Below, piece by piece: positions 1-64,000 of a stretch of 64,000 bases of DNA. The stretch lies in the NCBI RefSeq assembly GCF_053078305.1, contig NZ_CP166879.1; one strand, written 5' to 3'. The notes beneath the pieces were generated by a model. That model was not told the DNA's origin. It did not search any database and saw nothing but the letters and a program-made list of their open reading frames with translations. Within the stretch, counting starts at the first letter, position 1. Every line of letters begins with the position of its first letter. The position numbers and the translations under genes were made by a program.

Positions 1-665
1 TCGCGCTCTGACTTCAGCCATGCCTCAAACAATCGCCCGAACTGAACGGCAAGCCGGATTTCATTAATCAGATTACATGTGAATATAACTGTCAGAAATA
101 TCATGATAAAATAAACGAGGGAAAATAACATAAATAAAACTGTATTACCCCCCGACAGAAATGGCATGGTTGTAAATATCCCTCCCGTAAACTGAACACA
201 TAAAGAAAACACCGCAAACACTGCTATCATCCGGTAACCTTTATGCACACGACGAGTATTAACAGTAAATTTGCCATCTGAAAATATACCGACAAAAGAA
301 TATTTAAGAAAACAATGCAGTCTGTTATCCACTGAACTGACATTTCTGTCGGATATAAAACAAATCAGCTTATTACAACACCATATCGGAAGATATATCC
401 CCATCTGTTCATAACAGTATTTTATTCTTACCAGTGTATTTTTCGTTGTTGGCTCTTTTGTCAGTTTGTCAATACGGGCAAGAATGGACTCCTTTTCAGA
501 TACAGGAATTTTCTCAAATCTGTATTTCCTGATATTCGGCGCATAGCCATAATGCTGCACAAACCATTTGACAAGAGGAATAATAATGCCCGACAGAAGC
601 GGTAACACCAGATTTTTAACTATATCCTGAAATGTTTTGTCCTGAAGATAATGCATGACAGACAT
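1..665 (-). CDS. hypothetical membrane protein, partial (3' end beyond window start)
   Basis: Reverse frame is open from 665 to position 1 with no stop (checked triplet by triplet); ATG at 665-663 lies 1 nt after the tssA stop (TGAGATG). Translation begins MSVMHYLQDKTFQDIVKNLVLPLL and is hydrophobic; region is AT-rich. Absent from the ORF track because it runs off the window. Confidence 0.4.
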   Translation of the reverse strand, partial: MSVMHYLQDKTFQDIVKNLVLPLLSGIIIPLVKWFVQHYGYAPNIRKYRFEKIPVSEKESILARIDKLTKEPTTKNTLVRIKYCYEQMGIYLPIWCCNKLICFISDRNVSSVDNRLHCFLKYSFVGIFSDGKFTVNTRRVHKGYRMIAVFAVFSLCVQFTGGIFTTMPFLSGGNTVLFMLFSLVYFIMIFLTVIFTCNLINEIRLAVQFGRLFEAWLKSER

Positions 666-666
666 C

Positions 667-2265
667 TCATGAGCTCCCCGGATTGCACAACACAGCAGCT
701 CTGGCAGCATCAATGGCGATGAGCCCGGCAAGAAGATGTTCCATATCAGGCTGCAGACGCACCCTGTCACTTTCAGTTTTTGCGGACTTCATACGTAACA
801 GTTTCAGGCGGCGGGCTTTTACCTCAAATACCAGTTCAGGTTCCCATTGTGACAGGGTCAGCCGGGTTGCACGTTCATCCAGCTCCACAAGCAGATGCAG
901 GGCAAGGTCATTTTTTCCAGTCTGTTCGGCAACACGGGCCATCAACAGGCGCAGTAGCCAGTTGCTGCGGTCAGACTGAATACCGGGACGTGCCTGTAAC
1001 CAGCTTAAAGCGGCTTCTGTTCCTTCATTATCCGCAATCTGCAGGGCTTCCGGCTCAAGAGATAAAATGTCGTTATCTCCGGGAGCTGCCGTTATCGTTA
1101 CAGAAGGTTCTTCCGCCCAGCGTTCACCACACTCCATCACCTGCTGCTGTATCCAGCTCAGCGTCACGTCATCGGCAAACGGCATGCCGTCGTTAAAAGC
1201 CAGTGTCTCAAGCCCCGGCAGGCGCAGAAGCAATCCTTTCAGGTCATACTGAATAATGGCAGCATAATTTTCTTTTCCGGTCTGCAACAGCGCCTGATGA
1301 ATATACCACTGCAGGTCCAGCCACAGATGACTGGCTCCCCGGGCAAACATATCGTCACACTGTTCAAGCAGTGACAACCAGTTCTGCTGCAGATACAACC
1401 GTTTCAGTGACGCACGCCGGTCCGGCCCCGGTGGGGCAATACGGGTCCGTCCATCAGCAGATAACGGCGGTAACTGATGCAGCGTGTCATGCCGGACGCT
1501 TTTCATCAGTCGATGAGCCGCCAGCCAGCCCTCAGGCTGGTCACGCAGATATTTTGCCAGAACACGGGCCTGTGACAGCAGTTCCTGTCCGGAGGTGATG
1601 GCAGATAATGCCATGACGCTGCCGGATGTTACCGTCGGTGCCGGCGCGGCAGCCTCCTGAGGCACCACTGCATCAACACCACCGGCCTTCATCAGGCGAT
1701 TTTCAAGTGCCTGATATAACCCGTTCAGCACCGGGGCGGAAGCCTCATCCGTAAAGGTCTGTTCTGCCAGCCACAGCGCCCCGGCAATGCGCAGGGTATC
1801 CGCCTTCACCACCTCCGGATACAGAGACAGACTGTCCAGTATGCGGGCGCTGCATAACCACTCCAGCGCCGCCTTCCTGGCCCGTGACCGTTGTGGATGC
1901 AGGTGCTCTCCAAAACGCTGCAACAAACCGGTCAGCAGCTCCAGACCGTCGGCCAGACCTTTTTCACCATCCTGCCGCAGACGGGCCCAGATATACCAGG
2001 TCGCCACCCGGATATCTTTGGTTCTGGTGGTCAGTAATTTTTCTGCAAGCTGGCTGACAATTCCGGCATCGGCTCCGGAGAGTTTATTGACCTCTTCACG
2101 CATCTGCTGAAAATCATCATCGTACCCCGCATCATCACCTGCGGGATTATCTGGCGTCACGGGAGCAAGCCATTTATCCCACAGCGCAATACGCACCTGA
2201 GCCGGTTCAGCCACATCCCGGGGTGTCGTCTGGCATGCACTGAGGAGCGAATGAATGGAAGCCAT
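667..2265 (-). CDS. tssA: type VI secretion system protein TssA (ImpA N-terminal domain family)
   Basis: 532 aa ORF; N-terminal region resembles ImpA_N/TssA; ATGA start/stop overlap with tssM; sits in a T6SS cluster. Confidence 0.75.
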   Translation of the reverse strand: MASIHSLLSACQTTPRDVAEPAQVRIALWDKWLAPVTPDNPAGDDAGYDDDFQQMREEVNKLSGADAGIVSQLAEKLLTTRTKDIRVATWYIWARLRQDGEKGLADGLELLTGLLQRFGEHLHPQRSRARKAALEWLCSARILDSLSLYPEVVKADTLRIAGALWLAEQTFTDEASAPVLNGLYQALENRLMKAGGVDAVVPQEAAAPAPTVTSGSVMALSAITSGQELLSQARVLAKYLRDQPEGWLAAHRLMKSVRHDTLHQLPPLSADGRTRIAPPGPDRRASLKRLYLQQNWLSLLEQCDDMFARGASHLWLDLQWYIHQALLQTGKENYAAIIQYDLKGLLLRLPGLETLAFNDGMPFADDVTLSWIQQQVMECGERWAEEPSVTITAAPGDNDILSLEPEALQIADNEGTEAALSWLQARPGIQSDRSNWLLRLLMARVAEQTGKNDLALHLLVELDERATRLTLSQWEPELVFEVKARRLKLLRMKSAKTESDRVRLQPDMEHLLAGLIAIDAARAAVLCNPGSS

Positions 2266-5200
2266 CAGTCAGTCTCCTCCACGGAATCCCCGGCATCTTC
2301 GTCATTGCCTGTAAACGCTGACGTACCGGAGAGTTCGAAAACCATTTCCGGCAGAACAAAATTGCGGAGTTTCAGCAATACAAGCGGCCCTTCCCCCGCT
2401 TCAGTTCGCAGTGTGTAATTCAGCATACGACCGTCCTGCGCCTGCCAGCTCAGGCTCCAGCCACTGGCAACGCCCGGTGCGGCTTTCCGTCGGGCCATCT
2501 CAAGCAGACGTATCAGCCCCCAGCTTCCCGGCAGGTCTGCATACTGACGGGTACCGGCCTGAGTGCTTACCCAGCTTAAACTGGCGCCAGGTGCTTCCGT
2601 ATCAGCCGGCCAGGTAAATCGCTTCCATACCGGCATCTGATTAACATAAATCAGTTTCTGATTATCGGTTATCAGCGTCGTCTGCATCACACCGGCAGCA
2701 GTTCCCGGGCGCAGCTCAAAATGCAGCCCCGCGTTACCTGTGGTGAACGCCACATCCGCTATTTCACTCAGGGTATTGATGGCTTTCAGAAACGCAGGGT
2801 TGAATGTCAGCCCCCGGGTATTAATGGTATCCGGTACCCAGCGACTGCCTTCACTGTGCAACACACCACTCAGGTTATTCTGCAGGAAACGGGCAATACG
2901 TCCCGTGTCCGTATTCAGGTATTTTGCCAGCAGGGGAAGCGAAGCATCGCTGCTGACATTTTTAAACGGATAACGCCCGGAAAATGCATTATTCCAGCCA
3001 TCCACCACCGCAGTACGCCACCGGGCATTCAGACTTTCTGCCGCGGGCGTAAGAACCTGCTGCCACGCCTGCTCCATCGGGCGAACAAAGACCGTCTGTC
3101 CGAAGCCATACCACTCCTGTCCGAGTCCGGCAGCGGTCAGGCTACCGTAATCCCGGGTATCGGTTAAATCAACCGATTTCCCCTGCAATACTGTCTGTGC
3201 CAGCATCTGCATCATGGCCTGCGGGTCAGAAGAGCCGGCAATCTGTTGCAGACGCAGACGAACCTGTGTCACCCGGGTCAGATATGTCTGCAGATTCAGC
3301 ATATCCGCACTGTTGTTCTGATTATCCATCAGTGCAAGCACCGGCCCGAAAGTCGTCGCCAGAGGACCGTGAAGCCGGCTTTCCGGTACTGCCACTGGCT
3401 GTTTTTCCTGTGAAAGCAGGTTTCTGGCAGATTTAACCAGTGAATCAGTAACCGCTTCCCGGGGCTGGCCAGTACGCCCCTGAACCGCCAGCGTATTCAT
3501 CAGAGCAACCAGGGGGGACTGGCGCACATCAGCCATCAGCGTCAGTTGCTCTGTCACATCAGACAGCGTCTGAGCTTTACGCAGGTGCAGACTGTTCAGA
3601 AAATTCAGCCAGGCATTACCAAAATCAGCAAAATAGCGCGTTGTCAGGCGCTGTCTGAGTGCTTCCGGCGATACCGGTGACGGTGCCTTCTGCCTGCCAT
3701 CCGTCAGTACCCAGTCCATTTCTTCACGACGCTCATTAATCACGGTGTCTATCGCCGGCAATACGGCCTCTTCCCAGGCCTGGCGGGTGAACATACCGGG
3801 AACCACTTCATCCGTAAAAAAGAGGCGGGAGACATCAGTATCACCGGTCATATCCGTCAGACGCATATCCGCAAACTGATGTGCCACCCGTGCCAGCATT
3901 TTCTGATACAGCATGGCATCGCTGTTCTGTGTCCCCAGATGGCGAAGCAGCAGAGTTCTGCTCTGGCTGACCAGCTCTTCATCAGCCGTCAGCTTCCACT
4001 GAGGATGAGTAATAATCCCGGAGGCATAATACGCCAGCAACGTCGGGCCATTAGCCTGCCAGAAAACGGCACTCACACCGTCACGCTGTGGCCATTCCCG
4101 CATGAGCGTACGACTGAACCAGGCGGGCTCCATATGTTGCGGTTGCGCCAGCATCAGATACAGTCTGAGCTGGTCATATGCGGCTTTTGCCATTTTCCCC
4201 CGCTGCGGGCTGTCCGGAGGAAGACGAATAAATGTCCTGAGCTGCTGCTCAAGATGAGCAGCAGCGGCATCACGCAGTAAAAGATGTGCATTTTGTGCAT
4301 AAAGGGGCATTACGACCGCGAGCAGGTCTGCATTCTGATTCATACCGGCCCGCAGGTACCATGGCGCCCCGTGCTCCTCCCGGTACTGAAGGCGGGCCAG
4401 GGATTTCTGCAGATTCAGCAACGCCTGCAGACGTTCTGCAGGAGACAGTTGCTGGTTCTGAGCCGGACGAATCTGTTCCTGTACTTCAGCAACCAGACTC
4501 CGGTTTGCCAGAAAGGAAACCACCATTCCTGTTCCCTGAGCCATCATCAGTATGGCCGCCATAACGGCCAGACTTCTGCGCCAGTGATGACCTGTGCGGG
4601 AAGGCTGTAGCCGGACAGGTAATTGCTGCACTGTCTCCGGCAACGCCTCCCAGCGGTTATCCATTCGCCAGCGATGTCTGACACTTCGTTCACCGCCGAC
4701 AGTTGCCGGACTGAAAACAATACCCGCCAGCAACAACTGACGGTATGGACGGAGTAATACGGATAATGGCTCCACCACAGCATCAATATTTCGTCTGAAT
4801 CGCTCTGCCAGCGACAACAAAAAATAATACCGAGGGGCACAGCATATCTGCTGTATCCCCTGAGCAACAAGCCCGGGGAGCATGGCCTGTAGTTGTGCTT
4901 TCAGTTTGTCAGAACTACATTCTGCCGGCAGAAGGCATCCCACGGGCTGAGTAATACGCCCTCGCTCATCCGGACTCTCCTGCAGTGACCAGACATACAG
5001 CGGCAGACGCCAGCCAAGGCGCTCACAACATGAACTGACCGCACGGGAAACCCTGTCCAGGGCATCTTCTGTCAATGGTGCGGATAATGTTTCACTCAGT
5101 CCGGAAGTTACCCAGACAATGCCATCAACAGGCCGGTAACGCAGACGGCGTAACGCAGCCAGCCAGTCTGCGTTTTCCGGCTGCGAGGGGTCTCCTCCCC

Positions 5201-5654
5201 AGAGAAGCAATGTCCCCTGCTCTTCCTGCCAGAACTGTTCTGTCAGGCCCGGGGTCAGCAACTCAACCTCAGAGGCAGTACCTGTTATCAACAGAATGCG
5301 TATTTTACGTCCCCAGAATCTGCCATACTGGCGCCGCAGAGTATGACGAATATCCTGAACAGTAACATAGCGCGGTGGCGTCTGAGCCAGTCGCTCTTCA
5401 TCGTCAGGTAACCTTTGCTCCTTCCGGGCCCGACGTCGATATGTCAGTTCCTGAACATATTTTTTCATCACAGGCAGGTAACAGACAAAGAGCAACCCCA
5501 GACTCAGCAATATCAGCAGTAGTATTTGATCCCGGCGTGTTTCTGCCCCCAGAAATGCTCCATATCGGGTTATCAGCCACCAGAGCGCAGCCACACCAAT
5601 AAATACAATCCCCGGTCGTCCAAAGCGACCAGACAGACAGGCCAGTTTATTCAT
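2265..5654 (-). CDS. tssM: type VI secretion system membrane subunit TssM (IcmF family)
   Basis: 1129 aa ORF with N-terminal transmembrane segments and IcmF-like size and architecture; T6SS context. Confidence 0.85.
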   Translation of the reverse strand: MNKLACLSGRFGRPGIVFIGVAALWWLITRYGAFLGAETRRDQILLLILLSLGLLFVCYLPVMKKYVQELTYRRRARKEQRLPDDEERLAQTPPRYVTVQDIRHTLRRQYGRFWGRKIRILLITGTASEVELLTPGLTEQFWQEEQGTLLLWGGDPSQPENADWLAALRRLRYRPVDGIVWVTSGLSETLSAPLTEDALDRVSRAVSSCCERLGWRLPLYVWSLQESPDERGRITQPVGCLLPAECSSDKLKAQLQAMLPGLVAQGIQQICCAPRYYFLLSLAERFRRNIDAVVEPLSVLLRPYRQLLLAGIVFSPATVGGERSVRHRWRMDNRWEALPETVQQLPVRLQPSRTGHHWRRSLAVMAAILMMAQGTGMVVSFLANRSLVAEVQEQIRPAQNQQLSPAERLQALLNLQKSLARLQYREEHGAPWYLRAGMNQNADLLAVVMPLYAQNAHLLLRDAAAAHLEQQLRTFIRLPPDSPQRGKMAKAAYDQLRLYLMLAQPQHMEPAWFSRTLMREWPQRDGVSAVFWQANGPTLLAYYASGIITHPQWKLTADEELVSQSRTLLLRHLGTQNSDAMLYQKMLARVAHQFADMRLTDMTGDTDVSRLFFTDEVVPGMFTRQAWEEAVLPAIDTVINERREEMDWVLTDGRQKAPSPVSPEALRQRLTTRYFADFGNAWLNFLNSLHLRKAQTLSDVTEQLTLMADVRQSPLVALMNTLAVQGRTGQPREAVTDSLVKSARNLLSQEKQPVAVPESRLHGPLATTFGPVLALMDNQNNSADMLNLQTYLTRVTQVRLRLQQIAGSSDPQAMMQMLAQTVLQGKSVDLTDTRDYGSLTAAGLGQEWYGFGQTVFVRPMEQAWQQVLTPAAESLNARWRTAVVDGWNNAFSGRYPFKNVSSDASLPLLAKYLNTDTGRIARFLQNNLSGVLHSEGSRWVPDTINTRGLTFNPAFLKAINTLSEIADVAFTTGNAGLHFELRPGTAAGVMQTTLITDNQKLIYVNQMPVWKRFTWPADTEAPGASLSWVSTQAGTRQYADLPGSWGLIRLLEMARRKAAPGVASGWSLSWQAQDGRMLNYTLRTEAGEGPLVLLKLRNFVLPEMVFELSGTSAFTGNDEDAGDSVEETD

Positions 5655-6795
5655 TCTGGTTTCCTGATGTAACAGTACTGATAAAATGTTCTTCTCCGGA
5701 TGAGAATAAAGTCAGGAGAGAATCATTACCAAGACAGACCAGATCGGCTGCCAGAGCAGTAAGCAGCCACGGAGCAGCAGGTCCCGGGATACCGCACCAT
5801 TTTTCCAGTAACATACGTCCGGACGGTTCCCATCCGGCACCATACTGGTTTCCAATAGTCATCAGCGGTGCAGCAATCTTTTCCCAGTGATAACAGTCCC
5901 CCAGTACACGAGCGGTACGACAGGCAGCTGTCTGGGTTTCAAGGAAAAGTGTGAATTCATCATTAAACTTGTTGATATCCAGCGACATCGGGCGTAGCAG
6001 ACGGGCTGGATGCGGCAGGTTATATTTTTGCGCAACATCATCGCTGGTCAACAAAAGTGCAGCCAGTCCGTCAGAGTATGCATTCCCCCCATTTAGCTGT
6101 ATTACCAGCATCAAATCCACAGTCAGCACTGGTTGTTTCAGACGCTCATCAACCCACCCCATGGAAAAGTCGGGAGTAACCTCGATATTGTCAGGAACGA
6201 CGCGTTGGGGAAATAACGCTTCCCATGCTGAAACAAAAGCAGATCTGATTTCAGAATCAGGCTGATCGGTTATCAGCGTCACATTTACAGGGAGAGCGGC
6301 AGGTAACTGACAAAATTTATCCGTTATCTCCCTTAGCAAGACACGTAAAGAGGCTTCAACCTTATGCCCACTGTCAGAAAGATAATCTATTTTCTTTACA
6401 AGGCCGTACTGCAGAGGCAATTCATCACAAAGAGTAGCTACCGTTATTTTATCAGGCAAATAAACACAACTGGCAGTAATAACAAGATACCTTTCGGCCC
6501 AGGATTCCCACTGTTTCTGAGCATACTCCCCCTCTTTTTTAAGAAACAAATGTTCATCCATCTGGTTGCTCCACTGCCAGTGTCGCAGGCAAAACAGGAA
6601 AAACCAGCACCCCGAAGGAGTCAATGCAAGCCACCAGATACTGAAATCATTTAATACTTTCACATATCCTGATGCCCGGATAATAAACAACAGAGTACCA
6701 ACAACAGCCATAAATGCCCCTGTCATAAACCACAACATCATTGATGGTTTATGAGGTAATTCTGTTGATAAAGATTTTGTTCTGCTCCATCCCAT
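5647..6795 (-). CDS. T6SS-associated membrane protein, function unknown
   Basis: 382 aa ORF with two N-terminal hydrophobic helices; ATG start confirmed; 3 nt downstream of the PAAR stop and overlapping the tssM start. No family recognised. Confidence 0.55.
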   Translation of the reverse strand: MGWSRTKSLSTELPHKPSMMLWFMTGAFMAVVGTLLFIIRASGYVKVLNDFSIWWLALTPSGCWFFLFCLRHWQWSNQMDEHLFLKKEGEYAQKQWESWAERYLVITASCVYLPDKITVATLCDELPLQYGLVKKIDYLSDSGHKVEASLRVLLREITDKFCQLPAALPVNVTLITDQPDSEIRSAFVSAWEALFPQRVVPDNIEVTPDFSMGWVDERLKQPVLTVDLMLVIQLNGGNAYSDGLAALLLTSDDVAQKYNLPHPARLLRPMSLDINKFNDEFTLFLETQTAACRTARVLGDCYHWEKIAAPLMTIGNQYGAGWEPSGRMLLEKWCGIPGPAAPWLLTALAADLVCLGNDSLLTLFSSGEEHFISTVTSGNQNE

Positions 6796-6798
6796 GGT

Positions 6799-7065
6799 TT
6801 ATCCTATTGCACATTCCGGTGCACTGGATATAACCTTACACCCACACAGACATTTACATCCATCAATCACAACAGCTCTTCCATCAGATATCCATTCAGG
6901 AGAGCCCTCCACAATAGGATTGGTACCATGTCCGGAAACAGGGCAACTAACCATATCTCCAACAAGAGCTACTTTTTTACCATCGACAATCATGGTTGAA
7001 GATGCCGAAATAACTTTACCACCATGTGTGGTATTATCACCAAGCAATACAAAACCTTTAGACAT
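6799..7065 (-). CDS. PAAR domain protein (T6SS spike tip)
   Basis: 88 aa, Gly/Cys-rich with PAAR-like repeats (VISASSTMIVDGKKVALVGDMVSCPVSGHG...GCKCLCGCKV); located downstream of vgrG/effector. Confidence 0.8.
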   Translation of the reverse strand: MSKGFVLLGDNTTHGGKVISASSTMIVDGKKVALVGDMVSCPVSGHGTNPIVEGSPEWISDGRAVVIDGCKCLCGCKVISSAPECAIG

Positions 7066-7096
7066 AAAACTCTCAAAAATAAATTTTCACTTTGAG

Positions 7097-7774
7097 TCAC
7101 CAGTTACCGTAAGGATAAGTTTTATCTTTGATAAATTCCTTAATATCTTCATCATATCCATATGTGAAATCACTTTTAGTAACCCCCTTACACATATTCA
7201 TTTTATCACCCGATACTGTAGTAATTTTAGCATCCAACTGAGGTACCACCGGATTACCGCGATCTCCCAGCCAGACTCTTACCTTCCCTTCAGGTGCCAG
7301 ACCAATAATCATCGTTGAACGATAATAGGTTTCGTTCCAGCGGTTGTCTGTGTAAGGCGTAACCATCTGCTCCCAGGTTCCTTTTTTAAAAAAAATCAGA
7401 GTTTCATAACTCTTTTTATCAATTATCGAATCCCAGCAAAAACGCAACATCAGAGGTAATGCTTTCCCCTTGTTATAATACGACTCAGTCGCGCCCAGAT
7501 GCTCATTCCAGCGCCCTACACTGACCTGACTCGGTCTTGTGGTATCAAGATACTGATAAGTCGTCTTATAACCTTCCCCGTCCACCATCAATGCCTGAGT
7601 GGCCAGCGCAGGCAGAGCCTTTGGATAAATAAAGAGAAATTTCCATTCATCATAGGGTAATTTTTTATAACCCCATTCAGTCTTATCCGAATCAGCATAC
7701 TGTGAGCTAACAGAATTACACCCAGTTAACAATGCCAATAATGGTGCGATAAAAATGATTTTATCTCTGGTCAT
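7097..7774 (-). CDS. tli1: lipoprotein, putative Tli1-type immunity protein for the adjacent lipase effector
   Basis: 225 aa; signal peptide with lipobox LLTGC; immediately downstream of the DUF2235 effector, the usual effector-immunity order. Confidence 0.55.
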   Translation of the reverse strand: MTRDKIIFIAPLLALLTGCNSVSSQYADSDKTEWGYKKLPYDEWKFLFIYPKALPALATQALMVDGEGYKTTYQYLDTTRPSQVSVGRWNEHLGATESYYNKGKALPLMLRFCWDSIIDKKSYETLIFFKKGTWEQMVTPYTDNRWNETYYRSTMIIGLAPEGKVRVWLGDRGNPVVPQLDAKITTVSGDKMNMCKGVTKSDFTYGYDEDIKEFIKDKTYPYGNW

Positions 7775-7793
7775 GTATTGTCATCCTGTAGCG

Positions 7794-9476
7794 TTAAACA
7801 CCAGACATCATAACTTTAGTATTTTTTACTGCGTTATCATTCAATCGCTGCTGATCATCCATGTACCATACAGAACGAATCCAGCGATCATTTGGTTTAT
7901 TCGGAAAAACGAACGCCTTATTACCTTTAGGACCAAAGCGATGGATAAAAATCTCTCCCGTTGTAGGATCCACCCATAAATTACCATCAGACTCAATATT
8001 CCAGTTGGCAGAACAATGGGTGTATTTTCCGATAATATACAACTCTTCCTCAGTAAAAGCCTGAGGCTCTTGCCCCAAACGTACCGCTTTTCCCTGAGCA
8101 ATGGCTTTATCAACAAAAGGAATTAATTCAGGAGATAAATTCATATCTGGATTTTTGGGGTCAATTGGAGCAAACAATACCCCTGCTTCCTGAGCAGCAT
8201 CCAGCATCACACGCAGGCAAACATTAGCCCAGTCATTAGGTACTGCCATACGCTCAAAAAATACTGCGGCTCCCACCTGCTTTTGTATCACGCCAGCCCG
8301 ACGTTGATTGCTGTTGTTCACACCTACGGAACGAATTTTGGTGGTTAGTTTTCCATGAGGCAAAATATGTTTTAAGGCTGGCAGAGTCATCAACATTTTT
8401 CTGGCTTGCTCTGCATTACGGTATACTCGCGTATCTGTTTCTCTGGTATCGTCACTGACAATTTCAAATGCCGGGCAACTCAGAAACAGACTTTCATTTT
8501 CCTGCAGAGGTGAACCTACCGGATTGTAACCACCTCCAATATCTGAATGCGCCCCTGGTAAAGCCAGTTCGGGCCACATACCTTTAATACTGTTCAGGCT
8601 GAAATTATATCGGTATTCATTCATTGCAGTAATCTGGAAAACTTTCTTCGCGATGGAAGGACGCAATTCCAGCTTTACTCCCGGGTTGCTACGTCCATTA
8701 ATATCGAAGAAATTACTGATTCCACCAATAGCTGCGACAGTATCAAAAAGCCCCAGAAAACGGACTTCACCCGAAGGTTTACCATCATAAAAATCGCCTC
8801 TGAGCCCTTTAGCAATAGCTCTGGCTATAGCAGGATCCTGTTCCATAACCCGATTAGCAAAGTGCCTTGCCGCCGCTGCTCCCCGGCTAAAACCAAAAAC
8901 ATCAAACTGGATTTTTGCGATACAAAAATCAGGATTTAAATTGAACCCCATAAATTCTGATAACGCTTGGGTGATTCGTTCCATTGCCTCGTCGGTTTTC
9001 GTCACCACACCTTCAAATATATCCAGAATACTGGTGCCTAATCCCATGCCAATGACTGAATCTGCTTCACCAGCCGCAGTCCCTATCCCGGAAATGTAAG
9101 TCTGAATTTGTGCTTCAACCTGACTTTCCAACAAAGTCTGATCTGCTACGTAAAGTGAATTTAGCCAGTGGATATTGGAATAATATCCACGATAACTGCC
9201 ATTCGAGATACTGTTCTTGTTAATTTCTTCAAGAAAGTCCTCACAGCTTTGTGCATCTTTTTGATTTACCCCCTGTCTGGCTGCACTACACTCATTAAAT
9301 TTCATCAGACGAGATGCTGTATTCTCCCGATTGTTTCCGGTACCATCGAAAAATATACCAATGGTTAAAGTCACACCCCGCGCCGGTTTTTTCTTTGCAA
9401 CAACAACTTTCCAGTCATTATGAATACTGGTTTTATGGGTGGCATCTGTTACATCATATCCCTGATATTTTGTCAT
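7794..9476 (-). CDS. tle1: T6SS phospholipase effector, Tle1 family (DUF2235 alpha/beta hydrolase)
   Basis: 560 aa; GxSxG motif GFSRG; directly downstream of vgrG with ATGA overlap; matches the vgrG-tle1-tli1 layout described for EAEC sci-1. Confidence 0.7.
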   Translation of the reverse strand: MTKYQGYDVTDATHKTSIHNDWKVVVAKKKPARGVTLTIGIFFDGTGNNRENTASRLMKFNECSAARQGVNQKDAQSCEDFLEEINKNSISNGSYRGYYSNIHWLNSLYVADQTLLESQVEAQIQTYISGIGTAAGEADSVIGMGLGTSILDIFEGVVTKTDEAMERITQALSEFMGFNLNPDFCIAKIQFDVFGFSRGAAAARHFANRVMEQDPAIARAIAKGLRGDFYDGKPSGEVRFLGLFDTVAAIGGISNFFDINGRSNPGVKLELRPSIAKKVFQITAMNEYRYNFSLNSIKGMWPELALPGAHSDIGGGYNPVGSPLQENESLFLSCPAFEIVSDDTRETDTRVYRNAEQARKMLMTLPALKHILPHGKLTTKIRSVGVNNSNQRRAGVIQKQVGAAVFFERMAVPNDWANVCLRVMLDAAQEAGVLFAPIDPKNPDMNLSPELIPFVDKAIAQGKAVRLGQEPQAFTEEELYIIGKYTHCSANWNIESDGNLWVDPTTGEIFIHRFGPKGNKAFVFPNKPNDRWIRSVWYMDDQQRLNDNAVKNTKVMMSGV

Positions 9477-11992
9477 TCTGTTTCTCCATGAATTTTTACC
9501 TTCCCAAACTCAACTTTTACTACTGACGGAATGGAGGTGTTGACTGGCGCTGTTTTACCATTTTCATCGGTGATCCCCTGTAGAATATCACCTTCAGCCG
9601 TTGTTAATCGATAAGGCGTCGAAGGTTGCGGCACTCCCGCTTCATCGGTAAGAATAAAACCGCCACCAAACCCTCGCGGCATTTCAACAGACGCAATATC
9701 AAGACTTGTTGGTCCCATCTTCTGCATATTCGTGCTTTTTAACAGGATCTGTCCCGGGCATCCCAGCTCAATATTTCCACCGCTTAGTTTGATATAAGCT
9801 CCACCACATGCCAGTATCAGTTCCTGATTAGCAGAAACAGTCACTTTGCCCTCAGAACTTTGAATATCAAGATTCTGTTGGGAACTCATTGACAAATCGT
9901 CACTTTGAGCCTGAATATTTACCCGCCCTTTTGCTGCTAACAGTTGCATCCCCTGGTTTCTGCTCAACAGGCTAACAGCACCTTCTGCTACAACTGTAAA
10001 TGACTGCCCGGCACTAATATCAGTGTTATCTCCCGACATTATGCCCACGCTTTCACTACCCGAAGCAATTCGTAACGCCCGTGCACTAACCATGCCAATC
10101 CCATCAGGAGCATGCAACAGCATTCCCGGCGCAGTGAGATCTGTTAGCGATGAATTCAACCGTTGCTGACAACTTATATCTCCCTGAGTAGCATTTGCAG
10201 CAGTTGCGGCCTTCGCCATACTTCGGGCCAGAGATAATGCCAGCTCCAGTTGGCGGATAGCTTCATTCATATCCAGCATCTTTCCTTGTGCCTGAGGCTG
10301 CATATCTGCACTGATAAATATTCCTTTTCCTCCCCGGATACTTATCCAGTCATCAGTCCTCAGCTCAGCGCCTTCTCCCCTGAGTTTCCGGGAGGCATTA
10401 ACGTTATGACCAAGATTAAGTTGTGTCTTACCGCCAAACTCGGTACTGATCTTGATATGCTCCTCACCGCGTTTGTCCTCCATCCGCAACTTGTTATTTG
10501 CCGGCGTACGGATAACATTGCGCGTACCGTTCTTATCGGTAACGTGATCAACATGACGTGAATCATGCAGGGCATGCGCGATATAGGGGCGATCCGGATC
10601 ACCTTCCTCAAAGGCAATGGCCACTTCCGTTCCCTGAATCAGCGGAAAATGAAAACCATAAGCATCACCACTGTAGGGTTTGGCCAGACGTACCGGCATG
10701 CTTTCCTGTCCCGGATTTTTATCATCACGGTCAGCATCAAATTTCACCCGGTACATACCTGATGCATCCTGCCAGGCGTAGATATCCCCTTCTTTTGCAC
10801 TGGTCACACGGGCCGTCATGGTACCGGTAACTTTCGGACGCGGCAGTAAAGGAGGACGCCAGCAGATAACTTCACTGTAAGGAACGCCCTTCAGTACAAC
10901 CTGCAGGGCATCCTTGCGACTTGCAGAAAAACCGACACAGGTAAGCAACACCGGATTGCGCAGCAGCGCAGGCAACGTCGGCGGAAGACTGTCGGTGATA
11001 GTCAGAACCTGAGCAGGTGCCAGCGTGGCGTCTGTACTGTTGCCGGTTATCCGCACCTGCTCCGCCAGATAACGTTCATGACCAAGGCGGGCATAAAAAT
11101 TGGCCGTCTCCGGCACCGGGTCGATTTTATCCCCCCGTTCCAGATGACGGAAATGGTAGTGGTACACCTCACCATAGTTAATTCCGTCACCATCACCATG
11201 CGTCATGTCTGCCGGGGCGGACTGCAACAGATATTGTGCTTCACGATGGTTATAAGCCTTTGTGGTGACACTGGCCTCTGCCACATTGTGCGTCACATTC
11301 AGCCCCCACACTGAATCCGCTCTGTTATCATTCATTCCGGACGGACTGTTTATCGCCAGCGTCTTATCAAACGTCAGCGCAGCCTGGCTGTCACCAAAAT
11401 GCACTACTTCCGTCTGCGTGTCCGGTTGCAGGGTGAAAAAATAAAAAATCCCCACTTCAGCCAGCAAACGCTGAATAAATTGCAGGTCACTTTCCTGATA
11501 CTGGTTAATTTGTTCACGCTTCGGATACGTTTTTTTGAGACGGAACTCAAACTCCCAGCCTTTCAGGCCGTGCTCCTGGAGAACCTCTGTCACCACCTCC
11601 GGCACCGATTTGTTAACGAAAAATCGGTGAGAACGATGCTGCCTGTCCAGTAGTTTAATAAATGGTTCCAGTATCACCTGGTATTTTGCCTGGTCGGCGG
11701 AGCCCGATATACGACGAAAATCTGTAATGACACCATGTACTACTTTCTGGCTCACCTGCTCCTTAAGCCCTCCCGTACCCATTGTAAATGTGGCTGATTT
11801 ACGCAGCAGCAGCCCGGCATCCAGGTCGTTGTCAGTACTGGTAAAATTGATGATGTAATAATAGGTCTGACTCATCTCCTCCCTGCCGCTGAAATGCTCA
11901 ACATCCAGTGGTGACGGGCAGGAGGGAATAATTAAATGGTAACGATTCAGGGAAGCAGAGATAGTTTTTGAAAGTGTATCTGTCAGACTCAT
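9473..11992 (-). CDS. vgrG: T6SS spike protein VgrG (TssI) with C-terminal extension
   Basis: 839 aa; VgrG-like N-terminal gp27/gp5 architecture; C-terminal tail beyond the spike core; start codon overlaps next gene. Confidence 0.9.
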   Translation of the reverse strand: MSLTDTLSKTISASLNRYHLIIPSCPSPLDVEHFSGREEMSQTYYYIINFTSTDNDLDAGLLLRKSATFTMGTGGLKEQVSQKVVHGVITDFRRISGSADQAKYQVILEPFIKLLDRQHRSHRFFVNKSVPEVVTEVLQEHGLKGWEFEFRLKKTYPKREQINQYQESDLQFIQRLLAEVGIFYFFTLQPDTQTEVVHFGDSQAALTFDKTLAINSPSGMNDNRADSVWGLNVTHNVAEASVTTKAYNHREAQYLLQSAPADMTHGDGDGINYGEVYHYHFRHLERGDKIDPVPETANFYARLGHERYLAEQVRITGNSTDATLAPAQVLTITDSLPPTLPALLRNPVLLTCVGFSASRKDALQVVLKGVPYSEVICWRPPLLPRPKVTGTMTARVTSAKEGDIYAWQDASGMYRVKFDADRDDKNPGQESMPVRLAKPYSGDAYGFHFPLIQGTEVAIAFEEGDPDRPYIAHALHDSRHVDHVTDKNGTRNVIRTPANNKLRMEDKRGEEHIKISTEFGGKTQLNLGHNVNASRKLRGEGAELRTDDWISIRGGKGIFISADMQPQAQGKMLDMNEAIRQLELALSLARSMAKAATAANATQGDISCQQRLNSSLTDLTAPGMLLHAPDGIGMVSARALRIASGSESVGIMSGDNTDISAGQSFTVVAEGAVSLLSRNQGMQLLAAKGRVNIQAQSDDLSMSSQQNLDIQSSEGKVTVSANQELILACGGAYIKLSGGNIELGCPGQILLKSTNMQKMGPTSLDIASVEMPRGFGGGFILTDEAGVPQPSTPYRLTTAEGDILQGITDENGKTAPVNTSIPSVVKVEFGKVKIHGETE

Positions 11993-12070
11993 ATTGTTAA
12001 CTCCATGTCTGTACCGGTATTGAACTGCAATTATATAATGATGACCGTTAAGCTTTATTTTCAGAGAGAA

Positions 12071-12298
12071 TTACTGATAATCATCCCATTCATCGTAAAT
12101 ATATGCATATGCAAATCGATACATCAGATAACCGACAAAAAATAACGCAACAGAGAGCCCTCCCCACAGATATTTAAATTCAGCAGATGAGAGAAAAAAG
12201 AACCAGACTGTAAATACAATACCCGACGCACCTAACCCCATACCTGCGCCACGGATAAATCGGGAAAGCATTATAAGTAATGTTCTTTTTATCTTCAT
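12071..12298 (-). CDS. small membrane protein, unknown function
   Basis: 75 aa from the ATG at 12298, which overlaps the upstream gene stop (ATGA); two predicted hydrophobic helices. Confidence 0.4.
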   Translation of the reverse strand: MKIKRTLLIMLSRFIRGAGMGLGASGIVFTVWFFFLSSAEFKYLWGGLSVALFFVGYLMYRFAYAYIYDEWDDYQ

Positions 12299-12936
12299 AA
12301 ACCACCGAAAAAATATTCGCATATCCGGTCAAACTCAGCCGAATTTCGGTCTGCGACAATACAGGCTCGTTCAAACGGGCGCACAATATCTTCAACAAGA
12401 AAGTACAAAAGATCCAAATCCCCCTGAGCTTTCAGCTTATCATGCAACACCGGATTTCTGTCTTTCAGAAAACGGGATGTGTAAATCGCACGCGATGTCT
12501 CTGCGCCAACAGATAATAACAACCCGGCAAAACTCCCTGCAAAAAAAGCAGCCAGCCCTCTGGATACCAGAACCTCTCCCAGTTTAACCCCGGTCAATTC
12601 AGCAAATGCCATTCTACCTGCCAGATCTCCTGAAACGTTCTTCACAATGGAGCCTGTTTTTTCCATATTGATCCGGGATACAAAGTCTTCAAGACAAATA
12701 CTGATAATTTTCCCAATAATATCACGGCTGAAAATGCCTTTTTCTACCAGTCTGGCCATTCTGAATTTGTCATTCTGGTTTTCCCGCCTATGCCCGGTAT
12801 CTATAAAATCATATCCCATATAACCGAGACTGACTGGCAAAGATATGAGTCCCTTCCCGACGGCCCCCAGAAACCCATCCCCATTAATATTTACGGCCTC
12901 CAGCATATCCCGGGCAATTTCTTTAGCACTGTCCAT
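12295..12936 (-). CDS. hypothetical protein between clpV and vgrG
   Basis: 213 aa from the ATG at 12936 preceded by AGGAAA; 14-nt overlap with the clpV 3' end; no family recognised. Confidence 0.45.
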   Translation of the reverse strand: MDSAKEIARDMLEAVNINGDGFLGAVGKGLISLPVSLGYMGYDFIDTGHRRENQNDKFRMARLVEKGIFSRDIIGKIISICLEDFVSRINMEKTGSIVKNVSGDLAGRMAFAELTGVKLGEVLVSRGLAAFFAGSFAGLLLSVGAETSRAIYTSRFLKDRNPVLHDKLKAQGDLDLLYFLVEDIVRPFERACIVADRNSAEFDRICEYFFGGL

Positions 12937-15610
12937 ATATGCTTTCCTGCGGATAATCGCTATTGATTCCATCAAACGCTATCACAATACCATCCTCATC
13001 ATTCCACGTCAGAGACAGGTACGTCGGATGCTGTCTGGCAGCAAGATAGCTGAGCAACTGCCGGCTCAGTACCGGCAGCAGTTGCTGGTTCAGCAGACTC
13101 TCCACATTCCGGGCGCCCGTATCCGGCAGCAGGCAGGCGGATGTCAGGGCATCGTACACACGTTCATCAACCGATGTGCTCAGCCCATAATGGCAGTGCA
13201 GGCGTTCGCAGACCTGTGCAAGCTTCATCTCCACAATGGTGCGCATGGCAGACTGCGTCAGCGGACGGTAAATCACGGTCCGGAAACGGGCAAGCAGTGC
13301 TGGCTGGAAGTGGTCGCGCAGCAGTGGACGGATAAGCTCATGCAGCTCCGATTCCGTTGTCTCCGGCTTTTCGCTAAGTTGCTGCATCAGAAGGTCACTG
13401 CCCAGATTGGAGGTCATCAGAATGACCGTATTACGGAAGTCAATTTCACGCCCCTCACCGTCGCGCATAAAGCCCCGGTCAAACACCTGGTAGAACAGAT
13501 TCAGCACATCCCGGTGGGCCTTTTCCACTTCATCCAGCAGCACCACGCTGTAAGGGCGTTTACGCACAGCCTCCGTCAGAATACCGCCCTGACCGTATCC
13601 CACGTACCCGGGCGGTGACCCCTTAAGCTGGGAAACCGTATGGGGCTCCTGGTATTCCGACAGATTGATGGTAATCAGTGATTTTTCGCCGCCGTACATC
13701 ACGTCTGCCAGCGCCAGTGCCGTTTCGGTTTTTCCCACACCACTGGGACCGACCAGCAGGAACACCCCCTGGGGGCCGTTACCGGATGTCAGACCCGTTT
13801 TCGCCGCACGCAGACGCTGCGCAATGGATTCCAGTGCCACGTCCTGTCCGACCACCCGTCTGCCGATATCCTTTTCCAGATGCAGCAGTTCCGTCTGTTC
13901 GTCCTTCATCAGGGAAGATAACGGCACCCCGGTCCGGTCCGCGACCACACCGGCAACGGTGCGTACGTCAACATCCACACTGAGCAGGGGCTGATTCTGC
14001 TGAATGTCGTGCAGTGCCTGCTGCAGGTGATGTGTCTCACTCTGGCGGGAAATATCGCTGCGGCTTTCAAGTAACTCACCGGTGAGTTCGCACTCCCGGG
14101 CGTACTGCTGCTCCAGGTCATCACGTGCTGTCATCAGCTCGTTCTCTTCCTGCTCAATGGCAGACAGACGTTCGCCGTGATTCTGATGACCAACGGCAAT
14201 ATCTTCCAGCAGTGCCTGTTTTTCCATACCGAGGGAAGCGAGCTGTGAACGGATACGGGTCAGCTGTTCCGGCACCGTGTCGAGGCTCATACGCACACGG
14301 GCAGCAGCAGTATCGAGCAGGTCAACAGCCTTGTCCGGTAACTGGCGTTCTGTCAGATAACGGCGCGACAGCGTGACGGCAGCACGTACCGCCTCATCGG
14401 TGATATGCACGTTATGATGTTCCGCATAACGGGATTTCAGGGAGCGCAGCATCAGACAGGCCGTCTCATCATCCGGCTCGTCCACTCTGACCATCTGAAA
14501 ACGCCGCTCCAGAGCCGCGTCACGTTCCAGGTATTGTTTGTACTCAGACCAGGTGGTGGCGGCAATGGTACGCAGTTCACCCCGCGCCAGCGCAGGCTTC
14601 AGCAGGTTGGCCGCATCCGCGCCGCCGGCCTGATTACCGGCCCCGATAAGGGTATGGGCTTCATCTATAAACAACAGTACAGGAGCCGGTGACTGCTGCA
14701 CGGCATCAATCACGTTTTTCAGGCGCTGTTCAAATTCACCCTTCACGCCGGCACCGGCCTGCAGCAGGCCGAGGTCAAGGGTGCGCAGGGTGACGGGTCT
14801 GAGTGATTCCGGTACGTTACCTTCCGCAATACGCAGGGCGAGCCCTTCCACCAGAGCCGTTTTCCCCACACCAGGGTCCCCCACCAGAATCGGGTTGTTC
14901 TTGCGGCGGCGGGAGAGAATATCCACCATCTGACGGATTTCCGTATCGCGTCCCGATACCGGGTCAATTTTCCCCTCTCTCGCGCTGGCCGTGATGTCCC
15001 GGGTGAATTTATCCAGAGCACTCTGTAACACAGGCGGCAGGTCACCTGACGGTATACCCGCCGTATCCGCACCGACGGGACGCCCGATAAAGGTCACATT
15101 GTCTCCCTGAGGCAGCACAGGCTCTGCATCCTGTAATCTCTCCGGACACTCATCAGACTGCGCATCCAGCAGCGGGGACAGACGCTGCAACTGGCTATGA
15201 CTCAGTGTCAGCAGCGGCCACAGCCCGTCACAGCGAACCAGGTGCGGATTTTCCGTCAGGGCACCCAGCAGATGCACGCTGCGGATATGTTCTTCTCCCT
15301 GTAATGAGGCCACCATCCAGGCCTGTTTCAGCAGGGCATTCAGGGACGGCGCAAGCTGCGGGCAGCTGCGTACGCTACGGGGCTGGTTATCCAGCCAGCC
15401 GAGCAGCGACTGCCATATCGCGTCCATATCCCAGTCATAACGCCGGCCCAGCACGGTAAGGTCTCCTTCGCCCTGCTCCAGCAGTTTCAGTAACCAGTGC
15501 TCCGGGGTGATTTCCGCATGGGCCCGGGTCTGGCAAAGGGAGGCTGCGCCTTCCAGTGCACGGGCACAGTAATGATTAAGACGGCGTAACAGAGCTGCCG
15601 GATTTTCCAT
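12923..15610 (-). CDS. clpV: T6SS AAA+ ATPase ClpV (TssH)
   Basis: Two Walker A motifs ([16 protein letters not shown]), ClpB-like N-domain and size; track start at 15619 is GTG, the in-frame ATG at 15610 is preferred. Confidence 0.9.
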
Positions 15611-15778
15611 GTTATTCACTCACTGTCAGAAGACCTTCAGACACGCTACCGCCCTTCGCCATAACCCGGGCGCATCAGGTCTGTGTTCAGGACTGAGAAT
15701 TCTTTCTTCAGCACCCGCCAGCAGATACTGAAGAAAAAAGAAAAATGACGGACAGGATACCCTGCCCGTCCGGGAGAA

Positions 15779-16270
15779 TTACGCAGTGGTACGTTCATTC
15801 CACGCGTCAGAATGAATGATGTTACCGTCCTTATAAGTCCAGGTGATTTTCTCGTAGCGCAGCTCCACCTGCTCAAGGTGGTTATGCTTCTCGTAGGCGG
15901 GATTCTTGATGTCGTGCATGACCGGGTTAACCTTCACCACCTTCACGTTCTCAAGCTTCGTATTGAAATACTCCACTTCCTGACCGGCATCATTGATTCT
16001 GTACCACTTAAACTCAGCAGACTTCAGGGTCTGCCCCGTGGTCACCGCCTTGTAAAGGTAGGGGCTGGAAGAATCAATTTCCTTGGTAAACAGGAACGGC
16101 GTGTGAATACGGGTACCGGTCAGCTTACCGGTATTGTTATCCGTCGGAATGTAAAGGCAGTGCTCCTGAGCCACCACTTCAATACTGCCCTCACGGTCCT
16201 TCACATCCACGGAGCCTTTAATATCCGCTCCGCCATCATCCTGCAGCCACAGATAAACAGGAATTGCCAT
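15779..16270 (-). CDS. hcp: Hcp (TssD) tube protein
   Basis: 163 aa from the internal ATG at 16270 (MAIPVYLWLQDDGGADIKGS...), typical Hcp length and N-terminus; the longer track ORF carries an implausible basic leader. Confidence 0.85.
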   Translation of the reverse strand: MAIPVYLWLQDDGGADIKGSVDVKDREGSIEVVAQEHCLYIPTDNNTGKLTGTRIHTPFLFTKEIDSSSPYLYKAVTTGQTLKSAEFKWYRINDAGQEVEYFNTKLENVKVVKVNPVMHDIKNPAYEKHNHLEQVELRYEKITWTYKDGNIIHSDAWNERTTA

Positions 16271-16304
16271 AAAGTTACTCCCTCTCGTTGTCTTACGCGC
16301 CCTG

Positions 16305-18005
16305 TTACGGCGCCCGGGTGATGTCCGGCAGACGACAGGCATCGGCCTGCGGTACCAGACTGATTTCAACACGGCGGTTACGCGCTCGCCCTTCCGCCGT
16401 CTCATTCGGAGCCACGGGACGACTCTCACCATATCCCTGTACGGCAAAACAGCTTTGAGGGATATCGCCCGTATCCCGCATCCAGTCGCGAACGGCCTCT
16501 GCGCGCTTCAGTGACAGGGCCTGGTTGCGCTGCGGGTCACCCGTATTGTCCGTGTGACCACTGACCACAATCAGCCAGCCCGCTTTTGCCTTAATATCCA
16601 CCAGGGCATTCACCAGCCATTTTGTGGCGCCCGGTTTCAGCGTCCATTTACCGGCATCAAACAGCGCCAGGCTGTTAAGGCGAACCGTTTTCGGCGTCTG
16701 AGTAACTTTCTGTATCACCGGACGGGGAGGCAGTGGTGCAACCCACTCACCAGTCGCTCGCTCAACCGGCGGTATCAGCCACATTCCCTGATACAATCCC
16801 AGTCCGTAACGCTGCGGCACACCATGTTGCTGCCAGTCGTTCAGTAACTGGCTGTCAGCCTGAAGACGTTGCAGTGCAGTTTTTTTCGATTCAGATGAAT
16901 ATCCGCGCATCCGGTGCCAGGCCGTCAGGTGTTCCCCCACACTGCGAACCAGTCGCTGGTTATTCATAAAAGACGCCAGCATAGCCAGCAGAAGAAAAAC
17001 ACCGACAATCAACCCCGTCTGGCGACAAAGTCTGTGCCAGTGACTGAGTCCTCGATGACGGGGGATACCGGACAGCAGAATATCCGGCAACGGCAGTACC
17101 TGTGATGACACGCCGGCAGACGGTGGCAGTGCAGTGAGGGACGTCAGTTGTTGTTGCCAGATATTACCGGGTCGGGCAGCAACCGACGTCAGACAGAATC
17201 CGACGGCAACCGGCCGGAAATAAAGGTGCTCCTGCCGGCAAATATCTGTCAGGGCATCAGTAACCCGGTTGTACCAGGACAACATGGCATTCAGCCATAA
17301 CAGTTCACTGACGCACCGGAGCCTGGACGCTGCATCACACGCCAGCAGCCATTCCTCTGCCGGAATGGCTCCGGCTTCCGTCAGGCGTATGTGCATTCCC
17401 GACAGGTCCGGTGTCAGTGAAAACCAGTGTGCAGAGTGCTTATTTAAGGATGTGTTTTGTGGTGACGGCCCTGAAACCATCAATGTCACCAGCACCGGCG
17501 GCATGGTATTCAGCCACTGCCGGCACTGCATGACTGCACGCTGCCAGTTCCGCAACCACGACAGGAAAGCTTCATCTGAGGTATGCTGCTCCGGTAAAAG
17601 TCCCAGCATGACCACGACCTGGCCACACAGGGCCGGACGGCTGTACGACAACCGCTCTGCCAGTATTCTCATCTGCTCCGGCGTATCCACACGAAGATAC
17701 CATCCCGATGCTGTTTCCCGGTATGCCTGACCGGGTTCGAACCACGCATCTGAGTTTCCGGCAACAAGCAGCACATGCCCCTGAAAATACTCAGGCGGCA
17801 GACCGTCATCGCCGGCATTCTCCGGGATATCACGACGGGAAGACAGACAACGCCACTGATACCACAGCACAAGCCCCGCCACCACGACTGAAACCAGGGT
17901 CAGTATTATCTGGTTTACTGCAGACAGTGGCAGGAATCCCGAAATCAGCCACAGTGTCAGGAACAGACTCAGTATTGTCAGCCAGAGACGGGAACGTACG
18001 TGCAT
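16305..18005 (-). CDS. tagL: T6SS membrane protein with C-terminal OmpA-like peptidoglycan-binding domain (TagL-like)
   Basis: Transmembrane N-terminus; C-terminal OmpA-family motif (GHTDNTGD...NRRVEI); between tssL and hcp. Start taken at the ATG at 18005, just after the tssL stop. Confidence 0.7.
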   Translation of the reverse strand: MHVRSRLWLTILSLFLTLWLISGFLPLSAVNQIILTLVSVVVAGLVLWYQWRCLSSRRDIPENAGDDGLPPEYFQGHVLLVAGNSDAWFEPGQAYRETASGWYLRVDTPEQMRILAERLSYSRPALCGQVVVMLGLLPEQHTSDEAFLSWLRNWQRAVMQCRQWLNTMPPVLVTLMVSGPSPQNTSLNKHSAHWFSLTPDLSGMHIRLTEAGAIPAEEWLLACDAASRLRCVSELLWLNAMLSWYNRVTDALTDICRQEHLYFRPVAVGFCLTSVAARPGNIWQQQLTSLTALPPSAGVSSQVLPLPDILLSGIPRHRGLSHWHRLCRQTGLIVGVFLLLAMLASFMNNQRLVRSVGEHLTAWHRMRGYSSESKKTALQRLQADSQLLNDWQQHGVPQRYGLGLYQGMWLIPPVERATGEWVAPLPPRPVIQKVTQTPKTVRLNSLALFDAGKWTLKPGATKWLVNALVDIKAKAGWLIVVSGHTDNTGDPQRNQALSLKRAEAVRDWMRDTGDIPQSCFAVQGYGESRPVAPNETAEGRARNRRVEISLVPQADACRLPDITRAP

Positions 18006-18007
18006 GG

Positions 18008-18661
18008 TTATCCCTGCCCGGTAAGCCGTGCCACCTGGTCTGCGAGCACAGAAGAAAGCACACACCAGAGACCAGCCAGCGTCATAATACCCGCCACCCA
18101 TGACAACCAGTACATCGTTCTGCCAGCACGGTACCCCGGTGCACGCACCACCACCGGCGCATCCTGTGCGAAAGTAAATGCAGGAACACGCGCTGTCAGT
18201 GCGCGTATTACATCTTCGCGACGCTCATCATCCTGCGACCGGTACTGACCGGTAAAACCGAGCTGAAGCGTACGGCAGAGGCATGTCAGTACCGCCACAT
18301 CCGGCGCTGGTAATTTCAGTTGCTCACGAATACGCTCCCAGAGCTCTTCACCGGCATTGAGCGTACCAAAAAAATGAGCCTGCAGCGGGTCCTGCTGCCA
18401 GGTGTGCCAGCCATCGTCTGTTTTTTCGCGGTTCAGCACACTCTCGTCCAGCAGGGCACAGAAGGCATACAACATGGTGTCACTGTTTTCCTGACTGAAT
18501 CCTGCTTCGGCCAGCTCTTCACGCGCCTGCGTCACCAGCTGACAGGCACGGCGATACAGGGCCTTACCATCCTCAACCGGTTGTCCGCTGCGCAGCTGGC
18601 AGACCATCAGCCAGCCGGGATAAAAAATCTGTTCAGCCCGGGAAATAACTGGTTTATTCAT
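18008..18661 (-). CDS. tssL: T6SS membrane subunit TssL (DotU family)
   Basis: 217 aa from the ATG at 18661, which overlaps the tssK stop (ATGA); cytoplasmic DotU-like domain plus a single C-terminal TM helix. Confidence 0.8.
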   Translation of the reverse strand: MNKPVISRAEQIFYPGWLMVCQLRSGQPVEDGKALYRRACQLVTQAREELAEAGFSQENSDTMLYAFCALLDESVLNREKTDDGWHTWQQDPLQAHFFGTLNAGEELWERIREQLKLPAPDVAVLTCLCRTLQLGFTGQYRSQDDERREDVIRALTARVPAFTFAQDAPVVVRAPGYRAGRTMYWLSWVAGIMTLAGLWCVLSSVLADQVARLTGQG

Positions 18662-19995
18662 GTCCGCAGCACCGCAAAAAGTTCCAGTTTCACATCTCCC
18701 AGCGATGCCGGGGTGTAGAAAGTACAACGCCCCGCGTCCAGCATCGCCCGGGCCGCATCCGTACTTAAATCCAGCGCGAAATACTGGTTTTCCAGCCGGA
18801 GCGGAATGGCCGCCGGTACATGCGTAACCGGACGGATAATGACCCCGCTCAGCGCCACATTCACCACCTCAGACACATCATCGGGGCTCCCGGCTTTGCA
18901 TAGCTGCGGAAACTTCGTCTGCAGTTCATGCCCGGGCATGGAAGAGCGCACTGAAAGCCAGAAATCCGCTCCTTCGCGCAGGCGCGCATCGTGTAATGCC
19001 CCCTCCCACATCACACCTTTTTGTTTCAGTTCAATGAAGACCACACGGGAAGGCAGGCTTGCCTCCAGCAGCTGGTTCAGCAAAGAAAGCAAGGGTGGAA
19101 ACACATTTTCAGGTGTTTCATGACGGTATGCCGGAACCGCATCCACATTATGCTCAAGCGAGAATGTGAGCAGGGAGCCTGCCAGCCGGGCAAGCTCCCT
19201 GTACAACAGTTCCGGGTGGCGGTAAGGCATGTCAAGCAACTCTTTCAGAACAGGCTCCGCACTGTTCAGGGCATTCAGCAACCAGAACAACGACACGTCC
19301 GCCACTGCAAAATCCGCAAGACGGGCATTGTTCTCCCGACGCATGGACATCAGTCGCTGGCGACGCGCCTGCAGGTGATGAAGCAACTCCGCAAGCTCAG
19401 TCATCAGCGAAGGACTGGCAGACAGCGTCAGCAGAGGGGGAATAAAACGCGGGTCCCTGCACCACTGTCCCTGTGCATCACGAACAAGACGGGTAACGGG
19501 ACAGGTCAGCCAGGCAGCATTTTCCTGATGAGCCATGCGCAGAGTCAGGTTATGCCGCAATACCGCCACTTCGCTTTGCTCATGCCCGGCCAGCTCCTGC
19601 ACATTCACCCTTTCTGATTTCCAGCGACGCGGACGCCCGCTCTCACGGCCATCATCAAGGTTGCCACCGTTAGCATTCAGTAACGGTAGCGCCAGCACAA
19701 TATCCACCAGGGAACGATCAGAAACCGTCGATAAATCACAGACCGGAGGCAGATTATCCGCACGTTCCGTATCAATAAGCGTTCCGTCCGGGAAACGAAC
19801 AATCAGACGGGTGGCATTCAACCGTGAAAGCGGTAACAGAGAGTCATCAAACTCTGCAGCCACCACGCCCCAGGGATGCGCCAGCCCCATTCGGGCAACG
19901 CTGTCTGCCAGATGAACATCCCAGGCAGCCTGCTGCTGAAACTGCTGGGGCATCAGAAAAGCCCCGTCTTCCCACAGTGGACGATAAATCTTCAT
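18658..19995 (-). CDS. tssK: T6SS baseplate subunit TssK
   Basis: 445 aa; N-terminus MKIYRPLWEDGAFLMPQQFQQQ is TssK-like; gene order tssC-tssK-tssL. Confidence 0.85.
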   Translation of the reverse strand: MKIYRPLWEDGAFLMPQQFQQQAAWDVHLADSVARMGLAHPWGVVAAEFDDSLLPLSRLNATRLIVRFPDGTLIDTERADNLPPVCDLSTVSDRSLVDIVLALPLLNANGGNLDDGRESGRPRRWKSERVNVQELAGHEQSEVAVLRHNLTLRMAHQENAAWLTCPVTRLVRDAQGQWCRDPRFIPPLLTLSASPSLMTELAELLHHLQARRQRLMSMRRENNARLADFAVADVSLFWLLNALNSAEPVLKELLDMPYRHPELLYRELARLAGSLLTFSLEHNVDAVPAYRHETPENVFPPLLSLLNQLLEASLPSRVVFIELKQKGVMWEGALHDARLREGADFWLSVRSSMPGHELQTKFPQLCKAGSPDDVSEVVNVALSGVIIRPVTHVPAAIPLRLENQYFALDLSTDAARAMLDAGRCTFYTPASLGDVKLELFAVLRT

Positions 19996-20010
19996 TTCCC
20001 GACGCCTGCC

Positions 20011-30561: not shown

Positions 30562-31014
30562 CTACGTTTTATGCAGCCGCTCAGGGATGTATGTCACAAT
30601 TTTCTTTCGCCTGCTTAACCATCGTACTTCTCCTTCTCCCCATGGCTGAAGCTGTATGAGATAGTCAATAACTTTTCGACCAAAGCCTGGTTTACAACAG
30701 AAATCCAGAATCCAAATCCTTCCATCTTCATTCCATTCAGACGGATGCAACCTGAATTCTGGATCCCTGAGCAGGCGCGCTTCTGTATCAGCCTCAAGAT
30801 ATGCCCAGGTAATATACGCCAGTGGAAAACCTCGTGAATCAAACAGGAATTTAATCTGATTATGCTGTATCGCATATTCAGTCCAGTATTGAATGGTTAA
30901 CACCGGATACAGACTGTAATTACGATTGTAGAGCATACAACTGACCGCAAAACCGATCTGTTCATAAACAGTCCATTCATCTTTTCCTCTGATGGTTTCC
31001 CTTATATAAGACAT
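30562..31014 (-). CDS. mchD: microcin maturation protein MchD/MceI-like (HlyC-like acyltransferase family)
   Basis: 150 aa; position between mchC and mchE matches the H47 system; family assignment from recollection. Confidence 0.65.
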   Translation of the reverse strand: MSYIRETIRGKDEWTVYEQIGFAVSCMLYNRNYSLYPVLTIQYWTEYAIQHNQIKFLFDSRGFPLAYITWAYLEADTEARLLRDPEFRLHPSEWNEDGRIWILDFCCKPGFGRKVIDYLIQLQPWGEGEVRWLSRRKKIVTYIPERLHKT

Positions 31015-31039
31015 GATTACTATTTCCCTTATATATTTT

Positions 31040-32590
31040 TTACACTGTGTTTCTTATCGGTTCAAGATATCCAAATGCATCTCTGGAAAACTTAAGCATA
31101 AAATTTTTCATATCAGAAATTGCTTCTTGTAAAAAAAGGGGATCATCGCCATGATTATCCAGCAGGATGGCAATTTTTTCGCACATATTTTCTTTCCTCA
31201 GCTCTTCCCTGGGTTGCAGCCTTTTCATGGTATGATGTTCAATTTCTTTCAGGAGTAATGAGGCATTTATCTGACGTCTGGTACTGCCTTGCGTCAGCCA
31301 GTGGATGGCCTGGGAAAAACACTGTTGTGCAACGGTGAAATGAACATCATTCTTGATGCTACTATTCAGTGCCTGCTTTTGATTATGCCTATGATGGATT
31401 AGCGTCACAACCAACTTTTGCAATGGTGAACCATCCTGATTGACAATATCTTGGGCATGTGATTTCTCGCAGTATTGATTGAGTAATGCAACAAAACTGT
31501 TAACCAGTTCTTTCAATATATCAGGTATCTCTTTTTGTGTTATAAATTCTCCAGGAATACCCAACAGTTCTAGATAACAGTAATAACATGCTTCATGAAA
31601 AGTTTTCTGAAATATCTCCTCAACCTTCAAACGGGCTGCAAGAGTGAAGTCAGGGTCAAACATATATTTTCCGATATACAAGCAGAGATCAGACAGCCCT
31701 TGCATAAGTACCATCGGTTCTTTTGCCAGTTCAGCTAATCTTAGTTTATACCCAAAATCAGCTGGGGAATCTCCCGGAAACAGACAACTGAGTCCGTTAA
31801 AATCCATTAATCTGCCATCCATTGCAATATTAGAAGGAGAAGTTGTCAATCTCAGGAAACGTGTTCGACAAAATGCCATTTGCCAGGCCTCACGACGTGC
31901 CAGTTCACATAACCCCTCAATGCAATAAATCCGGGGATCAGTTCGTGCTTCAGCATCAATTTCTTCCGGTGGTACAGGTAGATATCCTGGCAGCTTGTGG
32001 ATCACAGATCTAACCCGACAGGCATCGTGAATTAACAGACTGGAATACTCCGGTTTTACTTGGAAGTAAGGTGCCCGTTCAAAATGCGCCGGACGAACAA
32101 CAGGCTCACGTACCAACAGGGCTCTTCGTGATTTCCTACCGGAGCGCTCAAATGCCTTTTCAGTATAGAGATCTGTAAGTAAAACCGCCCGAACCCGCAC
32201 AGCACTATAAGGTAATATTTGAGCCAGTACTTCTCCCCACAAAGCCTCATATATTGCATGAACAGCGCCGAGTGCACCATTAGAATGACGTTCGTCAGTA
32301 CCTTCGCCAACCAACGGATTACTTCCTATTCCTTTAACCTGGTAGTTACCATCAAACCCACAACGTGCACCACCTCCATTACGCTGAATACCACTGCCAC
32401 CATAGCGCTCTGCATGGAACACTTTGGCAGAAGCTGTACTGCCAGGATCGATAATATAACTGCAGGCATTTTGCAGCTCGTCTGGATTTCTGACATCCTC
32501 TGCACACCAGATTAATGAGGCCTTGATCTGCCTGGCAGTGAAAGGCACCAGGTTTTCATTCAGTTCAGAAAGTGAACACTGATGACTCAT
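31040..32590 (-). CDS. mchC: microcin maturation protein MchC/MceJ-like
   Basis: 516 aa; immediately downstream of mchB, as in the mchXIBCDEF arrangement. Confidence 0.7.
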   Translation of the reverse strand: MSHQCSLSELNENLVPFTARQIKASLIWCAEDVRNPDELQNACSYIIDPGSTASAKVFHAERYGGSGIQRNGGGARCGFDGNYQVKGIGSNPLVGEGTDERHSNGALGAVHAIYEALWGEVLAQILPYSAVRVRAVLLTDLYTEKAFERSGRKSRRALLVREPVVRPAHFERAPYFQVKPEYSSLLIHDACRVRSVIHKLPGYLPVPPEEIDAEARTDPRIYCIEGLCELARREAWQMAFCRTRFLRLTTSPSNIAMDGRLMDFNGLSCLFPGDSPADFGYKLRLAELAKEPMVLMQGLSDLCLYIGKYMFDPDFTLAARLKVEEIFQKTFHEACYYCYLELLGIPGEFITQKEIPDILKELVNSFVALLNQYCEKSHAQDIVNQDGSPLQKLVVTLIHHRHNQKQALNSSIKNDVHFTVAQQCFSQAIHWLTQGSTRRQINASLLLKEIEHHTMKRLQPREELRKENMCEKIAILLDNHGDDPLFLQEAISDMKNFMLKFSRDAFGYLEPIRNTV

Positions 32591-32861
32591 CTGGCAGTAT
32601 TCTCCGTTTCAATTTTCATAAAAGAGTGTTCATAAAAGAGCAAGTAAGTGTCCTGACAGCTTCTTCCTTATTACAGTAAAACTCTATTAATTACACATAA
32701 ATTAAAAAATTATTTATCAACGACTGTAAATCATATCTTCATCAGTAAAGTGTTGAACATAAAAACACACTTATAAATGGATCTTCTATCTGTTTTAAAC
32801 AAAAAGGATATATTTTACAGGTACTACCGAAAAAGTGCCTGTAAAATAAATAAAAATATAA

Positions 32862-33089
32862 TTAGCTACCGCCACCAGCAGAAGAACTGGCACTACCACT
32901 TCCCACGGTCGAGCCAATTGCTGTTGTCAAACCGGCAGATACGGCTCCAACTACAACCCCAAGTGGACCACCAGGTATTCCGGCGAGAGCTCCAACAATA
33001 GCTGCAGCACCTGCAGCATTAGCTGAAGTAGCTGGCGCACCTCCCGCCCCGGAAATATATCTTAACTGTGATTCTGTTATTTCTCGCAT
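32862..33089 (-). CDS. mchB: microcin H47 precursor
   Basis: 75 aa; leader MREITESQLRYISGAG; Gly/Ala-rich core; C-terminal SASSSAGGGS; matches my recollection of MchB. Confidence 0.85.
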   Translation of the reverse strand: MREITESQLRYISGAGGAPATSANAAGAAAIVGALAGIPGGPLGVVVGAVSAGLTTAIGSTVGSGSASSSAGGGS

Positions 33090-33116
33090 ATAAACTGCAT
33101 ATAAACTCCATCATAT

Positions 33117-33326
33117 TTAACTTCCGTTTTTCCAGCCTGACCAGACCAGAATCCTTCGAATCCCATGAATCAGCTCAATAAAACCAAGAAATATTATAAA
33201 GCTTAGAAAAACGTCAACATAAGAATTCCCTTCGCCAACAATCCGAAGGGATGAAAGTGAAACCAATAAGATAGTAATAGGTAAACTGAATATAGCCGTC
33301 AATTGGGACAGTTTTTTATAACTCAT
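33117..33326 (-). CDS. mchI: microcin H47 immunity protein
   Basis: 69 aa two-helix membrane peptide (MSYKKLSQLTAIFSLPITILLV...) directly upstream of mchB. Confidence 0.8.
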   Translation of the reverse strand: MSYKKLSQLTAIFSLPITILLVSLSSLRIVGEGNSYVDVFLSFIIFLGFIELIHGIRRILVWSGWKNGS

Positions 33327-33738
33327 TAATCCCTACCTGTTGCTTTATTTTCATTATGAAAAGTTACCAAATCTTAGCACCTCAGTCAGGAGAGTCAGGT
33401 CATCGATAAAGAATATTCCAGTAGAGTGGCGCTCATGATCAAAGATAACAGCAAAGTTGATGACAGCGCTGACCGACTGTCATTTACAGAAACCCTGTTT
33501 GTAGCACATTCCATCTTACCTGACCTCACCCAGACAAAGACAAAAGAGAATGATTGTTATTTACTTTTCAAAAAAAAGTGTCATATTGTCCATATAAAGT
33601 CAAGAGGTATTTTACGTTATGTCACTGATGCAATTGTTAGTCAGGATCTCATGGTTGTCGCTCATGTATAACCTGAGACTTGAACGCACACTAATAGCAC
33701 TGACGGTCATACATCGGGAAATGTGAGGAGGCATAAGA

Positions 33739-33984
33739 ATGAATTGTGATAATAATCACAGAAATGAAGAATTCATTGTTACCTTTGATAAAGGCAACAA
33801 GCAAGACAATTCAAGACGAAAACACGATAATTTTCCTATAGAGGTAGAATCCTCCGTAGAGCAGGAGACACACTGTATCACAAATAATAAGTCGGCTTCC
33901 GGTATAGTAACACATGACTATGATGCCGATTATATTTGTGGTTGTGGTGAAATTATGTGTCCTGGTTGCGGTCATGACCTATAA
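33739..33984 (+). CDS. small cysteine-rich protein, unknown function
   Basis: 81 aa; strong GAGGAGG site 8 nt upstream; C-terminal CGCGEIMCPGCGHDL cluster; lies where mchS4 is reported in the H47 system, but identity unverified. Confidence 0.45.
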   Translation: MNCDNNHRNEEFIVTFDKGNKQDNSRRKHDNFPIEVESSVEQETHCITNNKSASGIVTHDYDADYICGCGEIMCPGCGHDL

Positions 33985-34139
33985 CAAACATTTTTGCAAA
34001 CTGATACCTGATCAGGTACAAGCCTGTTGATTATTATGCTGAATATTTCATGTTATAAAACCATCGATATAAACATTAACAAGAAAAAACATATATTGTT
34101 TATCTGAACATTTATCGATGGAAAACCAAAGGGGAAAGT

Positions 34140-34574
34140 ATGTATCTTACGAAAAAGATTATAATAAGTATGATGTTTATATTACCATCTGCTGCATTTT
34201 CATCAGATCCACCTCCCCTTCAACAATCGTTAGAAAAAACAACCTATTTTTCTATAGGTATGAATGGGTTTATAGGCTATCAGAGCGAAGGGGAAAAATT
34301 ATACACACACATTCTTACATTAGATAATCCCGAAGAGATATTTAAAAATATAATAAAAAATAGAAAGTCAACTAAGGAGTCTAAAATTTATGCTGCTTGT
34401 GGGCTATATTATTTAAACGTAGAAAATATAGAGTCATTGTTTAATGAAAATGATAAACAAGAATATGTGTCTGTCTTAAGAGGGGATATTTTAACAAAAA
34501 TAAAACTGAATGATATTCTGAATTCTGTGATAATAAATGGTTGCAACACCAAATTAATATCTGAACATAAATGA
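34140..34574 (+). CDS. secreted/membrane-anchored protein, putative immunity protein for the adjacent precursor (MchS3-like)
   Basis: 144 aa with N-terminal signal/anchor; AAAGGGGAAAG upstream; 16 nt before the precursor gene; size and position fit MchS3. Confidence 0.5.
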   Translation: MYLTKKIIISMMFILPSAAFSSDPPPLQQSLEKTTYFSIGMNGFIGYQSEGEKLYTHILTLDNPEEIFKNIIKNRKSTKESKIYAACGLYYLNVENIESLFNENDKQEYVSVLRGDILTKIKLNDILNSVIINGCNTKLISEHK

Positions 34575-34590
34575 GCAGGAGGTCTTTAAA

Positions 34591-34824
34591 ATGAGAGAAA
34601 TATCAGATCACATGCTTGATTTCGTGAAAGGAGGGATGAATCTTAATGGATTACCTAGTTCTACTAATGTAATAGATCTACGAGGAAAAGATATGGGAAC
34701 ATATATTGATGCTAATGGAGCATGCTGGGCTCCGGGTACTCCATCCATCATCATGTATCCGGGGGGAAGTGGACCTTCTTATAGTATGAGTAGTTCCACA
34801 TCCAGTGCAAACAGCGGCAGTTAA
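34591..34824 (+). CDS. class IIb microcin precursor, probably microcin I47 (MchS2-like)
   Basis: 77 aa; leader MREISDHMLDFVKGG; C-terminal SSSTSSANSGS; AGGAGG upstream; terminator hairpin follows. Identity with I47 is from recollection only. Confidence 0.65.
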   Translation: MREISDHMLDFVKGGMNLNGLPSSTNVIDLRGKDMGTYIDANGACWAPGTPSIIMYPGGSGPSYSMSSSTSSANSGS

Positions 34825-34828
34825 ATAA

Positions 34829-34860
34829 ATACCCTCCGGCATGGCCGGAGGGTATTTATG
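34829..34860 (+). terminator. rho-independent terminator after the precursor gene
   Basis: Inverted repeat ACCCTCCGGC / GCCGGAGGGT with a 3-nt loop, followed by ATTTAT. Confidence 0.5.
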
Positions 34861-35112
34861 ATGTGCCTGTAAGACTCTACTTCTGTCGTCTCTTTACAAA
34901 GGCATATGATCTGTCATTTTGTACCAGACATCTTAACGAGAGCCTTTTCATATATTACTTACATACGTGAAATCTACAGTATAAAGCAAAAATTTTATTA
35001 AACCTGTTTTATATTTATCATCAATACAACAGATTTAATTCCGGAAAGTCACTCATCATCCCTTGAATGAACGTCATTTGATGTATTATTCTTACACTTG
35101 GATTAATTTAAG

Positions 35113-36387
35113 ATGATACCTATGAAAAACTATCTTTTCCAGACACCCGAAGATATTTGTGTACAGTTAAAAAAAATGACACATCCTGTCACAATAAGAA
35201 CAACAGATATTGCTAATTTCTGGCACTATCTTGAGTCAGCAACACTTCCAGTGATCACAAAAAGCACCACTACAGAAAATCGGGAGGTTACATTTCTGTG
35301 GCGCTCAGAGAAAGCACTGCAAGGCGTATATCTTCGCCTGAATCGTGTAACAGATAAAAAAGACGTCAAAAAAGGACTAATGACTCATATCCCTTCGACA
35401 GATATCTGGATGCTGACACTGGTGTTACCAGCTTCATATCGGGGCTCATACTCATTTATAGAAATTCCCACAGATATGACACAAAAAGACATATTTCAAC
35501 TAGGAAGTCGCTTCTCTCCATTACCCGGTAAATCTGATCCATTTAACAAAACAGCAGAAATAAATATACGAGGATTCGGAGAATCAGTCCTTTCTCTTGA
35601 TATGGCTCCTGAACAAAAGGAATGGGATGATACTTCCCATAAATGTACAGGTATTCTTTCAACATTACATTCCTTTGTTGCAGGATATCAACGCCGGATT
35701 CGTTTATATTTTCCCCTGAATCCAACATCAGTACCTCTTGGATTACTTGTGTTACCTGATGCTGAAACATGGTTTGACCGGATAGATATTACCCGGGCAT
35801 TAGATATGGCCATCACCACTGGTCGTATCACGCCAATGGCAATTATGGGGATAGACAATATTAATGAATCTGATCGTATGAATATACTGGGAGGCAATAA
35901 AGAACTCATCTTTGATATAGCGGAAAATCTGATACCCCAGTTATACAGAGACTATCCGGATATCGTATGGGCTGGTCGCTCTAATACTGTACTGGCCGGG
36001 CAGAGCCTCGGTGGAGTGACAGCACTGATGGCAGCTATATATGCGTCGACAACATTTGGTACAATCATTAGTCACTCACCTTCAATGTGGTGGAACCCTG
36101 ACCAGGGCAGCCCGATCTTGTTTACTGAGAATAATACCTCCTGGGTAAGTGAGCAGATACTTTCAGCGCCTCCGAAAGATGTAAATATTCGACTTGGAGT
36201 CGGTTCTTTAGAAGGTACAACCGTCTCACATGTTCAGCGATTGCATCATTCGTTAATCGCAGCTGGTTTGGAAAGTAACCTCACTGTCTATACCGGTGGT
36301 CACGATTATGCTTGGTGGCGCGGAGCAATTATTGATGAATTAGCAAATTATAATTGCAGGAAGGTATCAAATAATAACTCTGTGTAA
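35113..36387 (+). CDS. mchS1: enterobactin/salmochelin esterase family protein (IroD/Fes-like; MchS1/McmK)
   Basis: 424 aa; serine hydrolase motif GQSLGG; role in processing the siderophore moiety of class IIb microcins is established for this family. Confidence 0.8.
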   Translation: MIPMKNYLFQTPEDICVQLKKMTHPVTIRTTDIANFWHYLESATLPVITKSTTTENREVTFLWRSEKALQGVYLRLNRVTDKKDVKKGLMTHIPSTDIWMLTLVLPASYRGSYSFIEIPTDMTQKDIFQLGSRFSPLPGKSDPFNKTAEINIRGFGESVLSLDMAPEQKEWDDTSHKCTGILSTLHSFVAGYQRRIRLYFPLNPTSVPLGLLVLPDAETWFDRIDITRALDMAITTGRITPMAIMGIDNINESDRMNILGGNKELIFDIAENLIPQLYRDYPDIVWAGRSNTVLAGQSLGGVTALMAAIYASTTFGTIISHSPSMWWNPDQGSPILFTENNTSWVSEQILSAPPKDVNIRLGVGSLEGTTVSHVQRLHHSLIAAGLESNLTVYTGGHDYAWWRGAIIDELANYNCRKVSNNNSV

Positions 36388-36456
36388 AATATCTTTTTAT
36401 CGTCCGATAACTCTTTCTGCAATATTATTATGGGAGACTATCTCATTTATTTAGTG

Positions 36457-36492
36457 ATGTCCTTCATTTATGTGATGAAGGACATTATATTA
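36457..36492. terminator. hairpin between convergent mchS1 and mchA
   Basis: Inverted repeat ATGTCCTTCAT / ATGAAGGACAT with a 7-nt loop. Confidence 0.35.
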
Positions 36493-36528
36493 CTCATAAC
36501 ATTTCTCGTTGAAAATTTCAGCAATACG

Positions 36529-37653
36529 CTACAATTGTTTCCCGTTGTTTTTTAATTTTCTCATCAAAACCTCTGCAATCTCTGCAGGACTGGGTTGTTC
36601 AGCCATTTCAGCGGCTACCTGATCTGAACAGAAGCGTAGTGAATCATCATAAAGCAGGCGATTTACCAAATCACTAGTCAGTCCATGCTTGTCCGGAATA
36701 ATCCCACACCCACGCTTCGCAACAATTTCTGCATTAACAGAGCGATCTGCACCTTCGCCAAACACAATCTGTGGTATTCCACTATACAGCGCTGTCAGGG
36801 TATTACCTGCGCCACCGTGATGAATAAATCCATCAGCTCCATTAAGGAATACACCCATAGGTATCCAGTCAACCAGACGTACATTTGATGGTAGTTTTCG
36901 TAAACCAGTACGAGCATTTATTGCAAGTTGCAAAATGATATCAGCATCAACTTCATTTGCAGAATCCATAACCCATGAAATCAGCTCCAGACCATCAACC
37001 ATTGGTTTTACAGTGCCAAGGCTGATAAGTAAACGTTTCCGATCAGAATCCCTGTCCCACCATGTTTCCTTTACAGCACCTCCGTTATAAGGAATATATC
37101 TCATTGAGATAACCGGTTCTCCAGCATTTTTAAGAATGCTCATACTTGGGGGAGCAACATCAATCCATGCTAAATCACATAGTGGACCGCTGACTCCATG
37201 CCGCCTGTAAGCATTGCTTAAAGAACGGTTTAACATCTGAATATGGGCAGATGTATGCGCGAATCCAACAGCCAGCATCACTGAAGGAATTCTATATTTA
37301 GCAGCAACCAATGGGCCTGCCGGACCAAGAGGGGGATAGACTATTAAATCTGGCCTCCATTTTCCTGCAAAATTGATGAGGTTATCTGCCATTTCATCGC
37401 TAAAAAAAGAGAAATGACCAATAATATTACTTTTTTTCCTCAACTCTTCCTGATGGCGATATCCAGCCTCTGAATCTAAACCTGGAACTGCATCAAAAAC
37501 AACCAGTCCAGCTTCTGCTGCTTTATTCGCGAATTTGCCAGCGCTACTAATTACTACATCATGTCCAATTACACGAAAGGCCTGAGCCAGAGAAATCAAT
37601 GGGTATAACAAACCGTACAGCGGTGGGCCAATAAAAAGAATACGTTTTCGCAT
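36529..37653 (-). CDS. mchA: IroB-like glycosyltransferase (MchA/McmL)
   Basis: 374 aa GT-B type glycosyltransferase with C-terminal HHGGAGNT motif; convergent with the esterase gene. Confidence 0.8.
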   Translation of the reverse strand: MRKRILFIGPPLYGLLYPLISLAQAFRVIGHDVVISSAGKFANKAAEAGLVVFDAVPGLDSEAGYRHQEELRKKSNIIGHFSFFSDEMADNLINFAGKWRPDLIVYPPLGPAGPLVAAKYRIPSVMLAVGFAHTSAHIQMLNRSLSNAYRRHGVSGPLCDLAWIDVAPPSMSILKNAGEPVISMRYIPYNGGAVKETWWDRDSDRKRLLISLGTVKPMVDGLELISWVMDSANEVDADIILQLAINARTGLRKLPSNVRLVDWIPMGVFLNGADGFIHHGGAGNTLTALYSGIPQIVFGEGADRSVNAEIVAKRGCGIIPDKHGLTSDLVNRLLYDDSLRFCSDQVAAEMAEQPSPAEIAEVLMRKLKNNGKQL

Positions 37654-38381
37654 TAAAAAAGTCCGTCTTCTGCTTACCTGTTTATTTTTCTATCTCTAAG
37701 AAAACATAATTAATATTATTTTTATGTGAGCTTATGCACAAAAATAACCAAGTATATTATCTTCTGGTAGAGATACAGGATACAGTTTGTAGGAGCTTTC
37801 TTTTTTGAACAATGATTTGCAGGACAGTTATGCTAAACTAGCGGAATCAGTATCACAACAATAAATGACTGTTCATACCTGAAATTTGAATTAACAGGCA
37901 TCATGAATGTCAATAGTCTAAGCGGTGACTACTTATATCGCTTGCATAAATACTAAACACTGACTAGAAAAGTATTGGATAACCCCGTCACTAAAAGTAA
38001 CGCTTCGGTTATTTGCTCGGAATGTATTAACGCCAAGATTGTTAGCCGTTACGCCTTATATCACTGGCGCTGACAAATGTTTCTTTTCTAATTTACTGAA
38101 CCGGCGCAGACACGCAGGAAAGCACGCCGGCACCGGTGTAATGCCAGTTCTAATCAATAAGAATGGAATGACGAATCAGTCAGGAAGGGATAACAACCCG
38201 CTGCTGAACGGAAGGTATCAGCAGGAAGATGAACGGGAATATCGCCAGCACCAAGGGCAGGGCCGGGTTCCACAATACCAGCGCTGGCATTTTGCACATT
38301 GCCAGCGTACCGGCATTACAACACGTTTCATGCTGCTGCCCCCAGGATTCCTCGATTCGTTGCTACATCCACTGCTCTACT

Positions 38382-38579
38382 TCACTTCCACTGCTCCACT
38401 TCACTTTTGTACCAGCGGCTGCTGCGCCCCAGTTTGATGGGTTTAGGGAAATGGCCTTCACTGATCAACTTGTAAAACCATTTGTCGGTCATACCGGTGA
38501 AACTGGTGATATAGTTCATGTCGATCAGGGAATTATCGGCACGCAGAAATACGCTGTCGTGGCTTGTTGTAGTCAACAT
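38382..38579 (-). CDS. alpA: AlpA-family phage/island regulatory protein (copy 1)
   Basis: 65 aa; C-terminal TDKWFYKLISEGHFPKPIKLGRSSRWYKSEVEQW closely parallels the second copy at 43373-43579. Confidence 0.65.
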   Translation of the reverse strand: MLTTTSHDSVFLRADNSLIDMNYITSFTGMTDKWFYKLISEGHFPKPIKLGRSSRWYKSEVEQWK

Positions 38580-38964
38580 GGTCAGAATGTCCTGTGAGAT
38601 TTATGAAGATTGTGCGAATGCGGGGAATCTGCTGAGCTGTGCTTTCAGAACTGGCCTGTTACGGGATACCAGGGATTACCGGCGGGGTAACGGGCTTCCG
38701 GATCATACACACCACGATTATCGCGGACAAAATCACTGAACGCCCATATCACCTCTTTAAGTATGTCTTCGCAGTCCGGTAAATGACGATCCAGCGCCAC
38801 ATCCCGGGTGGTACAGCTTTGATGCGCCCGGTGACACAAAGCCCGGATTGTTCCAGACATCCTGAATCAAACGCCCCAGATTAGGGGCGTCGAAATATGC
38901 CTCTCTGACCATTATATTCCGGCGTACAGGTAGCAGGTCTGAAGTGACAATGCGTCACCTGACG

Positions 38965-39531
38965 TTAAAAGTCACTACACCCAAGATGACGTTCAATGGC
39001 ACCATAGGATTCAATGTAAGCCCGGGCCGTCTGTTCCAGTACACCAGGCTCAGCGTTGTATGTGTTAGCTGCATCAAATACCAACGACAACACTTCAGGA
39101 TACACAACCAGATGTGTAATGGAGTTATCTTCACTCAATACTTTTCCCCACGCCTGCTCAATCAGATTTCTTAGAACCACCACCTCACGACTCTTACACC
39201 AGACATCGTTATTAAGTAGCAGCACCATAAGATAAGGAGTGGTATCGTTAGCCACAGCTTCCCTACTCCAGAGATAATATAAAGGGGTGGGCTCAACAGA
39301 TTGATCTTTACGTCGCTTACACTGCAAATATTCAGAAATGAGTCTATGCAGTTCACCAGTAAAATCAGCCATCAGAGAGGGAATGGCCTTATTAATACCC
39401 TGCCCTGGTATTAATTTAAATTGTAATAATTTAATTTCAGGATGTGTGGCTGCAGCCCGATACAGAGTTGCAAGGACACACTTTTGCCAGAGGGCGTTAC
39501 AGGAAAGCTTAACATTTGATTCTGTATACAT
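38965..39531 (-). CDS. YagK/YfjJ-family (inovirus Gp2-like) protein, copy 1
   Basis: 188 aa; shares the LLLL(N/V)(N/R)D(V/T)WC block with the copy at 41076-41645; typical of CP4-like islands. Confidence 0.6.
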   Translation of the reverse strand: MYTESNVKLSCNALWQKCVLATLYRAAATHPEIKLLQFKLIPGQGINKAIPSLMADFTGELHRLISEYLQCKRRKDQSVEPTPLYYLWSREAVANDTTPYLMVLLLNNDVWCKSREVVVLRNLIEQAWGKVLSEDNSITHLVVYPEVLSLVFDAANTYNAEPGVLEQTARAYIESYGAIERHLGCSDF

Positions 39532-40009
39532 AATAAATCACCTTACAGTTACAACAGGTCAAAAACCGCTGTAGCCAGAGTTACGCTGGCCTGATGCTTT
39601 AGCATCGGGCTTCGTCAAATAATCCAGAATCCAGACGTGCCAATAAGCGCTGATACTGCTCAGGGAAATCAGGAGCATTAATATCCTGGATGTCACGTCC
39701 ATTAGCAGGGAAATGAACAATGCAGCCCCCTGGATTAACTATGCAGAAATCATCCTGAGGCACTGATAAATACGGAGAGGACTCTCGCGTATGGTTGATT
39801 GACACCACAGTGCGAATTCGGCGGATGCGAGATCACGGTACGATTCCGCACCACACTACCAATCAATACCCCGGGTTTTATTCAGGTAAGCAGGACTGCG
39901 GATATCCGGTGTCGCGCCGTTGTGTCACGAACGGGGTGGGTGCGAAACACCGGATAAAATACAGGTTGGCAATACCTCTGAACGCCCTGCGCAGAGCGGG
40001 GATTTCGGA

Positions 40010-40816
40010 TTAAGTACTCGCACCTCCGCAGTCCTCAAACAAGTCTGGCTGGTAGCTGTAAACAGACTTCGTACATACCGCTCTGCAATAAATCCCCGTA
40101 CCACAGGCCTCACAGAACTTCTTCCCATGAAAAAACTGCTCACACATCACACAATGCCACTCCAGCACGACCGATAATGGCGATAAAAACATCGCCATAT
40201 CCTCAATGTAAGGGTGGGACTTTTCCGGATTCAGCACCACACAGTCCGCCTTCTGTTGCTCACTCAGGGCATGTAAATCATGCTCAAACCATGCCCCCTG
40301 AGCATCTGTCTGCAGAATCAACCGGCCATGGCAGGAAAGGCAGAAACAATGCCGGATATTTCTGCTGAGCGCAGAGTCGGCACTGATAATGTGTTCACCC
40401 GGCGTGATCCCCAGCCCCGTTTTTATACCGTTCATTCTGCTACCCCCCTCCTCACTGAAGCGTCCGGTCTGGCAGTGTGTGCAGTACCGCTCCCCATAAT
40501 AATCGTGGTGACATTGTCTGCAGTGCCAGCTGGCTTTACGCACCACGGGTAAGGCATCCGGGACGAATTGCTGCAGACGTTTAATCAACTGTATTTCTCT
40601 GCGTTCCGGCCTGACATAAGGACATTGCTGCGCGTGCTCCGTCAGCCCTTCGTCAGCGTGTTCAAACCAGGGCCGTTCAGTGTCGTATTGCGGGTGGTAT
40701 CTGAGTGCACTGCCGCAAAGGTGGCAGGTGTAGCGGTCGTAAGGCGCAGTCTGTGCGGTACGGGCCCCCGTCAGACGTCCGTTGCCATCAAGAGCGAGAA
40801 AGGATTTTGCGTACAT
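40010..40816 (-). CDS. cysteine-rich protein with multiple CxxC pairs (putative zinc-ribbon protein)
   Basis: 268 aa; at least eight CxxC pairs (CHLCG, CRQCHH, CTHCQ, CLSCHG, CVMCE, CEACG and others) with conserved spacing. Confidence 0.5.
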   Translation of the reverse strand: MYAKSFLALDGNGRLTGARTAQTAPYDRYTCHLCGSALRYHPQYDTERPWFEHADEGLTEHAQQCPYVRPERREIQLIKRLQQFVPDALPVVRKASWHCRQCHHDYYGERYCTHCQTGRFSEEGGSRMNGIKTGLGITPGEHIISADSALSRNIRHCFCLSCHGRLILQTDAQGAWFEHDLHALSEQQKADCVVLNPEKSHPYIEDMAMFLSPLSVVLEWHCVMCEQFFHGKKFCEACGTGIYCRAVCTKSVYSYQPDLFEDCGGAST

Positions 40817-41075
40817 AGTATATATTCCTCAGCCGCCAGACGACACGCAGGCAACAGCCGTCCAGGTACGGGCAGCGTGGTCAGGTGTGAATGGCGGTTC
40901 AGTTAAAATCTGGACTGGAGTTTGGGTAAAGCAGGCTGGTTGCTGTTACAGCACTGTGGTTGTCACACAATGGCCCACTGACGTAAAAAACAGTCAGTGG
41001 GCGAGTGGATACATCGTTGCCGCCAGACAACAACCCATACTTTTGGTTTGCCGGGTATTGGTGCGCCTGTCGTGT

Positions 41076-41645
41076 TCAACTCCGGCTACAGCCAAAATTG
41101 CGCTCACCGGTGCCGCGAGCTTTGGTATGCTCCTTCGCCAGATAGCCAGAACGTTCCAGCACCTGCTGAAAGCCGGTTTCATCATCGCGTTCCAGCCACA
41201 CCGCTGGCTTGTCAGGAAAATGTGCCAGCGTGTCATAACGTCCGGCATCCACTCCCAGGGCACTGCACCAGGCCTGTTTAATAATCCCGGCCAGTGACCC
41301 CGGAGCGCGGTAATCGCCGGCACGACACCAGGTATCCCGGTTGACCAGCAGCAGCAGGTGATAGTGTTTTTTGCCTTTAAGCTCCCCGAACTCCCGGGCC
41401 CAGGCGTAATGCAGGGTCGAGGAATGCACGCGTTTACCTTCCCGATGCTTACGTTTCTGGTAAGCGTCGATTCGGGCTTTCAGGGCATTGATGAAGCGGG
41501 ATATCACAGCCGCGTCCGTTGCTGCCGGTACATCCGGGAGACGCAGATCAACCCGCAATGCCGTCAGACGGGGATGAACATCCAGTGCGTGCCGCACCGT
41601 CTCACGAATACGTTGCTGCCAGAAGGGGTTGTATTTGTAGGTCAT
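41076..41645 (-). CDS. YagK/YfjJ-family (inovirus Gp2-like) protein, copy 2
   Basis: 189 aa; paralog of 38965-39531. Confidence 0.6.
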   Translation of the reverse strand: MTYKYNPFWQQRIRETVRHALDVHPRLTALRVDLRLPDVPAATDAAVISRFINALKARIDAYQKRKHREGKRVHSSTLHYAWAREFGELKGKKHYHLLLLVNRDTWCRAGDYRAPGSLAGIIKQAWCSALGVDAGRYDTLAHFPDKPAVWLERDDETGFQQVLERSGYLAKEHTKARGTGERNFGCSRS

Positions 41646-41849
41646 GGTTAAATCTCCGTATGGTTTCGTTCATACGGATTAACCACGCCGTAAAAAATGC
41701 GCAGAGTCCCTGAAGTGATCTCCAACCAGGCAATATCTCAGGCACTCTGAGATAACCCGAACGGTCGTCTCCGGACTGACGGTTGAATTTTCAGCGTTGT
41801 TTTTTTAATGTAAAAAACCGATTACGGATAAGGCTGTGAGGAGGGAGTT

Positions 41850-42050
41850 ATGGTGATACGCAAAAAGAAGTGCTGGGACTGTGGAAACGCGATTACTCAT
41901 AATACTGTGTGTTGCCCGTATTGTGGTTCTGTCGACCCCTTCGGCTATTACCGGAATACAGACCGTATCGTTACTATACTGCTGGCACTGATTATTGTGG
42001 TCCTGCTGACTACTGTCAGCGTCAGTGTGTATATACTGTGTAGCTGGTGA
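41850..42050 (+). CDS. small zinc-ribbon membrane protein
   Basis: 66 aa; CWDCG...CCPYCG motif followed by one hydrophobic helix; GAGGAGGGAG upstream. Confidence 0.4.
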   Translation: MVIRKKKCWDCGNAITHNTVCCPYCGSVDPFGYYRNTDRIVTILLALIIVVLLTTVSVSVYILCSW

Positions 42051-43372
42051 GATAACGGTTCATGTATCCCCTGAGCTGACAGTGTACCGGGTATATTAAG
42101 CGTAACCGACAGGTTCTCCTTCATACCATATTAAATTTTTCCAGGTATTGCCGCTGCCTTATTTCGTCTCATACAGGAAAACTCGTCTGGGTTTCTGACA
42201 AATACGTGAAACTCACAGCCCCTCAATATCAACCACACGCTGTAAGCCGGTAATACCTGAAAATCAGCCCATTACCGCCCACGCCTCCGGCACCATTCCC
42301 TTTAGATTTCGAATTCTTTGTTGTCGCTATACCGCTTAACGTTCCCGGTATTATCCTGGTTCCCGACAACAGGAACATATTCAGCTTTTAATAACCTGAG
42401 AAGAGCCAATAAGAATCACAAAGCGGATAACACCTGGCGCGATGCAGTTGTGATTACCGAACGCTCAGATGACATATTTCCAGACTGAAGCGGGAACACG
42501 ATCGTAAAGCTTGTTCATTGTCAGTTCTGCCAGCCAGTGATCAACCACAGAGTTGAAGGCTTCCAGTTCCGCAGAGGTAAGTTTATAACGCGTGTGGGAA
42601 ATCACTTTTTCCAGCGTCTCCCGGGATGAACAACGACGGAACTGCTTTGGTTTTAACTTCCATTAGCCTCTCATCACTTTATGCTGCAATTAACGTGATA
42701 CTGTCAGCATACCGCCAGACTGGCATTCTGGTACCCACCCCAAACTCATTACTCCCGAGCCACCACTTAACCGGTCTCTCAGACTGTCACTCACCAGGTC
42801 GGATATGTTTACCGCTCAGACGGATGCTTAATGCACTCTGTTCACGTACATTGCAGATACGTTTTATATACGCGGGTTATACGCCAGCTATCAGGGATAG
42901 CGCAGTCTGTTGCTACTGCGTTCTCATCATGCCCACTGATCACACTCACCGTGTTTATTTCACATATATGAACTCATGTATTTGATCTCATGTGTTTGAT
43001 CTCTCTTATATATTTATAATACCAATCAGACAGTCTTATCCCATCGGTGATACCTGTCACCTGCCCACCGGACACGGTCTGCCCCATCGTAACCGCCCCG
43101 TAAATAACTCTGCAATTATCAGAACGCCAGTTTTCCCCTCTTCCTCACGAAAATCATCCCTTCTTTATCGCGCGCGCGTGCGGAAGCATCGTTTCGTAAC
43201 AACCACCCGGCATACCGGTACGGCTCAGCCACCGTAACCTCCCCGTTTATCTCCTGGCGGTCACATTCCCGATTATTTTTTACGTTTCTCCCCGGTTGTT
43301 ATGCCGGTGAAGGTGGTGCGTTGTTTTCATGACCACACCGGCTGGTTTAACAACATCCGGAGGAACATTCTC

Positions 43373-43579
43373 ATGATCACCCCAGTTTCACTGATGGATG
43401 ACCAGATGGTCGACATGGCATTTATCACTCAACTGACCGGCCTGACCGATAAGTGGTTTTACAAACTCATCAAGGATGGTGACTTTCCTGCGCCCATCAA
43501 AATGGGCCGCAGCTCCCGATGGCTGAAAAGCGAAGTGGAAGCCTGGCTGCAGGCGCGTATTGCACAGTCCCGTCCGTAA
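43373..43579 (+). CDS. alpA: AlpA-family phage/island regulatory protein (copy 2)
   Basis: 68 aa from the ATG at 43373 with GGAGG upstream; TDKWFYKLIKDGDFPAPIKMGRSSRWLKSEVEAWL. Confidence 0.7.
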   Translation: MITPVSLMDDQMVDMAFITQLTGLTDKWFYKLIKDGDFPAPIKMGRSSRWLKSEVEAWLQARIAQSRP

Positions 43580-43659
43580 TTCTTAACCGTTCATCTGCAG
43601 CAGACGCAGTCTCCGGCCTGCCGGCGGCGTTCTGCTGCCTGTTATCCCCCGTGAGGAAT

Positions 43660-44268
43660 ATGAAAATGAAACCACAGTATCAGACCCGTTACGAGCTGCT
43701 CCACGAAAGCTACCAGAAATGGCTGACCGGCTTCACCCGGCACGCCGTATCCTGGGGCGTGTGTCATCCGAATATCTACTACTTCCATAATCTGACGCCC
43801 GGGTGGGTGTCATTCAATGGTGAAAAACCGGAGATTGCCATCGTACCCCAGAGTCTGCACCGGCTGATGTATGGTCCGGACAAACGGACCACGCCGCCCC
43901 TGGATGATGATCTGATAGTGAATTTATGCACCAGTGAACATCTGCTGGTTCATCATCCGATGCTGGAAGGCATTCTCCTGTCTGAATGTGAACGTCTGAG
44001 GCAGCGTTCGCTGGCAAATAAACTGATCAGCCTCTTCCGTCAGTTTGGTGGCACGGAGTTGCGCCTCAAACTGGTCTGGCTTTGCTGGCTTGATTTAATG
44101 ACCGGAAACTGCCTTGACGACTGGACGGAGAATCTGAAACGGAAATCAGAAAAAGAGCTGGAGGAATGGATCATCAACCGTCAGAAGCAGAGCGCAGCAC
44201 TGACGGATCTGATGGATCAGTACGTGCTCCTGGCATACCGCACAACGGTTGACGATAAGCGCACCTGA
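43660..44268 (+). CDS. hypothetical protein
   Basis: 202 aa from the ATG at 43660 with GAGGAA upstream; no family recognised. Confidence 0.45.
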   Translation: MKMKPQYQTRYELLHESYQKWLTGFTRHAVSWGVCHPNIYYFHNLTPGWVSFNGEKPEIAIVPQSLHRLMYGPDKRTTPPLDDDLIVNLCTSEHLLVHHPMLEGILLSECERLRQRSLANKLISLFRQFGGTELRLKLVWLCWLDLMTGNCLDDWTENLKRKSEKELEEWIINRQKQSAALTDLMDQYVLLAYRTTVDDKRT

Positions 44269-44589
44269 TGCCAGTTGTTTCAGGGAAGCTGGTATCCGGG
44301 CAGGGTGCCAGGGCTGACTGAACGGCCTGTCTGCCTGCCGTTTCGCTCTCCGTGCGTTCTGTCACACGCTGCACCTGAACGCCGGACTGCGGGCACGCAG
44401 ACAGGAAAGACGCAGGCTGGAACTTCTGACCGGCGGGTATCAGTTATATGCCTGTTGATTCATCACCACCACGCAGTTCCTGAGCTTTAGTTCATCACCG
44501 ATATTCATACATCTGAATATCGGTGATGAAATCCCCATAATAATCAATCATCTAAGTCTGAAGCATAATAGAGAAAAACTGCTCACCGG

Positions 44590-46143
44590 TTACTTCGCTC
44601 TCAGCTTATTGTAGTGATAACCCGAGGTAAAAATACCAGAGACATCAGACAACTTTAAACTGGCTATCTGGGGAAGCAGAACATACATGGTTTTTCCTTC
44701 CGGCACGACAGAAAGCCTGAACTGAGATTCAAGAATGTTCAGCAATGCGTTCAGTTTTTTCCTGTTTCTGAACCGGCCCGGGCCACACTGGAGAATATAA
44801 TTTTTCCTGACACGGGGCGGGCATTCTCCGCGGCACTCCTCAATGAGCCAGTCGAACAGCTCCTCGGCGTCCTTCTGCTGCAGTTCAGATTCATTAGGTA
44901 ACGCAAATAATTTTTTATATTCATCTGTGTACCACGAACTTATTACGACAGCAGACGTCATGATATCGGCAGAGATTTTCCCTTCACCATAGCTGAAATA
45001 CTGAAATAACGCTGCAATTCTTGCAATGTTTTCTGTTTTTTTTGAAACATGTCCCCGAAACGGGCTTAAGGGTCCGGAAGGGGATAAATCCTGCTCCAGA
45101 ACATTATAGTGCTCAATAAATATTTTTTGCGCTTCAGGCGAAAAATGCAGACAATACCGTTCATCCTCACTGGATTTTTCAATACTGCCTCTGGCCAGTT
45201 CCATTAATCGTTCATGAAATGCCGTTAATGATCCTCCCGGAATCACAGCTCCATTAATAAAGCGTTTCCCCTGCGTGGTTGCAGGTTTACTGATAAGACA
45301 ACGGGCAAGAAAACCACTGTCCCTGGCAACAGAACCTTTTCGCTCCATATATCGGTCAAAAAGACCGGGTTGCACCATGAGGGATAACGTCATTCTGGCA
45401 TTTTCAATCATCTGTTCGGGTTCATTCTTTCTGTCCACAGACAATACAGAGCCATCCCACATTTTGTTAATAAAAGGCAACTCAGACAGGGTATATCCAT
45501 CAAATATAATACCGGCTTCATCTGACATAATACCCACTGAACGCCATTTACCACAAAGCTGATTCTTAATTGCCGCAGTCGTGGCATCATTAAAAATGAA
45601 TTTATACCTCACAGGTTCTTCCGCACTGTTTTTCTGAAGTACTTCCAGTTGTCTGAGGGTTTCTGACTCATCCGCGCCTTTGCGGAGTTCTTTATTCAGT
45701 TTTGACAACAATGCTTTTTTCTGAGCCTTTAAAAGCTCTTCCTTGTTTTTCCAGACAGCCAGTTCACTTTTGTATCTGGAATATAACTGCATCTCCTGCT
45801 GGTACAGGGGCTTCATTAATAATTTGTCCACTGCGGTTTTTCGTTCTCCGGACTCGGCAAGCGTCAGGAAAAAAAGAGAGACCGGCCCCCGCAGTGTATT
45901 CAGTCTGCAGACATCAATCAGATTCTGGCAGACAAGTGAAACAGCGCCCAGGGCAGACGCTGCCACAAGCCCAAGGGGAGCCTGCGTAATTTGCTGAGCT
46001 TCAATAACGGCATCACGAATGAGTGGAGGCAGCGAACTCAGGGGAAACTCATCACAAGGCTGACCGAATGACATAGTAACCTCACTACACACAGATATAA
46101 AAGTACTGCAATTCTGGCTATTAATAGCAAAAATAGCAGTCAA
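44590..46143 (-). CDS. hypothetical protein (possibly YfjI-like island protein)
   Basis: 517 aa ORF (494 aa if started at the internal MSFGQP); convergent with the preceding gene; family unverified. Confidence 0.5.
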   Translation of the reverse strand: MTAIFAINSQNCSTFISVCSEVTMSFGQPCDEFPLSSLPPLIRDAVIEAQQITQAPLGLVAASALGAVSLVCQNLIDVCRLNTLRGPVSLFFLTLAESGERKTAVDKLLMKPLYQQEMQLYSRYKSELAVWKNKEELLKAQKKALLSKLNKELRKGADESETLRQLEVLQKNSAEEPVRYKFIFNDATTAAIKNQLCGKWRSVGIMSDEAGIIFDGYTLSELPFINKMWDGSVLSVDRKNEPEQMIENARMTLSLMVQPGLFDRYMERKGSVARDSGFLARCLISKPATTQGKRFINGAVIPGGSLTAFHERLMELARGSIEKSSEDERYCLHFSPEAQKIFIEHYNVLEQDLSPSGPLSPFRGHVSKKTENIARIAALFQYFSYGEGKISADIMTSAVVISSWYTDEYKKLFALPNESELQQKDAEELFDWLIEECRGECPPRVRKNYILQCGPGRFRNRKKLNALLNILESQFRLSVVPEGKTMYVLLPQIASLKLSDVSGIFTSGYHYNKLRAK

Positions 46144-47303
46144 ATCAATATGAGGTAAAAATTTTTGTTGCTTTAATGGTTAAATAATAACCACAGTGTG
46201 TTTTGCTGCTGAAGAAAGACAAAATGAATCTGTGTGTCCCCTCCTTCCCTTCAGAGCACATCCACTATTCAAATTTTACACAACCACGTACGAACAAAAA
46301 GCATCATCCCGGGTATTGCAGATACCGGTTTCCTGCCGGGAAGAATCATAAACAGAACACCGGGAATAACGCCTTCAGGAATCCCCCCCTCCTGAAGAAG
46401 AATAAAATAAAGAAGACTACAGTTCCTGCACTGAATGCTGAGTACAATATTCTATGGACAGGATGACATATTTATAAATAACAAAAACCATTTAATACTG
46501 ATACATCAATAAAATACTTCCTCCCTGCTGACGCAGATAAAATGCACCATTTTTTCTTCAAATACTTCTGTATAATCGCCAGCCAATGATGAGAATGGAT
46601 TAAAATAACACTTCTTCGACAAACACAAAAACAGCCTTCATTTTACATCATCATCCAGTTTCAGTTAACCCCGGACGAGCGACAGCGTTTCAGTACAGGA
46701 ATTAAAAGCCAGCTTTTGCTCAGTAAAAACACACTCAACTAATAATATCTCAGCAGATATTATCCTGACCAGGACACCTCACATTACTGAATTCTCTTCC
46801 GACAGTATCACTGCACAAATAAAAAAGAACTGGATAAATATTCAGACCGGAAGAATGGTGTCACAAAAGCATTTAATCATTACGCATGACCAGGAAGGGA
46901 AACACTTAACCACATGGTATCAACAGATATCATTACGTGTGCACTCTTATAAAAAACACACAGAAGAAGTAAGATAATTATAAACGTAAATTTAATATCT
47001 CCCACTGACATCTCCCCCACAATACACTGAAAAATACTCACAGCAGTAAACACAGACACACCTGATAATCATGCAGCCGATAAATATTTTCCCCTTTACG
47101 GAGAAATCAGCCTGCTGTTTAACAATAACGGCGTATTTTCATGGAAGGAGATCACCCAGTAACGGATAAGTCCTGATCTCCTTCATGTTAATACGCAACA
47201 ATCCCATCGATTCAAAACAATTTCAGACAGATATTATCTCCGTGAATCCCCCGCCACCTTTCCGGTGCGCGGGGTTTTGTCTTTTTTCACCGGGAATACA
47301 TGT

Positions 47304-48176
47304 ATGAATCCGTCTGATGCCATTGAGGCAATTGAAAAACCGCTCTCCTCCCTGCCTTACTCGCTTTCCCGTCACATCCTGGAACATCTGCGCAAACTCA
47401 CCCGTCACGAACCAGTGATTGGCATTATGGGTAAAAGCGGGGCCGGTAAATCCTCACTCTGTAATGCACTGTTTCAGGGGGAGGTCACCCCGGTCAGTGA
47501 TGTTCACACCGGCACCCGGGAAGTACGGCGCTTCCGTCTGAGTGGCCACGGTCACAGCATGGTTATCACTGACCTGCCCGGGGTGGGCGAGAGCCGGGAC
47601 AGGGATGCAGAGTATGAGGCCCTGTACCGTGACATTCTGCCTGAACTGGACCTGGTACTGTGGCTGATTAAAGCCGATGACCGTGCCCTGTCTGTGGATG
47701 AGTATTTCTGGCGACACATCCTGCACCGGGGACATCAGCGGGTACTGTTTGTGGTGACGCAGGCCGACAAAACGGAGCCCTGCCATGAATGGGATATGGC
47801 CGGTATTCAGCCTTCTCCTGCACAGGCACAGAATATTCGCGAAAAAACGGAGGCGGTATTCCGTCTGTTCCGGCCCGTACATCCGGTTGTGGCCGTATCG
47901 GCCCGCACCGGCTGGGAACTGGATACGCTGGTCAGTGCGCTCATGACAGCGCTTCCCGACCATGCCGCCAGTCCCCTGATGACCCGACTGCAGGACGAGC
48001 TGCGCACGGAATCTGTCCGGTCTCAGGCCCGTGAACAGTTTACCGGTGCGGTGGACCGGATATTTGACACGGCGGAGAGCGTCTGTATTGCCTCTGTTGC
48101 ACGCACGGTTCTGCGTGCCGTCCGTGACTCGGTGGTCTCTGTTGCCCGCGCTGTATGGAACTGGATTTTCTTCTGA
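47304..48176 (+). CDS. yeeP: YeeP/YkfA-family GTPase
   Basis: P-loop GKSGAGKSS and DxxG-type motif (DLPGVGE); track start is GTG, ATG at 47304 preferred; gene directly upstream of flu as in CP4-44. Confidence 0.7.
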   Translation: MNPSDAIEAIEKPLSSLPYSLSRHILEHLRKLTRHEPVIGIMGKSGAGKSSLCNALFQGEVTPVSDVHTGTREVRRFRLSGHGHSMVITDLPGVGESRDRDAEYEALYRDILPELDLVLWLIKADDRALSVDEYFWRHILHRGHQRVLFVVTQADKTEPCHEWDMAGIQPSPAQAQNIREKTEAVFRLFRPVHPVVAVSARTGWELDTLVSALMTALPDHAASPLMTRLQDELRTESVRSQAREQFTGAVDRIFDTAESVCIASVARTVLRAVRDSVVSVARAVWNWIFF

Positions 48177-48289
48177 ACACTCTGCCAGGGGAAATGCCTG
48201 ATTACATTGCGTTAACCAACTGAAAACATGACACAAACCCCTCATCCCCCTCCTGTTTCTCTTGCGTGACCGCTCTGCTGTCAATAGAA

Positions 48290-48335
48290 TAAAACGATCG
48301 ATAAAACAGGTATCGATCGTTACTATCGATCGTTT
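48290..48335. promoter_or_regulatory. antigen 43 phase-variation switch region (three GATC sites; expected OxyR-binding region)
   Basis: GATC at 48296, 48315 and 48328 in the sequence ACGATCGATAAAACAGGTATCGATCGTTACTATCGATCG, about 220-250 bp upstream of the flu start. Confidence 0.6.
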
Positions 48336-48548
48336 ATAGTGGTTAATGGTCTGCGAAAAGGCAGCTGAATCTCTTCATCATGCAGAACGGAATTGCACAC
48401 AACGGACTGATACTTCTCTGGCGGATGAGAGAGGGGAAGCATTTATGTCCGGGAAAAACCACTTTATCTGACCATGCTGTTTTGTACCTGCCGGTATCCA
48501 CATTTGTGGGTACCGGCTTTTTTATTCACCCTCTGTAAGGAAAAGCTG

Positions 48549-51500
48549 ATGAAACGACATCTGAACACCAGCTACAGGCTGGTATGGAATCACATTACGG
48601 GCACCCTGGTGGTGGCCTCCGAACTGGCCCGCTCACGGGGAAAACGCGCCGGTGTGGCGGTTGCGCTGTCTCTTGCTGCTGTCACATCAGTCCCGGCACT
48701 GGCTGCTGACACGGTTGTACAGGCGGGAGAAACCGTGAACGACGGAACACTGACAAATCATGACAACCAGATTGTCTTCGGTACGGCCAACGGAATGACC
48801 ATCAGTACCGGGCTGGAACTGGGGCCGGACAGTGAAGAAAACACCGGTGGGCAATGGATACAGAATGGCGGGATAGCCGGAAACACCACTGTCACCACAA
48901 ATGGTCGTCAGGTCGTGCTGGAGGGGGGAACAGCCAGTGATACGGTTATTCGTGACGGCGGGGGACAGAGCCTGAACGGGCTGGCGGTGAACACCACGCT
49001 GAATAACAGAGGCGAGCAGTGGGTTCATGAGGGCGGGGTTGCCACCGGTACAATTATCAACCGCGACGGTTACCAGAGCGTTAAAAGTGGCGGGCTGGCA
49101 ACAGGAACCATCATCAACACCGGCGCAGAAGGCGGCCCGGATTCTGACAACTCGTACACGGGTCAGAAGGTCCAGGGAACAGCAGAATCCACCACCATCA
49201 ACAAAAATGGACGGCAGATTATCTTATTTTCCGGGATAGCCCGTGACACTCTCATTTACGCAGGTGGTGACCAGTCGGTACACGGAAGGGCCCTGAATAC
49301 CACACTGAATGGCGGTTACCAGTATGTGCACAAGGACGGACTTGCGCTGAACACGGTAATTAACGAGGGGGGCTGGCAGGTTGTTAAGGCAGGTGGTGCT
49401 GTCGGTAACACCACCATAAATCAGAACGGTGAACTGAGGGTACATGCCGGCGGGGAAGCCACTGCAGTCACCCAGAACACGGGCGGTGCACTGGTTACCA
49501 GTACGGCTGCAACCGTTACCGGCATAAACCGCCTTGGAGCATTCTCGGTTGTGGAGGGTAAAGCTGATAATGTCGTACTGGAAAATGGCGGACGCCTGGA
49601 TGTGCTGACCGGACACACAGCCACTAATACCCGCGTGGATGATGGCGGAACGCTGGATGTCCGCAACGGTGGTACCGCCACCACCGTATCCATGGGAAAT
49701 GGCGGTGTACTGCTGGCCGATTCCGGTGCCGCTGTCAGTGGTACACGGAGCGACGGAAAGGCATTCAGTATCGGAGGCGGTCAGGCGGATGCCCTGATGC
49801 TGGAAAAAGGCAGTTCATTCACGCTGAACGTCGGTGATACGGCCACGGATACCACGGTAAATGGCGGACTGTTCACCGCCAGGGGCGGCACACTGGCGGG
49901 CACCACCACGCTGAATAACGGCGCCATACTTACCCTTTCCGGGAAGACGGTGAACAACAATACCCTGACCATCCGTGAAGGCGATGCACTCCTGCAGGGA
50001 GGCTCTCTCACCGGTAACGGCAGCGTGGAAAAATCAGGAAGTGGCACACTCACTGTCAGCAACACCACACTCACCCAGAAAGCCGTCAACCTGAATGAAG
50101 GCACGCTGACGCTGAACGACAGTACCGTCACCACGGATGTCATTGCTCAGCGCGGTACAGCCCTGAAGCTGACCGGCAGCACTGTGCTGAACGGTGCCAT
50201 TGACCCCACGAATGTCACTCTCGCCTCCGGTGCCACCTGGAATATCCCTGATAACGCCACGGTGCAGTCGGTGGTGGATGACCTCAGCCATGCCGGACAG
50301 ATTCATTTCACCTCCACCCGCACAGGGAAGTTCGTACCGGCAACCCTGAAAGTGAAAAACCTGAACGGGCAGAATGGCACCATCAGCCTGCGTGTACGCC
50401 CGGATATGGCACAGAGCAATGCTGACAGACTGGTCATTGACGGCGGCAGGGCAACCGGAAAAACCATCCTGAACCTGGTGAACGCCGGCAACAGTGCGTC
50501 GGGGCTGGCGACCAGCGGTAAGGGTATTCAGGTGGTGGAAGCCATTAACGGTGCCACCACGGAGGAAGGGGCCTTTGTCCAGGGGAACAGGCTGCAGGCC
50601 GGGGCCTTTAACTACTCCCTCAACCGGGACAGTGATGAGAGCTGGTATCTGCGCAGTGAAAATGCTTATCGTGCAGAAGTCCCCCTGTATGCCTCCATGC
50701 TGACACAGGCAATGGACTATGACCGGATTCTGGCAGGCTCCCGCAGCCATCAGACCGGTGTAAATGGTGAAAACAACAGCGTCCGTCTCAGCATTCAGGG
50801 CGGCCATCTCGGTCACGATAACAACGGCGGTATTGTCCGTGGGGCCACGCCGGAAAGCAGCGGCAGCTATGGCTTCGTCCGTCTTGAGGGTGACCTGCTC
50901 AGAACAGAGGTCGCCGGTATGTCTCTGACGACAGGGGTGTATGGTGCTGCAGGCCATTCTTCCGTTGATGTTAAGGATGATGACAGCTCCCGTGCCGGCA
51001 CGGTCCGGGATGATGCCGGCAGCCTGGGCGGATACCTGAATCTGATACACAACGCCTCCGGACTGTGGGCTGACATTGTGGCCCAGGGAACCCGCCACAG
51101 CATGAAAGCCTCATCGGACAATCACGACTTCCGCGCACGGGGCCGGGGCTGGCTGGGCTCACTGGAAACCGGTCTGCCCTTCAGTATCACTGACAACCTG
51201 ATGCTGGAGCCACAACTGCAGTACACCTGGCAGGGACTTTCCCTGGATGACGGTAAGGACAACGCCGGTTATGTGAAGTTCGGGCATGGCAGTGCACAAC
51301 ATGTGCGTGCCGGATTTCGTCTGGGCAGCCACAACGATATGAACTTTGGTAAAGGCACCTCATCCCGTGACACCCTGCGCGGCAGTGCCAAACACAGTGT
51401 GCGTGAACTGCCGGTGAACTGGTGGGTACAGCCTTCTGTTATCCGCACCTTCAGTTCCCGGGGGGACATGAGCATGGGTACAGCCGCAGCCGGCAGTAAC

Positions 51501-51671
51501 ATGACGTTCTCACCGTCACAGAATGGTACGTCACTGGACCTGCAGGCCGGACTGGAAGCCCGTGTCCGGGAAAACATCACCCTGGGCGTTCAGGCTGGTT
51601 ATGTCCACAGCGTCAGCGGCAGCAGCGCTGAAGGCTATAACGGTCAGGCCACGCTGAATGTGACCTTCTGA
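48549..51671 (+). CDS. flu: antigen 43 self-associating autotransporter
   Basis: 1039 aa from the ATG at 48549; extended signal peptide MKRHLNTSYRLVWNHITGTL...ALAADTVV; beta-helical repeat passenger; C-terminal beta-barrel ending QATLNVTF. Confidence 0.9.
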   Translation: MKRHLNTSYRLVWNHITGTLVVASELARSRGKRAGVAVALSLAAVTSVPALAADTVVQAGETVNDGTLTNHDNQIVFGTANGMTISTGLELGPDSEENTGGQWIQNGGIAGNTTVTTNGRQVVLEGGTASDTVIRDGGGQSLNGLAVNTTLNNRGEQWVHEGGVATGTIINRDGYQSVKSGGLATGTIINTGAEGGPDSDNSYTGQKVQGTAESTTINKNGRQIILFSGIARDTLIYAGGDQSVHGRALNTTLNGGYQYVHKDGLALNTVINEGGWQVVKAGGAVGNTTINQNGELRVHAGGEATAVTQNTGGALVTSTAATVTGINRLGAFSVVEGKADNVVLENGGRLDVLTGHTATNTRVDDGGTLDVRNGGTATTVSMGNGGVLLADSGAAVSGTRSDGKAFSIGGGQADALMLEKGSSFTLNVGDTATDTTVNGGLFTARGGTLAGTTTLNNGAILTLSGKTVNNNTLTIREGDALLQGGSLTGNGSVEKSGSGTLTVSNTTLTQKAVNLNEGTLTLNDSTVTTDVIAQRGTALKLTGSTVLNGAIDPTNVTLASGATWNIPDNATVQSVVDDLSHAGQIHFTSTRTGKFVPATLKVKNLNGQNGTISLRVRPDMAQSNADRLVIDGGRATGKTILNLVNAGNSASGLATSGKGIQVVEAINGATTEEGAFVQGNRLQAGAFNYSLNRDSDESWYLRSENAYRAEVPLYASMLTQAMDYDRILAGSRSHQTGVNGENNSVRLSIQGGHLGHDNNGGIVRGATPESSGSYGFVRLEGDLLRTEVAGMSLTTGVYGAAGHSSVDVKDDDSSRAGTVRDDAGSLGGYLNLIHNASGLWADIVAQGTRHSMKASSDNHDFRARGRGWLGSLETGLPFSITDNLMLEPQLQYTWQGLSLDDGKDNAGYVKFGHGSAQHVRAGFRLGSHNDMNFGKGTSSRDTLRGSAKHSVRELPVNWWVQPSVIRTFSSRGDMSMGTAAAGSNMTFSPSQNGTSLDLQAGLEARVRENITLGVQAGYVHSVSGSSAEGYNGQATLNVTF

Positions 51672-51691
51672 CAGAACCATCGCCTCTCTGT

Positions 51692-51716
51692 GGTCCCGGT
51701 CATCATGACCGGGACC
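51692..51716 (+). terminator. GC-rich palindrome downstream of flu
   Basis: GGTCCCGGTCAT / ATGACCGGGACC near-perfect palindrome 20 nt after the flu stop; no clear T-tract, so terminator function is uncertain. Confidence 0.3.
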
Positions 51717-51785
51717 CGGACCGGCGCAACGGATATTCAACGCCACATTCGCTGGCATTAACAATAACATGATATTCATCACGGA

Positions 51786-54308
51786 GTGACTATGTTACAG
51801 ATAGTCGGCGCGCTGATCCTGCTGATCACAGGATTTGCCATTCTTCGCCTTTTGTTCAGAGCATTAATCAGCACGGCTTCTGCGCTGGCAGGGCTCATAT
51901 TGCTGTGTCTGTTCGGCCCGGCCTTACTGGCTGGCTATATCACCGAACGCATAACCCGGTTGTTCCATATTCGCTGGCTGGCAGGCGTATTTCTGACGAT
52001 TGCCGGAATGATCATCAGCTTCATGTGGGGACTTGATGGTAAACATATCGCGCTGGAGGCTCACACCTTTGACTCTGTGAAATTTATTCTGACCACTGCT
52101 CTCGCCGGTGGTCTGCTGGCTGTTCCCCTGCAGATCAAAAACATTCAGCAGAACGGGATCACACCAGAAGATATCAGCAAGGAAATTAACGGGTATTACT
52201 GCTGTTTTTATACTGCCTTTTTCCTTATGGCGTGTTCTGCATGCGCACCATTGATCGCGTTACAGTACGATATTTCACCGTCACTGATGTGGTGGGGCGG
52301 GTTGTTGTACTGGCTGGCTGCATTAGTGACGCTGCTATGGGCGGCCAGCCAGATCCAGGCGCTGAAAAAACTGACCTGTGCCATCAGCCAGACACTGGAA
52401 GAACAACCGGTGCTCAACAGTAAATCGTGGCTGACCAGTTTGCAAAACGATTACAGCCTTCCTGACTCACTGACGGAGCGCATCTGGCTGACGCTCATTT
52501 CTCAACGGATTTCCCGGGGAGAGCTGAGGGAATTTGAACTGGCAGACGGAAACTGGTTACTGAACAATGCCTGGTATGAAAGAAACATGGCAGGGTTTAA
52601 CGAACAGTTGAAAGAGAACCTGTCATTCACACCTGATGAACTGAAAACGCTCTTCCGGAACCGCCTGAATTTATCACCGGAAGCGAATGACGATTTTCTC
52701 GATCGTTGCCTGGACGGCGGTGACTGGTATCCCTTTTCAGAAGGTCGCCGTTTTGTATCATTCCATCACGTGGATGAGCTTCGTATCTGTGCCTCCTGCG
52801 GGCTGACAGAAGTACATCATGCCCCGGAAAATCATAAGCCGGATCCGGAATGGTACTGCTCCTCTCTTTGTCGCGAAACAGAAACACTGTGTCAGGAAAT
52901 TTATGAACGCCCTTACAACAGCTTTATTTCCGATGCAACGGCGAATGGTCTGATTCTCATGAAACTGCCGGAAACCTGGAGTACAAATGAGAAAATGTTT
53001 GCTTCCGGAGGGCAGGGACATGGGTTTGCCGCTGAACGGGGAAACCATATTGTCGACAGAGTCCGTCTGAAAAACGCACGGATCCTCGGTGATAATAATG
53101 CCAGAAATGGAGCAGACAGACTGGTCAGCGGAACAGAAATCCAGACGAAATATTGTTCAACTGCAGCCCGTAGCGTCGGTGCGGCATTCGACGGACAAAA
53201 CGGACAGTATCGTTACATGGGAAATAATGGCCCCATGCAACTGGAAGTCCCCCGTGATCAGTATGCCGGCGCTGTTGAAACCATGAGGAATAAGATCCGC
53301 GAAGGTAAAGTACCCGGTGTAACCGATCCCGCAGAAGCGTCCCGGCTGATTCGTCGGGGACATCTGACTTATACTCAGGCCCGTAATATCACCCGGTTCG
53401 GGACCATCGAATCGGTCACTTATGATATTGCCGAGGGGTCGGTTGTCAGTCTGGCGGCCGGAGGGATCAGTTTTGCCCTGACGGCATCGATCTTCTGGCT
53501 CAGCACCGGCGATCGCGATGCTGCCCTGCAGACAGCTGCTGTCCAGGCAGGAAAAACCTTCACCCGCACACTGGCTGTCTACGTCACAACCCAGCAACTT
53601 CACCGGCTCACTGTTGTTCAGGGTATGCTGAAGCATATTGATTTTTCGACGGCCAGCCCGACTGTCCGGCAGGCGCTTCAGAAGGGGACCGGTGCAGGAA
53701 ATATCAGTGCCCTGAACAAAGTGATGAAGGGTACGCTGGTGACATCTCTGGCACTGGTAGCTGTCACAACCGGCCCTGACATGATCAAAATGTTGCGGGG
53801 ACGGATCTCCGGTGCGCAGTTCATCAGGAATCTTGCCGTGGCATCTTCCGGTGTGGCAGGTGGTGCTGTCGGGTCAGTGGCGGGCGGGATATTGTTCAGT
53901 CCACTGGGACCATTTGGTGCACTGACAGGGCGTGTGGTTGGCGGTGTTCTGGGGGGAATGATTGCCTCCGCTGTATCAGGAAAAATTGCCGGAGCGCTGG
54001 TTGAAGAAGATCGCGTCAAAATTCTGGCAATGATTCAGGAGCAGGTGACATGGCTTGCCGGCAGTTTCCTGCTGACCGGACATGAGATTGAAAATCTGAA
54101 CGCGAATCTGGCCCGTGTTATCGATCAGAATGCTCTGGAGATCATTTTCGCCGCCGGTATACAACAACGGGCCGCGACCAATATGTTAATCAAACCACTG
54201 GTGGTCAGTATCATCAGGCAACGCCCCGTCATGGAATATGATGCATCCCATCTCGGCAATATGGTTAACCGACTGGAAGAAGCATTACCCCCGGAGTTAC
54301 CGGCATAA
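51786..54308 (+). CDS. yeeR: inner membrane protein, YeeR-like
   Basis: 840 aa with multiple N-terminal TM helices and a Gly-rich C-terminal membrane region; position after flu corresponds to yeeR of CP4-44. Confidence 0.55.
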   Translation: MTMLQIVGALILLITGFAILRLLFRALISTASALAGLILLCLFGPALLAGYITERITRLFHIRWLAGVFLTIAGMIISFMWGLDGKHIALEAHTFDSVKFILTTALAGGLLAVPLQIKNIQQNGITPEDISKEINGYYCCFYTAFFLMACSACAPLIALQYDISPSLMWWGGLLYWLAALVTLLWAASQIQALKKLTCAISQTLEEQPVLNSKSWLTSLQNDYSLPDSLTERIWLTLISQRISRGELREFELADGNWLLNNAWYERNMAGFNEQLKENLSFTPDELKTLFRNRLNLSPEANDDFLDRCLDGGDWYPFSEGRRFVSFHHVDELRICASCGLTEVHHAPENHKPDPEWYCSSLCRETETLCQEIYERPYNSFISDATANGLILMKLPETWSTNEKMFASGGQGHGFAAERGNHIVDRVRLKNARILGDNNARNGADRLVSGTEIQTKYCSTAARSVGAAFDGQNGQYRYMGNNGPMQLEVPRDQYAGAVETMRNKIREGKVPGVTDPAEASRLIRRGHLTYTQARNITRFGTIESVTYDIAEGSVVSLAAGGISFALTASIFWLSTGDRDAALQTAAVQAGKTFTRTLAVYVTTQQLHRLTVVQGMLKHIDFSTASPTVRQALQKGTGAGNISALNKVMKGTLVTSLALVAVTTGPDMIKMLRGRISGAQFIRNLAVASSGVAGGAVGSVAGGILFSPLGPFGALTGRVVGGVLGGMIASAVSGKIAGALVEEDRVKILAMIQEQVTWLAGSFLLTGHEIENLNANLARVIDQNALEIIFAAGIQQRAATNMLIKPLVVSIIRQRPVMEYDASHLGNMVNRLEEALPPELPA

Positions 54309-54383
54309 CGGCTATTCTGCGCCTTTTACGCTTTATCACCTGATTTGTCAGTGTCATCGTCATGACTCAGAGAGGTAAATACC

Positions 54384-54839
54384 ATGATTCACCTGTTCAA
54401 AACCTGCATGATTACCGCCTTCATTCTGGGGTTAACGTGGTCTGCCCCACTCCGGGCACAGGATCAACGTTACATCAGTATACGCAATACAGATACGATA
54501 TGGCTCCCGGGAAATATTTGTGCTTACCAGTTCCGGCTGGATAATGGCGGAAACGATGAAGGATTTGGCCCCCTCACCATCACTCTGCAACTCAAAGACA
54601 AATATGGTCAGACGCTGGTGACCAGAAAAATGGAAACGGAAGCTTTTGGTGACAGTAATGCCACGCGAACCACAGACGCATTTCTGGAAACGGAGTGCGT
54701 GGAAAATGTCGCCACAACCGAAATCATTAAAGCAACTGAAGAAAGTAACGGCCATCGTGTCAGTCTGCCGTTATCGGTTTTCAATCCCCAGGACTACCAT
54801 CCACTGCTGATTACCGTTTCCGGAAAAAACGTTAACTGA
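54384..54839 (+). CDS. putative periplasmic protein
   Basis: 151 aa with N-terminal signal peptide (MIHLFKTCMITAFILGLTWSAPLRA). Confidence 0.45.
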   Translation: MIHLFKTCMITAFILGLTWSAPLRAQDQRYISIRNTDTIWLPGNICAYQFRLDNGGNDEGFGPLTITLQLKDKYGQTLVTRKMETEAFGDSNATRTTDAFLETECVENVATTEIIKATEESNGHRVSLPLSVFNPQDYHPLLITVSGKNVN

Positions 54840-54917
54840 TCCCTGAAGTCAGTTTCATGCTTCAGCCTCTGTCACAACGCGTGGCAGAGGCTTTTTATTT
54901 ATCAGGAGAAAACAGAT

Positions 54918-55151
54918 ATGCCGGGTTACACAGAGTATGTCCTGGCTGAAGGATCTTTCTCATACGGGCAGGCGGTTGCTGTCATAACCGCTTACCGCAA
55001 TGTGTTTATCCAGGATGACCCGGGAATGCATTTCCGTCGGGTTATCCGCAACGCGGAAGGTCAGCGACGCTGGCGCTGCCGGAATTCTGAACCCGATGCC
55101 GGAAAGGTGCTTAATACGCGGCTCGCCAGTGACGGTCTTCTCAGACAATAA
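54918..55151 (+). CDS. hypothetical small protein (DUF905-like island protein)
   Basis: 77 aa ORF at the position where small DUF905-type genes occur in CP4-like islands; assignment from recollection. Confidence 0.4.
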
Positions 55152-55250
55152 ACGTCATTCATTTCACCCATCAGGCCGCGTCTTCTCCGGGAGACGTGGC
55201 TTTTTCATTTATTACACCAGTAAATCTTAACCACCGATAAGGAGCAAATT

Positions 55251-56069
55251 ATGCGACTAGCCAGTCGTTTTGGTTATGCGAACCAGATACGCCGTGACCA
55301 TCCGCTGACACACGAAGAACTGATGCACTATGTGCCGGGGATTTTCGGGGAAGATAAACACACGTCCCGAAGCCAGAACTATACGTACATCCCCACCATC
55401 ACCGTACTGGAAAGCCTGCAGCGGGAAGGCTTTCAGCCATTCTTCGCCTGCCAGACCCGTGTGCGCGACCCGGGCCGCCGGGGATACACAAAACACATGC
55501 TGCGTCTGCGGCGGGCCGGAGAGATAAACGGAGAACATGTCCCTGAAATTATTCTGCTCAACTCTCATGACGGTACCTCCAGCTACCAGATGCTGCCGGG
55601 TTACTTCAGGTTCGTCTGCCAGAACGGATGCGTCTGTGGTCAGTCTCTGGGGGAAGTGCGTGTTCCGCACCGGGGAAATGTGGTGGACAGAGTCATTGAA
55701 GGGGCTTACGAGGTGGTGGGGGTTTTTGACCGGATTGAGGAAAAGCGTGATGCCATGCAGTCGCTGATTCTGCCGCCACCGGCACGCCAGGCGCTGGCAC
55801 AGGCGGCACTGACTTACCGTTATGGTGACGAACATCAGCCCGTCACCACCGCCGACATTCTGACGCCACGACGCCGGGAGGATTACGGTAAGGACCTGTG
55901 GAGTGCTTATCAGACCATTCAGGAGAATATGCTGAAAGGCGGAATTTCAGGTCGCAGCGCTAAAGGAAAACGTATCCATACCCGTGCCATTCACAGCATT
56001 GACACTGACATTAAGCTCAACCGCGCATTGTGGGTGATGGCGGAAACGCTGCTGGAGAGCCTGCGCTGA
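55251..56069 (+). CDS. YafZ-like (DUF932) protein
   Basis: 272 aa; size and position (before the antirestriction and radC-like genes) match yafZ-type genes. Confidence 0.6.
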   Translation: MRLASRFGYANQIRRDHPLTHEELMHYVPGIFGEDKHTSRSQNYTYIPTITVLESLQREGFQPFFACQTRVRDPGRRGYTKHMLRLRRAGEINGEHVPEIILLNSHDGTSSYQMLPGYFRFVCQNGCVCGQSLGEVRVPHRGNVVDRVIEGAYEVVGVFDRIEEKRDAMQSLILPPPARQALAQAALTYRYGDEHQPVTTADILTPRRREDYGKDLWSAYQTIQENMLKGGISGRSAKGKRIHTRAIHSIDTDIKLNRALWVMAETLLESLR

Positions 56070-56123
56070 TTCAGCCATTACCCTGAAAACCACGCATTTA
56101 TTTGTCCTTTAAGGAGTCATTTC

Positions 56124-56609
56124 ATGAAAACCATTTCACATAATTCCACCACATCTTCTGTTTCCGTAACCGCTGCATCAGGGAATGACCAGCCTCAGTT
56201 GGTTGCCAGCCTCGTCCCTGATGAACAGCGCATCAGCTTCTGGCCGCAGCATTTTGGCCTCATTCCACAGTGGGTGACCCTGGAGTCCCGGGTCTTCGGC
56301 TGGATGGACCGTCTGTATGAAGACTACTGCGGTGGTATCTGGAATCTGTACACCCTGAACAACGGTGGCGCATTTATGGCACCCGAACCGGATGACGATG
56401 ATGACGAAACATGGGTGCTGTTTAACGTCATGAACGGTAACCGCGCTGAAATGAGCCCGGAAGCCGCCGGCATTGCCGCCTGTCTGATGGCGTACAGCCA
56501 TCACGCCTGTCGTACAGAGAATTATGCCATGACGGTTCATTATTACCGGCTGCGGGATTATGCCCTGCAGCATCCGGAATGCAGCGCCATTATGCGCATC
56601 ATCGACTGA
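56124..56609 (+). CDS. antirestriction protein (KlcA/ArdB-like; YfjX/YafX family)
   Basis: 161 aa; acidic stretch EPDDDDDETW; canonical position upstream of the radC-like gene. Confidence 0.65.
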   Translation: MKTISHNSTTSSVSVTAASGNDQPQLVASLVPDEQRISFWPQHFGLIPQWVTLESRVFGWMDRLYEDYCGGIWNLYTLNNGGAFMAPEPDDDDDETWVLFNVMNGNRAEMSPEAAGIAACLMAYSHHACRTENYAMTVHYYRLRDYALQHPECSAIMRIID

Positions 56610-56624
56610 ATGGAGGCAGGGACA

Positions 56625-57101
56625 ATGCAGCAGCTTTCCTTTCTGCCCGGAGAGATGACGCCCGGCGAGCGCAGCCTCATTCAGCGGGCCCTGAAAACCC
56701 TGGACCGCCATCTTCATGAACCCGGCGTGGCCTTCACCTCCACCCGTGCGGCACGGGAATGGCTGATTCTGAACATGGCGGGACTGGAGCGTGAAGAATT
56801 CCGGGTGCTGTATCTGAATAACCAGAATCAACTGATTGCCGGTGAAACCCTCTTCACCGGCACCATCAACCGCACGGAAGTCCATCCCCGGGAAGTGATT
56901 AAACGCGCCCTGTACCACAATGCCGCTGCCGTGGTGCTGGCGCACAATCACCCGTCCGGTGAAGTCACACCCAGCAAGGCAGACCGCCTTATCACGGAAC
57001 GTCTGGTACAGGCACTGGGCCTGGTGGATATCCGGGTGCCGGACCATCTGATAGTCGGTGGCAACCAGGTTTTCTCCTTTGCCGAACATGGTCTGCTTTA
57101 A
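56625..57101 (+). CDS. yeeS: RadC-like JAB-domain protein (YeeS/YfjY/YkfG family)
   Basis: JAMM-type motif HNHPSG preceded by a conserved Glu; about 158 aa from the ATG at 56625. Confidence 0.8.
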   Translation: MQQLSFLPGEMTPGERSLIQRALKTLDRHLHEPGVAFTSTRAAREWLILNMAGLEREEFRVLYLNNQNQLIAGETLFTGTINRTEVHPREVIKRALYHNAAAVVLAHNHPSGEVTPSKADRLITERLVQALGLVDIRVPDHLIVGGNQVFSFAEHGLL

Positions 57102-57163
57102 CCCGTCACAACCACATCACGCTTGTTTTCACTTTTATCTTCTGTCTTCAGAGGTATCACACT

Positions 57164-57385
57164 ATGAAAATCATCACCCGTGGTGAAGCCATGCGTATTC
57201 ACCAACAACATCCGGCATCCCGTCTTTTTCCTTTCTGTACCGGCAAATACCGCTGGCACGGCAGTGCTGAGGCGTATACCGGTCGTGAAGTGCAGGATAT
57301 TCCCGGTGTGCTGGCCGTGTTTGCTGAACGCCGTAAGGACAGTTTTGGCCCGTATGTCCGGCTGATGAGCGTCACCCTGAACTGA
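57164..57385 (+). CDS. yeeT: YeeT-like (DUF987) protein
   Basis: 73 aa; position between the radC-like gene and the cbeA/cbtA pair. Confidence 0.6.
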   Translation: MKIITRGEAMRIHQQHPASRLFPFCTGKYRWHGSAEAYTGREVQDIPGVLAVFAERRKDSFGPYVRLMSVTLN

Positions 57386-57403
57386 ATCAGGACGGGCATT
57401 CAG

Positions 57404-58048
57404 ATGAGCAGAATTATCACCTCCACCGTGTATACACTGAATGAGCTATCCGCCACCGCACGGGAAAAAGCCCGCGACGGGTACCGTCAGCATCATGCTG
57501 ACAGCAACTGGTATGAAAACGTGTATGAAGACTTCAGGAAGGTCTGTGACATTTTCGGGATTGACCTCCGCCAGCGCGTTTTCCAGCTCAGCAACGGCAG
57601 GTTTATGGAAGAGCCGTGCATCTGGTTCAGCGGATTCTGCAGCCAGGGGGACGGAGCCTGTTTTGAAGGACGCTGGCACTGGCAGTCAGCAACAGCCAGG
57701 ATAATCCGGGAGTATGCCCCGCAGGACCGTGAGCTTCATCGTATCGCGGATGCCCTGCAGGCGGTGCAGAAGCGTAACTTCTGGCAACTGCAGGCTGAAA
57801 TCCACCACCGGGGACGCTACTGCCATCCGTACAGCATGGATATCACCGTCACCCGGAACAGTCCGACTGGTCAGATAATGACAACCGATGCGGAAGCCGC
57901 TGTCAGCGAAGCCCTGCGCGACCTGGCCTTCTGGCTGTACCGTCAACTGGAAAACGAGTACGACTGGCTGACCTCAGATGCCACTGTGGATGAGGCCCTT
58001 CTCATCAACGAATACACCTTTACCGAAGCCGGTCTGCGCGCCGGCTGA
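57404..58048 (+). CDS. hypothetical protein inserted between yeeT and cbeA
   Basis: 214 aa ORF with ATG start 18 nt after the yeeT stop; codon usage like its neighbours; not recognised by me as part of the canonical yeeS-yeeT-cbeA-cbtA set. Confidence 0.45.
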   Translation: MSRIITSTVYTLNELSATAREKARDGYRQHHADSNWYENVYEDFRKVCDIFGIDLRQRVFQLSNGRFMEEPCIWFSGFCSQGDGACFEGRWHWQSATARIIREYAPQDRELHRIADALQAVQKRNFWQLQAEIHHRGRYCHPYSMDITVTRNSPTGQIMTTDAEAAVSEALRDLAFWLYRQLENEYDWLTSDATVDEALLINEYTFTEAGLRAG

Positions 58049-58097
58049 CCCGTCATCGTTAAACTATCATTCACCGATTTTCTGTGAGGATTTTATC

Positions 58098-58466
58098 GTG
58101 TCAGACACACTCTCCGGGACAACGCATCCTGACGACAATCACGACCGCCCCTGGTGGGGACTCCCCTGCACAGTGACGCCCTGTTTCGGGGCACGTCTGG
58201 TGCAGGAGGGTAACCGGTTGCATTACCTTGCAGACCGCGCCGACATCAGAGGCCGGTTCAGCGATGCGGATGCATACCATCTGGACCAGGCCTTTCCGCT
58301 GCTGATGAAACAACTGGAACTCATGCTCACCAGCGGTGAACTGAATCCCCGCCATCAGCATACCGTCACGCTGTATGCAAAAGGGCTGACCTGCGATGCC
58401 GATACCCTGGGCAGTTGTGGTTACGTGTATATCGCCATTTATCCGACACCCGGAACGAAAACATAA
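58098..58466 (+). CDS. cbeA: CbeA (YeeU) antitoxin of the CbtA/CbeA system
   Basis: 122 aa from the GTG at 58098 with GAGGA upstream; begins [24 protein letters not shown], matching YeeU as I recall it. Confidence 0.85.
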
Positions 58467-58555
58467 ACCACCAGAATAAACCTCTGCTACTGCCCGGTGC
58501 ACCACAGCACCATTCTCCTCAAAATTTAATCGCTCATATCAGGAAAATCTTCATT

Positions 58556-58933
58556 ATGAAAACATTACCCGACACACACGTACGGGCGGCATCGCGCTGC
58601 CCGTCTCCGGTTGAAATCTGGCAGACACTGCTCACCCGACTGCTGGACCAGCACTACGGCCTCACGCTGAATGACACACCGTTCGCCAATGAACGTGTGA
58701 TTGAGCAGCATATTGAGGCAGGCATTTCACTGTGTGATGCGGTGAACTTTCTCGTGGAAAAATACGCGCTGGTACGAACTGACCAGCCAGGATTCAGCGC
58801 CTGTACCCGCTCTCAGTTAATAAACAGCATCGATATCCTCCGGGCTCGCCGGGCAACAGGCCTGATGACCCGCGACAATTACAGAATGGTAAATAACATT
58901 ACCCAGGGTAAGCATCCGGAGGCGCAACAATGA
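58556..58933 (+). CDS. cbtA: CbtA (YeeV) toxin
   Basis: 125 aa from the ATG at 58556 ([30 protein letters not shown]...), matching YeeV. Confidence 0.85.
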
Positions 58934-59418
58934 AACTGGCCCTGACACTGGAAGCCGACAGCATTAACGTGCAGGCACTGAACATGGGGCGCATTGTCGT
59001 TGACGTCGATGGCATTGAGCTCGCTGAACTGATTAACAAAGTCGCTGAAAACGGTTATTCACTCCGTGTGGTGGACGACTCCGACCAACAGTCAACCTGC
59101 ACACCACCACCGTTAACAACCCTTACCGGCATACGCTGCAGCACCGCACATATCACGGAAACAGACAACGCCTGGTTGTACTCGCTGTCACACCAGACCA
59201 GTGACTTCGGCGAATCAGAATGGATTCATTTTACAGGTAGCGGATATCTGTTACGTACCGATGCGTGGTCATACCCGGTTCTGCGGCTTAAACGCCTGGG
59301 GCTGTCAAAAATGTTCCGCCGTCTGGTTGTCACACTTATCCGGCGTTATGGCGTCAGTCTCATTCATCTGGATGCCAGCGCTGAATGCCTGCCGGGTTTA
59401 CCCACTTTCGACTGGTAA
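58930..59418 (+). CDS. yeeW: YeeW-like protein
   Basis: 162 aa; ATGA overlap with cbtA; position matches yeeW. Confidence 0.5.
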
Positions 59419-59429
59419 CCAGAAACAAC

Positions 59430-59627
59430 ATGAAATCATTAACCACTGAAACAGCGCTGGATATCCTCATTGCGTGGCTGCAGGACAATATCGACTGCGA
59501 ATCGGGAATTATCTTTGACAACGATGAGGATAAAACGGATTCGGCAGCACTGTTGCCCTGTATCGAACAGGCCCGGGAGGATGTCCGTACTCTTCGTCAT
59601 CTGCAGCTTCTGCACCAGAACCGGTAA
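59430..59627 (+). CDS. hypothetical small protein
   Basis: 65 aa from the ATG at 59430; typical small island-end ORF. Confidence 0.35.
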   Translation: MKSLTTETALDILIAWLQDNIDCESGIIFDNDEDKTDSAALLPCIEQAREDVRTLRHLQLLHQNR

Positions 59628-59711
59628 ATATCACTCACCAGACTTCATTCCACTGACGCCAGCCTGAACAGGGCTGGCGTTTTCATTTATCTGCAAAAAG
59701 GAATATCGATT

Positions 59712-60578
59712 ATGTCAGGTATCACAATCTCCCGTCCTGAAGTGGTCAACGGGCATACGGACGTTATCTGTTCCACCTCAATCGGACACATTCTGGCTGT
59801 ACGAAAGACCACACTGATGCAAATCGACACACTTATCCGGCAACTGACAGAAATCTCAGCAATGACAGAAAGTATTGGAGGTAAAACCGCCCCGGACTGG
59901 GCCATAAAACAGAATTTTCGCTGCGGTTGCTGGCTGATGGAGAAACCCGAAACAGCAATGAAAGCCATTACCCGGAATCTTGACCGCGAAATCTGGCGTG
60001 ACCTGATGCAACGTTCCGGGATGCTGTCATTAATGGATGCACAGGCACGTGATACATGGTACCGGTCACTGGAATACGATAATTTTCCGGAAATCAGTGA
60101 AGAGAATATACTGAGTACGTTTGAGCAGCTACACCAGAATAAGGATGAAGTGTTTGAGCGTGGGGTCATCAACGTCTTCAGGGGACTGAGCTGGAATTAC
60201 AAAACCAACTCACCCTGTAAATTTGGCAGTAAAATTATCGTCAACAACCTGGTGAGGTGGGACCGGTGGGGGTTTCATTTTATCACCGGGCAACAGGCAG
60301 ATCGACTTGCCGATCTGGAAAGAATGCTACACCTGTTCAGCGGCAAACCGATCCCCGACAACCGGGAAAACATCACCCTTCGTCTGGATGATCATATCCA
60401 GTCTGTTCAGGGTAAAGAGAACTATGAAGACGAGATGTTCAGTATTAAATACTTTAAGAAAGGCTCAGTACACATCACGTTCAGGAAACCAGAACTGGTT
60501 GACAGGCTTAATGATATTATTGCCAGACACTACCCGGAAGCCCTGGCAAGCACAGTGAACAAAAGCCGCAAGGCATAA
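59712..60578 (+). CDS. DUF4942-like protein (island-end family)
   Basis: 288 aa; family commonly follows cbtA/yeeW in CP4-like islands; assignment from recollection. Confidence 0.55.
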   Translation: MSGITISRPEVVNGHTDVICSTSIGHILAVRKTTLMQIDTLIRQLTEISAMTESIGGKTAPDWAIKQNFRCGCWLMEKPETAMKAITRNLDREIWRDLMQRSGMLSLMDAQARDTWYRSLEYDNFPEISEENILSTFEQLHQNKDEVFERGVINVFRGLSWNYKTNSPCKFGSKIIVNNLVRWDRWGFHFITGQQADRLADLERMLHLFSGKPIPDNRENITLRLDDHIQSVQGKENYEDEMFSIKYFKKGSVHITFRKPELVDRLNDIIARHYPEALASTVNKSRKA

Positions 60579-60649
60579 AAGAGGTATTTTACAATTCGCG
60601 AATATTAACTATTATTAATTGATAGCAATCAATCGGCGAGAAAATCACC

Positions 60650-60913
60650 ATGCCTACCAGTGTATCCCTCAGTCCTTACTTTGAAACGTTTATCCGCGAA
60701 CAAATAGAAAGTGGTCGGTATAACAATACAAGTGAAGTCATTCGTGCCGGACTTCGTGCTCTGGAAGAACGGGAACAGCAGATAAAGCTTGAATCACTCC
60801 AGAGCGCCGTTACCGCAGGCATCAACAGCGGTGAAAGTAAAAGTGCTGAAGAGGTATTCGGGCGACTGACGCACAAATACAAAAAGATGGCAGAAGGTGA
60901 ACAGCCAATATGA
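60650..60913 (+). CDS. parD: ParD-family type II antitoxin
   Basis: 87 aa; ribbon-helix-helix-type N-terminus (SLSPYFETFIREQIESGRYNNTSEVIRAGLRALEE); ATGA overlap with the toxin gene. Confidence 0.75.
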   Translation: MPTSVSLSPYFETFIREQIESGRYNNTSEVIRAGLRALEEREQQIKLESLQSAVTAGINSGESKSAEEVFGRLTHKYKKMAEGEQPI

Positions 60914-61236
60914 AACTGACTGTTTCACCATTAGCAGAACACGATCTTGAAGCTATAGGTGACTGGATCGCTCAGGATAATCCTGTCCGTGCAATCAGTT
61001 TTACCGAAGAGCTTTACCAACAATGTCTGTTGATAGCCGAATCGCCAGTACTCTACAGAGAAAGACCCGAATTAGGGGCTGGGATCAGAGGTTGTTCGTA
61101 TGGTCGTTACCTTCTGCTGTTCAGGGTACTGGATACTGAAGTTCGTATCGAACGTATCGTTCATGGTTCCCGGGATATCAACAGGGTACTTGCAGAGCCA
61201 GACGACAAACCATCAGATCATTTCTGGCAGCCATAA
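60910..61236 (+). CDS. parE: ParE/RelE-family type II toxin
   Basis: 108 aa; ParE-like; translationally coupled to the upstream antitoxin. Confidence 0.75.
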   Translation: MKLTVSPLAEHDLEAIGDWIAQDNPVRAISFTEELYQQCLLIAESPVLYRERPELGAGIRGCSYGRYLLLFRVLDTEVRIERIVHGSRDINRVLAEPDDKPSDHFWQP

Positions 61237-61480
61237 ACAAAATCTGTGCGTTAACGCTCCCTAACACAGGTAGCCAGGTATTTTATAAATCTCTGTATTT
61301 TGTTGTTACTTCGATTCCGCAATTCAGCATATCGAACCAGACAAAATGATTACAGCAAAGCACAAAAAAGAGGGATTATAGCGTCAAAAGAATTCGAATT
61401 GCACATGGGGGCCTCATTGGTGGCCTCGAAAACAACAAAGACAAAACAATCAATACAAAACAATTGGTTATATAACCAGT

Positions 61481-61503
61481 TTCATTCCGAGTCCGGGCAC
61501 CAA
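61481..61503 (+). repeat. 3' remnant of tRNA-Phe (pheU), putative island attachment-site repeat
   Basis: ATTCCGAGTCCGGGCACCA at 61484-61502 matches the last 19 nt of E. coli tRNA-Phe; the upstream sequence is not tRNA-like; it lies 617 bp before the cadC start, the pheU-cadC spacing I recall for K-12. Confidence 0.6.
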
Positions 61504-62118
61504 ATTCATATAAACGGACCTCCACGGAGGTCCGTTTTTCGTTTCAGGACGCCACGATTTAAGCGTTCTGCCTCCAAATCAATTCTACCGATCTCAACCA
61601 GATTCTCCCCACATCACCAGTAATTTGCGGGCATATCCCAATTCGGGAAAATTAGTTCCTGAGCTATAGCACTGACTGACGTGAAATGTCGTGCGGCCCC
61701 GTGATGCTGTTGAACGTCAAATGACGTCATCAGGAGCGTAACGCATCCATAAAGCACAACACCGGTCTGAACGGCGACTGATGAGATTTTCTGAATGAGA
61801 ACAAAGAGAAATGTATCAGTCCGCTTGCTCATGCAAAGACTAACAATCCATTAAAATAGTAAGCGCTCCGGACAATTTTCCATGGATTATTTTCTGAACA
61901 TTTTTCTTTGGCAAAGATGATGAATTTTGATGGTAAGGAATATTACTTCTGGTTCTCAGTAAAATCCTTTCGTAATACCATGTAATCAAGAAGTTTATGG
62001 CTGGTAAAAATAACGTCTTGCATTCACCAATAATATGTAAATAAACCCATCTATAGATGGTAAAAATAGGTTGTGGCAATTATCATTGCATCATTCCCTT
62101 TTCGAATGAGTTTCTATT

Positions 62119-64000: not shown

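Follow-up and report, generated by a model that had tools for sequence, protein, structure and literature searches.

A probable agn43-type Dam/OxyR phase-variation switch with an attenuating leader in the yeeP-flu spacer of Escherichia coli

Described switches and the organization of the locus

For the agn43 switch of E. coli K-12, located between yeeP and flu, competition between Dam and OxyR at three GATC sites is the mechanism established in the literature. Switches of this type are defined by a reversible and heritable choice between ON and OFF, with dam mutants locked OFF and oxyR mutants locked ON. The same two proteins operate the gtr and opvAB switches of Salmonella. In gtr, the two arms of a half-site each hold a GATC, at a distance of 13 bp, and in opvAB the centers of adjacent half-sites lie 32 bp apart, a distance called canonical; in both systems the three or four half-sites are placed 5′ of the promoter and can be occupied alternatively, and OxyR serves as an activator as well. 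The pap-type switches use Lrp and PapI at two GATC boxes 102 bp apart, and heritable methylation patterns of promoter GATCs decide between ON and OFF, as in agn43-type switches.

The DNA analyzed here (the window) comprises 64,000 nt of contig NZ_CP166879.1 (assembly GCF_053078305.1). The spacer at 48177–48548 was shown to be the exact intergenic gap between the stop codon of a yeeP-like GTPase gene (48176) and the ATG of flu (48549). This spacer showed the same position as the K-12 switch, the same −10 hexamer, three GATCs with the same 19/13-bp spacing, two OxyR half-sites 32 bp apart, the same terminator and ribosome-binding site, and the same downstream gene family, except that it belongs to a different allele family and has TTGCGT as −35 hexamer where K-12 has TTGTCC. 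The 13-bp distance between the GATCs of a single half-site, found in gtr, and the 32-bp distance between half-sites, found in opvAB, were both present. A layout of the gtr/opvAB type, with at least three half-sites upstream of the promoter, was not found: the window has two half-sites scoring at least 8/10 at the canonical spacing, and these overlap the −10 hexamer and the start site, so that OxyR would be expected to act purely as a repressor here. Neither was an arrangement like that of pap present, since the GATCs of this spacer span 36 bp.

The genes and the terminator-like site around the spacer were as follows:

47265..48176, plus strand: yeeP-like GTPase gene (mechanical ORF; likely start ATG at 47304, for a product of 290 aa like that of annotated homologues)
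48549..51671, plus strand: flu/agn43, intact Ag43 autotransporter gene (1040 aa) with ESPR signal, AIDA repeats, autochaperone and beta-barrel domains (Pfam)
51786..54308, plus strand: yeeR-like gene, full-length ORF (~838–840 aa) with a homologue at the same position in VG38, CFT073 and EC958
54384..54839, plus strand: irmA, encoding the interleukin-receptor mimic protein (Pfam PF18673 IrmA, 2e-37)
54864..54892, plus strand: first strong terminator-like hairpin 3′ of the switch, directly after irmA

The gene 3′ of the switch codes for an Ag43-family autotransporter: its product scored 1878.6 bits against the NCBIfam auto_Ag43 equivalog (cut-off 1200) and showed 89% identity to K-12 Flu over the full length. 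The yeeP-like product matched Pfam MMR_HSR1 (1e-14), and its homologues are annotated as "GTPase family protein" (873 bp). In contrast to K-12, which has a yeeP pseudogene (426 bp), a shorter yeeR (510 aa) and no irmA, the window contained intact yeeP-like (~290 aa), yeeR-like and irmA genes. A scan downstream of the switch detected no terminator-like site from flu to the end of irmA, and flu, the yeeR-like gene and irmA are probably co-transcribed, with irmA as the last gene of the operon. In uropathogenic E. coli, agn43-yeeR-irmA has been described as an operon under OxyR control, and mutation of oxyR relieves its repression in CFT073, EC958 and 83972; deletion of oxyR in EC958 raised the agn43 transcript 121-fold and that of irmA 13-fold (PMC4807369).

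The surroundings were those of a CP4-44-like island, with genes for YfjI, GTPase, Ag43, DUF932, an antirestriction protein, RadC and CbeA/CbtA. A tRNA scan found no tRNA gene in the whole window, which places the attachment site of the island outside it. Neither dam nor oxyR lies within the window; both are presumably present in the host, which is E. coli. Upstream of the flu module, the region 20000–44000 contained microcin export genes (mchF, HlyD-family) and a tssC-like gene, according to the annotation of near-identical genomes.

Putative promoter, GATC sites and OxyR half-sites

The elements at the 5′ end of the transcription unit were assigned by homology to K-12 and by scanning for half-sites, with +1 placed at 48296:

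48262..48267, plus strand: −35 hexamer TTGCGT, assigned by homology only, separated from the −10 hexamer by 17 nt (K-12, TTGTCC)
48284..48298, plus strand: predicted OxyR half-site A, ATAGAATAAAACGAT, −12 to +3, 8/10, covering the −10 hexamer, the start site and GATC-I
48285..48290, plus strand: −10 hexamer TAGAAT, identical in K-12, overlapping the left arm of half-site A
48296..48299, plus strand: GATC-I, the G of which (48296) is the putative transcription start
48299..48315, plus strand: variable linker between the half-sites, CGATAAAACAGGTATCG, 17 nt (K-12 equivalent, CAATATCTATTTTATCG), the largest difference between the alleles
48315..48318, plus strand: GATC-II, +20
48316..48330, plus strand: predicted OxyR half-site B, ATCGTTACTATCGAT, +21 to +35, 8/10, with GATC-II and GATC-III in its two arms
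48328..48331, plus strand: GATC-III, +33

The initial annotation described three GATCs, 19 and 13 bp apart, in the flu leader, and these were found with starts at 48296, 48315 and 48328, at what by homology to K-12 is the extreme 5′ end of the leader. MG1655 has its GATCs at the homologous place with the same spacing (5318, 5337 and 5350 of the K-12 locus sequence, L001). The exact pattern GATC-N15-GATC-N9-GATC occurred once in the 64-kb window, and a match was seen in one of 100 dinucleotide-preserving shuffles (mean 0.01). The switch GATCs also formed the tightest GATC triplet of the window; under a Poisson model, 0.33 triplets of any arrangement spanning at most 32 bp would be expected per window.

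In K-12, isrC is annotated from the G of GATC-I onward, and agn43 transcription is also said to start at this G; +1 was therefore placed at 48296; the Rfam match described below starts at 48294. Among the sequences compared, AGAAT of the −10 region was invariant (18/18), and TCTTG was common to all E. coli alleles aligned. A generic promoter scan of the region did not flag the putative flu promoter. We do not read the missed call as evidence against a promoter, because the −35 hexamer of the proven K-12 promoter, as we read it, matches at 3/6 positions and would fail as well.

Half-sites were scanned for with the canonical OxyR half-site form ATAGnTnnnAnCTAT, which has 10 scored positions. A 10-nt consensus is also used for scoring in the opvAB study, and the gtr study gives a near-identical form. 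At least 8/10 was reached at just 24 positions of the window, and half-sites A and B, the centers of which are 32 bp apart, were the sole pair at this score spaced by 21–23 or 31–34 bp. K-12 has the same two half-sites with the same scores and the same spacing, and the sequence of half-site A is identical. A third 8/10 match (48312–48326) overlaps half-site B in a non-canonical register, and candidates in between reached at most 6/10. Substitutions destroying the half-sites, which had been named as a finding that would speak against an intact switch, were looked for, and both half-sites were shown to be undamaged, each at 8/10 as in K-12. The K-12 footprint of OxyR(C199S) reportedly extends from −16 to +42, which we take to correspond to 48280–48337 in the window, covering both half-sites.

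The GATC spacing follows from the geometry of two half-sites 32 bp apart with CGAT/ATCG arms: half-site B has its ATCG and CGAT arms 13 bp apart, and 19 bp is 32 minus 13 because GATC-I lies in the right arm of half-site A. This would explain why the half-sites persist in different allele families but the linker can change freely. A reading in a 22-bp register, with four adjacent grooves and all three GATCs in one 37-bp site, was also considered; in this register the window looks damaged, since it lacks the CTAT element of K-12. The damaged reading was dropped because the systematic scan gave the pair at −12 to +3 and +21 to +35 as better scoring and conserved.

Outside the switch, GATC was sparse. 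The three sites are isolated (47175–51815), the next GATC being 1121 bp upstream and 3519 bp downstream. The flu ORF contained no GATC compared to about eight expected (second-order Markov model), and the counts in flu of K-12, EC958 and CFT073 were 0, 1 and 2, respectively; the yeeR-like gene contained 21 compared to 15 expected. Speculatively, GATC-free surroundings could insulate the switch from processive Dam or SeqA. In the window as a whole, GATC was about two-fold under-represented (138 observed vs. about 262 expected under first- or second-order Markov models), with several GATC-free stretches of 5–7 kb (e.g., 12670–19716, 1–5528 and 54952–60300). This depletion fits that reported for E. 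coli genomic islands (PMC4659465).

Allele families of the spacer

A megablast comparison showed that K-12-type genomes align with the window spacer over its last 64 bp only. Of 5426 complete E. coli genomes, 3445 contained the full-length window-type spacer and 1781 the full-length K-12 spacer. These separate full-length matches divide the spacers into two allele families, of which the window carries the commoner one. The spacers upstream of c1273 in CFT073 and in EC958 were of the K-12 type and not of the window type. Over −16 to +42, the window differed from K-12 at 16/58 positions, concentrated at +4 to +19, and from CFT073 c1273 and EC958 at 14/58. The 58-bp core was identical in 773 complete E. 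coli genomes and had one or two mismatches in 2184 more. A 13-nt gap between GATC-I and GATC-II in a MAFFT pairwise alignment with K-12 was an artifact; the ungapped comparison gave identical spacing.

An alignment was made of 15 E. coli alleles of both families, taken from whole-spacer BLAST or from named strains, and three non-E. coli loci. It showed two conserved blocks, AA(T)AGAAT..AACGATC and GATCGT(T)..(T)ATCGATCG, separated by the variable 17-nt linker. Three GATCs were present in all 15 E. coli alleles, with 19/13 spacing in 14; half-site A at 8/10 was found in 14/15, half-site B in 14/15, and both in 13/15. With the three Citrobacter and Enterobacter loci added, each half-site was found at 8/10 in 17/18 sequences; the agreement of these three loci is partly by construction, as they were picked with a pattern fixing part of the core.

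Within the linker, the CTAT element of K-12 is replaced by AACA in the window. A half-site centered at +5 scored 6/10 in K-12 and below 6/10 in the window, and the K-12 CTAT element could serve a 22-bp-spaced binding mode of OxyR of the oxidized type. The linker also differs among K-12, CFT073 and EC958, all of which are repressed by OxyR. A search of the literature for experiments on the window-type (cah-type) spacer found none; the OxyR data that could be traced concern K-12, CFT073 c1273 and EC958 only, all of the K-12-type minority family.

Allele family and Ag43 passenger type assort independently, as seen by comparing the window with loci L004–L014. Window-type spacers precede 1040-aa Ag43 proteins (window, VG38 and O103 RM8385) and also Cah-type proteins of 948–949 aa (O157:H7, Nissle copy a, Res13 and PSS-10), and both spacer families are represented in Nissle 1917, by one copy each.

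The nearest relative of the flanking DNA was VG38-53E1, which is 99.8% identical to the window over 20000–44000. Its switch (11297–11332 of locus L003, homologous to 48296–48331) showed a 1-bp deletion resulting in 18/13 spacing, and its half-site B, ATCGTCACCATCGAT, scored 7/10. Mismatches between the window and VG38-53E1 peaked at 48000–48500 (25 per 500 bp, compared to 0–15 in most bins over 40000–57400). This pattern points to recombination or gene conversion in the regulatory region, or else to an assembly error in a homopolymer run; the variant switch indicates that the module is not immutable.

Leader, proposed operation and competing explanations

Between the switch and flu, the following features were recognized:

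48296..48523, plus strand: flu leader to the T-run of the terminator, ~228 nt, IsrC/IS102 homologue (Rfam RF00124; K-12 alignment)
48380..48538, plus strand: leader ORF of 52 codons, spanning the terminator hairpin, with its TAA stop codon 10 nt 5′ of the flu ATG and within the flu Shine-Dalgarno region
48474..48476, plus strand: ATG in frame with flu, upstream of the terminator and 25 codons before flu
48490..48523, plus strand: intrinsic terminator, hairpin GCCGGTATCCACATTTGTGGGTACCGGC of 12 pairs (48490–48517) followed by TTTTTT (terminator scan and RNA fold)
48537..48541, plus strand: flu Shine-Dalgarno AAGGA, 7 nt before the ATG, the same in K-12

The yeeP-flu spacer of K-12 also encodes isrC, which the initial annotation had mentioned without being able to confirm it here. 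An Rfam search now located it: IS102 (RF00124) matched 48294–48530 on the plus strand with 74.6 bits (gathering score 46; E = 1e-11 to 1e-10) over model positions 1–206 of 206, and was the sole Rfam family match in the whole window. The first ~43 model positions, with the GATC/OxyR region, and the last ~50, with the terminator, aligned well, and positions ~44–155 poorly, with two large insertions. The pairwise comparison with K-12 gave the same picture, the 5′ 40 nt and the 3′ terminator being conserved and the middle unalignable. The RNA would be ~228 nt in the window compared to 195 nt in K-12 (MG1655 b4435), both starting at GATC-I and ending at the conserved terminator, and the K-12 leader is 34 nt shorter. 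Folding of the whole leader was weakly better than that of shuffled sequences (z = −1.74; K-12, z = −4.82).

The terminator ends 26 nt 5′ of the flu ATG and differs from that of K-12 by one base, in the loop. Because it ends so close to flu, as in K-12, the IsrC homologue is best seen as a prematurely terminated flu leader rather than as the product of a separate gene. The K-12 start codon is reported to be preceded, at a distance of 28 bp, by a terminator that is functional, and this terminator in turn by an in-frame start codon with a stimulatory effect. The leader ORF of the window shares its frame with the upstream ORF of K-12, which is in frame with flu, but owing to a 2-bp difference from K-12 it stops at the TAA 10 nt short of flu. 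An ATG-initiated ORF crossing the terminator, and ending there or continuing in frame with flu, was found in 15/15 alleles examined. No obvious Shine-Dalgarno sequence was seen at the leader ORF ATGs, and no conserved leader peptide was found across the alleles: frames and starts differ, and the common property is an ORF that crosses the terminator. These ORFs lend weak support to a translation-assisted read-through.

By homology to K-12, transcription would start at the G of GATC-I (48296) from a sigma-70 promoter (TTGCGT, 17 nt, TAGAAT). With the GATCs unmethylated, an OxyR tetramer is predicted to bind half-sites A and B, where it would both block transcription and shield the GATCs from Dam, so that the OFF state would be inherited. 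Should Dam be the first to reach the GATCs after replication and methylate them, OxyR would be excluded and the ON state inherited. Transcripts would then cross a leader of ~250 nt, in which the terminator at 48490–48523 is expected to end some of them as an IsrC-like RNA of ~228 nt, and those reading through would form flu-yeeR-irmA mRNA. Translation of the leader ORF (48380–48538) across the hairpin may help this read-through.

The spacer is thus read as a complete agn43-type Dam/OxyR switch with an attenuating leader, and judged from its sequence elements it very probably works as a switch of this kind. The earlier claim that the switch is intact was borne out at the sequence level, as GATC spacing, −10 hexamer, promoter layout and half-sites are as in K-12 and the Ag43 gene is intact. 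Since the spacer is not the K-12 allele, "intact" refers here to the conservation of functional elements and not to near-identity with a tested allele. An alternative that we consider improbable is that the switch is present in an altered form, in which a change in OxyR affinity, DNA bending or leader control results in a strong bias or an effective lock in ON or OFF. The 16/58 footprint positions that differ from K-12, located at +4 to +19 with loss of CTAT, are consistent with such a change, as is the 34-nt longer leader with its unalignable middle, and in opvAB single-base changes in OxyR half-sites were shown to lock the phase (opvAB study). Half-sites A and B nevertheless keep the K-12 score and spacing, and the linker varies even among the OxyR-repressed alleles of K-12, CFT073 and EC958. 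Moreover, the allele belongs to the majority family, in which the core is highly conserved (773 identical genomes and 2184 within one or two mismatches), which argues for selection on a working element.

Far less likely still is that the RNA from 48296 to ~48523 is primarily an independent trans-acting sRNA gene (IsrC) and that flu has a separate expression signal. Rfam does class IS102 as gene/sRNA with a match above threshold here, RefSeq annotates isrC of MG1655 as ncRNA, and stabilized flu mRNA without the IsrC sequence was seen in one study. Against these points, the 5′ end of the RNA coincides with the flu promoter start and its 3′ end with a terminator that lies 26 nt short of the flu ATG, and there is no promoter-like site between this terminator and the ATG. 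What is conserved between the allele families is the two ends and not the body, which would hold the trans seed, and the literature describes an attenuated flu leader. That the GATC cluster arose by chance, or is merely palindromic and without regulatory role, is scarcely credible. The region is rich in ATCGAT palindromes, which generate GATC, and has inverted repeats at 48293–48321 and 48314–48332, but the shuffles give an expectation of 0.01 occurrences, and the cluster shares its position, its spacing and the flanking half-site sequence with the element defined by experiment in K-12. The element is also kept across diverged alleles and genera while the flanks diverge, and these conservation data effectively refute a chance origin.

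The reading preferred here, an agn43-type switch with attenuating leader, is that of a system already known: a textbook epigenetic switch, found in its usual context and as the allele that occurs most often. What goes beyond this is modest: the 19/13 spacing is explained by half-site geometry, and the traceable experiments were all done on the minority allele family. As the flu-yeeR-irmA operon is intact and probably phase-variable, expression of Ag43 and IrmA should vary within a clonal population, and phenotyping of the strain for aggregation or biofilm must allow for Ag43 heterogeneity.

It seems rather doubtful, although less so than the alternatives above, that the window-type (cah-type) allele is a functionally distinct variant, with the outer half-sites kept, the linker replaced with loss of CTAT, and an unrelated, longer leader body in which the upstream ORF terminates in the Shine-Dalgarno region of flu and does not fuse to flu, or that the module is a portable cassette. 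In the former case, switching rates or control of read-through could differ from those of K-12-type alleles. In the latter, related case, the promoter/OxyR/GATC module would be a cassette that fronts two small secreted proteins in Citrobacter and Enterobacter. A pattern scan of one genome per species detected the promoter and half-site module in Citrobacter braakii, Enterobacter wuhouensis and C. amalonaticus, with flanking sequence wholly different from that of E. coli. In these loci (C. braakii, 4551–5204 of L015; L017 and L018), promoter, half-site A, linker and half-site B follow a yeeP-like GTPase gene. Two small downstream ORFs of these loci gave no Pfam or NCBIfam match and, when compared with IrmA, no similarity. 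They encode proteins of 154 and 157 aa with signal peptides and follow a short leader in place of an Ag43 gene, and the switch module thus appears to be portable to other cargo.

Follow-up and report, generated by a model that had tools for sequence, protein, structure and literature searches.

Does a genomic island of Escherichia coli owe its persistence to the toxin-antitoxin (TA) genes at its edge? The question is raised by a 64,000-nucleotide stretch of contig NZ_CP166879.1 (assembly GCF_053078305.1), hereafter the window, in which positions 58,098 to 61,236 carry the genes cbeA, cbtA, parD and parE. An earlier note had described these as two type II pairs, stacked at an island edge beside an attachment-site remnant and consistent with addiction modules stabilising the island. 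Much of that description was borne out: all four open reading frames are intact, lie on the plus strand and match the profiles expected from the names given to them (PF06154, PF06755, PF03693 and PF05016). We consider it very probable (about 0.85) that this interval forms the distal terminus, on the attR side, of a large, mosaic pheU island of E. coli, and that it carries two unrelated TA loci that differ in type and history. Established are the identity and intactness of the genes, their boundaries and distribution, and the status of parDE as a cassette (Table 1); what the proteins do at the molecular level, and any part they play in retaining the island, we infer.

Table 1. Features at the cadC-side end of the island, in window coordinates.
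Feature	Position	Strand	Remarks
cbeA (yeeU-type), type IV antitoxin, 122 aa	58098..58466	+	PF06154, E 7.2e-55
cbtA (yeeV-type), type IV toxin, 125 aa	58556..58933	+	PF06755, E 7.9e-63
DUF5983 (full-length yeeW-type) gene	58930..59418	+	PF25638, PF19419; start overlaps cbtA stop (ATGA)
DUF957-type small gene	59430..59627	+	homologous ORF annotated DUF957 in RefSeq strains; last gene ahead of terminator
Intrinsic-terminator-like hairpin	59655..59681	+	11-bp stem, 7 GC pairs, then T run
DUF4942 gene (methyltransferase-like), last conserved right-arm gene	59712..60578	+	PF13708, E 7.3e-70
parDE accessory cassette, ~770 bp	about 60540..61311	+	segment missing from related islands without parDE
parD promoter-like site, putative ParD operator	60588..60633	+	TTTACA, 16 nt, TATTAT; palindromes; predicted function
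parD, type II ribbon-helix-helix antitoxin, 87 aa	60650..60913	+	PF03693, E 3.9e-17; TIGR02606, 96.9 bits
parE, type II toxin, ParE branch, 108 aa	60910..61236	+	PF05016, E 7.9e-18
Conserved island-terminal segment, probably att arm	61312..61483	+	common to pheV islands; putative arm function
attR core	61484..61502	+	direct repeat, last 19 nt of pheU; island/core junction
Native pheU terminator hairpin, now 3' of parDE	61512..61537	+	12-nt perfect inverted repeat and T run

The island occupies the tRNA-Phe gene pheU, directly upstream of cadC, and the interval lies at its cadC-side end. The attachment-site remnant proposed there is indeed present, as a copy of the pheU 3' end: a pattern search of the window gave TTTCATTCCGAGTCCGGGCACCA (61480-61502) as its single match, none of 100 shuffles gave one, and a tRNA-Phe is annotated beneath the same pheU-end match in most genomes. 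Homology to the K-12 backbone begins at 61484, which reduces the repeat itself to the final 19 nt of pheU; the pheU terminator hairpin falls within this homology. The remnant lies 247 bp downstream of the parE stop and 2.55 kb from that of cbtA, within the 3 kb that had been claimed for both pairs, whereas the cbeA start, at 3.39 kb, falls slightly outside this distance. On the island side of the junction, the terminal segment opens with TTCGATTCCG (61310-61319), which matches the T-arm of tRNA-Phe over 10 nt; positions 61312-61483 of the segment share 93% identity with the terminus of a pheV island in which AbiE takes the place of parDE. No tRNA gene was found in the 64 kb, and the integrase end of the island falls beyond the window. 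An Rfam scan of the whole window matched only IS102/IsrC, upstream of Ag43, with no match in the TA region. Between 59001 and 62130 the window is 98.9% identical in DNA to the pheU island of the STEC strain 2013C-3181, which has the same flank (DUF4942, parDE, att, a yjdQ-like remnant and cadC) but different upstream cargo. The segment from 24 to 48 kb, in turn, is 99.8% identical to the pheV island of strain 04-00955, itself devoid of parDE. Islands of this kind are heavily mosaic.

Within this end the two pairs are not stacked, since 1.7 kb with three genes (DUF5983, DUF957 and DUF4942) intervenes, and they have different affiliations. In CP4-type (P4-integrase) islands, cbeA/cbtA is a constituent of the conserved right arm, whose gene order is GTPase, Ag43, DUF932, antirestriction, RadC, DUF987, cbeA, cbtA, DUF5983, DUF957 and DUF4942. 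Arms bearing cbeA/cbtA are present in 5424 of 5426 genomes, at a median of 4 places per E. coli genome, and the exact CbtA sequence occurs on 527 public contigs. The type IV module has been reported before in pheU, pheV and selC islands of E. coli, of which it is a stock component (PMC6174562). Downstream of the pair, the hairpin at 59655-59681 would close a cbeA-cbtA-DUF5983-DUF957 transcription unit. The DUF957-type frame had no match in the Pfam copy used. The DUF4942 gene, found in 7366 places in 3931 of the 5426 genomes, also matches phrog_6263, a DNA methyltransferase (E 6e-21); a literature search on DUF4942 together with CbtA yielded nothing specific.

The closest studied counterpart is the CbtA/CbeA (YeeV/YeeU) pair of the cryptic prophage CP4-44 of E. 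coli K-12. It shares with the window its order, strand and spacing (an 89-bp gap, with the antitoxin upstream), the overlapping yeeW-type gene, and RadC and DUF987 upstream. The island in the window differs in its insertion at pheU rather than at the CP4-44 site, in a full-length yeeW (162 aa) that is truncated in K-12, and in a 214-aa open reading frame between DUF987 and cbeA. The database name of that frame, “antitoxin of toxin-antitoxin stability system”, found no support in a BLASTP comparison with CbeA (E 0.82). The window's cbeA starts with GTG, 6 nt downstream of a GAGGA Shine-Dalgarno sequence; its product is 90% identical to K-12 CbeA and matches the PDB entries 2H28 (E 6e-76) and 2INW (E 5e-78). 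CbtA is 89% identical to its K-12 counterpart and covers positions 1-112 of the 112 in the PF06755 profile. No NCBIfam model matched CbeA, CbtA, DUF5983 or DUF4942, a PDB sequence search with CbtA and the 214-aa frame gave no hit, and no second copies of the TA proteins were detected in the window by tblastn.

It is on the type of this pair that the earlier assignment has to be amended. Type II is right for parDE; for cbeA/cbtA we do not accept it, given the K-12 literature (PMC5371832) and the type IV labels in Pfam and RefSeq. The type IV class was founded on CbeA/CbtA, whose antitoxin acts on FtsZ and MreB and leaves the toxin unbound, so that the K-12 partners do not interact directly (PMC5371832). 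K-12 has two paralogous type IV pairs, YkfI/YafW in CP4-6 and YpjF/YfjZ in CP4-57, and the F65S substitution removes FtsZ binding in CbtA, YkfI and YpjF alike (PMC5624674). F65, the FtsZ-binding determinant, is kept in the window's CbtA and is invariant in the alignment. Residues 6-15 depart from the VLPGQAASSR of K-12 CbtA: in an alignment with the K-12 proteins, Arg occupies position 14, and position 15 has the Cys that YkfI and YpjF also carry there. The R15C change in K-12 CbtA abolishes MreB binding and preserves toxicity, and the reverse change, C15R, has no effect in YkfI and YpjF, which naturally carry C15 (PMC5624674). By homology with the K-12 proteins (89-90% identity), CbtA would bind FtsZ through the surface that contains F65 and block division, and CbeA would counteract it by bundling FtsZ and MreB filaments without binding the toxin.

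The parDE pair is of a different kind. Its antitoxin gene comes first and its stop codon overlaps the parE ATG (ATGA). ParD scores well above the TIGR02606 cutoff of 46.2 bits, matches 7B22, 3KXE and 8C24 in the PDB (E 5e-11 to 2e-9) and is identical in three other strains. The six PDB matches of ParE are all ParE toxins. Across 36 Enterobacterales sequences, 39-83% identical to the query, ParE keeps the consensus residue in 9 of 9 invariant and 17 of 17 near-invariant columns. K52, R61 and Y87 belong to the catalytic set of RelE; relative to K-12 RelE, ParE has G, L and L at these positions. It scores 24.3 bits against the RelE/StbE model TIGR02385, below the cutoff of 27.9. An identity as a RelE-type mRNA interferase is therefore rejected, the RelE residues being replaced and the structural matches being to ParE throughout. 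Solved relatives come from Mesorhizobium opportunistum (6X0A, 5CEG), Caulobacter (ParD1-ParE1, 3KXE) and Vibrio cholerae (ParD2; 7B22, 7R5A). With these systems the pair has in common the ParE fold family, a ribbon-helix-helix ParD, the antitoxin-first operon with overlapping genes and the loss of most of the RelE catalytic set. The similarity is distant (at best E 2.8e-13, to 6X0A), and the window's ParE extends past the 6X0A-aligned region by a C-terminal tail of 16 aa, a part that varies across the family. Unlike the solved systems, the pair is chromosomal and island-borne in E. coli. The folds of ParE, ParD and YeeU can be taken as settled by sequence matches to solved structures.

Proteins identical to ParD (WP_001143297.1) and ParE (WP_000779483.1) are encoded in the pheU island of STEC 2013C-3181 and in many other E. 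coli, the two RefSeq entries being represented in hundreds of genomes. In a plasmid search with ParE, the closest of the matches listed were on Salmonella IncF plasmids and Pantoea megaplasmids, and none of those listed was a close ParE on an E. coli plasmid. A phage origin of ParE is not supported, a search of a phage collection having returned only a 51% match in a Ralstonia phage. Ahead of parD, a promoter scan placed a promoter-like site at 60588-60615, overlapping inverted repeats. A block of about 30 nt around the -10 box is conserved upstream of parD in Salmonella and Pantoea, with diverged flanks; the promoter call is soft, because conservation in these homologues does not extend to the predicted -35 box. 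ParD is expected to bind ParE and to act as a repressor at the parD promoter. From what is known of the family, ParE would poison DNA gyrase, a target assumed here across the considerable distance to 6X0A, and ParD would be degraded faster than ParE. A literature search found no specific paper on an E. coli island parDE of this kind.

Inactivating substitutions, on which the earlier note had said its proposal would fall, were looked for in silico and found in neither CbtA nor ParE. Pseudogenisation of either toxin is rejected: F65 is kept, dN/dS is low, and the invariant residues of ParE are in place.

The history of parDE can be read from its boundaries. Homology to the arms of other islands ends at 60535-60542 and returns at 61312, and the cassette so delimited fills a slot of variable content that separates DUF4942 from the att arm. 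Its dS between islands is 0-0.03, compared with 0.34-0.40 for the neighbouring DUF4942. It is found in 471 genomes, and 4955 of the 5426 complete genomes are without it. Three kinds of site carry it, namely pheU, a position ahead of a second integrase, and yghD/pppA. In other islands the slot holds DUF6088/AbiEii (654 genomes) or an EAL-domain gene (442 genomes), or is empty. In pheV islands it is AbiE, consisting of a DUF6088 antitoxin-like gene and an AbiEii nucleotidyltransferase toxin, that sits in exactly the slot of parDE. AbiE is likewise a two-gene TA-type module, but its proteins are unrelated to ParDE, it belongs among the type IV abortive-infection systems, and its toxin gene is frameshifted in the strain sampled. 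It is tempting to speculate that the interval between DUF4942 and att in CP4-type islands of E. coli is a dedicated exchange slot, preferentially loaded with TA or abortive-infection cassettes, a proposal that we advance tentatively. If true, near-identical parDE genes in diverged arms at three integration sites would record recent cassette swapping between islands, and the content of the island-end hotspot would be selected for element retention or phage defence.

It is also worth considering the proposal that prompted this analysis, namely that both loci are addiction modules whose stable toxin outlasts the labile antitoxin once the island is lost and kills or arrests island-free cells, so that the population retains the island. 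For the two loci together we regard it as doubtful. Neither pair is disrupted, each is situated within the island, upstream of the junction at 61484, and ParDE is a classical plasmid-stabilisation family with close relatives on the Salmonella and Pantoea plasmids mentioned above. HipAB is said to provide one precedent, in a Shewanella island. Retention of integrated elements by TA systems has also been published for MosAT in SXT, SgiAT in SGI1 and the TA systems of superintegrons (PMC5371832; PMC10790755). What tells against addiction is for the most part specific to cbeA/cbtA. In K-12 the toxin and antitoxin make no contact, the operon is autoregulated by neither of them, deletion of the antitoxin genes is tolerated, and each of the three antitoxins neutralises all three toxins (PMC5371832). 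Given this cross-neutralisation, the missing autoregulation and the dispensable antitoxins, an addictive effect of the pair would be weak. Moreover, with a median of 4 arms per genome, other antitoxin copies remain when one island is lost and buffer the loss. More probably, cbeA/cbtA is a module inherited with the backbone that is addictive weakly or not at all. Island addiction by parDE is plausible, and the reasoning behind it is the antitoxin-first arrangement, the overlapping genes, the conserved promoter/operator-like block and the plasmid-stabilisation family, against which stand the many genomes that do without the cassette. Should one of the loci stabilise the island through the death of island-free cells, it is more likely to be parDE. 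Any addiction role requires that the island still be able to excise.

One could also envision that both loci are selfish or neutral passengers without present function for either island or host, cbeA/cbtA being inherited with the backbone, and parDE having spread by recombination because it is hard to lose. Near-identical parDE genes between diverged flanks fit recent horizontal spread, the islands are heavily mosaic, and the literature describes what CbtA-family proteins do physiologically in K-12 as unresolved (PMC5371832). We nevertheless think this unlikely, since dN/dS ratios of 0.16-0.27 for cbeA against other alleles and of 0.21-0.23 for cbtA, together with the strict conservation of ParE family residues, indicate that the proteins are maintained by selection. 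The unit under such selection could, however, be the gene pair itself. Quite improbable is a reading in which the parDE cassette, possibly with cbtA, is anti-phage abortive-infection cargo and the slot after DUF4942 a hotspot for defence, not maintenance: its alternative occupant, DUF6088 with an AbiEii/AbiGii nucleotidyltransferase toxin, represents a known abortive-infection type IV TA system (PMC5371832), and the arm also holds an antirestriction gene and the methyltransferase-like DUF4942, but none of 10 arm proteins matched a PADLOC defence model and the third common occupant of the slot, the EAL-domain gene, is no defence gene.

The island end with its two unlike TA loci is therefore a real but ordinary finding, cbeA/cbtA being a standard part of the backbone and parDE a common, swappable end cassette. 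Both pairs are already catalogued, and all five proteins that were looked up are present as exact sequences in public collections; the importance of the locus beyond its correct annotation is small. The change of cbeA/cbtA from type II to type IV alters what should be expected of addiction experiments. The recognition of parDE as one of several alternative cassettes could guide work on the retention of mosaic islands or on their uptake of defence cargo.

The earlier note placed two toxin-antitoxin pairs at the island edge, and this location was borne out: the island/core junction falls 247 bp 3' of parE. K-12 backbone homology (BLAST, 98.9%) begins at 61484, that is 19 nt inside pheU, and extends across the pheU terminator, the yjdQ integrase remnant and cadC. 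The junction is set by this starting point, and the presence of cadC near the window's end identifies the region as E. coli pheU-cadC. The tRNA-Phe 3' end occurs in a single copy (0/100 shuffles matched). Since ARAGORN finds no tRNA gene in the 64-kb window, intact pheU and the island's integrase end must lie beyond its left edge, upstream of the attR repeat by over 61 kb. The fragment known in K-12 as yjdQ, a degenerate tyrosine-recombinase remnant between the pheU repeat and cadC, is conserved backbone rather than part of the present island and testifies to an earlier insertion at pheU. Both pairs belong to a run of small genes, delineated by ORF listing, Pfam and RefSeq annotation of homologous loci, with the order IrmA, DUF905, DUF932, antirestriction protein, RadC/JAB, DUF987, a 214-aa ORF, cbeA, cbtA, DUF5983 (yeeW-type), DUF957, DUF4942, parD, parE.

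Features of the island end and upstream cargo (window positions)
Feature	Position	Strand	Remark
Type VI secretion cluster	about 0.7-24 kb		
Microcin-type cluster	27000-37700		
IS102/IsrC sRNA match	48294-48530	+	overlaps Ag43 start
Ag43 autotransporter gene	48474-51671		
Small-gene run	54.3 kb to 61.3 kb	+	
214-aa ORF	57404-58048	+	
cbeA GTG start through parE stop	58098-61236	+	exact limits
Terminator-like hairpin	59655-59681		3' of DUF957
parDE cassette	about 60540-61311		
parD promoter-like site	60588-60615		
ParE tail codons	61186-61236		residues 93-108
tRNA-Phe T-arm match	61310-61319		TTCGATTCCG
Conserved segment	61312-61483		
Imperfect 24-nt direct repeat	61339 and 61439		
tRNA-Phe 3' end	61480-61502		TTTCATTCCGAGTCCGGGCACCA
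Island/core junction	61483/61484		
pheU terminator	61512-61537		
yjdQ fragment	about 61700-61860		
cadC	62119-63657		

The family matches of all four proteins are far beyond chance. CbeA and CbtA match Pfam CbeA_antitoxin (E 7.2e-55) and CbtA_toxin (E 7.9e-63) and are 90% and 89% identical, respectively, to their K-12 counterparts; among crystal structures, CbeA matches those of YeeU (2H28, E 6e-76; 2INW, E 5e-78). Both pairs had been described as type II systems, which is correct for parDE but not for cbeA/cbtA. The K-12 CbtA/CbeA pair is the founding type IV system: its toxin binds FtsZ and MreB, and its antitoxin, rather than binding the toxin, stabilizes these targets (PMC5371832). The type IV label also appears in Pfam and RefSeq, and the module was previously reported as type IV in STEC insertions at pheU, pheV and selC (PMC6174562).

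ParD matches Pfam ParD_antitoxin (E 3.9e-17) and TIGR02606 (96.9 bits; cutoff 46.2), and its structure matches are ParD antitoxins (7B22, 3KXE, 8C24). ParE matches ParE_toxin (E 7.9e-18), and all six of its structure matches are ParE toxins (6X0A, E 2.8e-13; 7YCS, 3KXE, 5CEG, 5CW7, 5CZF). These structures lead us to reject a RelE identity for the toxin, as does BLASTP alignment with K-12 RelE, in which the catalytic residues K52, R61 and Y87 stand opposite G, L and L, and R81 alone is retained. By analogy with its family, ParE is therefore expected to poison gyrase and to be neutralized by direct ParD binding. The protein ends in a 16-residue tail, VLAEPDDKPSDHFWQP, past the region aligned to 6X0A; this tail varies in length and sequence among Enterobacterales homologues.

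Inactivating substitutions in the toxins, which the earlier note named as the finding that would count against it, were looked for by residue comparison with homologues and found in neither CbtA nor ParE. CbtA is full length (125 aa vs. 124 in K-12) and retains F65, whose replacement by Ser abolishes FtsZ binding in CbtA and in the paralogous toxins YkfI and YpjF (PMC5624674). Position 15 is Cys, not Arg. In K-12 CbtA, R15C causes specific loss of MreB binding, the protein remaining toxic and filaments being formed; C15 is natural in YkfI and YpjF, where C15R has no effect (PMC5624674). With F65 kept and the R15C form of K-12 CbtA still toxic, the window allele is predicted to be toxic via FtsZ, and it may or may not target MreB as well. 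Purifying selection on both genes is indicated by dN/dS values against other alleles (0.16-0.27 for cbeA, 0.21-0.23 for cbtA). ParE, identical to WP_000779483.1, has the consensus residue at 9/9 invariant and 17/17 near-invariant columns in an alignment of 36 Enterobacterales homologues 39-83% identical to it.

The terminator-like hairpin and the parD promoter-like site make the two loci, separated by 1.7 kb that includes DUF4942, appear to form separate transcription units. Overlaps of the form ATGA join parD to parE and cbtA to DUF5983. The sigma-70-like site 5' of parD (TTTACA, 16 nt, TATTAT) lies within palindromes. About 30 nt around its -10 box are conserved upstream of parD in a Salmonella IncF plasmid and a Pantoea megaplasmid, the sequence diverging further upstream; this block would suit a putative promoter/operator, although the -35 box is not conserved in those two replicons. 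No promoter-like site proper to cbeA was found in the 49-bp gap behind the 214-aa ORF. Depending on the record, RefSeq names this ORF "antitoxin of toxin-antitoxin stability system", "hypothetical" or DUF8835. The antitoxin name looks unsupported: searches of Pfam, NCBIfam, PADLOC and PDB gave no match, BLASTP showed no resemblance to CbeA, and the sole match is phrog_5162 (function not assigned). The ORF is present in four sampled island arms (L001, L005, L009, L010) and missing from K-12 CP4-44 and from L004 and L008.

Of 5426 complete E. coli genomes, 5424 contain matches to the 5.2-kb arm, the conserved right end of CP4-type islands (median number of places, 4), and DUF4942 is found at 7366 places in 3931 genomes; parDE (coverage ≥80%) occurs in only 471. 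The cassette limits follow from pairwise BLAST against 13 sampled islands: homology to these ends at 60535-60542, within the last ~13 codons of DUF4942, and with one pheV island restarts at 61312, reaching the tRNA repeat. The segment beyond the restart, 93% identical to the end of the pheV island, would most simply be an att arm. At its start, 160 bp before the true pheU repeat of 19 nt, 10 nt match the T-arm of tRNA-Phe. The segment may be an att arm carrying binding sites for the integrase, or else a relic of an earlier tandem insertion, and it contains an imperfect direct repeat. In other islands, as seen on comparing the cassette with loci L005 (3572-5000) and L011 (4831-6460), the same slot holds DUF6088 and an AbiEii toxin (654 genomes) or an EAL-domain gene (442 genomes), or is empty. 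parDE itself is found in three kinds of site: pheU, before a second integrase, and yghD/pppA. Synonymous divergence between cassette copies is 0-0.03 vs. 0.34-0.40 for the adjoining DUF4942, so that the cassette is, on this measure, much younger than its carrier arms or has been exchanged between them.

Alignments show the island as a whole to be mosaic, composed of pheU- and pheV-type elements: between 24 and 48 kb it shares 99.8% identity with a pheV island of strain 04-00955 that has no parDE, and over the final 3 kb it shares 98.9% identity with the pheU island of STEC 2013C-3181. Upstream of the TA region lie a type VI secretion cluster (VasJ/ImpA, IcmF/TssM, VgrG, ClpV, OmpA-domain protein) as well as a cluster for microcin-type export and modification, which encodes a C39-peptidase ABC exporter (MchF-like), its HlyD partner, an enterochelin-esterase-like protein and a glycosyltransferase. 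An IS102/IsrC match (Rfam, 74.6 bits vs. a gathering score of 46) directly precedes the Ag43 gene, an arrangement like that of isrC before flu in K-12 CP4-44.

Were these pairs to act as addiction modules for the island, as had been proposed, parDE would be the better candidate. The ParDE family serves in plasmid stabilization, and ParE relatives with 70-82% identity are, among the matches listed, on Salmonella and Pantoea plasmids; together with the classical type II operon layout, this makes addiction by parDE a fair hypothesis. The case for cbeA/cbtA is weak, because in K-12 each of three antitoxins neutralizes each of three toxins, neither toxin nor antitoxin autoregulates the operon, and the antitoxin genes can be deleted (PMC5371832). 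With several paralogous arms per genome, the antidote would remain after loss of one island. A defence role is suggested only by AbiE as the alternative occupant of the slot, and no PADLOC model matches any protein tested.

Each of the five proteins searched for by exact sequence was already in public collections (CbtA in 527 contigs, CbeA in 706, the 214-aa ORF in 526, ParD and ParE each in at least 1000). The presence of two pairs is real and correctly placed, yet ordinary; what is new, and only mildly so, is that the island ends in a variable slot for TA/Abi cargo.

What the first reader, a model, noticed from the sequence alone, without database searches (positions are those of the whole stretch)
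61441..62118. Island boundary: displaced 3' end of pheU next to cadC
Only the last 19 nt of tRNA-Phe are present (61484-61502), at the spacing from cadC that I recall for the intact pheU gene in K-12. Everything to the left, at least 61 kb, is therefore inserted at pheU; the reconstituted tRNA and integrase should lie beyond the window start. Together with a sci-1-type T6SS this resembles the EAEC pheU island, but with microcin and CP4-44-like modules added.
Basis: partly seen in the sequence, partly recalled or inferred. Interest (0 to 1): 0.5.

Follow-up and report, generated by a model that had tools for sequence, protein, structure and literature searches.

The report
Right end of a pheU island
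This is the ordinary right-hand junction (attR) of a large mobile genomic island inserted in the E. coli tRNA-Phe gene pheU next to cadC, a well-described kind of boundary found in many sequenced strains.

Summary
Window 61484-61502 is the last 19 nt of E. coli tRNA-Phe. It is unique in the window, and no tRNA gene is present. It lies 616 nt upstream of cadC, the same spacing as in K-12. Similarity to K-12 starts at the first base of the 19-mer and runs at about 99% into cadC. Everything upstream is foreign.

This is the attR junction of a tRNA-Phe genomic island of the published "19-bp direct repeat" class. The same junction (ParDE, arm, 19-mer, cadC) is in 160 of 5,426 complete E. coli genomes. 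In three of them I reached the other end, and each has dicD, an intact pheU and an integrase there. The same island end also sits at pheV, and similarity there stops exactly after the CCA.

The window is 100% identical at both ends to GCA_000736735.1 contig JPQG01000001.1. I could not reach that island's left end.

Two refinements:
- The 616-nt spacer is not plain intergenic DNA. It is the decayed left end of an older P4-type island (terminator, leader and the yjdQ integrase relic).
- The island is a mosaic. Its T6SS, microcin and CP4-44-like cargo occurs at pheV and selC in other strains.

Already known; low interest.

The parts
1..61483 (.). Genomic-island DNA absent from the K-12 pheU locus. 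It holds the sci-1-type T6SS (TssA 667-2265, TssM 2265-5654, Tle1 7794-9476, VgrG 9473-11992, TssH 12923-15619, TssC 20011-21579). It also holds the microcin H47 (mch) module at about 23.8-40.0 kb and a CP4-44-like module (YfjI 44590-46143, Ag43 48474-51671, yee genes to 60578).
   Evidence: NCBIfam hits. PGAP annotation of near-identical DNA in strain 04-00955. Similarity with K-12 starts only at 61481-61484. GC content ranges from 35.5% to 57.7% along the window.
59712..60578 (+). DUF4942 gene, the last gene of the CP4-44-like (yee) module.
   Evidence: ORF. PGAP and Pfam names in relatives.
60650..60913 (+). parD antitoxin.
   Evidence: TIGR02606, 96.9 bits against a cut-off of 46.2. Pfam ParD_antitoxin in the identical source contig.
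60910..61236 (+). parE/relE-family toxin, the last gene of the island.
   Evidence: PGAP name. Pfam ParE_toxin. TIGR02385 scores 24.3 bits, below its cut-off of 27.9.
61237..61483 (+). Non-coding right arm of the island (the attR arm, called 'type B' here), AT-rich at 37.7% GC.
   Evidence: Found in 1,113 of 5,426 genomes. Its last 172 nt are 94% identical to ABU 83972 at 3401537-3401708, which ends 19 nt before the published GI-pheV end at 3,401,727.
61484..61502 (+). The displaced original 3' end of pheU: the 19-bp attR core and direct-repeat copy.
   Evidence: In TUM18780 the repeat between attL and attR is exactly these 19 bp. Copies of the same island end at pheV stop matching exactly at 61502.
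61503..61616 (+). Native pheU downstream sequence: the terminator hairpin (61512-61537 plus T-run) and a leader. It is homologous to the tRNA-to-integrase leader of P4-type tRNA-Phe islands.
   Evidence: Terminator scan. Window 61484-61616 is 95.5% identical to the attL of EAEC 042. The same sequence follows the intact tRNA in the attL of 2013C-3181, RM10410 and ABU 83972.
61666..61859 (+). yjdQ: a frameshifted relic of a P4-type integrase gene. The first ~11 codons are joined to the last ~63 codons, with about 1 kb of the gene lost from the middle.
   Evidence: tblastn with the 042 integrase gives IALTDVKCRAA against MALTDAKIRAA, RDAVERQM..RIHKAQHRSERRLM, and DFLNENKEKCISPLAHAKTNNPLK*. PGAP calls it a tyrosine-recombinase pseudogene in relatives. 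K-12 annotates yjdQ (b4654) at the matching position.
62119..63657 (+). cadC, the first core-chromosome gene to the right of the island.
   Evidence: 512-aa ORF. PGAP name and Pfam Trans_reg_C plus CadC_C1 in relatives. 98.9% identical to K-12.

Best explanation
Window 61484-61502 is the attR core of a genomic island integrated by site-specific recombination into the 3' end of pheU.

How it works. A tyrosine integrase of the P4 family recombines the element's attP with the last ~19 bp of the tRNA gene. The element supplies a replacement 3' end, so the tRNA stays intact at the far (integrase) end. The original 3' end, with its own terminator, is pushed to the distal end of the element. That distal end is what the window shows, abutting cadC.

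What is shown:
- The fragment, its uniqueness in the window and the exact similarity break.
- The conserved island arm.
- The same island end at both pheU and pheV.
- Intact pheU plus integrase at the other end in three relatives that share this right end.

What is inferred: that this genome also has pheU plus an integrase at its left end.

Two refinements. First, the DNA between the 19-mer and cadC is the decayed left end of an older P4-type island: terminator, leader and the integrase relic yjdQ, as in K-12. The site has therefore been used at least twice, and the present island sits in tandem upstream of that relic. Second, the island is a mosaic. Window 1-57385 is 98.4-99.6% identical to islands at pheV in other strains, and the same cargo lies at selC in another. 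Window 58556-64000 is 98.8% identical to the right end of pheU islands. The switch falls in the yeeU/cbtA region.
For: - Fragment and chance.
- K-12 spacing and break in similarity.
- Terminator.
- Same 2-kb junction at 80% coverage or more in 160 of 5,426 complete genomes, best 99.5%.
- Arm conserved in 1,113 genomes and ending 19 nt before the published GI-pheV end in ABU 83972.
- Published attR classes (23-bp and 19-bp; TTTCATTCCGATTCCGGGCACCA in CFT073-type islands): PMC11537424. Direct repeats of 22 bp reported at pheU and pheV: PMC6174562.
- Complete relatives: TUM18780 has dicD, pheU, integrase, 19,557 bp, ParDE, 19-mer and cadC, with a direct repeat of exactly 19 bp. 2013C-3181 has 107 kb. 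RM10410 has about 97.5 kb.
- EAEC 042: same gene order, 117 kb between pheU and attR.
- Four draft genomes carry the same island end at 99.6-99.9% identity up to exactly window 61502, then the pheV terminator and yghD/gsp.
- Relic of the older island.
- A living tandem version (ParDE, arm, 19-mer, terminator, intact 421-aa integrase) in GCA_025988525.1, 98.1% identical over window 60535-61616.
- Mosaic structure.
Against: - The window stops inside the T6SS cluster, so attL, the intact tRNA and the integrase of this genome are not seen.
- Walking left along the source contig (JPQG01000001.1) added only about 19 kb. A 100%-identical proxy contig added about 9 kb more.
- No complete genome in the collection carries the whole mosaic. 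The best match is 93.7% over window 54000-61500.
- Two different integrase families, 43% identical to each other, are found opposite this type of attR in relatives. The cognate integrase is therefore unsettled.
Confidence: 0.9

Rival explanations
1. Composite origin. The junction is a true attR, but the 61 kb to its left did not arrive with it. A resident pheU island with the ParDE/19-bp right end exchanged its body with a T6SS-microcin island. The exchange went through homologous recombination in the shared CP4-44-like (yee) module, or through tandem integration followed by an internal deletion. On this reading the integrase at the left end and this attR need not be a cognate pair.
For: - Window 1-57385 is 98.4-99.6% identical to the island of strain 04-00955, which lies at pheV and ends in the other attR type (22 of 23 nt, different arm, no ParDE).
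- The same cargo lies next to setC/yicL, at the selC locus, in STEC2018-553.
- Window 58556-64000 is 98.8% identical to the RM10410 pheU island end.
- Between the two stretches, 57386-58555 matches neither.
- Tandem arrays exist at this site.
- A small, simple island with this attR has a 394-aa integrase. It is only 43% identical to the 421-aa integrase found opposite the same attR in large islands.
Against: - The whole right-hand 16.6 kb, switch region included, recurs at 99.3-100% identity in many draft genomes at both pheU and pheV. The mosaic is therefore old and has since moved or been inherited as a unit.
- This rival is compatible with the main explanation rather than opposed to it.
Confidence: 0.35
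2. Chromosomal rearrangement. Recombination between the oppositely oriented islands at pheV (or selC) and pheU inverted the segment between them. The DNA to the left of the window would then lead to pheV or selC, not to pheU.
For: - The island body matches islands at pheV or selC best.
- Strain 95-3322 shows a rearranged neighbourhood: tyrB, IS elements, CP4-44-like module, cadC, with no pheU in the 44 kb upstream.
Against: - EAEC 042 has the same T6SS-to-cadC order within an intact pheU island.
- The DNA just left of the window in the source contig and its proxy (IreA, YadA-like, OmpA) is syntenic at 98.8% with the pheU island of 2013C-3181, which starts at dicD, pheU and integrase.
Confidence: 0.06
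3. The 19-mer is a chance match, or the stump of a pheU gene truncated by a deletion or an IS element. On this reading it is not a recombination site.
For: The T-arm and acceptor end are short, and related sequences occur in other tRNAs.
Against: - No match appeared in 100 shuffles even with 3 mismatches allowed.
- The flank is 99% identical to the K-12 pheU downstream region.
- The break falls at the published attR position.
- The same arm plus 19-mer sits at pheV, with similarity ending exactly after CCA.
- No IS element lies at the junction.
Confidence: 0.01

Closest known systems
tRNA-Phe genomic islands of E. coli (GI-pheV and GI-pheU) with a P4-type integrase, 19-bp attR class (PMC11537424)
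   Same: The partial tRNA-Phe 3' end serves as attR. The sequence TTTC|ATTCCGA(G/T)TCCGGGCACCA and the ~170-nt arm before it are shared (94% identical to ABU 83972). A flu/yee (CP4-44-like) module lies at the right end.
   Different: This one is at pheU, not pheV. The repeat is perfect, whereas CFT073/ST131-type islands carry a G-to-T change. The last genes are ParDE rather than the DUF6088 and AbiEii-family pair seen in ABU 83972. The cargo is a T6SS plus microcin H47 rather than pap, iuc and sat.
EAEC 042 pheU pathogenicity island (117 kb; Dudley et al. 2006, as cited in PMC6730261 and PMC2808357)
   Same: The same chromosomal site and the same order: sci-1 T6SS (Tle1/Tli1), CP4-44-like module, attR, yjdQ relic, cadC. 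Identity to the window is 91-98.5% in the T6SS.
   Different: 042 lacks the ~16-kb microcin H47 module and ParDE. Its attR is the other class (TTCGATTCCGAGTCC-GGCACCA) with an unrelated arm.
K-12 MG1655 pheU, yjdQ, cadC locus
   Same: The 19 nt, the terminator, the yjdQ integrase relic and the 616-nt distance to cadC are collinear and about 99% identical.
   Different: K-12 has the whole pheU gene and no island upstream of the 19 nt.
TUM18780 19.6-kb pheU island (NZ_AP023197.1)
   Same: The same ParDE, arm, 19-mer and cadC junction (99.0%). Both ends are visible and the direct repeat is exactly 19 bp.
   Different: It carries sugar-utilisation genes instead of the T6SS and microcin. Its integrase has 394 aa and is 43% identical to the 421-aa P4-type integrase of the large islands.

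Membership tests
tRNA-integrated genomic island (P4-type integrase, tRNA-Phe) | A partial copy of the tRNA 3' end at the distal boundary, as a direct repeat of the intact gene's end. | tested here: met
   The 19-nt exact copy lies at 61484-61502. In TUM18780 the repeat is exactly these 19 bp.
tRNA-integrated genomic island (P4-type integrase, tRNA-Phe) | The insert is absent from an empty-site genome, and the break in similarity falls at the repeat. | tested here: met
   The K-12 alignment becomes identical from the first base of the 19-mer. Copies at pheV stop matching at 61502.
tRNA-integrated genomic island (P4-type integrase, tRNA-Phe) | An intact tRNA gene followed by a tyrosine integrase at the proximal boundary. 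| not testable with these tools
   This lies outside the window, and the walk along the source contig fell short. The feature is met in relatives with the same right end: TUM18780, 2013C-3181 and RM10410. The 421-aa integrase has Pfam Arm-DNA-bind_3, Phage_int_M and Phage_integrase.
tRNA-integrated genomic island (P4-type integrase, tRNA-Phe) | A conserved element-specific arm next to the core, shared with other members. | tested here: met
   The arm 61237-61483 is found in 1,113 genomes. It is 94% identical to the ABU 83972 GI-pheV right arm and ends at the same offset.
tRNA-integrated genomic island (P4-type integrase, tRNA-Phe) | The ability to excise, giving attP and attB products. | not testable with these tools
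   This needs PCR or read-level evidence. The perfect 19-bp repeat is compatible with excision but does not show it.
EAEC 042-type pheU pathogenicity island | A sci-1 T6SS with Tle1/Tli1 between pheU and cadC, followed by a CP4-44-like module. | tested here: met
   The gene order is the same, and BLAST identity is 91-98.5% over the T6SS and 86-95% over the CP4-44-like module.
EAEC 042-type pheU pathogenicity island | The same attR and right arm. | tested here: not met
   042 has TTCGATTCCGAGTCC-GGCACCA with an unrelated arm and no ParDE. The window has the 19-bp class.
EAEC 042-type pheU pathogenicity island | The AggR-regulated aai (sci-2) T6SS and pic in the same island. | not testable with these tools
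   In 042 these lie between sci-1 and pheU. That part is beyond the window start. The 19 kb read further left in the source contig shows neither.

The most novel reading that the evidence does not exclude
The 19-bp attR with its arm may be the footprint of a second tRNA-Phe integrase family, the 394-aa type seen in TUM18780 and EC1515. Large islands that pair a 421-aa P4-type integrase at attL with this attR would then be fusions of two elements. These would include this island if its left end resembles 2013C-3181, and also the CFT073/ST131-type GI-pheV. Such fusions would arise by tandem integration followed by deletion between repeated yee modules. Their two ends would not be cognate, which would lock the fused island into the chromosome.
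Probability: 0.3. Interest if true: 0.3.

Novelty: already known. Interest (0 to 1): 0.1.

Why it matters
The junction fixes the right edge of the island and shows that the cad operon is core chromosome. It also shows that pheU has been used at least twice, since an older integrase relic lies between attR and cadC. The island's T6SS, microcin and adhesin cargo moves among the pheU, pheV and selC sites. This is useful for annotating the genome and for typing islands. It adds nothing new in principle: the repeat class, the site and the mosaic behaviour are all described in the literature and are present in hundreds of public genomes.

Tried and rejected
- ARAGORN and Rfam on the region found no tRNA and nothing meaningful.
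- I looked for an older, decayed attR between yjdQ and cadC. The best 19-mer had 7 mismatches, which is within background.
- Repeat search in the arm gave only short, weak repeats that I do not interpret.
- I searched the 5,426 complete genomes for one with the whole arrangement of T6SS, microcin, ParDE-attR and cadC. None was found. The best hits were 91% coverage at 96.9% identity for window 39001-64000 and 93.7% identity for 54000-61500.
- I tried to reach the left end of the island in the source contig by exact-protein look-ups. Two steps worked, and a third reached only the proxy contig UNQI01000008.1. Jumps using the integrase, AraC and IbrB-like proteins of 2013C-3181 returned other genomes only, because those proteins are too widespread.
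- The ParE assignment by NCBIfam alone falls below the cut-off (24.3 against 27.9 bits). It rests on the Pfam and PGAP names in identical DNA.

Full report
**Observation.** The + strand at 61484-61502 reads ATTCCGAGTCCGGGCACCA. These are the last 19 nt, CCA included, of the 76-nt E. coli tRNA-Phe gene as read in TUM18780 and K-12.
- The pattern occurs once in the 64-kb window even with three mismatches allowed, and never in 100 dinucleotide-preserving shuffles.
- ARAGORN finds no tRNA gene in the whole window. An Rfam scan of 61000-62200 at a permissive threshold gives only noise. So the fragment is real and is only a fragment.
- The cadC ORF starts at 62119, 616 nt after the CCA.
- In K-12 MG1655, pheU is at 4362551-4362626 (-) and cadC starts at 4361934, which is also 616 nt.
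- In a pairwise alignment the two sequences are unrelated upstream of the 19-mer. From its first base to cadC they are about 99% identical.
- The pheU terminator hairpin, 61512-61537 plus a T-run, is retained.

**What the junction is.** A 2-kb query across the junction (60600-62600) is covered at 80% or more in 160 of 5,426 complete E. coli genomes, best 99.5%. In those genomes PGAP annotates DUF4942, ParD, ParE, a tyrosine-recombinase pseudogene and cadC.
- The 247 nt between the parE stop codon and the 19-mer form an AT-rich non-coding arm. This arm is found in 1,113 genomes.
- The last 172 nt of the arm are 94% identical to ABU 83972 at 3401537-3401708. That stretch ends 19 nt before the published right end of the ABU 83972 pheV island at 3,401,727.
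- The pheV-island survey PMC11537424 lists two main attR classes: a 23-bp class (TTCGATTCCGAGTCCGG-CACCA) and a 19-bp class (TTTCATTCCGATTCCGGGCACCA). The window has TTTC followed by ATTCCGAGTCCGGGCACCA, which is the 19-bp class without the G-to-T change.
- A second paper reports 22-bp repeats at the ends of pheU and pheV insertions (PMC6174562).

**Both ends in relatives.**
- TUM18780 carries a small, complete island with the same right end: dsbD, dicD, tRNA-Phe, a 394-aa integrase, sugar-utilisation genes, a CP4-44-like module, DUF4942, ParDE, the 19-mer, yjdQ and cadC. The island is 19,557 bp and the direct repeat is exactly 19 bp.
- 2013C-3181 has dicD, tRNA-Phe and a 421-aa integrase 107 kb from the same attR. 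RM10410 has the same about 97.5 kb away.
- In EAEC 042 the intact pheU and integrase lie 117 kb from attR, matching the published island size. The gene order next to cadC is the same as in the window: sci-1 T6SS, CP4-44-like module, attR, yjdQ, cadC.
- Four draft genomes carry the window's right-hand island DNA at 99.6-99.9% identity. In them similarity stops exactly at window 61502 and continues into the pheV terminator and yghD/gsp.
- The same island end at two identical tRNA genes, breaking at the same base, is the signature of site-specific integration. It rules out a deletion stump.

**The spacer is an older island's relic.**
- Window 61484-61616 is 95.5% identical to the sequence that follows the intact tRNA in the attL of EAEC 042. 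The same terminator-plus-leader follows the tRNA in the attL of 2013C-3181, RM10410 and even the pheV island of ABU 83972.
- Further on, 61666-61698 encodes IALTDVKCRAA, against the integrase N-terminus MALTDAKIRAA.
- Window 61700-61859 encodes, with one frameshift and one stop codon, the last ~63 residues of the integrase, ending ...NNPLK*.
- This is the K-12 pseudogene yjdQ.
- So the pheU, terminator, yjdQ arrangement of K-12 is the left end of an ancient P4-type island whose integrase lost about 1 kb internally. The present island integrated into the tRNA upstream of that relic.
- A living version of this tandem layout exists in GCA_025988525.1: DUF4942, ParDE, arm, 19-mer, terminator, then an intact 421-aa integrase and its island. 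It is 98.1% identical to window 60535-61616.
- I found no older attR between yjdQ and cadC.

**Mosaic structure.**
- Window 1-57385 is 98.4-99.6% identical to the island of strain 04-00955. That island lies at pheV and ends in the 22/23-nt attR followed by the pheV terminator and kps. NCCP 13963 has the island next to yghD/gsp.
- In STEC2018-553 the same T6SS-microcin-CP4-44 cargo lies next to setC/yicL, the selC locus.
- Window 58556-64000 is 98.8% identical to the pheU island end of RM10410. Window 57386-58555 matches neither.
- Relative to EAEC 042 the window has an extra ~16 kb (23.8-40.0 kb) carrying microcin H47 genes, plus ParDE.
- GC content ranges from 35.5% to 57.7%.
- The island is therefore assembled from modules that recombine between islands at different tRNA sites. 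'Inserted at pheU' holds for location but not necessarily as a single event.

**Source and the unreached left end.** Window 1-12265 and 47404-64000 are each 100.000% identical to GCA_000736735.1 contig JPQG01000001.1.
- Look-ups extended the sequence 19 kb to the left: tssF/G/J/E, VasL, a helicase, an IS66 element, an ascorbate-type PTS, LacI and the start of IreA.
- A second contig, 100% identical to JPQG over the 11.6 kb where the two overlap, continues with IreA, a YadA-like adhesin and OmpA. This stretch is syntenic at 98.8% with the pheU island of 2013C-3181.
- The tRNA and integrase of this genome were not reached.

**Integrases.**
- The 421-aa integrase has the P4-type domain set (Arm-DNA-bind_3, Phage_int_M, Phage_integrase). 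The identical protein occurs next to both dicD (pheU) and yqgA (pheV).
- The ABU 83972 and 042 integrases are 97% identical to each other. Each is 43% identical to the 394-aa integrase of TUM18780.
- The 394-aa type lies next to tRNA-Phe in 530 genomes.
- Both types occur opposite the 19-bp attR. This leaves open whether the large islands are fusions with non-cognate ends. That is an inference, not a result.

**Verdict.** The finding is real and correctly interpreted as the attR boundary of a pheU island. It is ordinary: the site, the repeat class and the mosaic nature of such islands are published, and the same junction is in many public genomes.

Noticed in passing
window 61503-61909: The pheU-to-cadC 'intergenic' DNA is the decayed left end of an older P4-type island. 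It has a terminator and leader 95.5% identical to the attL of EAEC 042, then an integrase relic (yjdQ) that keeps about 11 N-terminal and 63 C-terminal codons.
   Followed up: yes
window ~23800-40000: A low-GC (35-41%) microcin H47 module: mchF exporter at 27040-29160, a HlyD partner, mchB/mchI, a glycosyltransferase at 36529-37653 and an esterase-like gene at 35113-36387. It sits between the T6SS and the CP4-44-like module and is absent from the EAEC 042 pheU island.
   Followed up: partly
window 1-57385; L002-L005, L016: The same T6SS, microcin and CP4-44 cargo (98.4-99.6% identical) lies at pheV in strains 04-00955 and NCCP 13963 and at selC in STEC2018-553. Each has a different right end.
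   Followed up: partly
window 57386-58555 (ORF 57404-58048): The switch region between the two parental similarity blocks. It contains a 214-aa ORF with no NCBIfam or Pfam hit that most complete-genome relatives lack. The exact protein is nevertheless indexed in 594 blocks of the public assembly collection.
   Followed up: partly
window 60650-61236: A ParD/ParE toxin-antitoxin pair forms the last two genes of the island, directly before the attR arm. ABU 83972 has a DUF6088 and AbiEii-family pair at the same position.
   Followed up: partly
L069 (GCA_025988525.1), reverse strand ~19500-20700: A tandem island array: DUF4942, ParDE, arm and 19-mer, directly followed by an intact 421-aa integrase and a second island.
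   Followed up: yes
L019/L020 (ABU 83972), L017 (TUM18780): The 19-bp attR arm occurs opposite two integrase families that are only 43% identical (394 aa and 421 aa). In ABU 83972 the sequence after the intact pheV at attL is the pheU-type terminator.
   Followed up: partly
L007/L010 (strain 95-3322): cadC is preceded by a CP4-44-like module with the 22-nt attR. Upstream of that come IS elements and then tyrB/sucA-like genes, with no pheU or dicD. This suggests a large rearrangement in that strain.
   Followed up: no
window 7097-7774; L031, L030: The window has one tli1 immunity gene after tle1. Strain 04-00955, EAEC 042 and contig UNQI01000008.1 have two tandem copies, which explains the ~0.8-kb length difference seen.
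   Followed up: no
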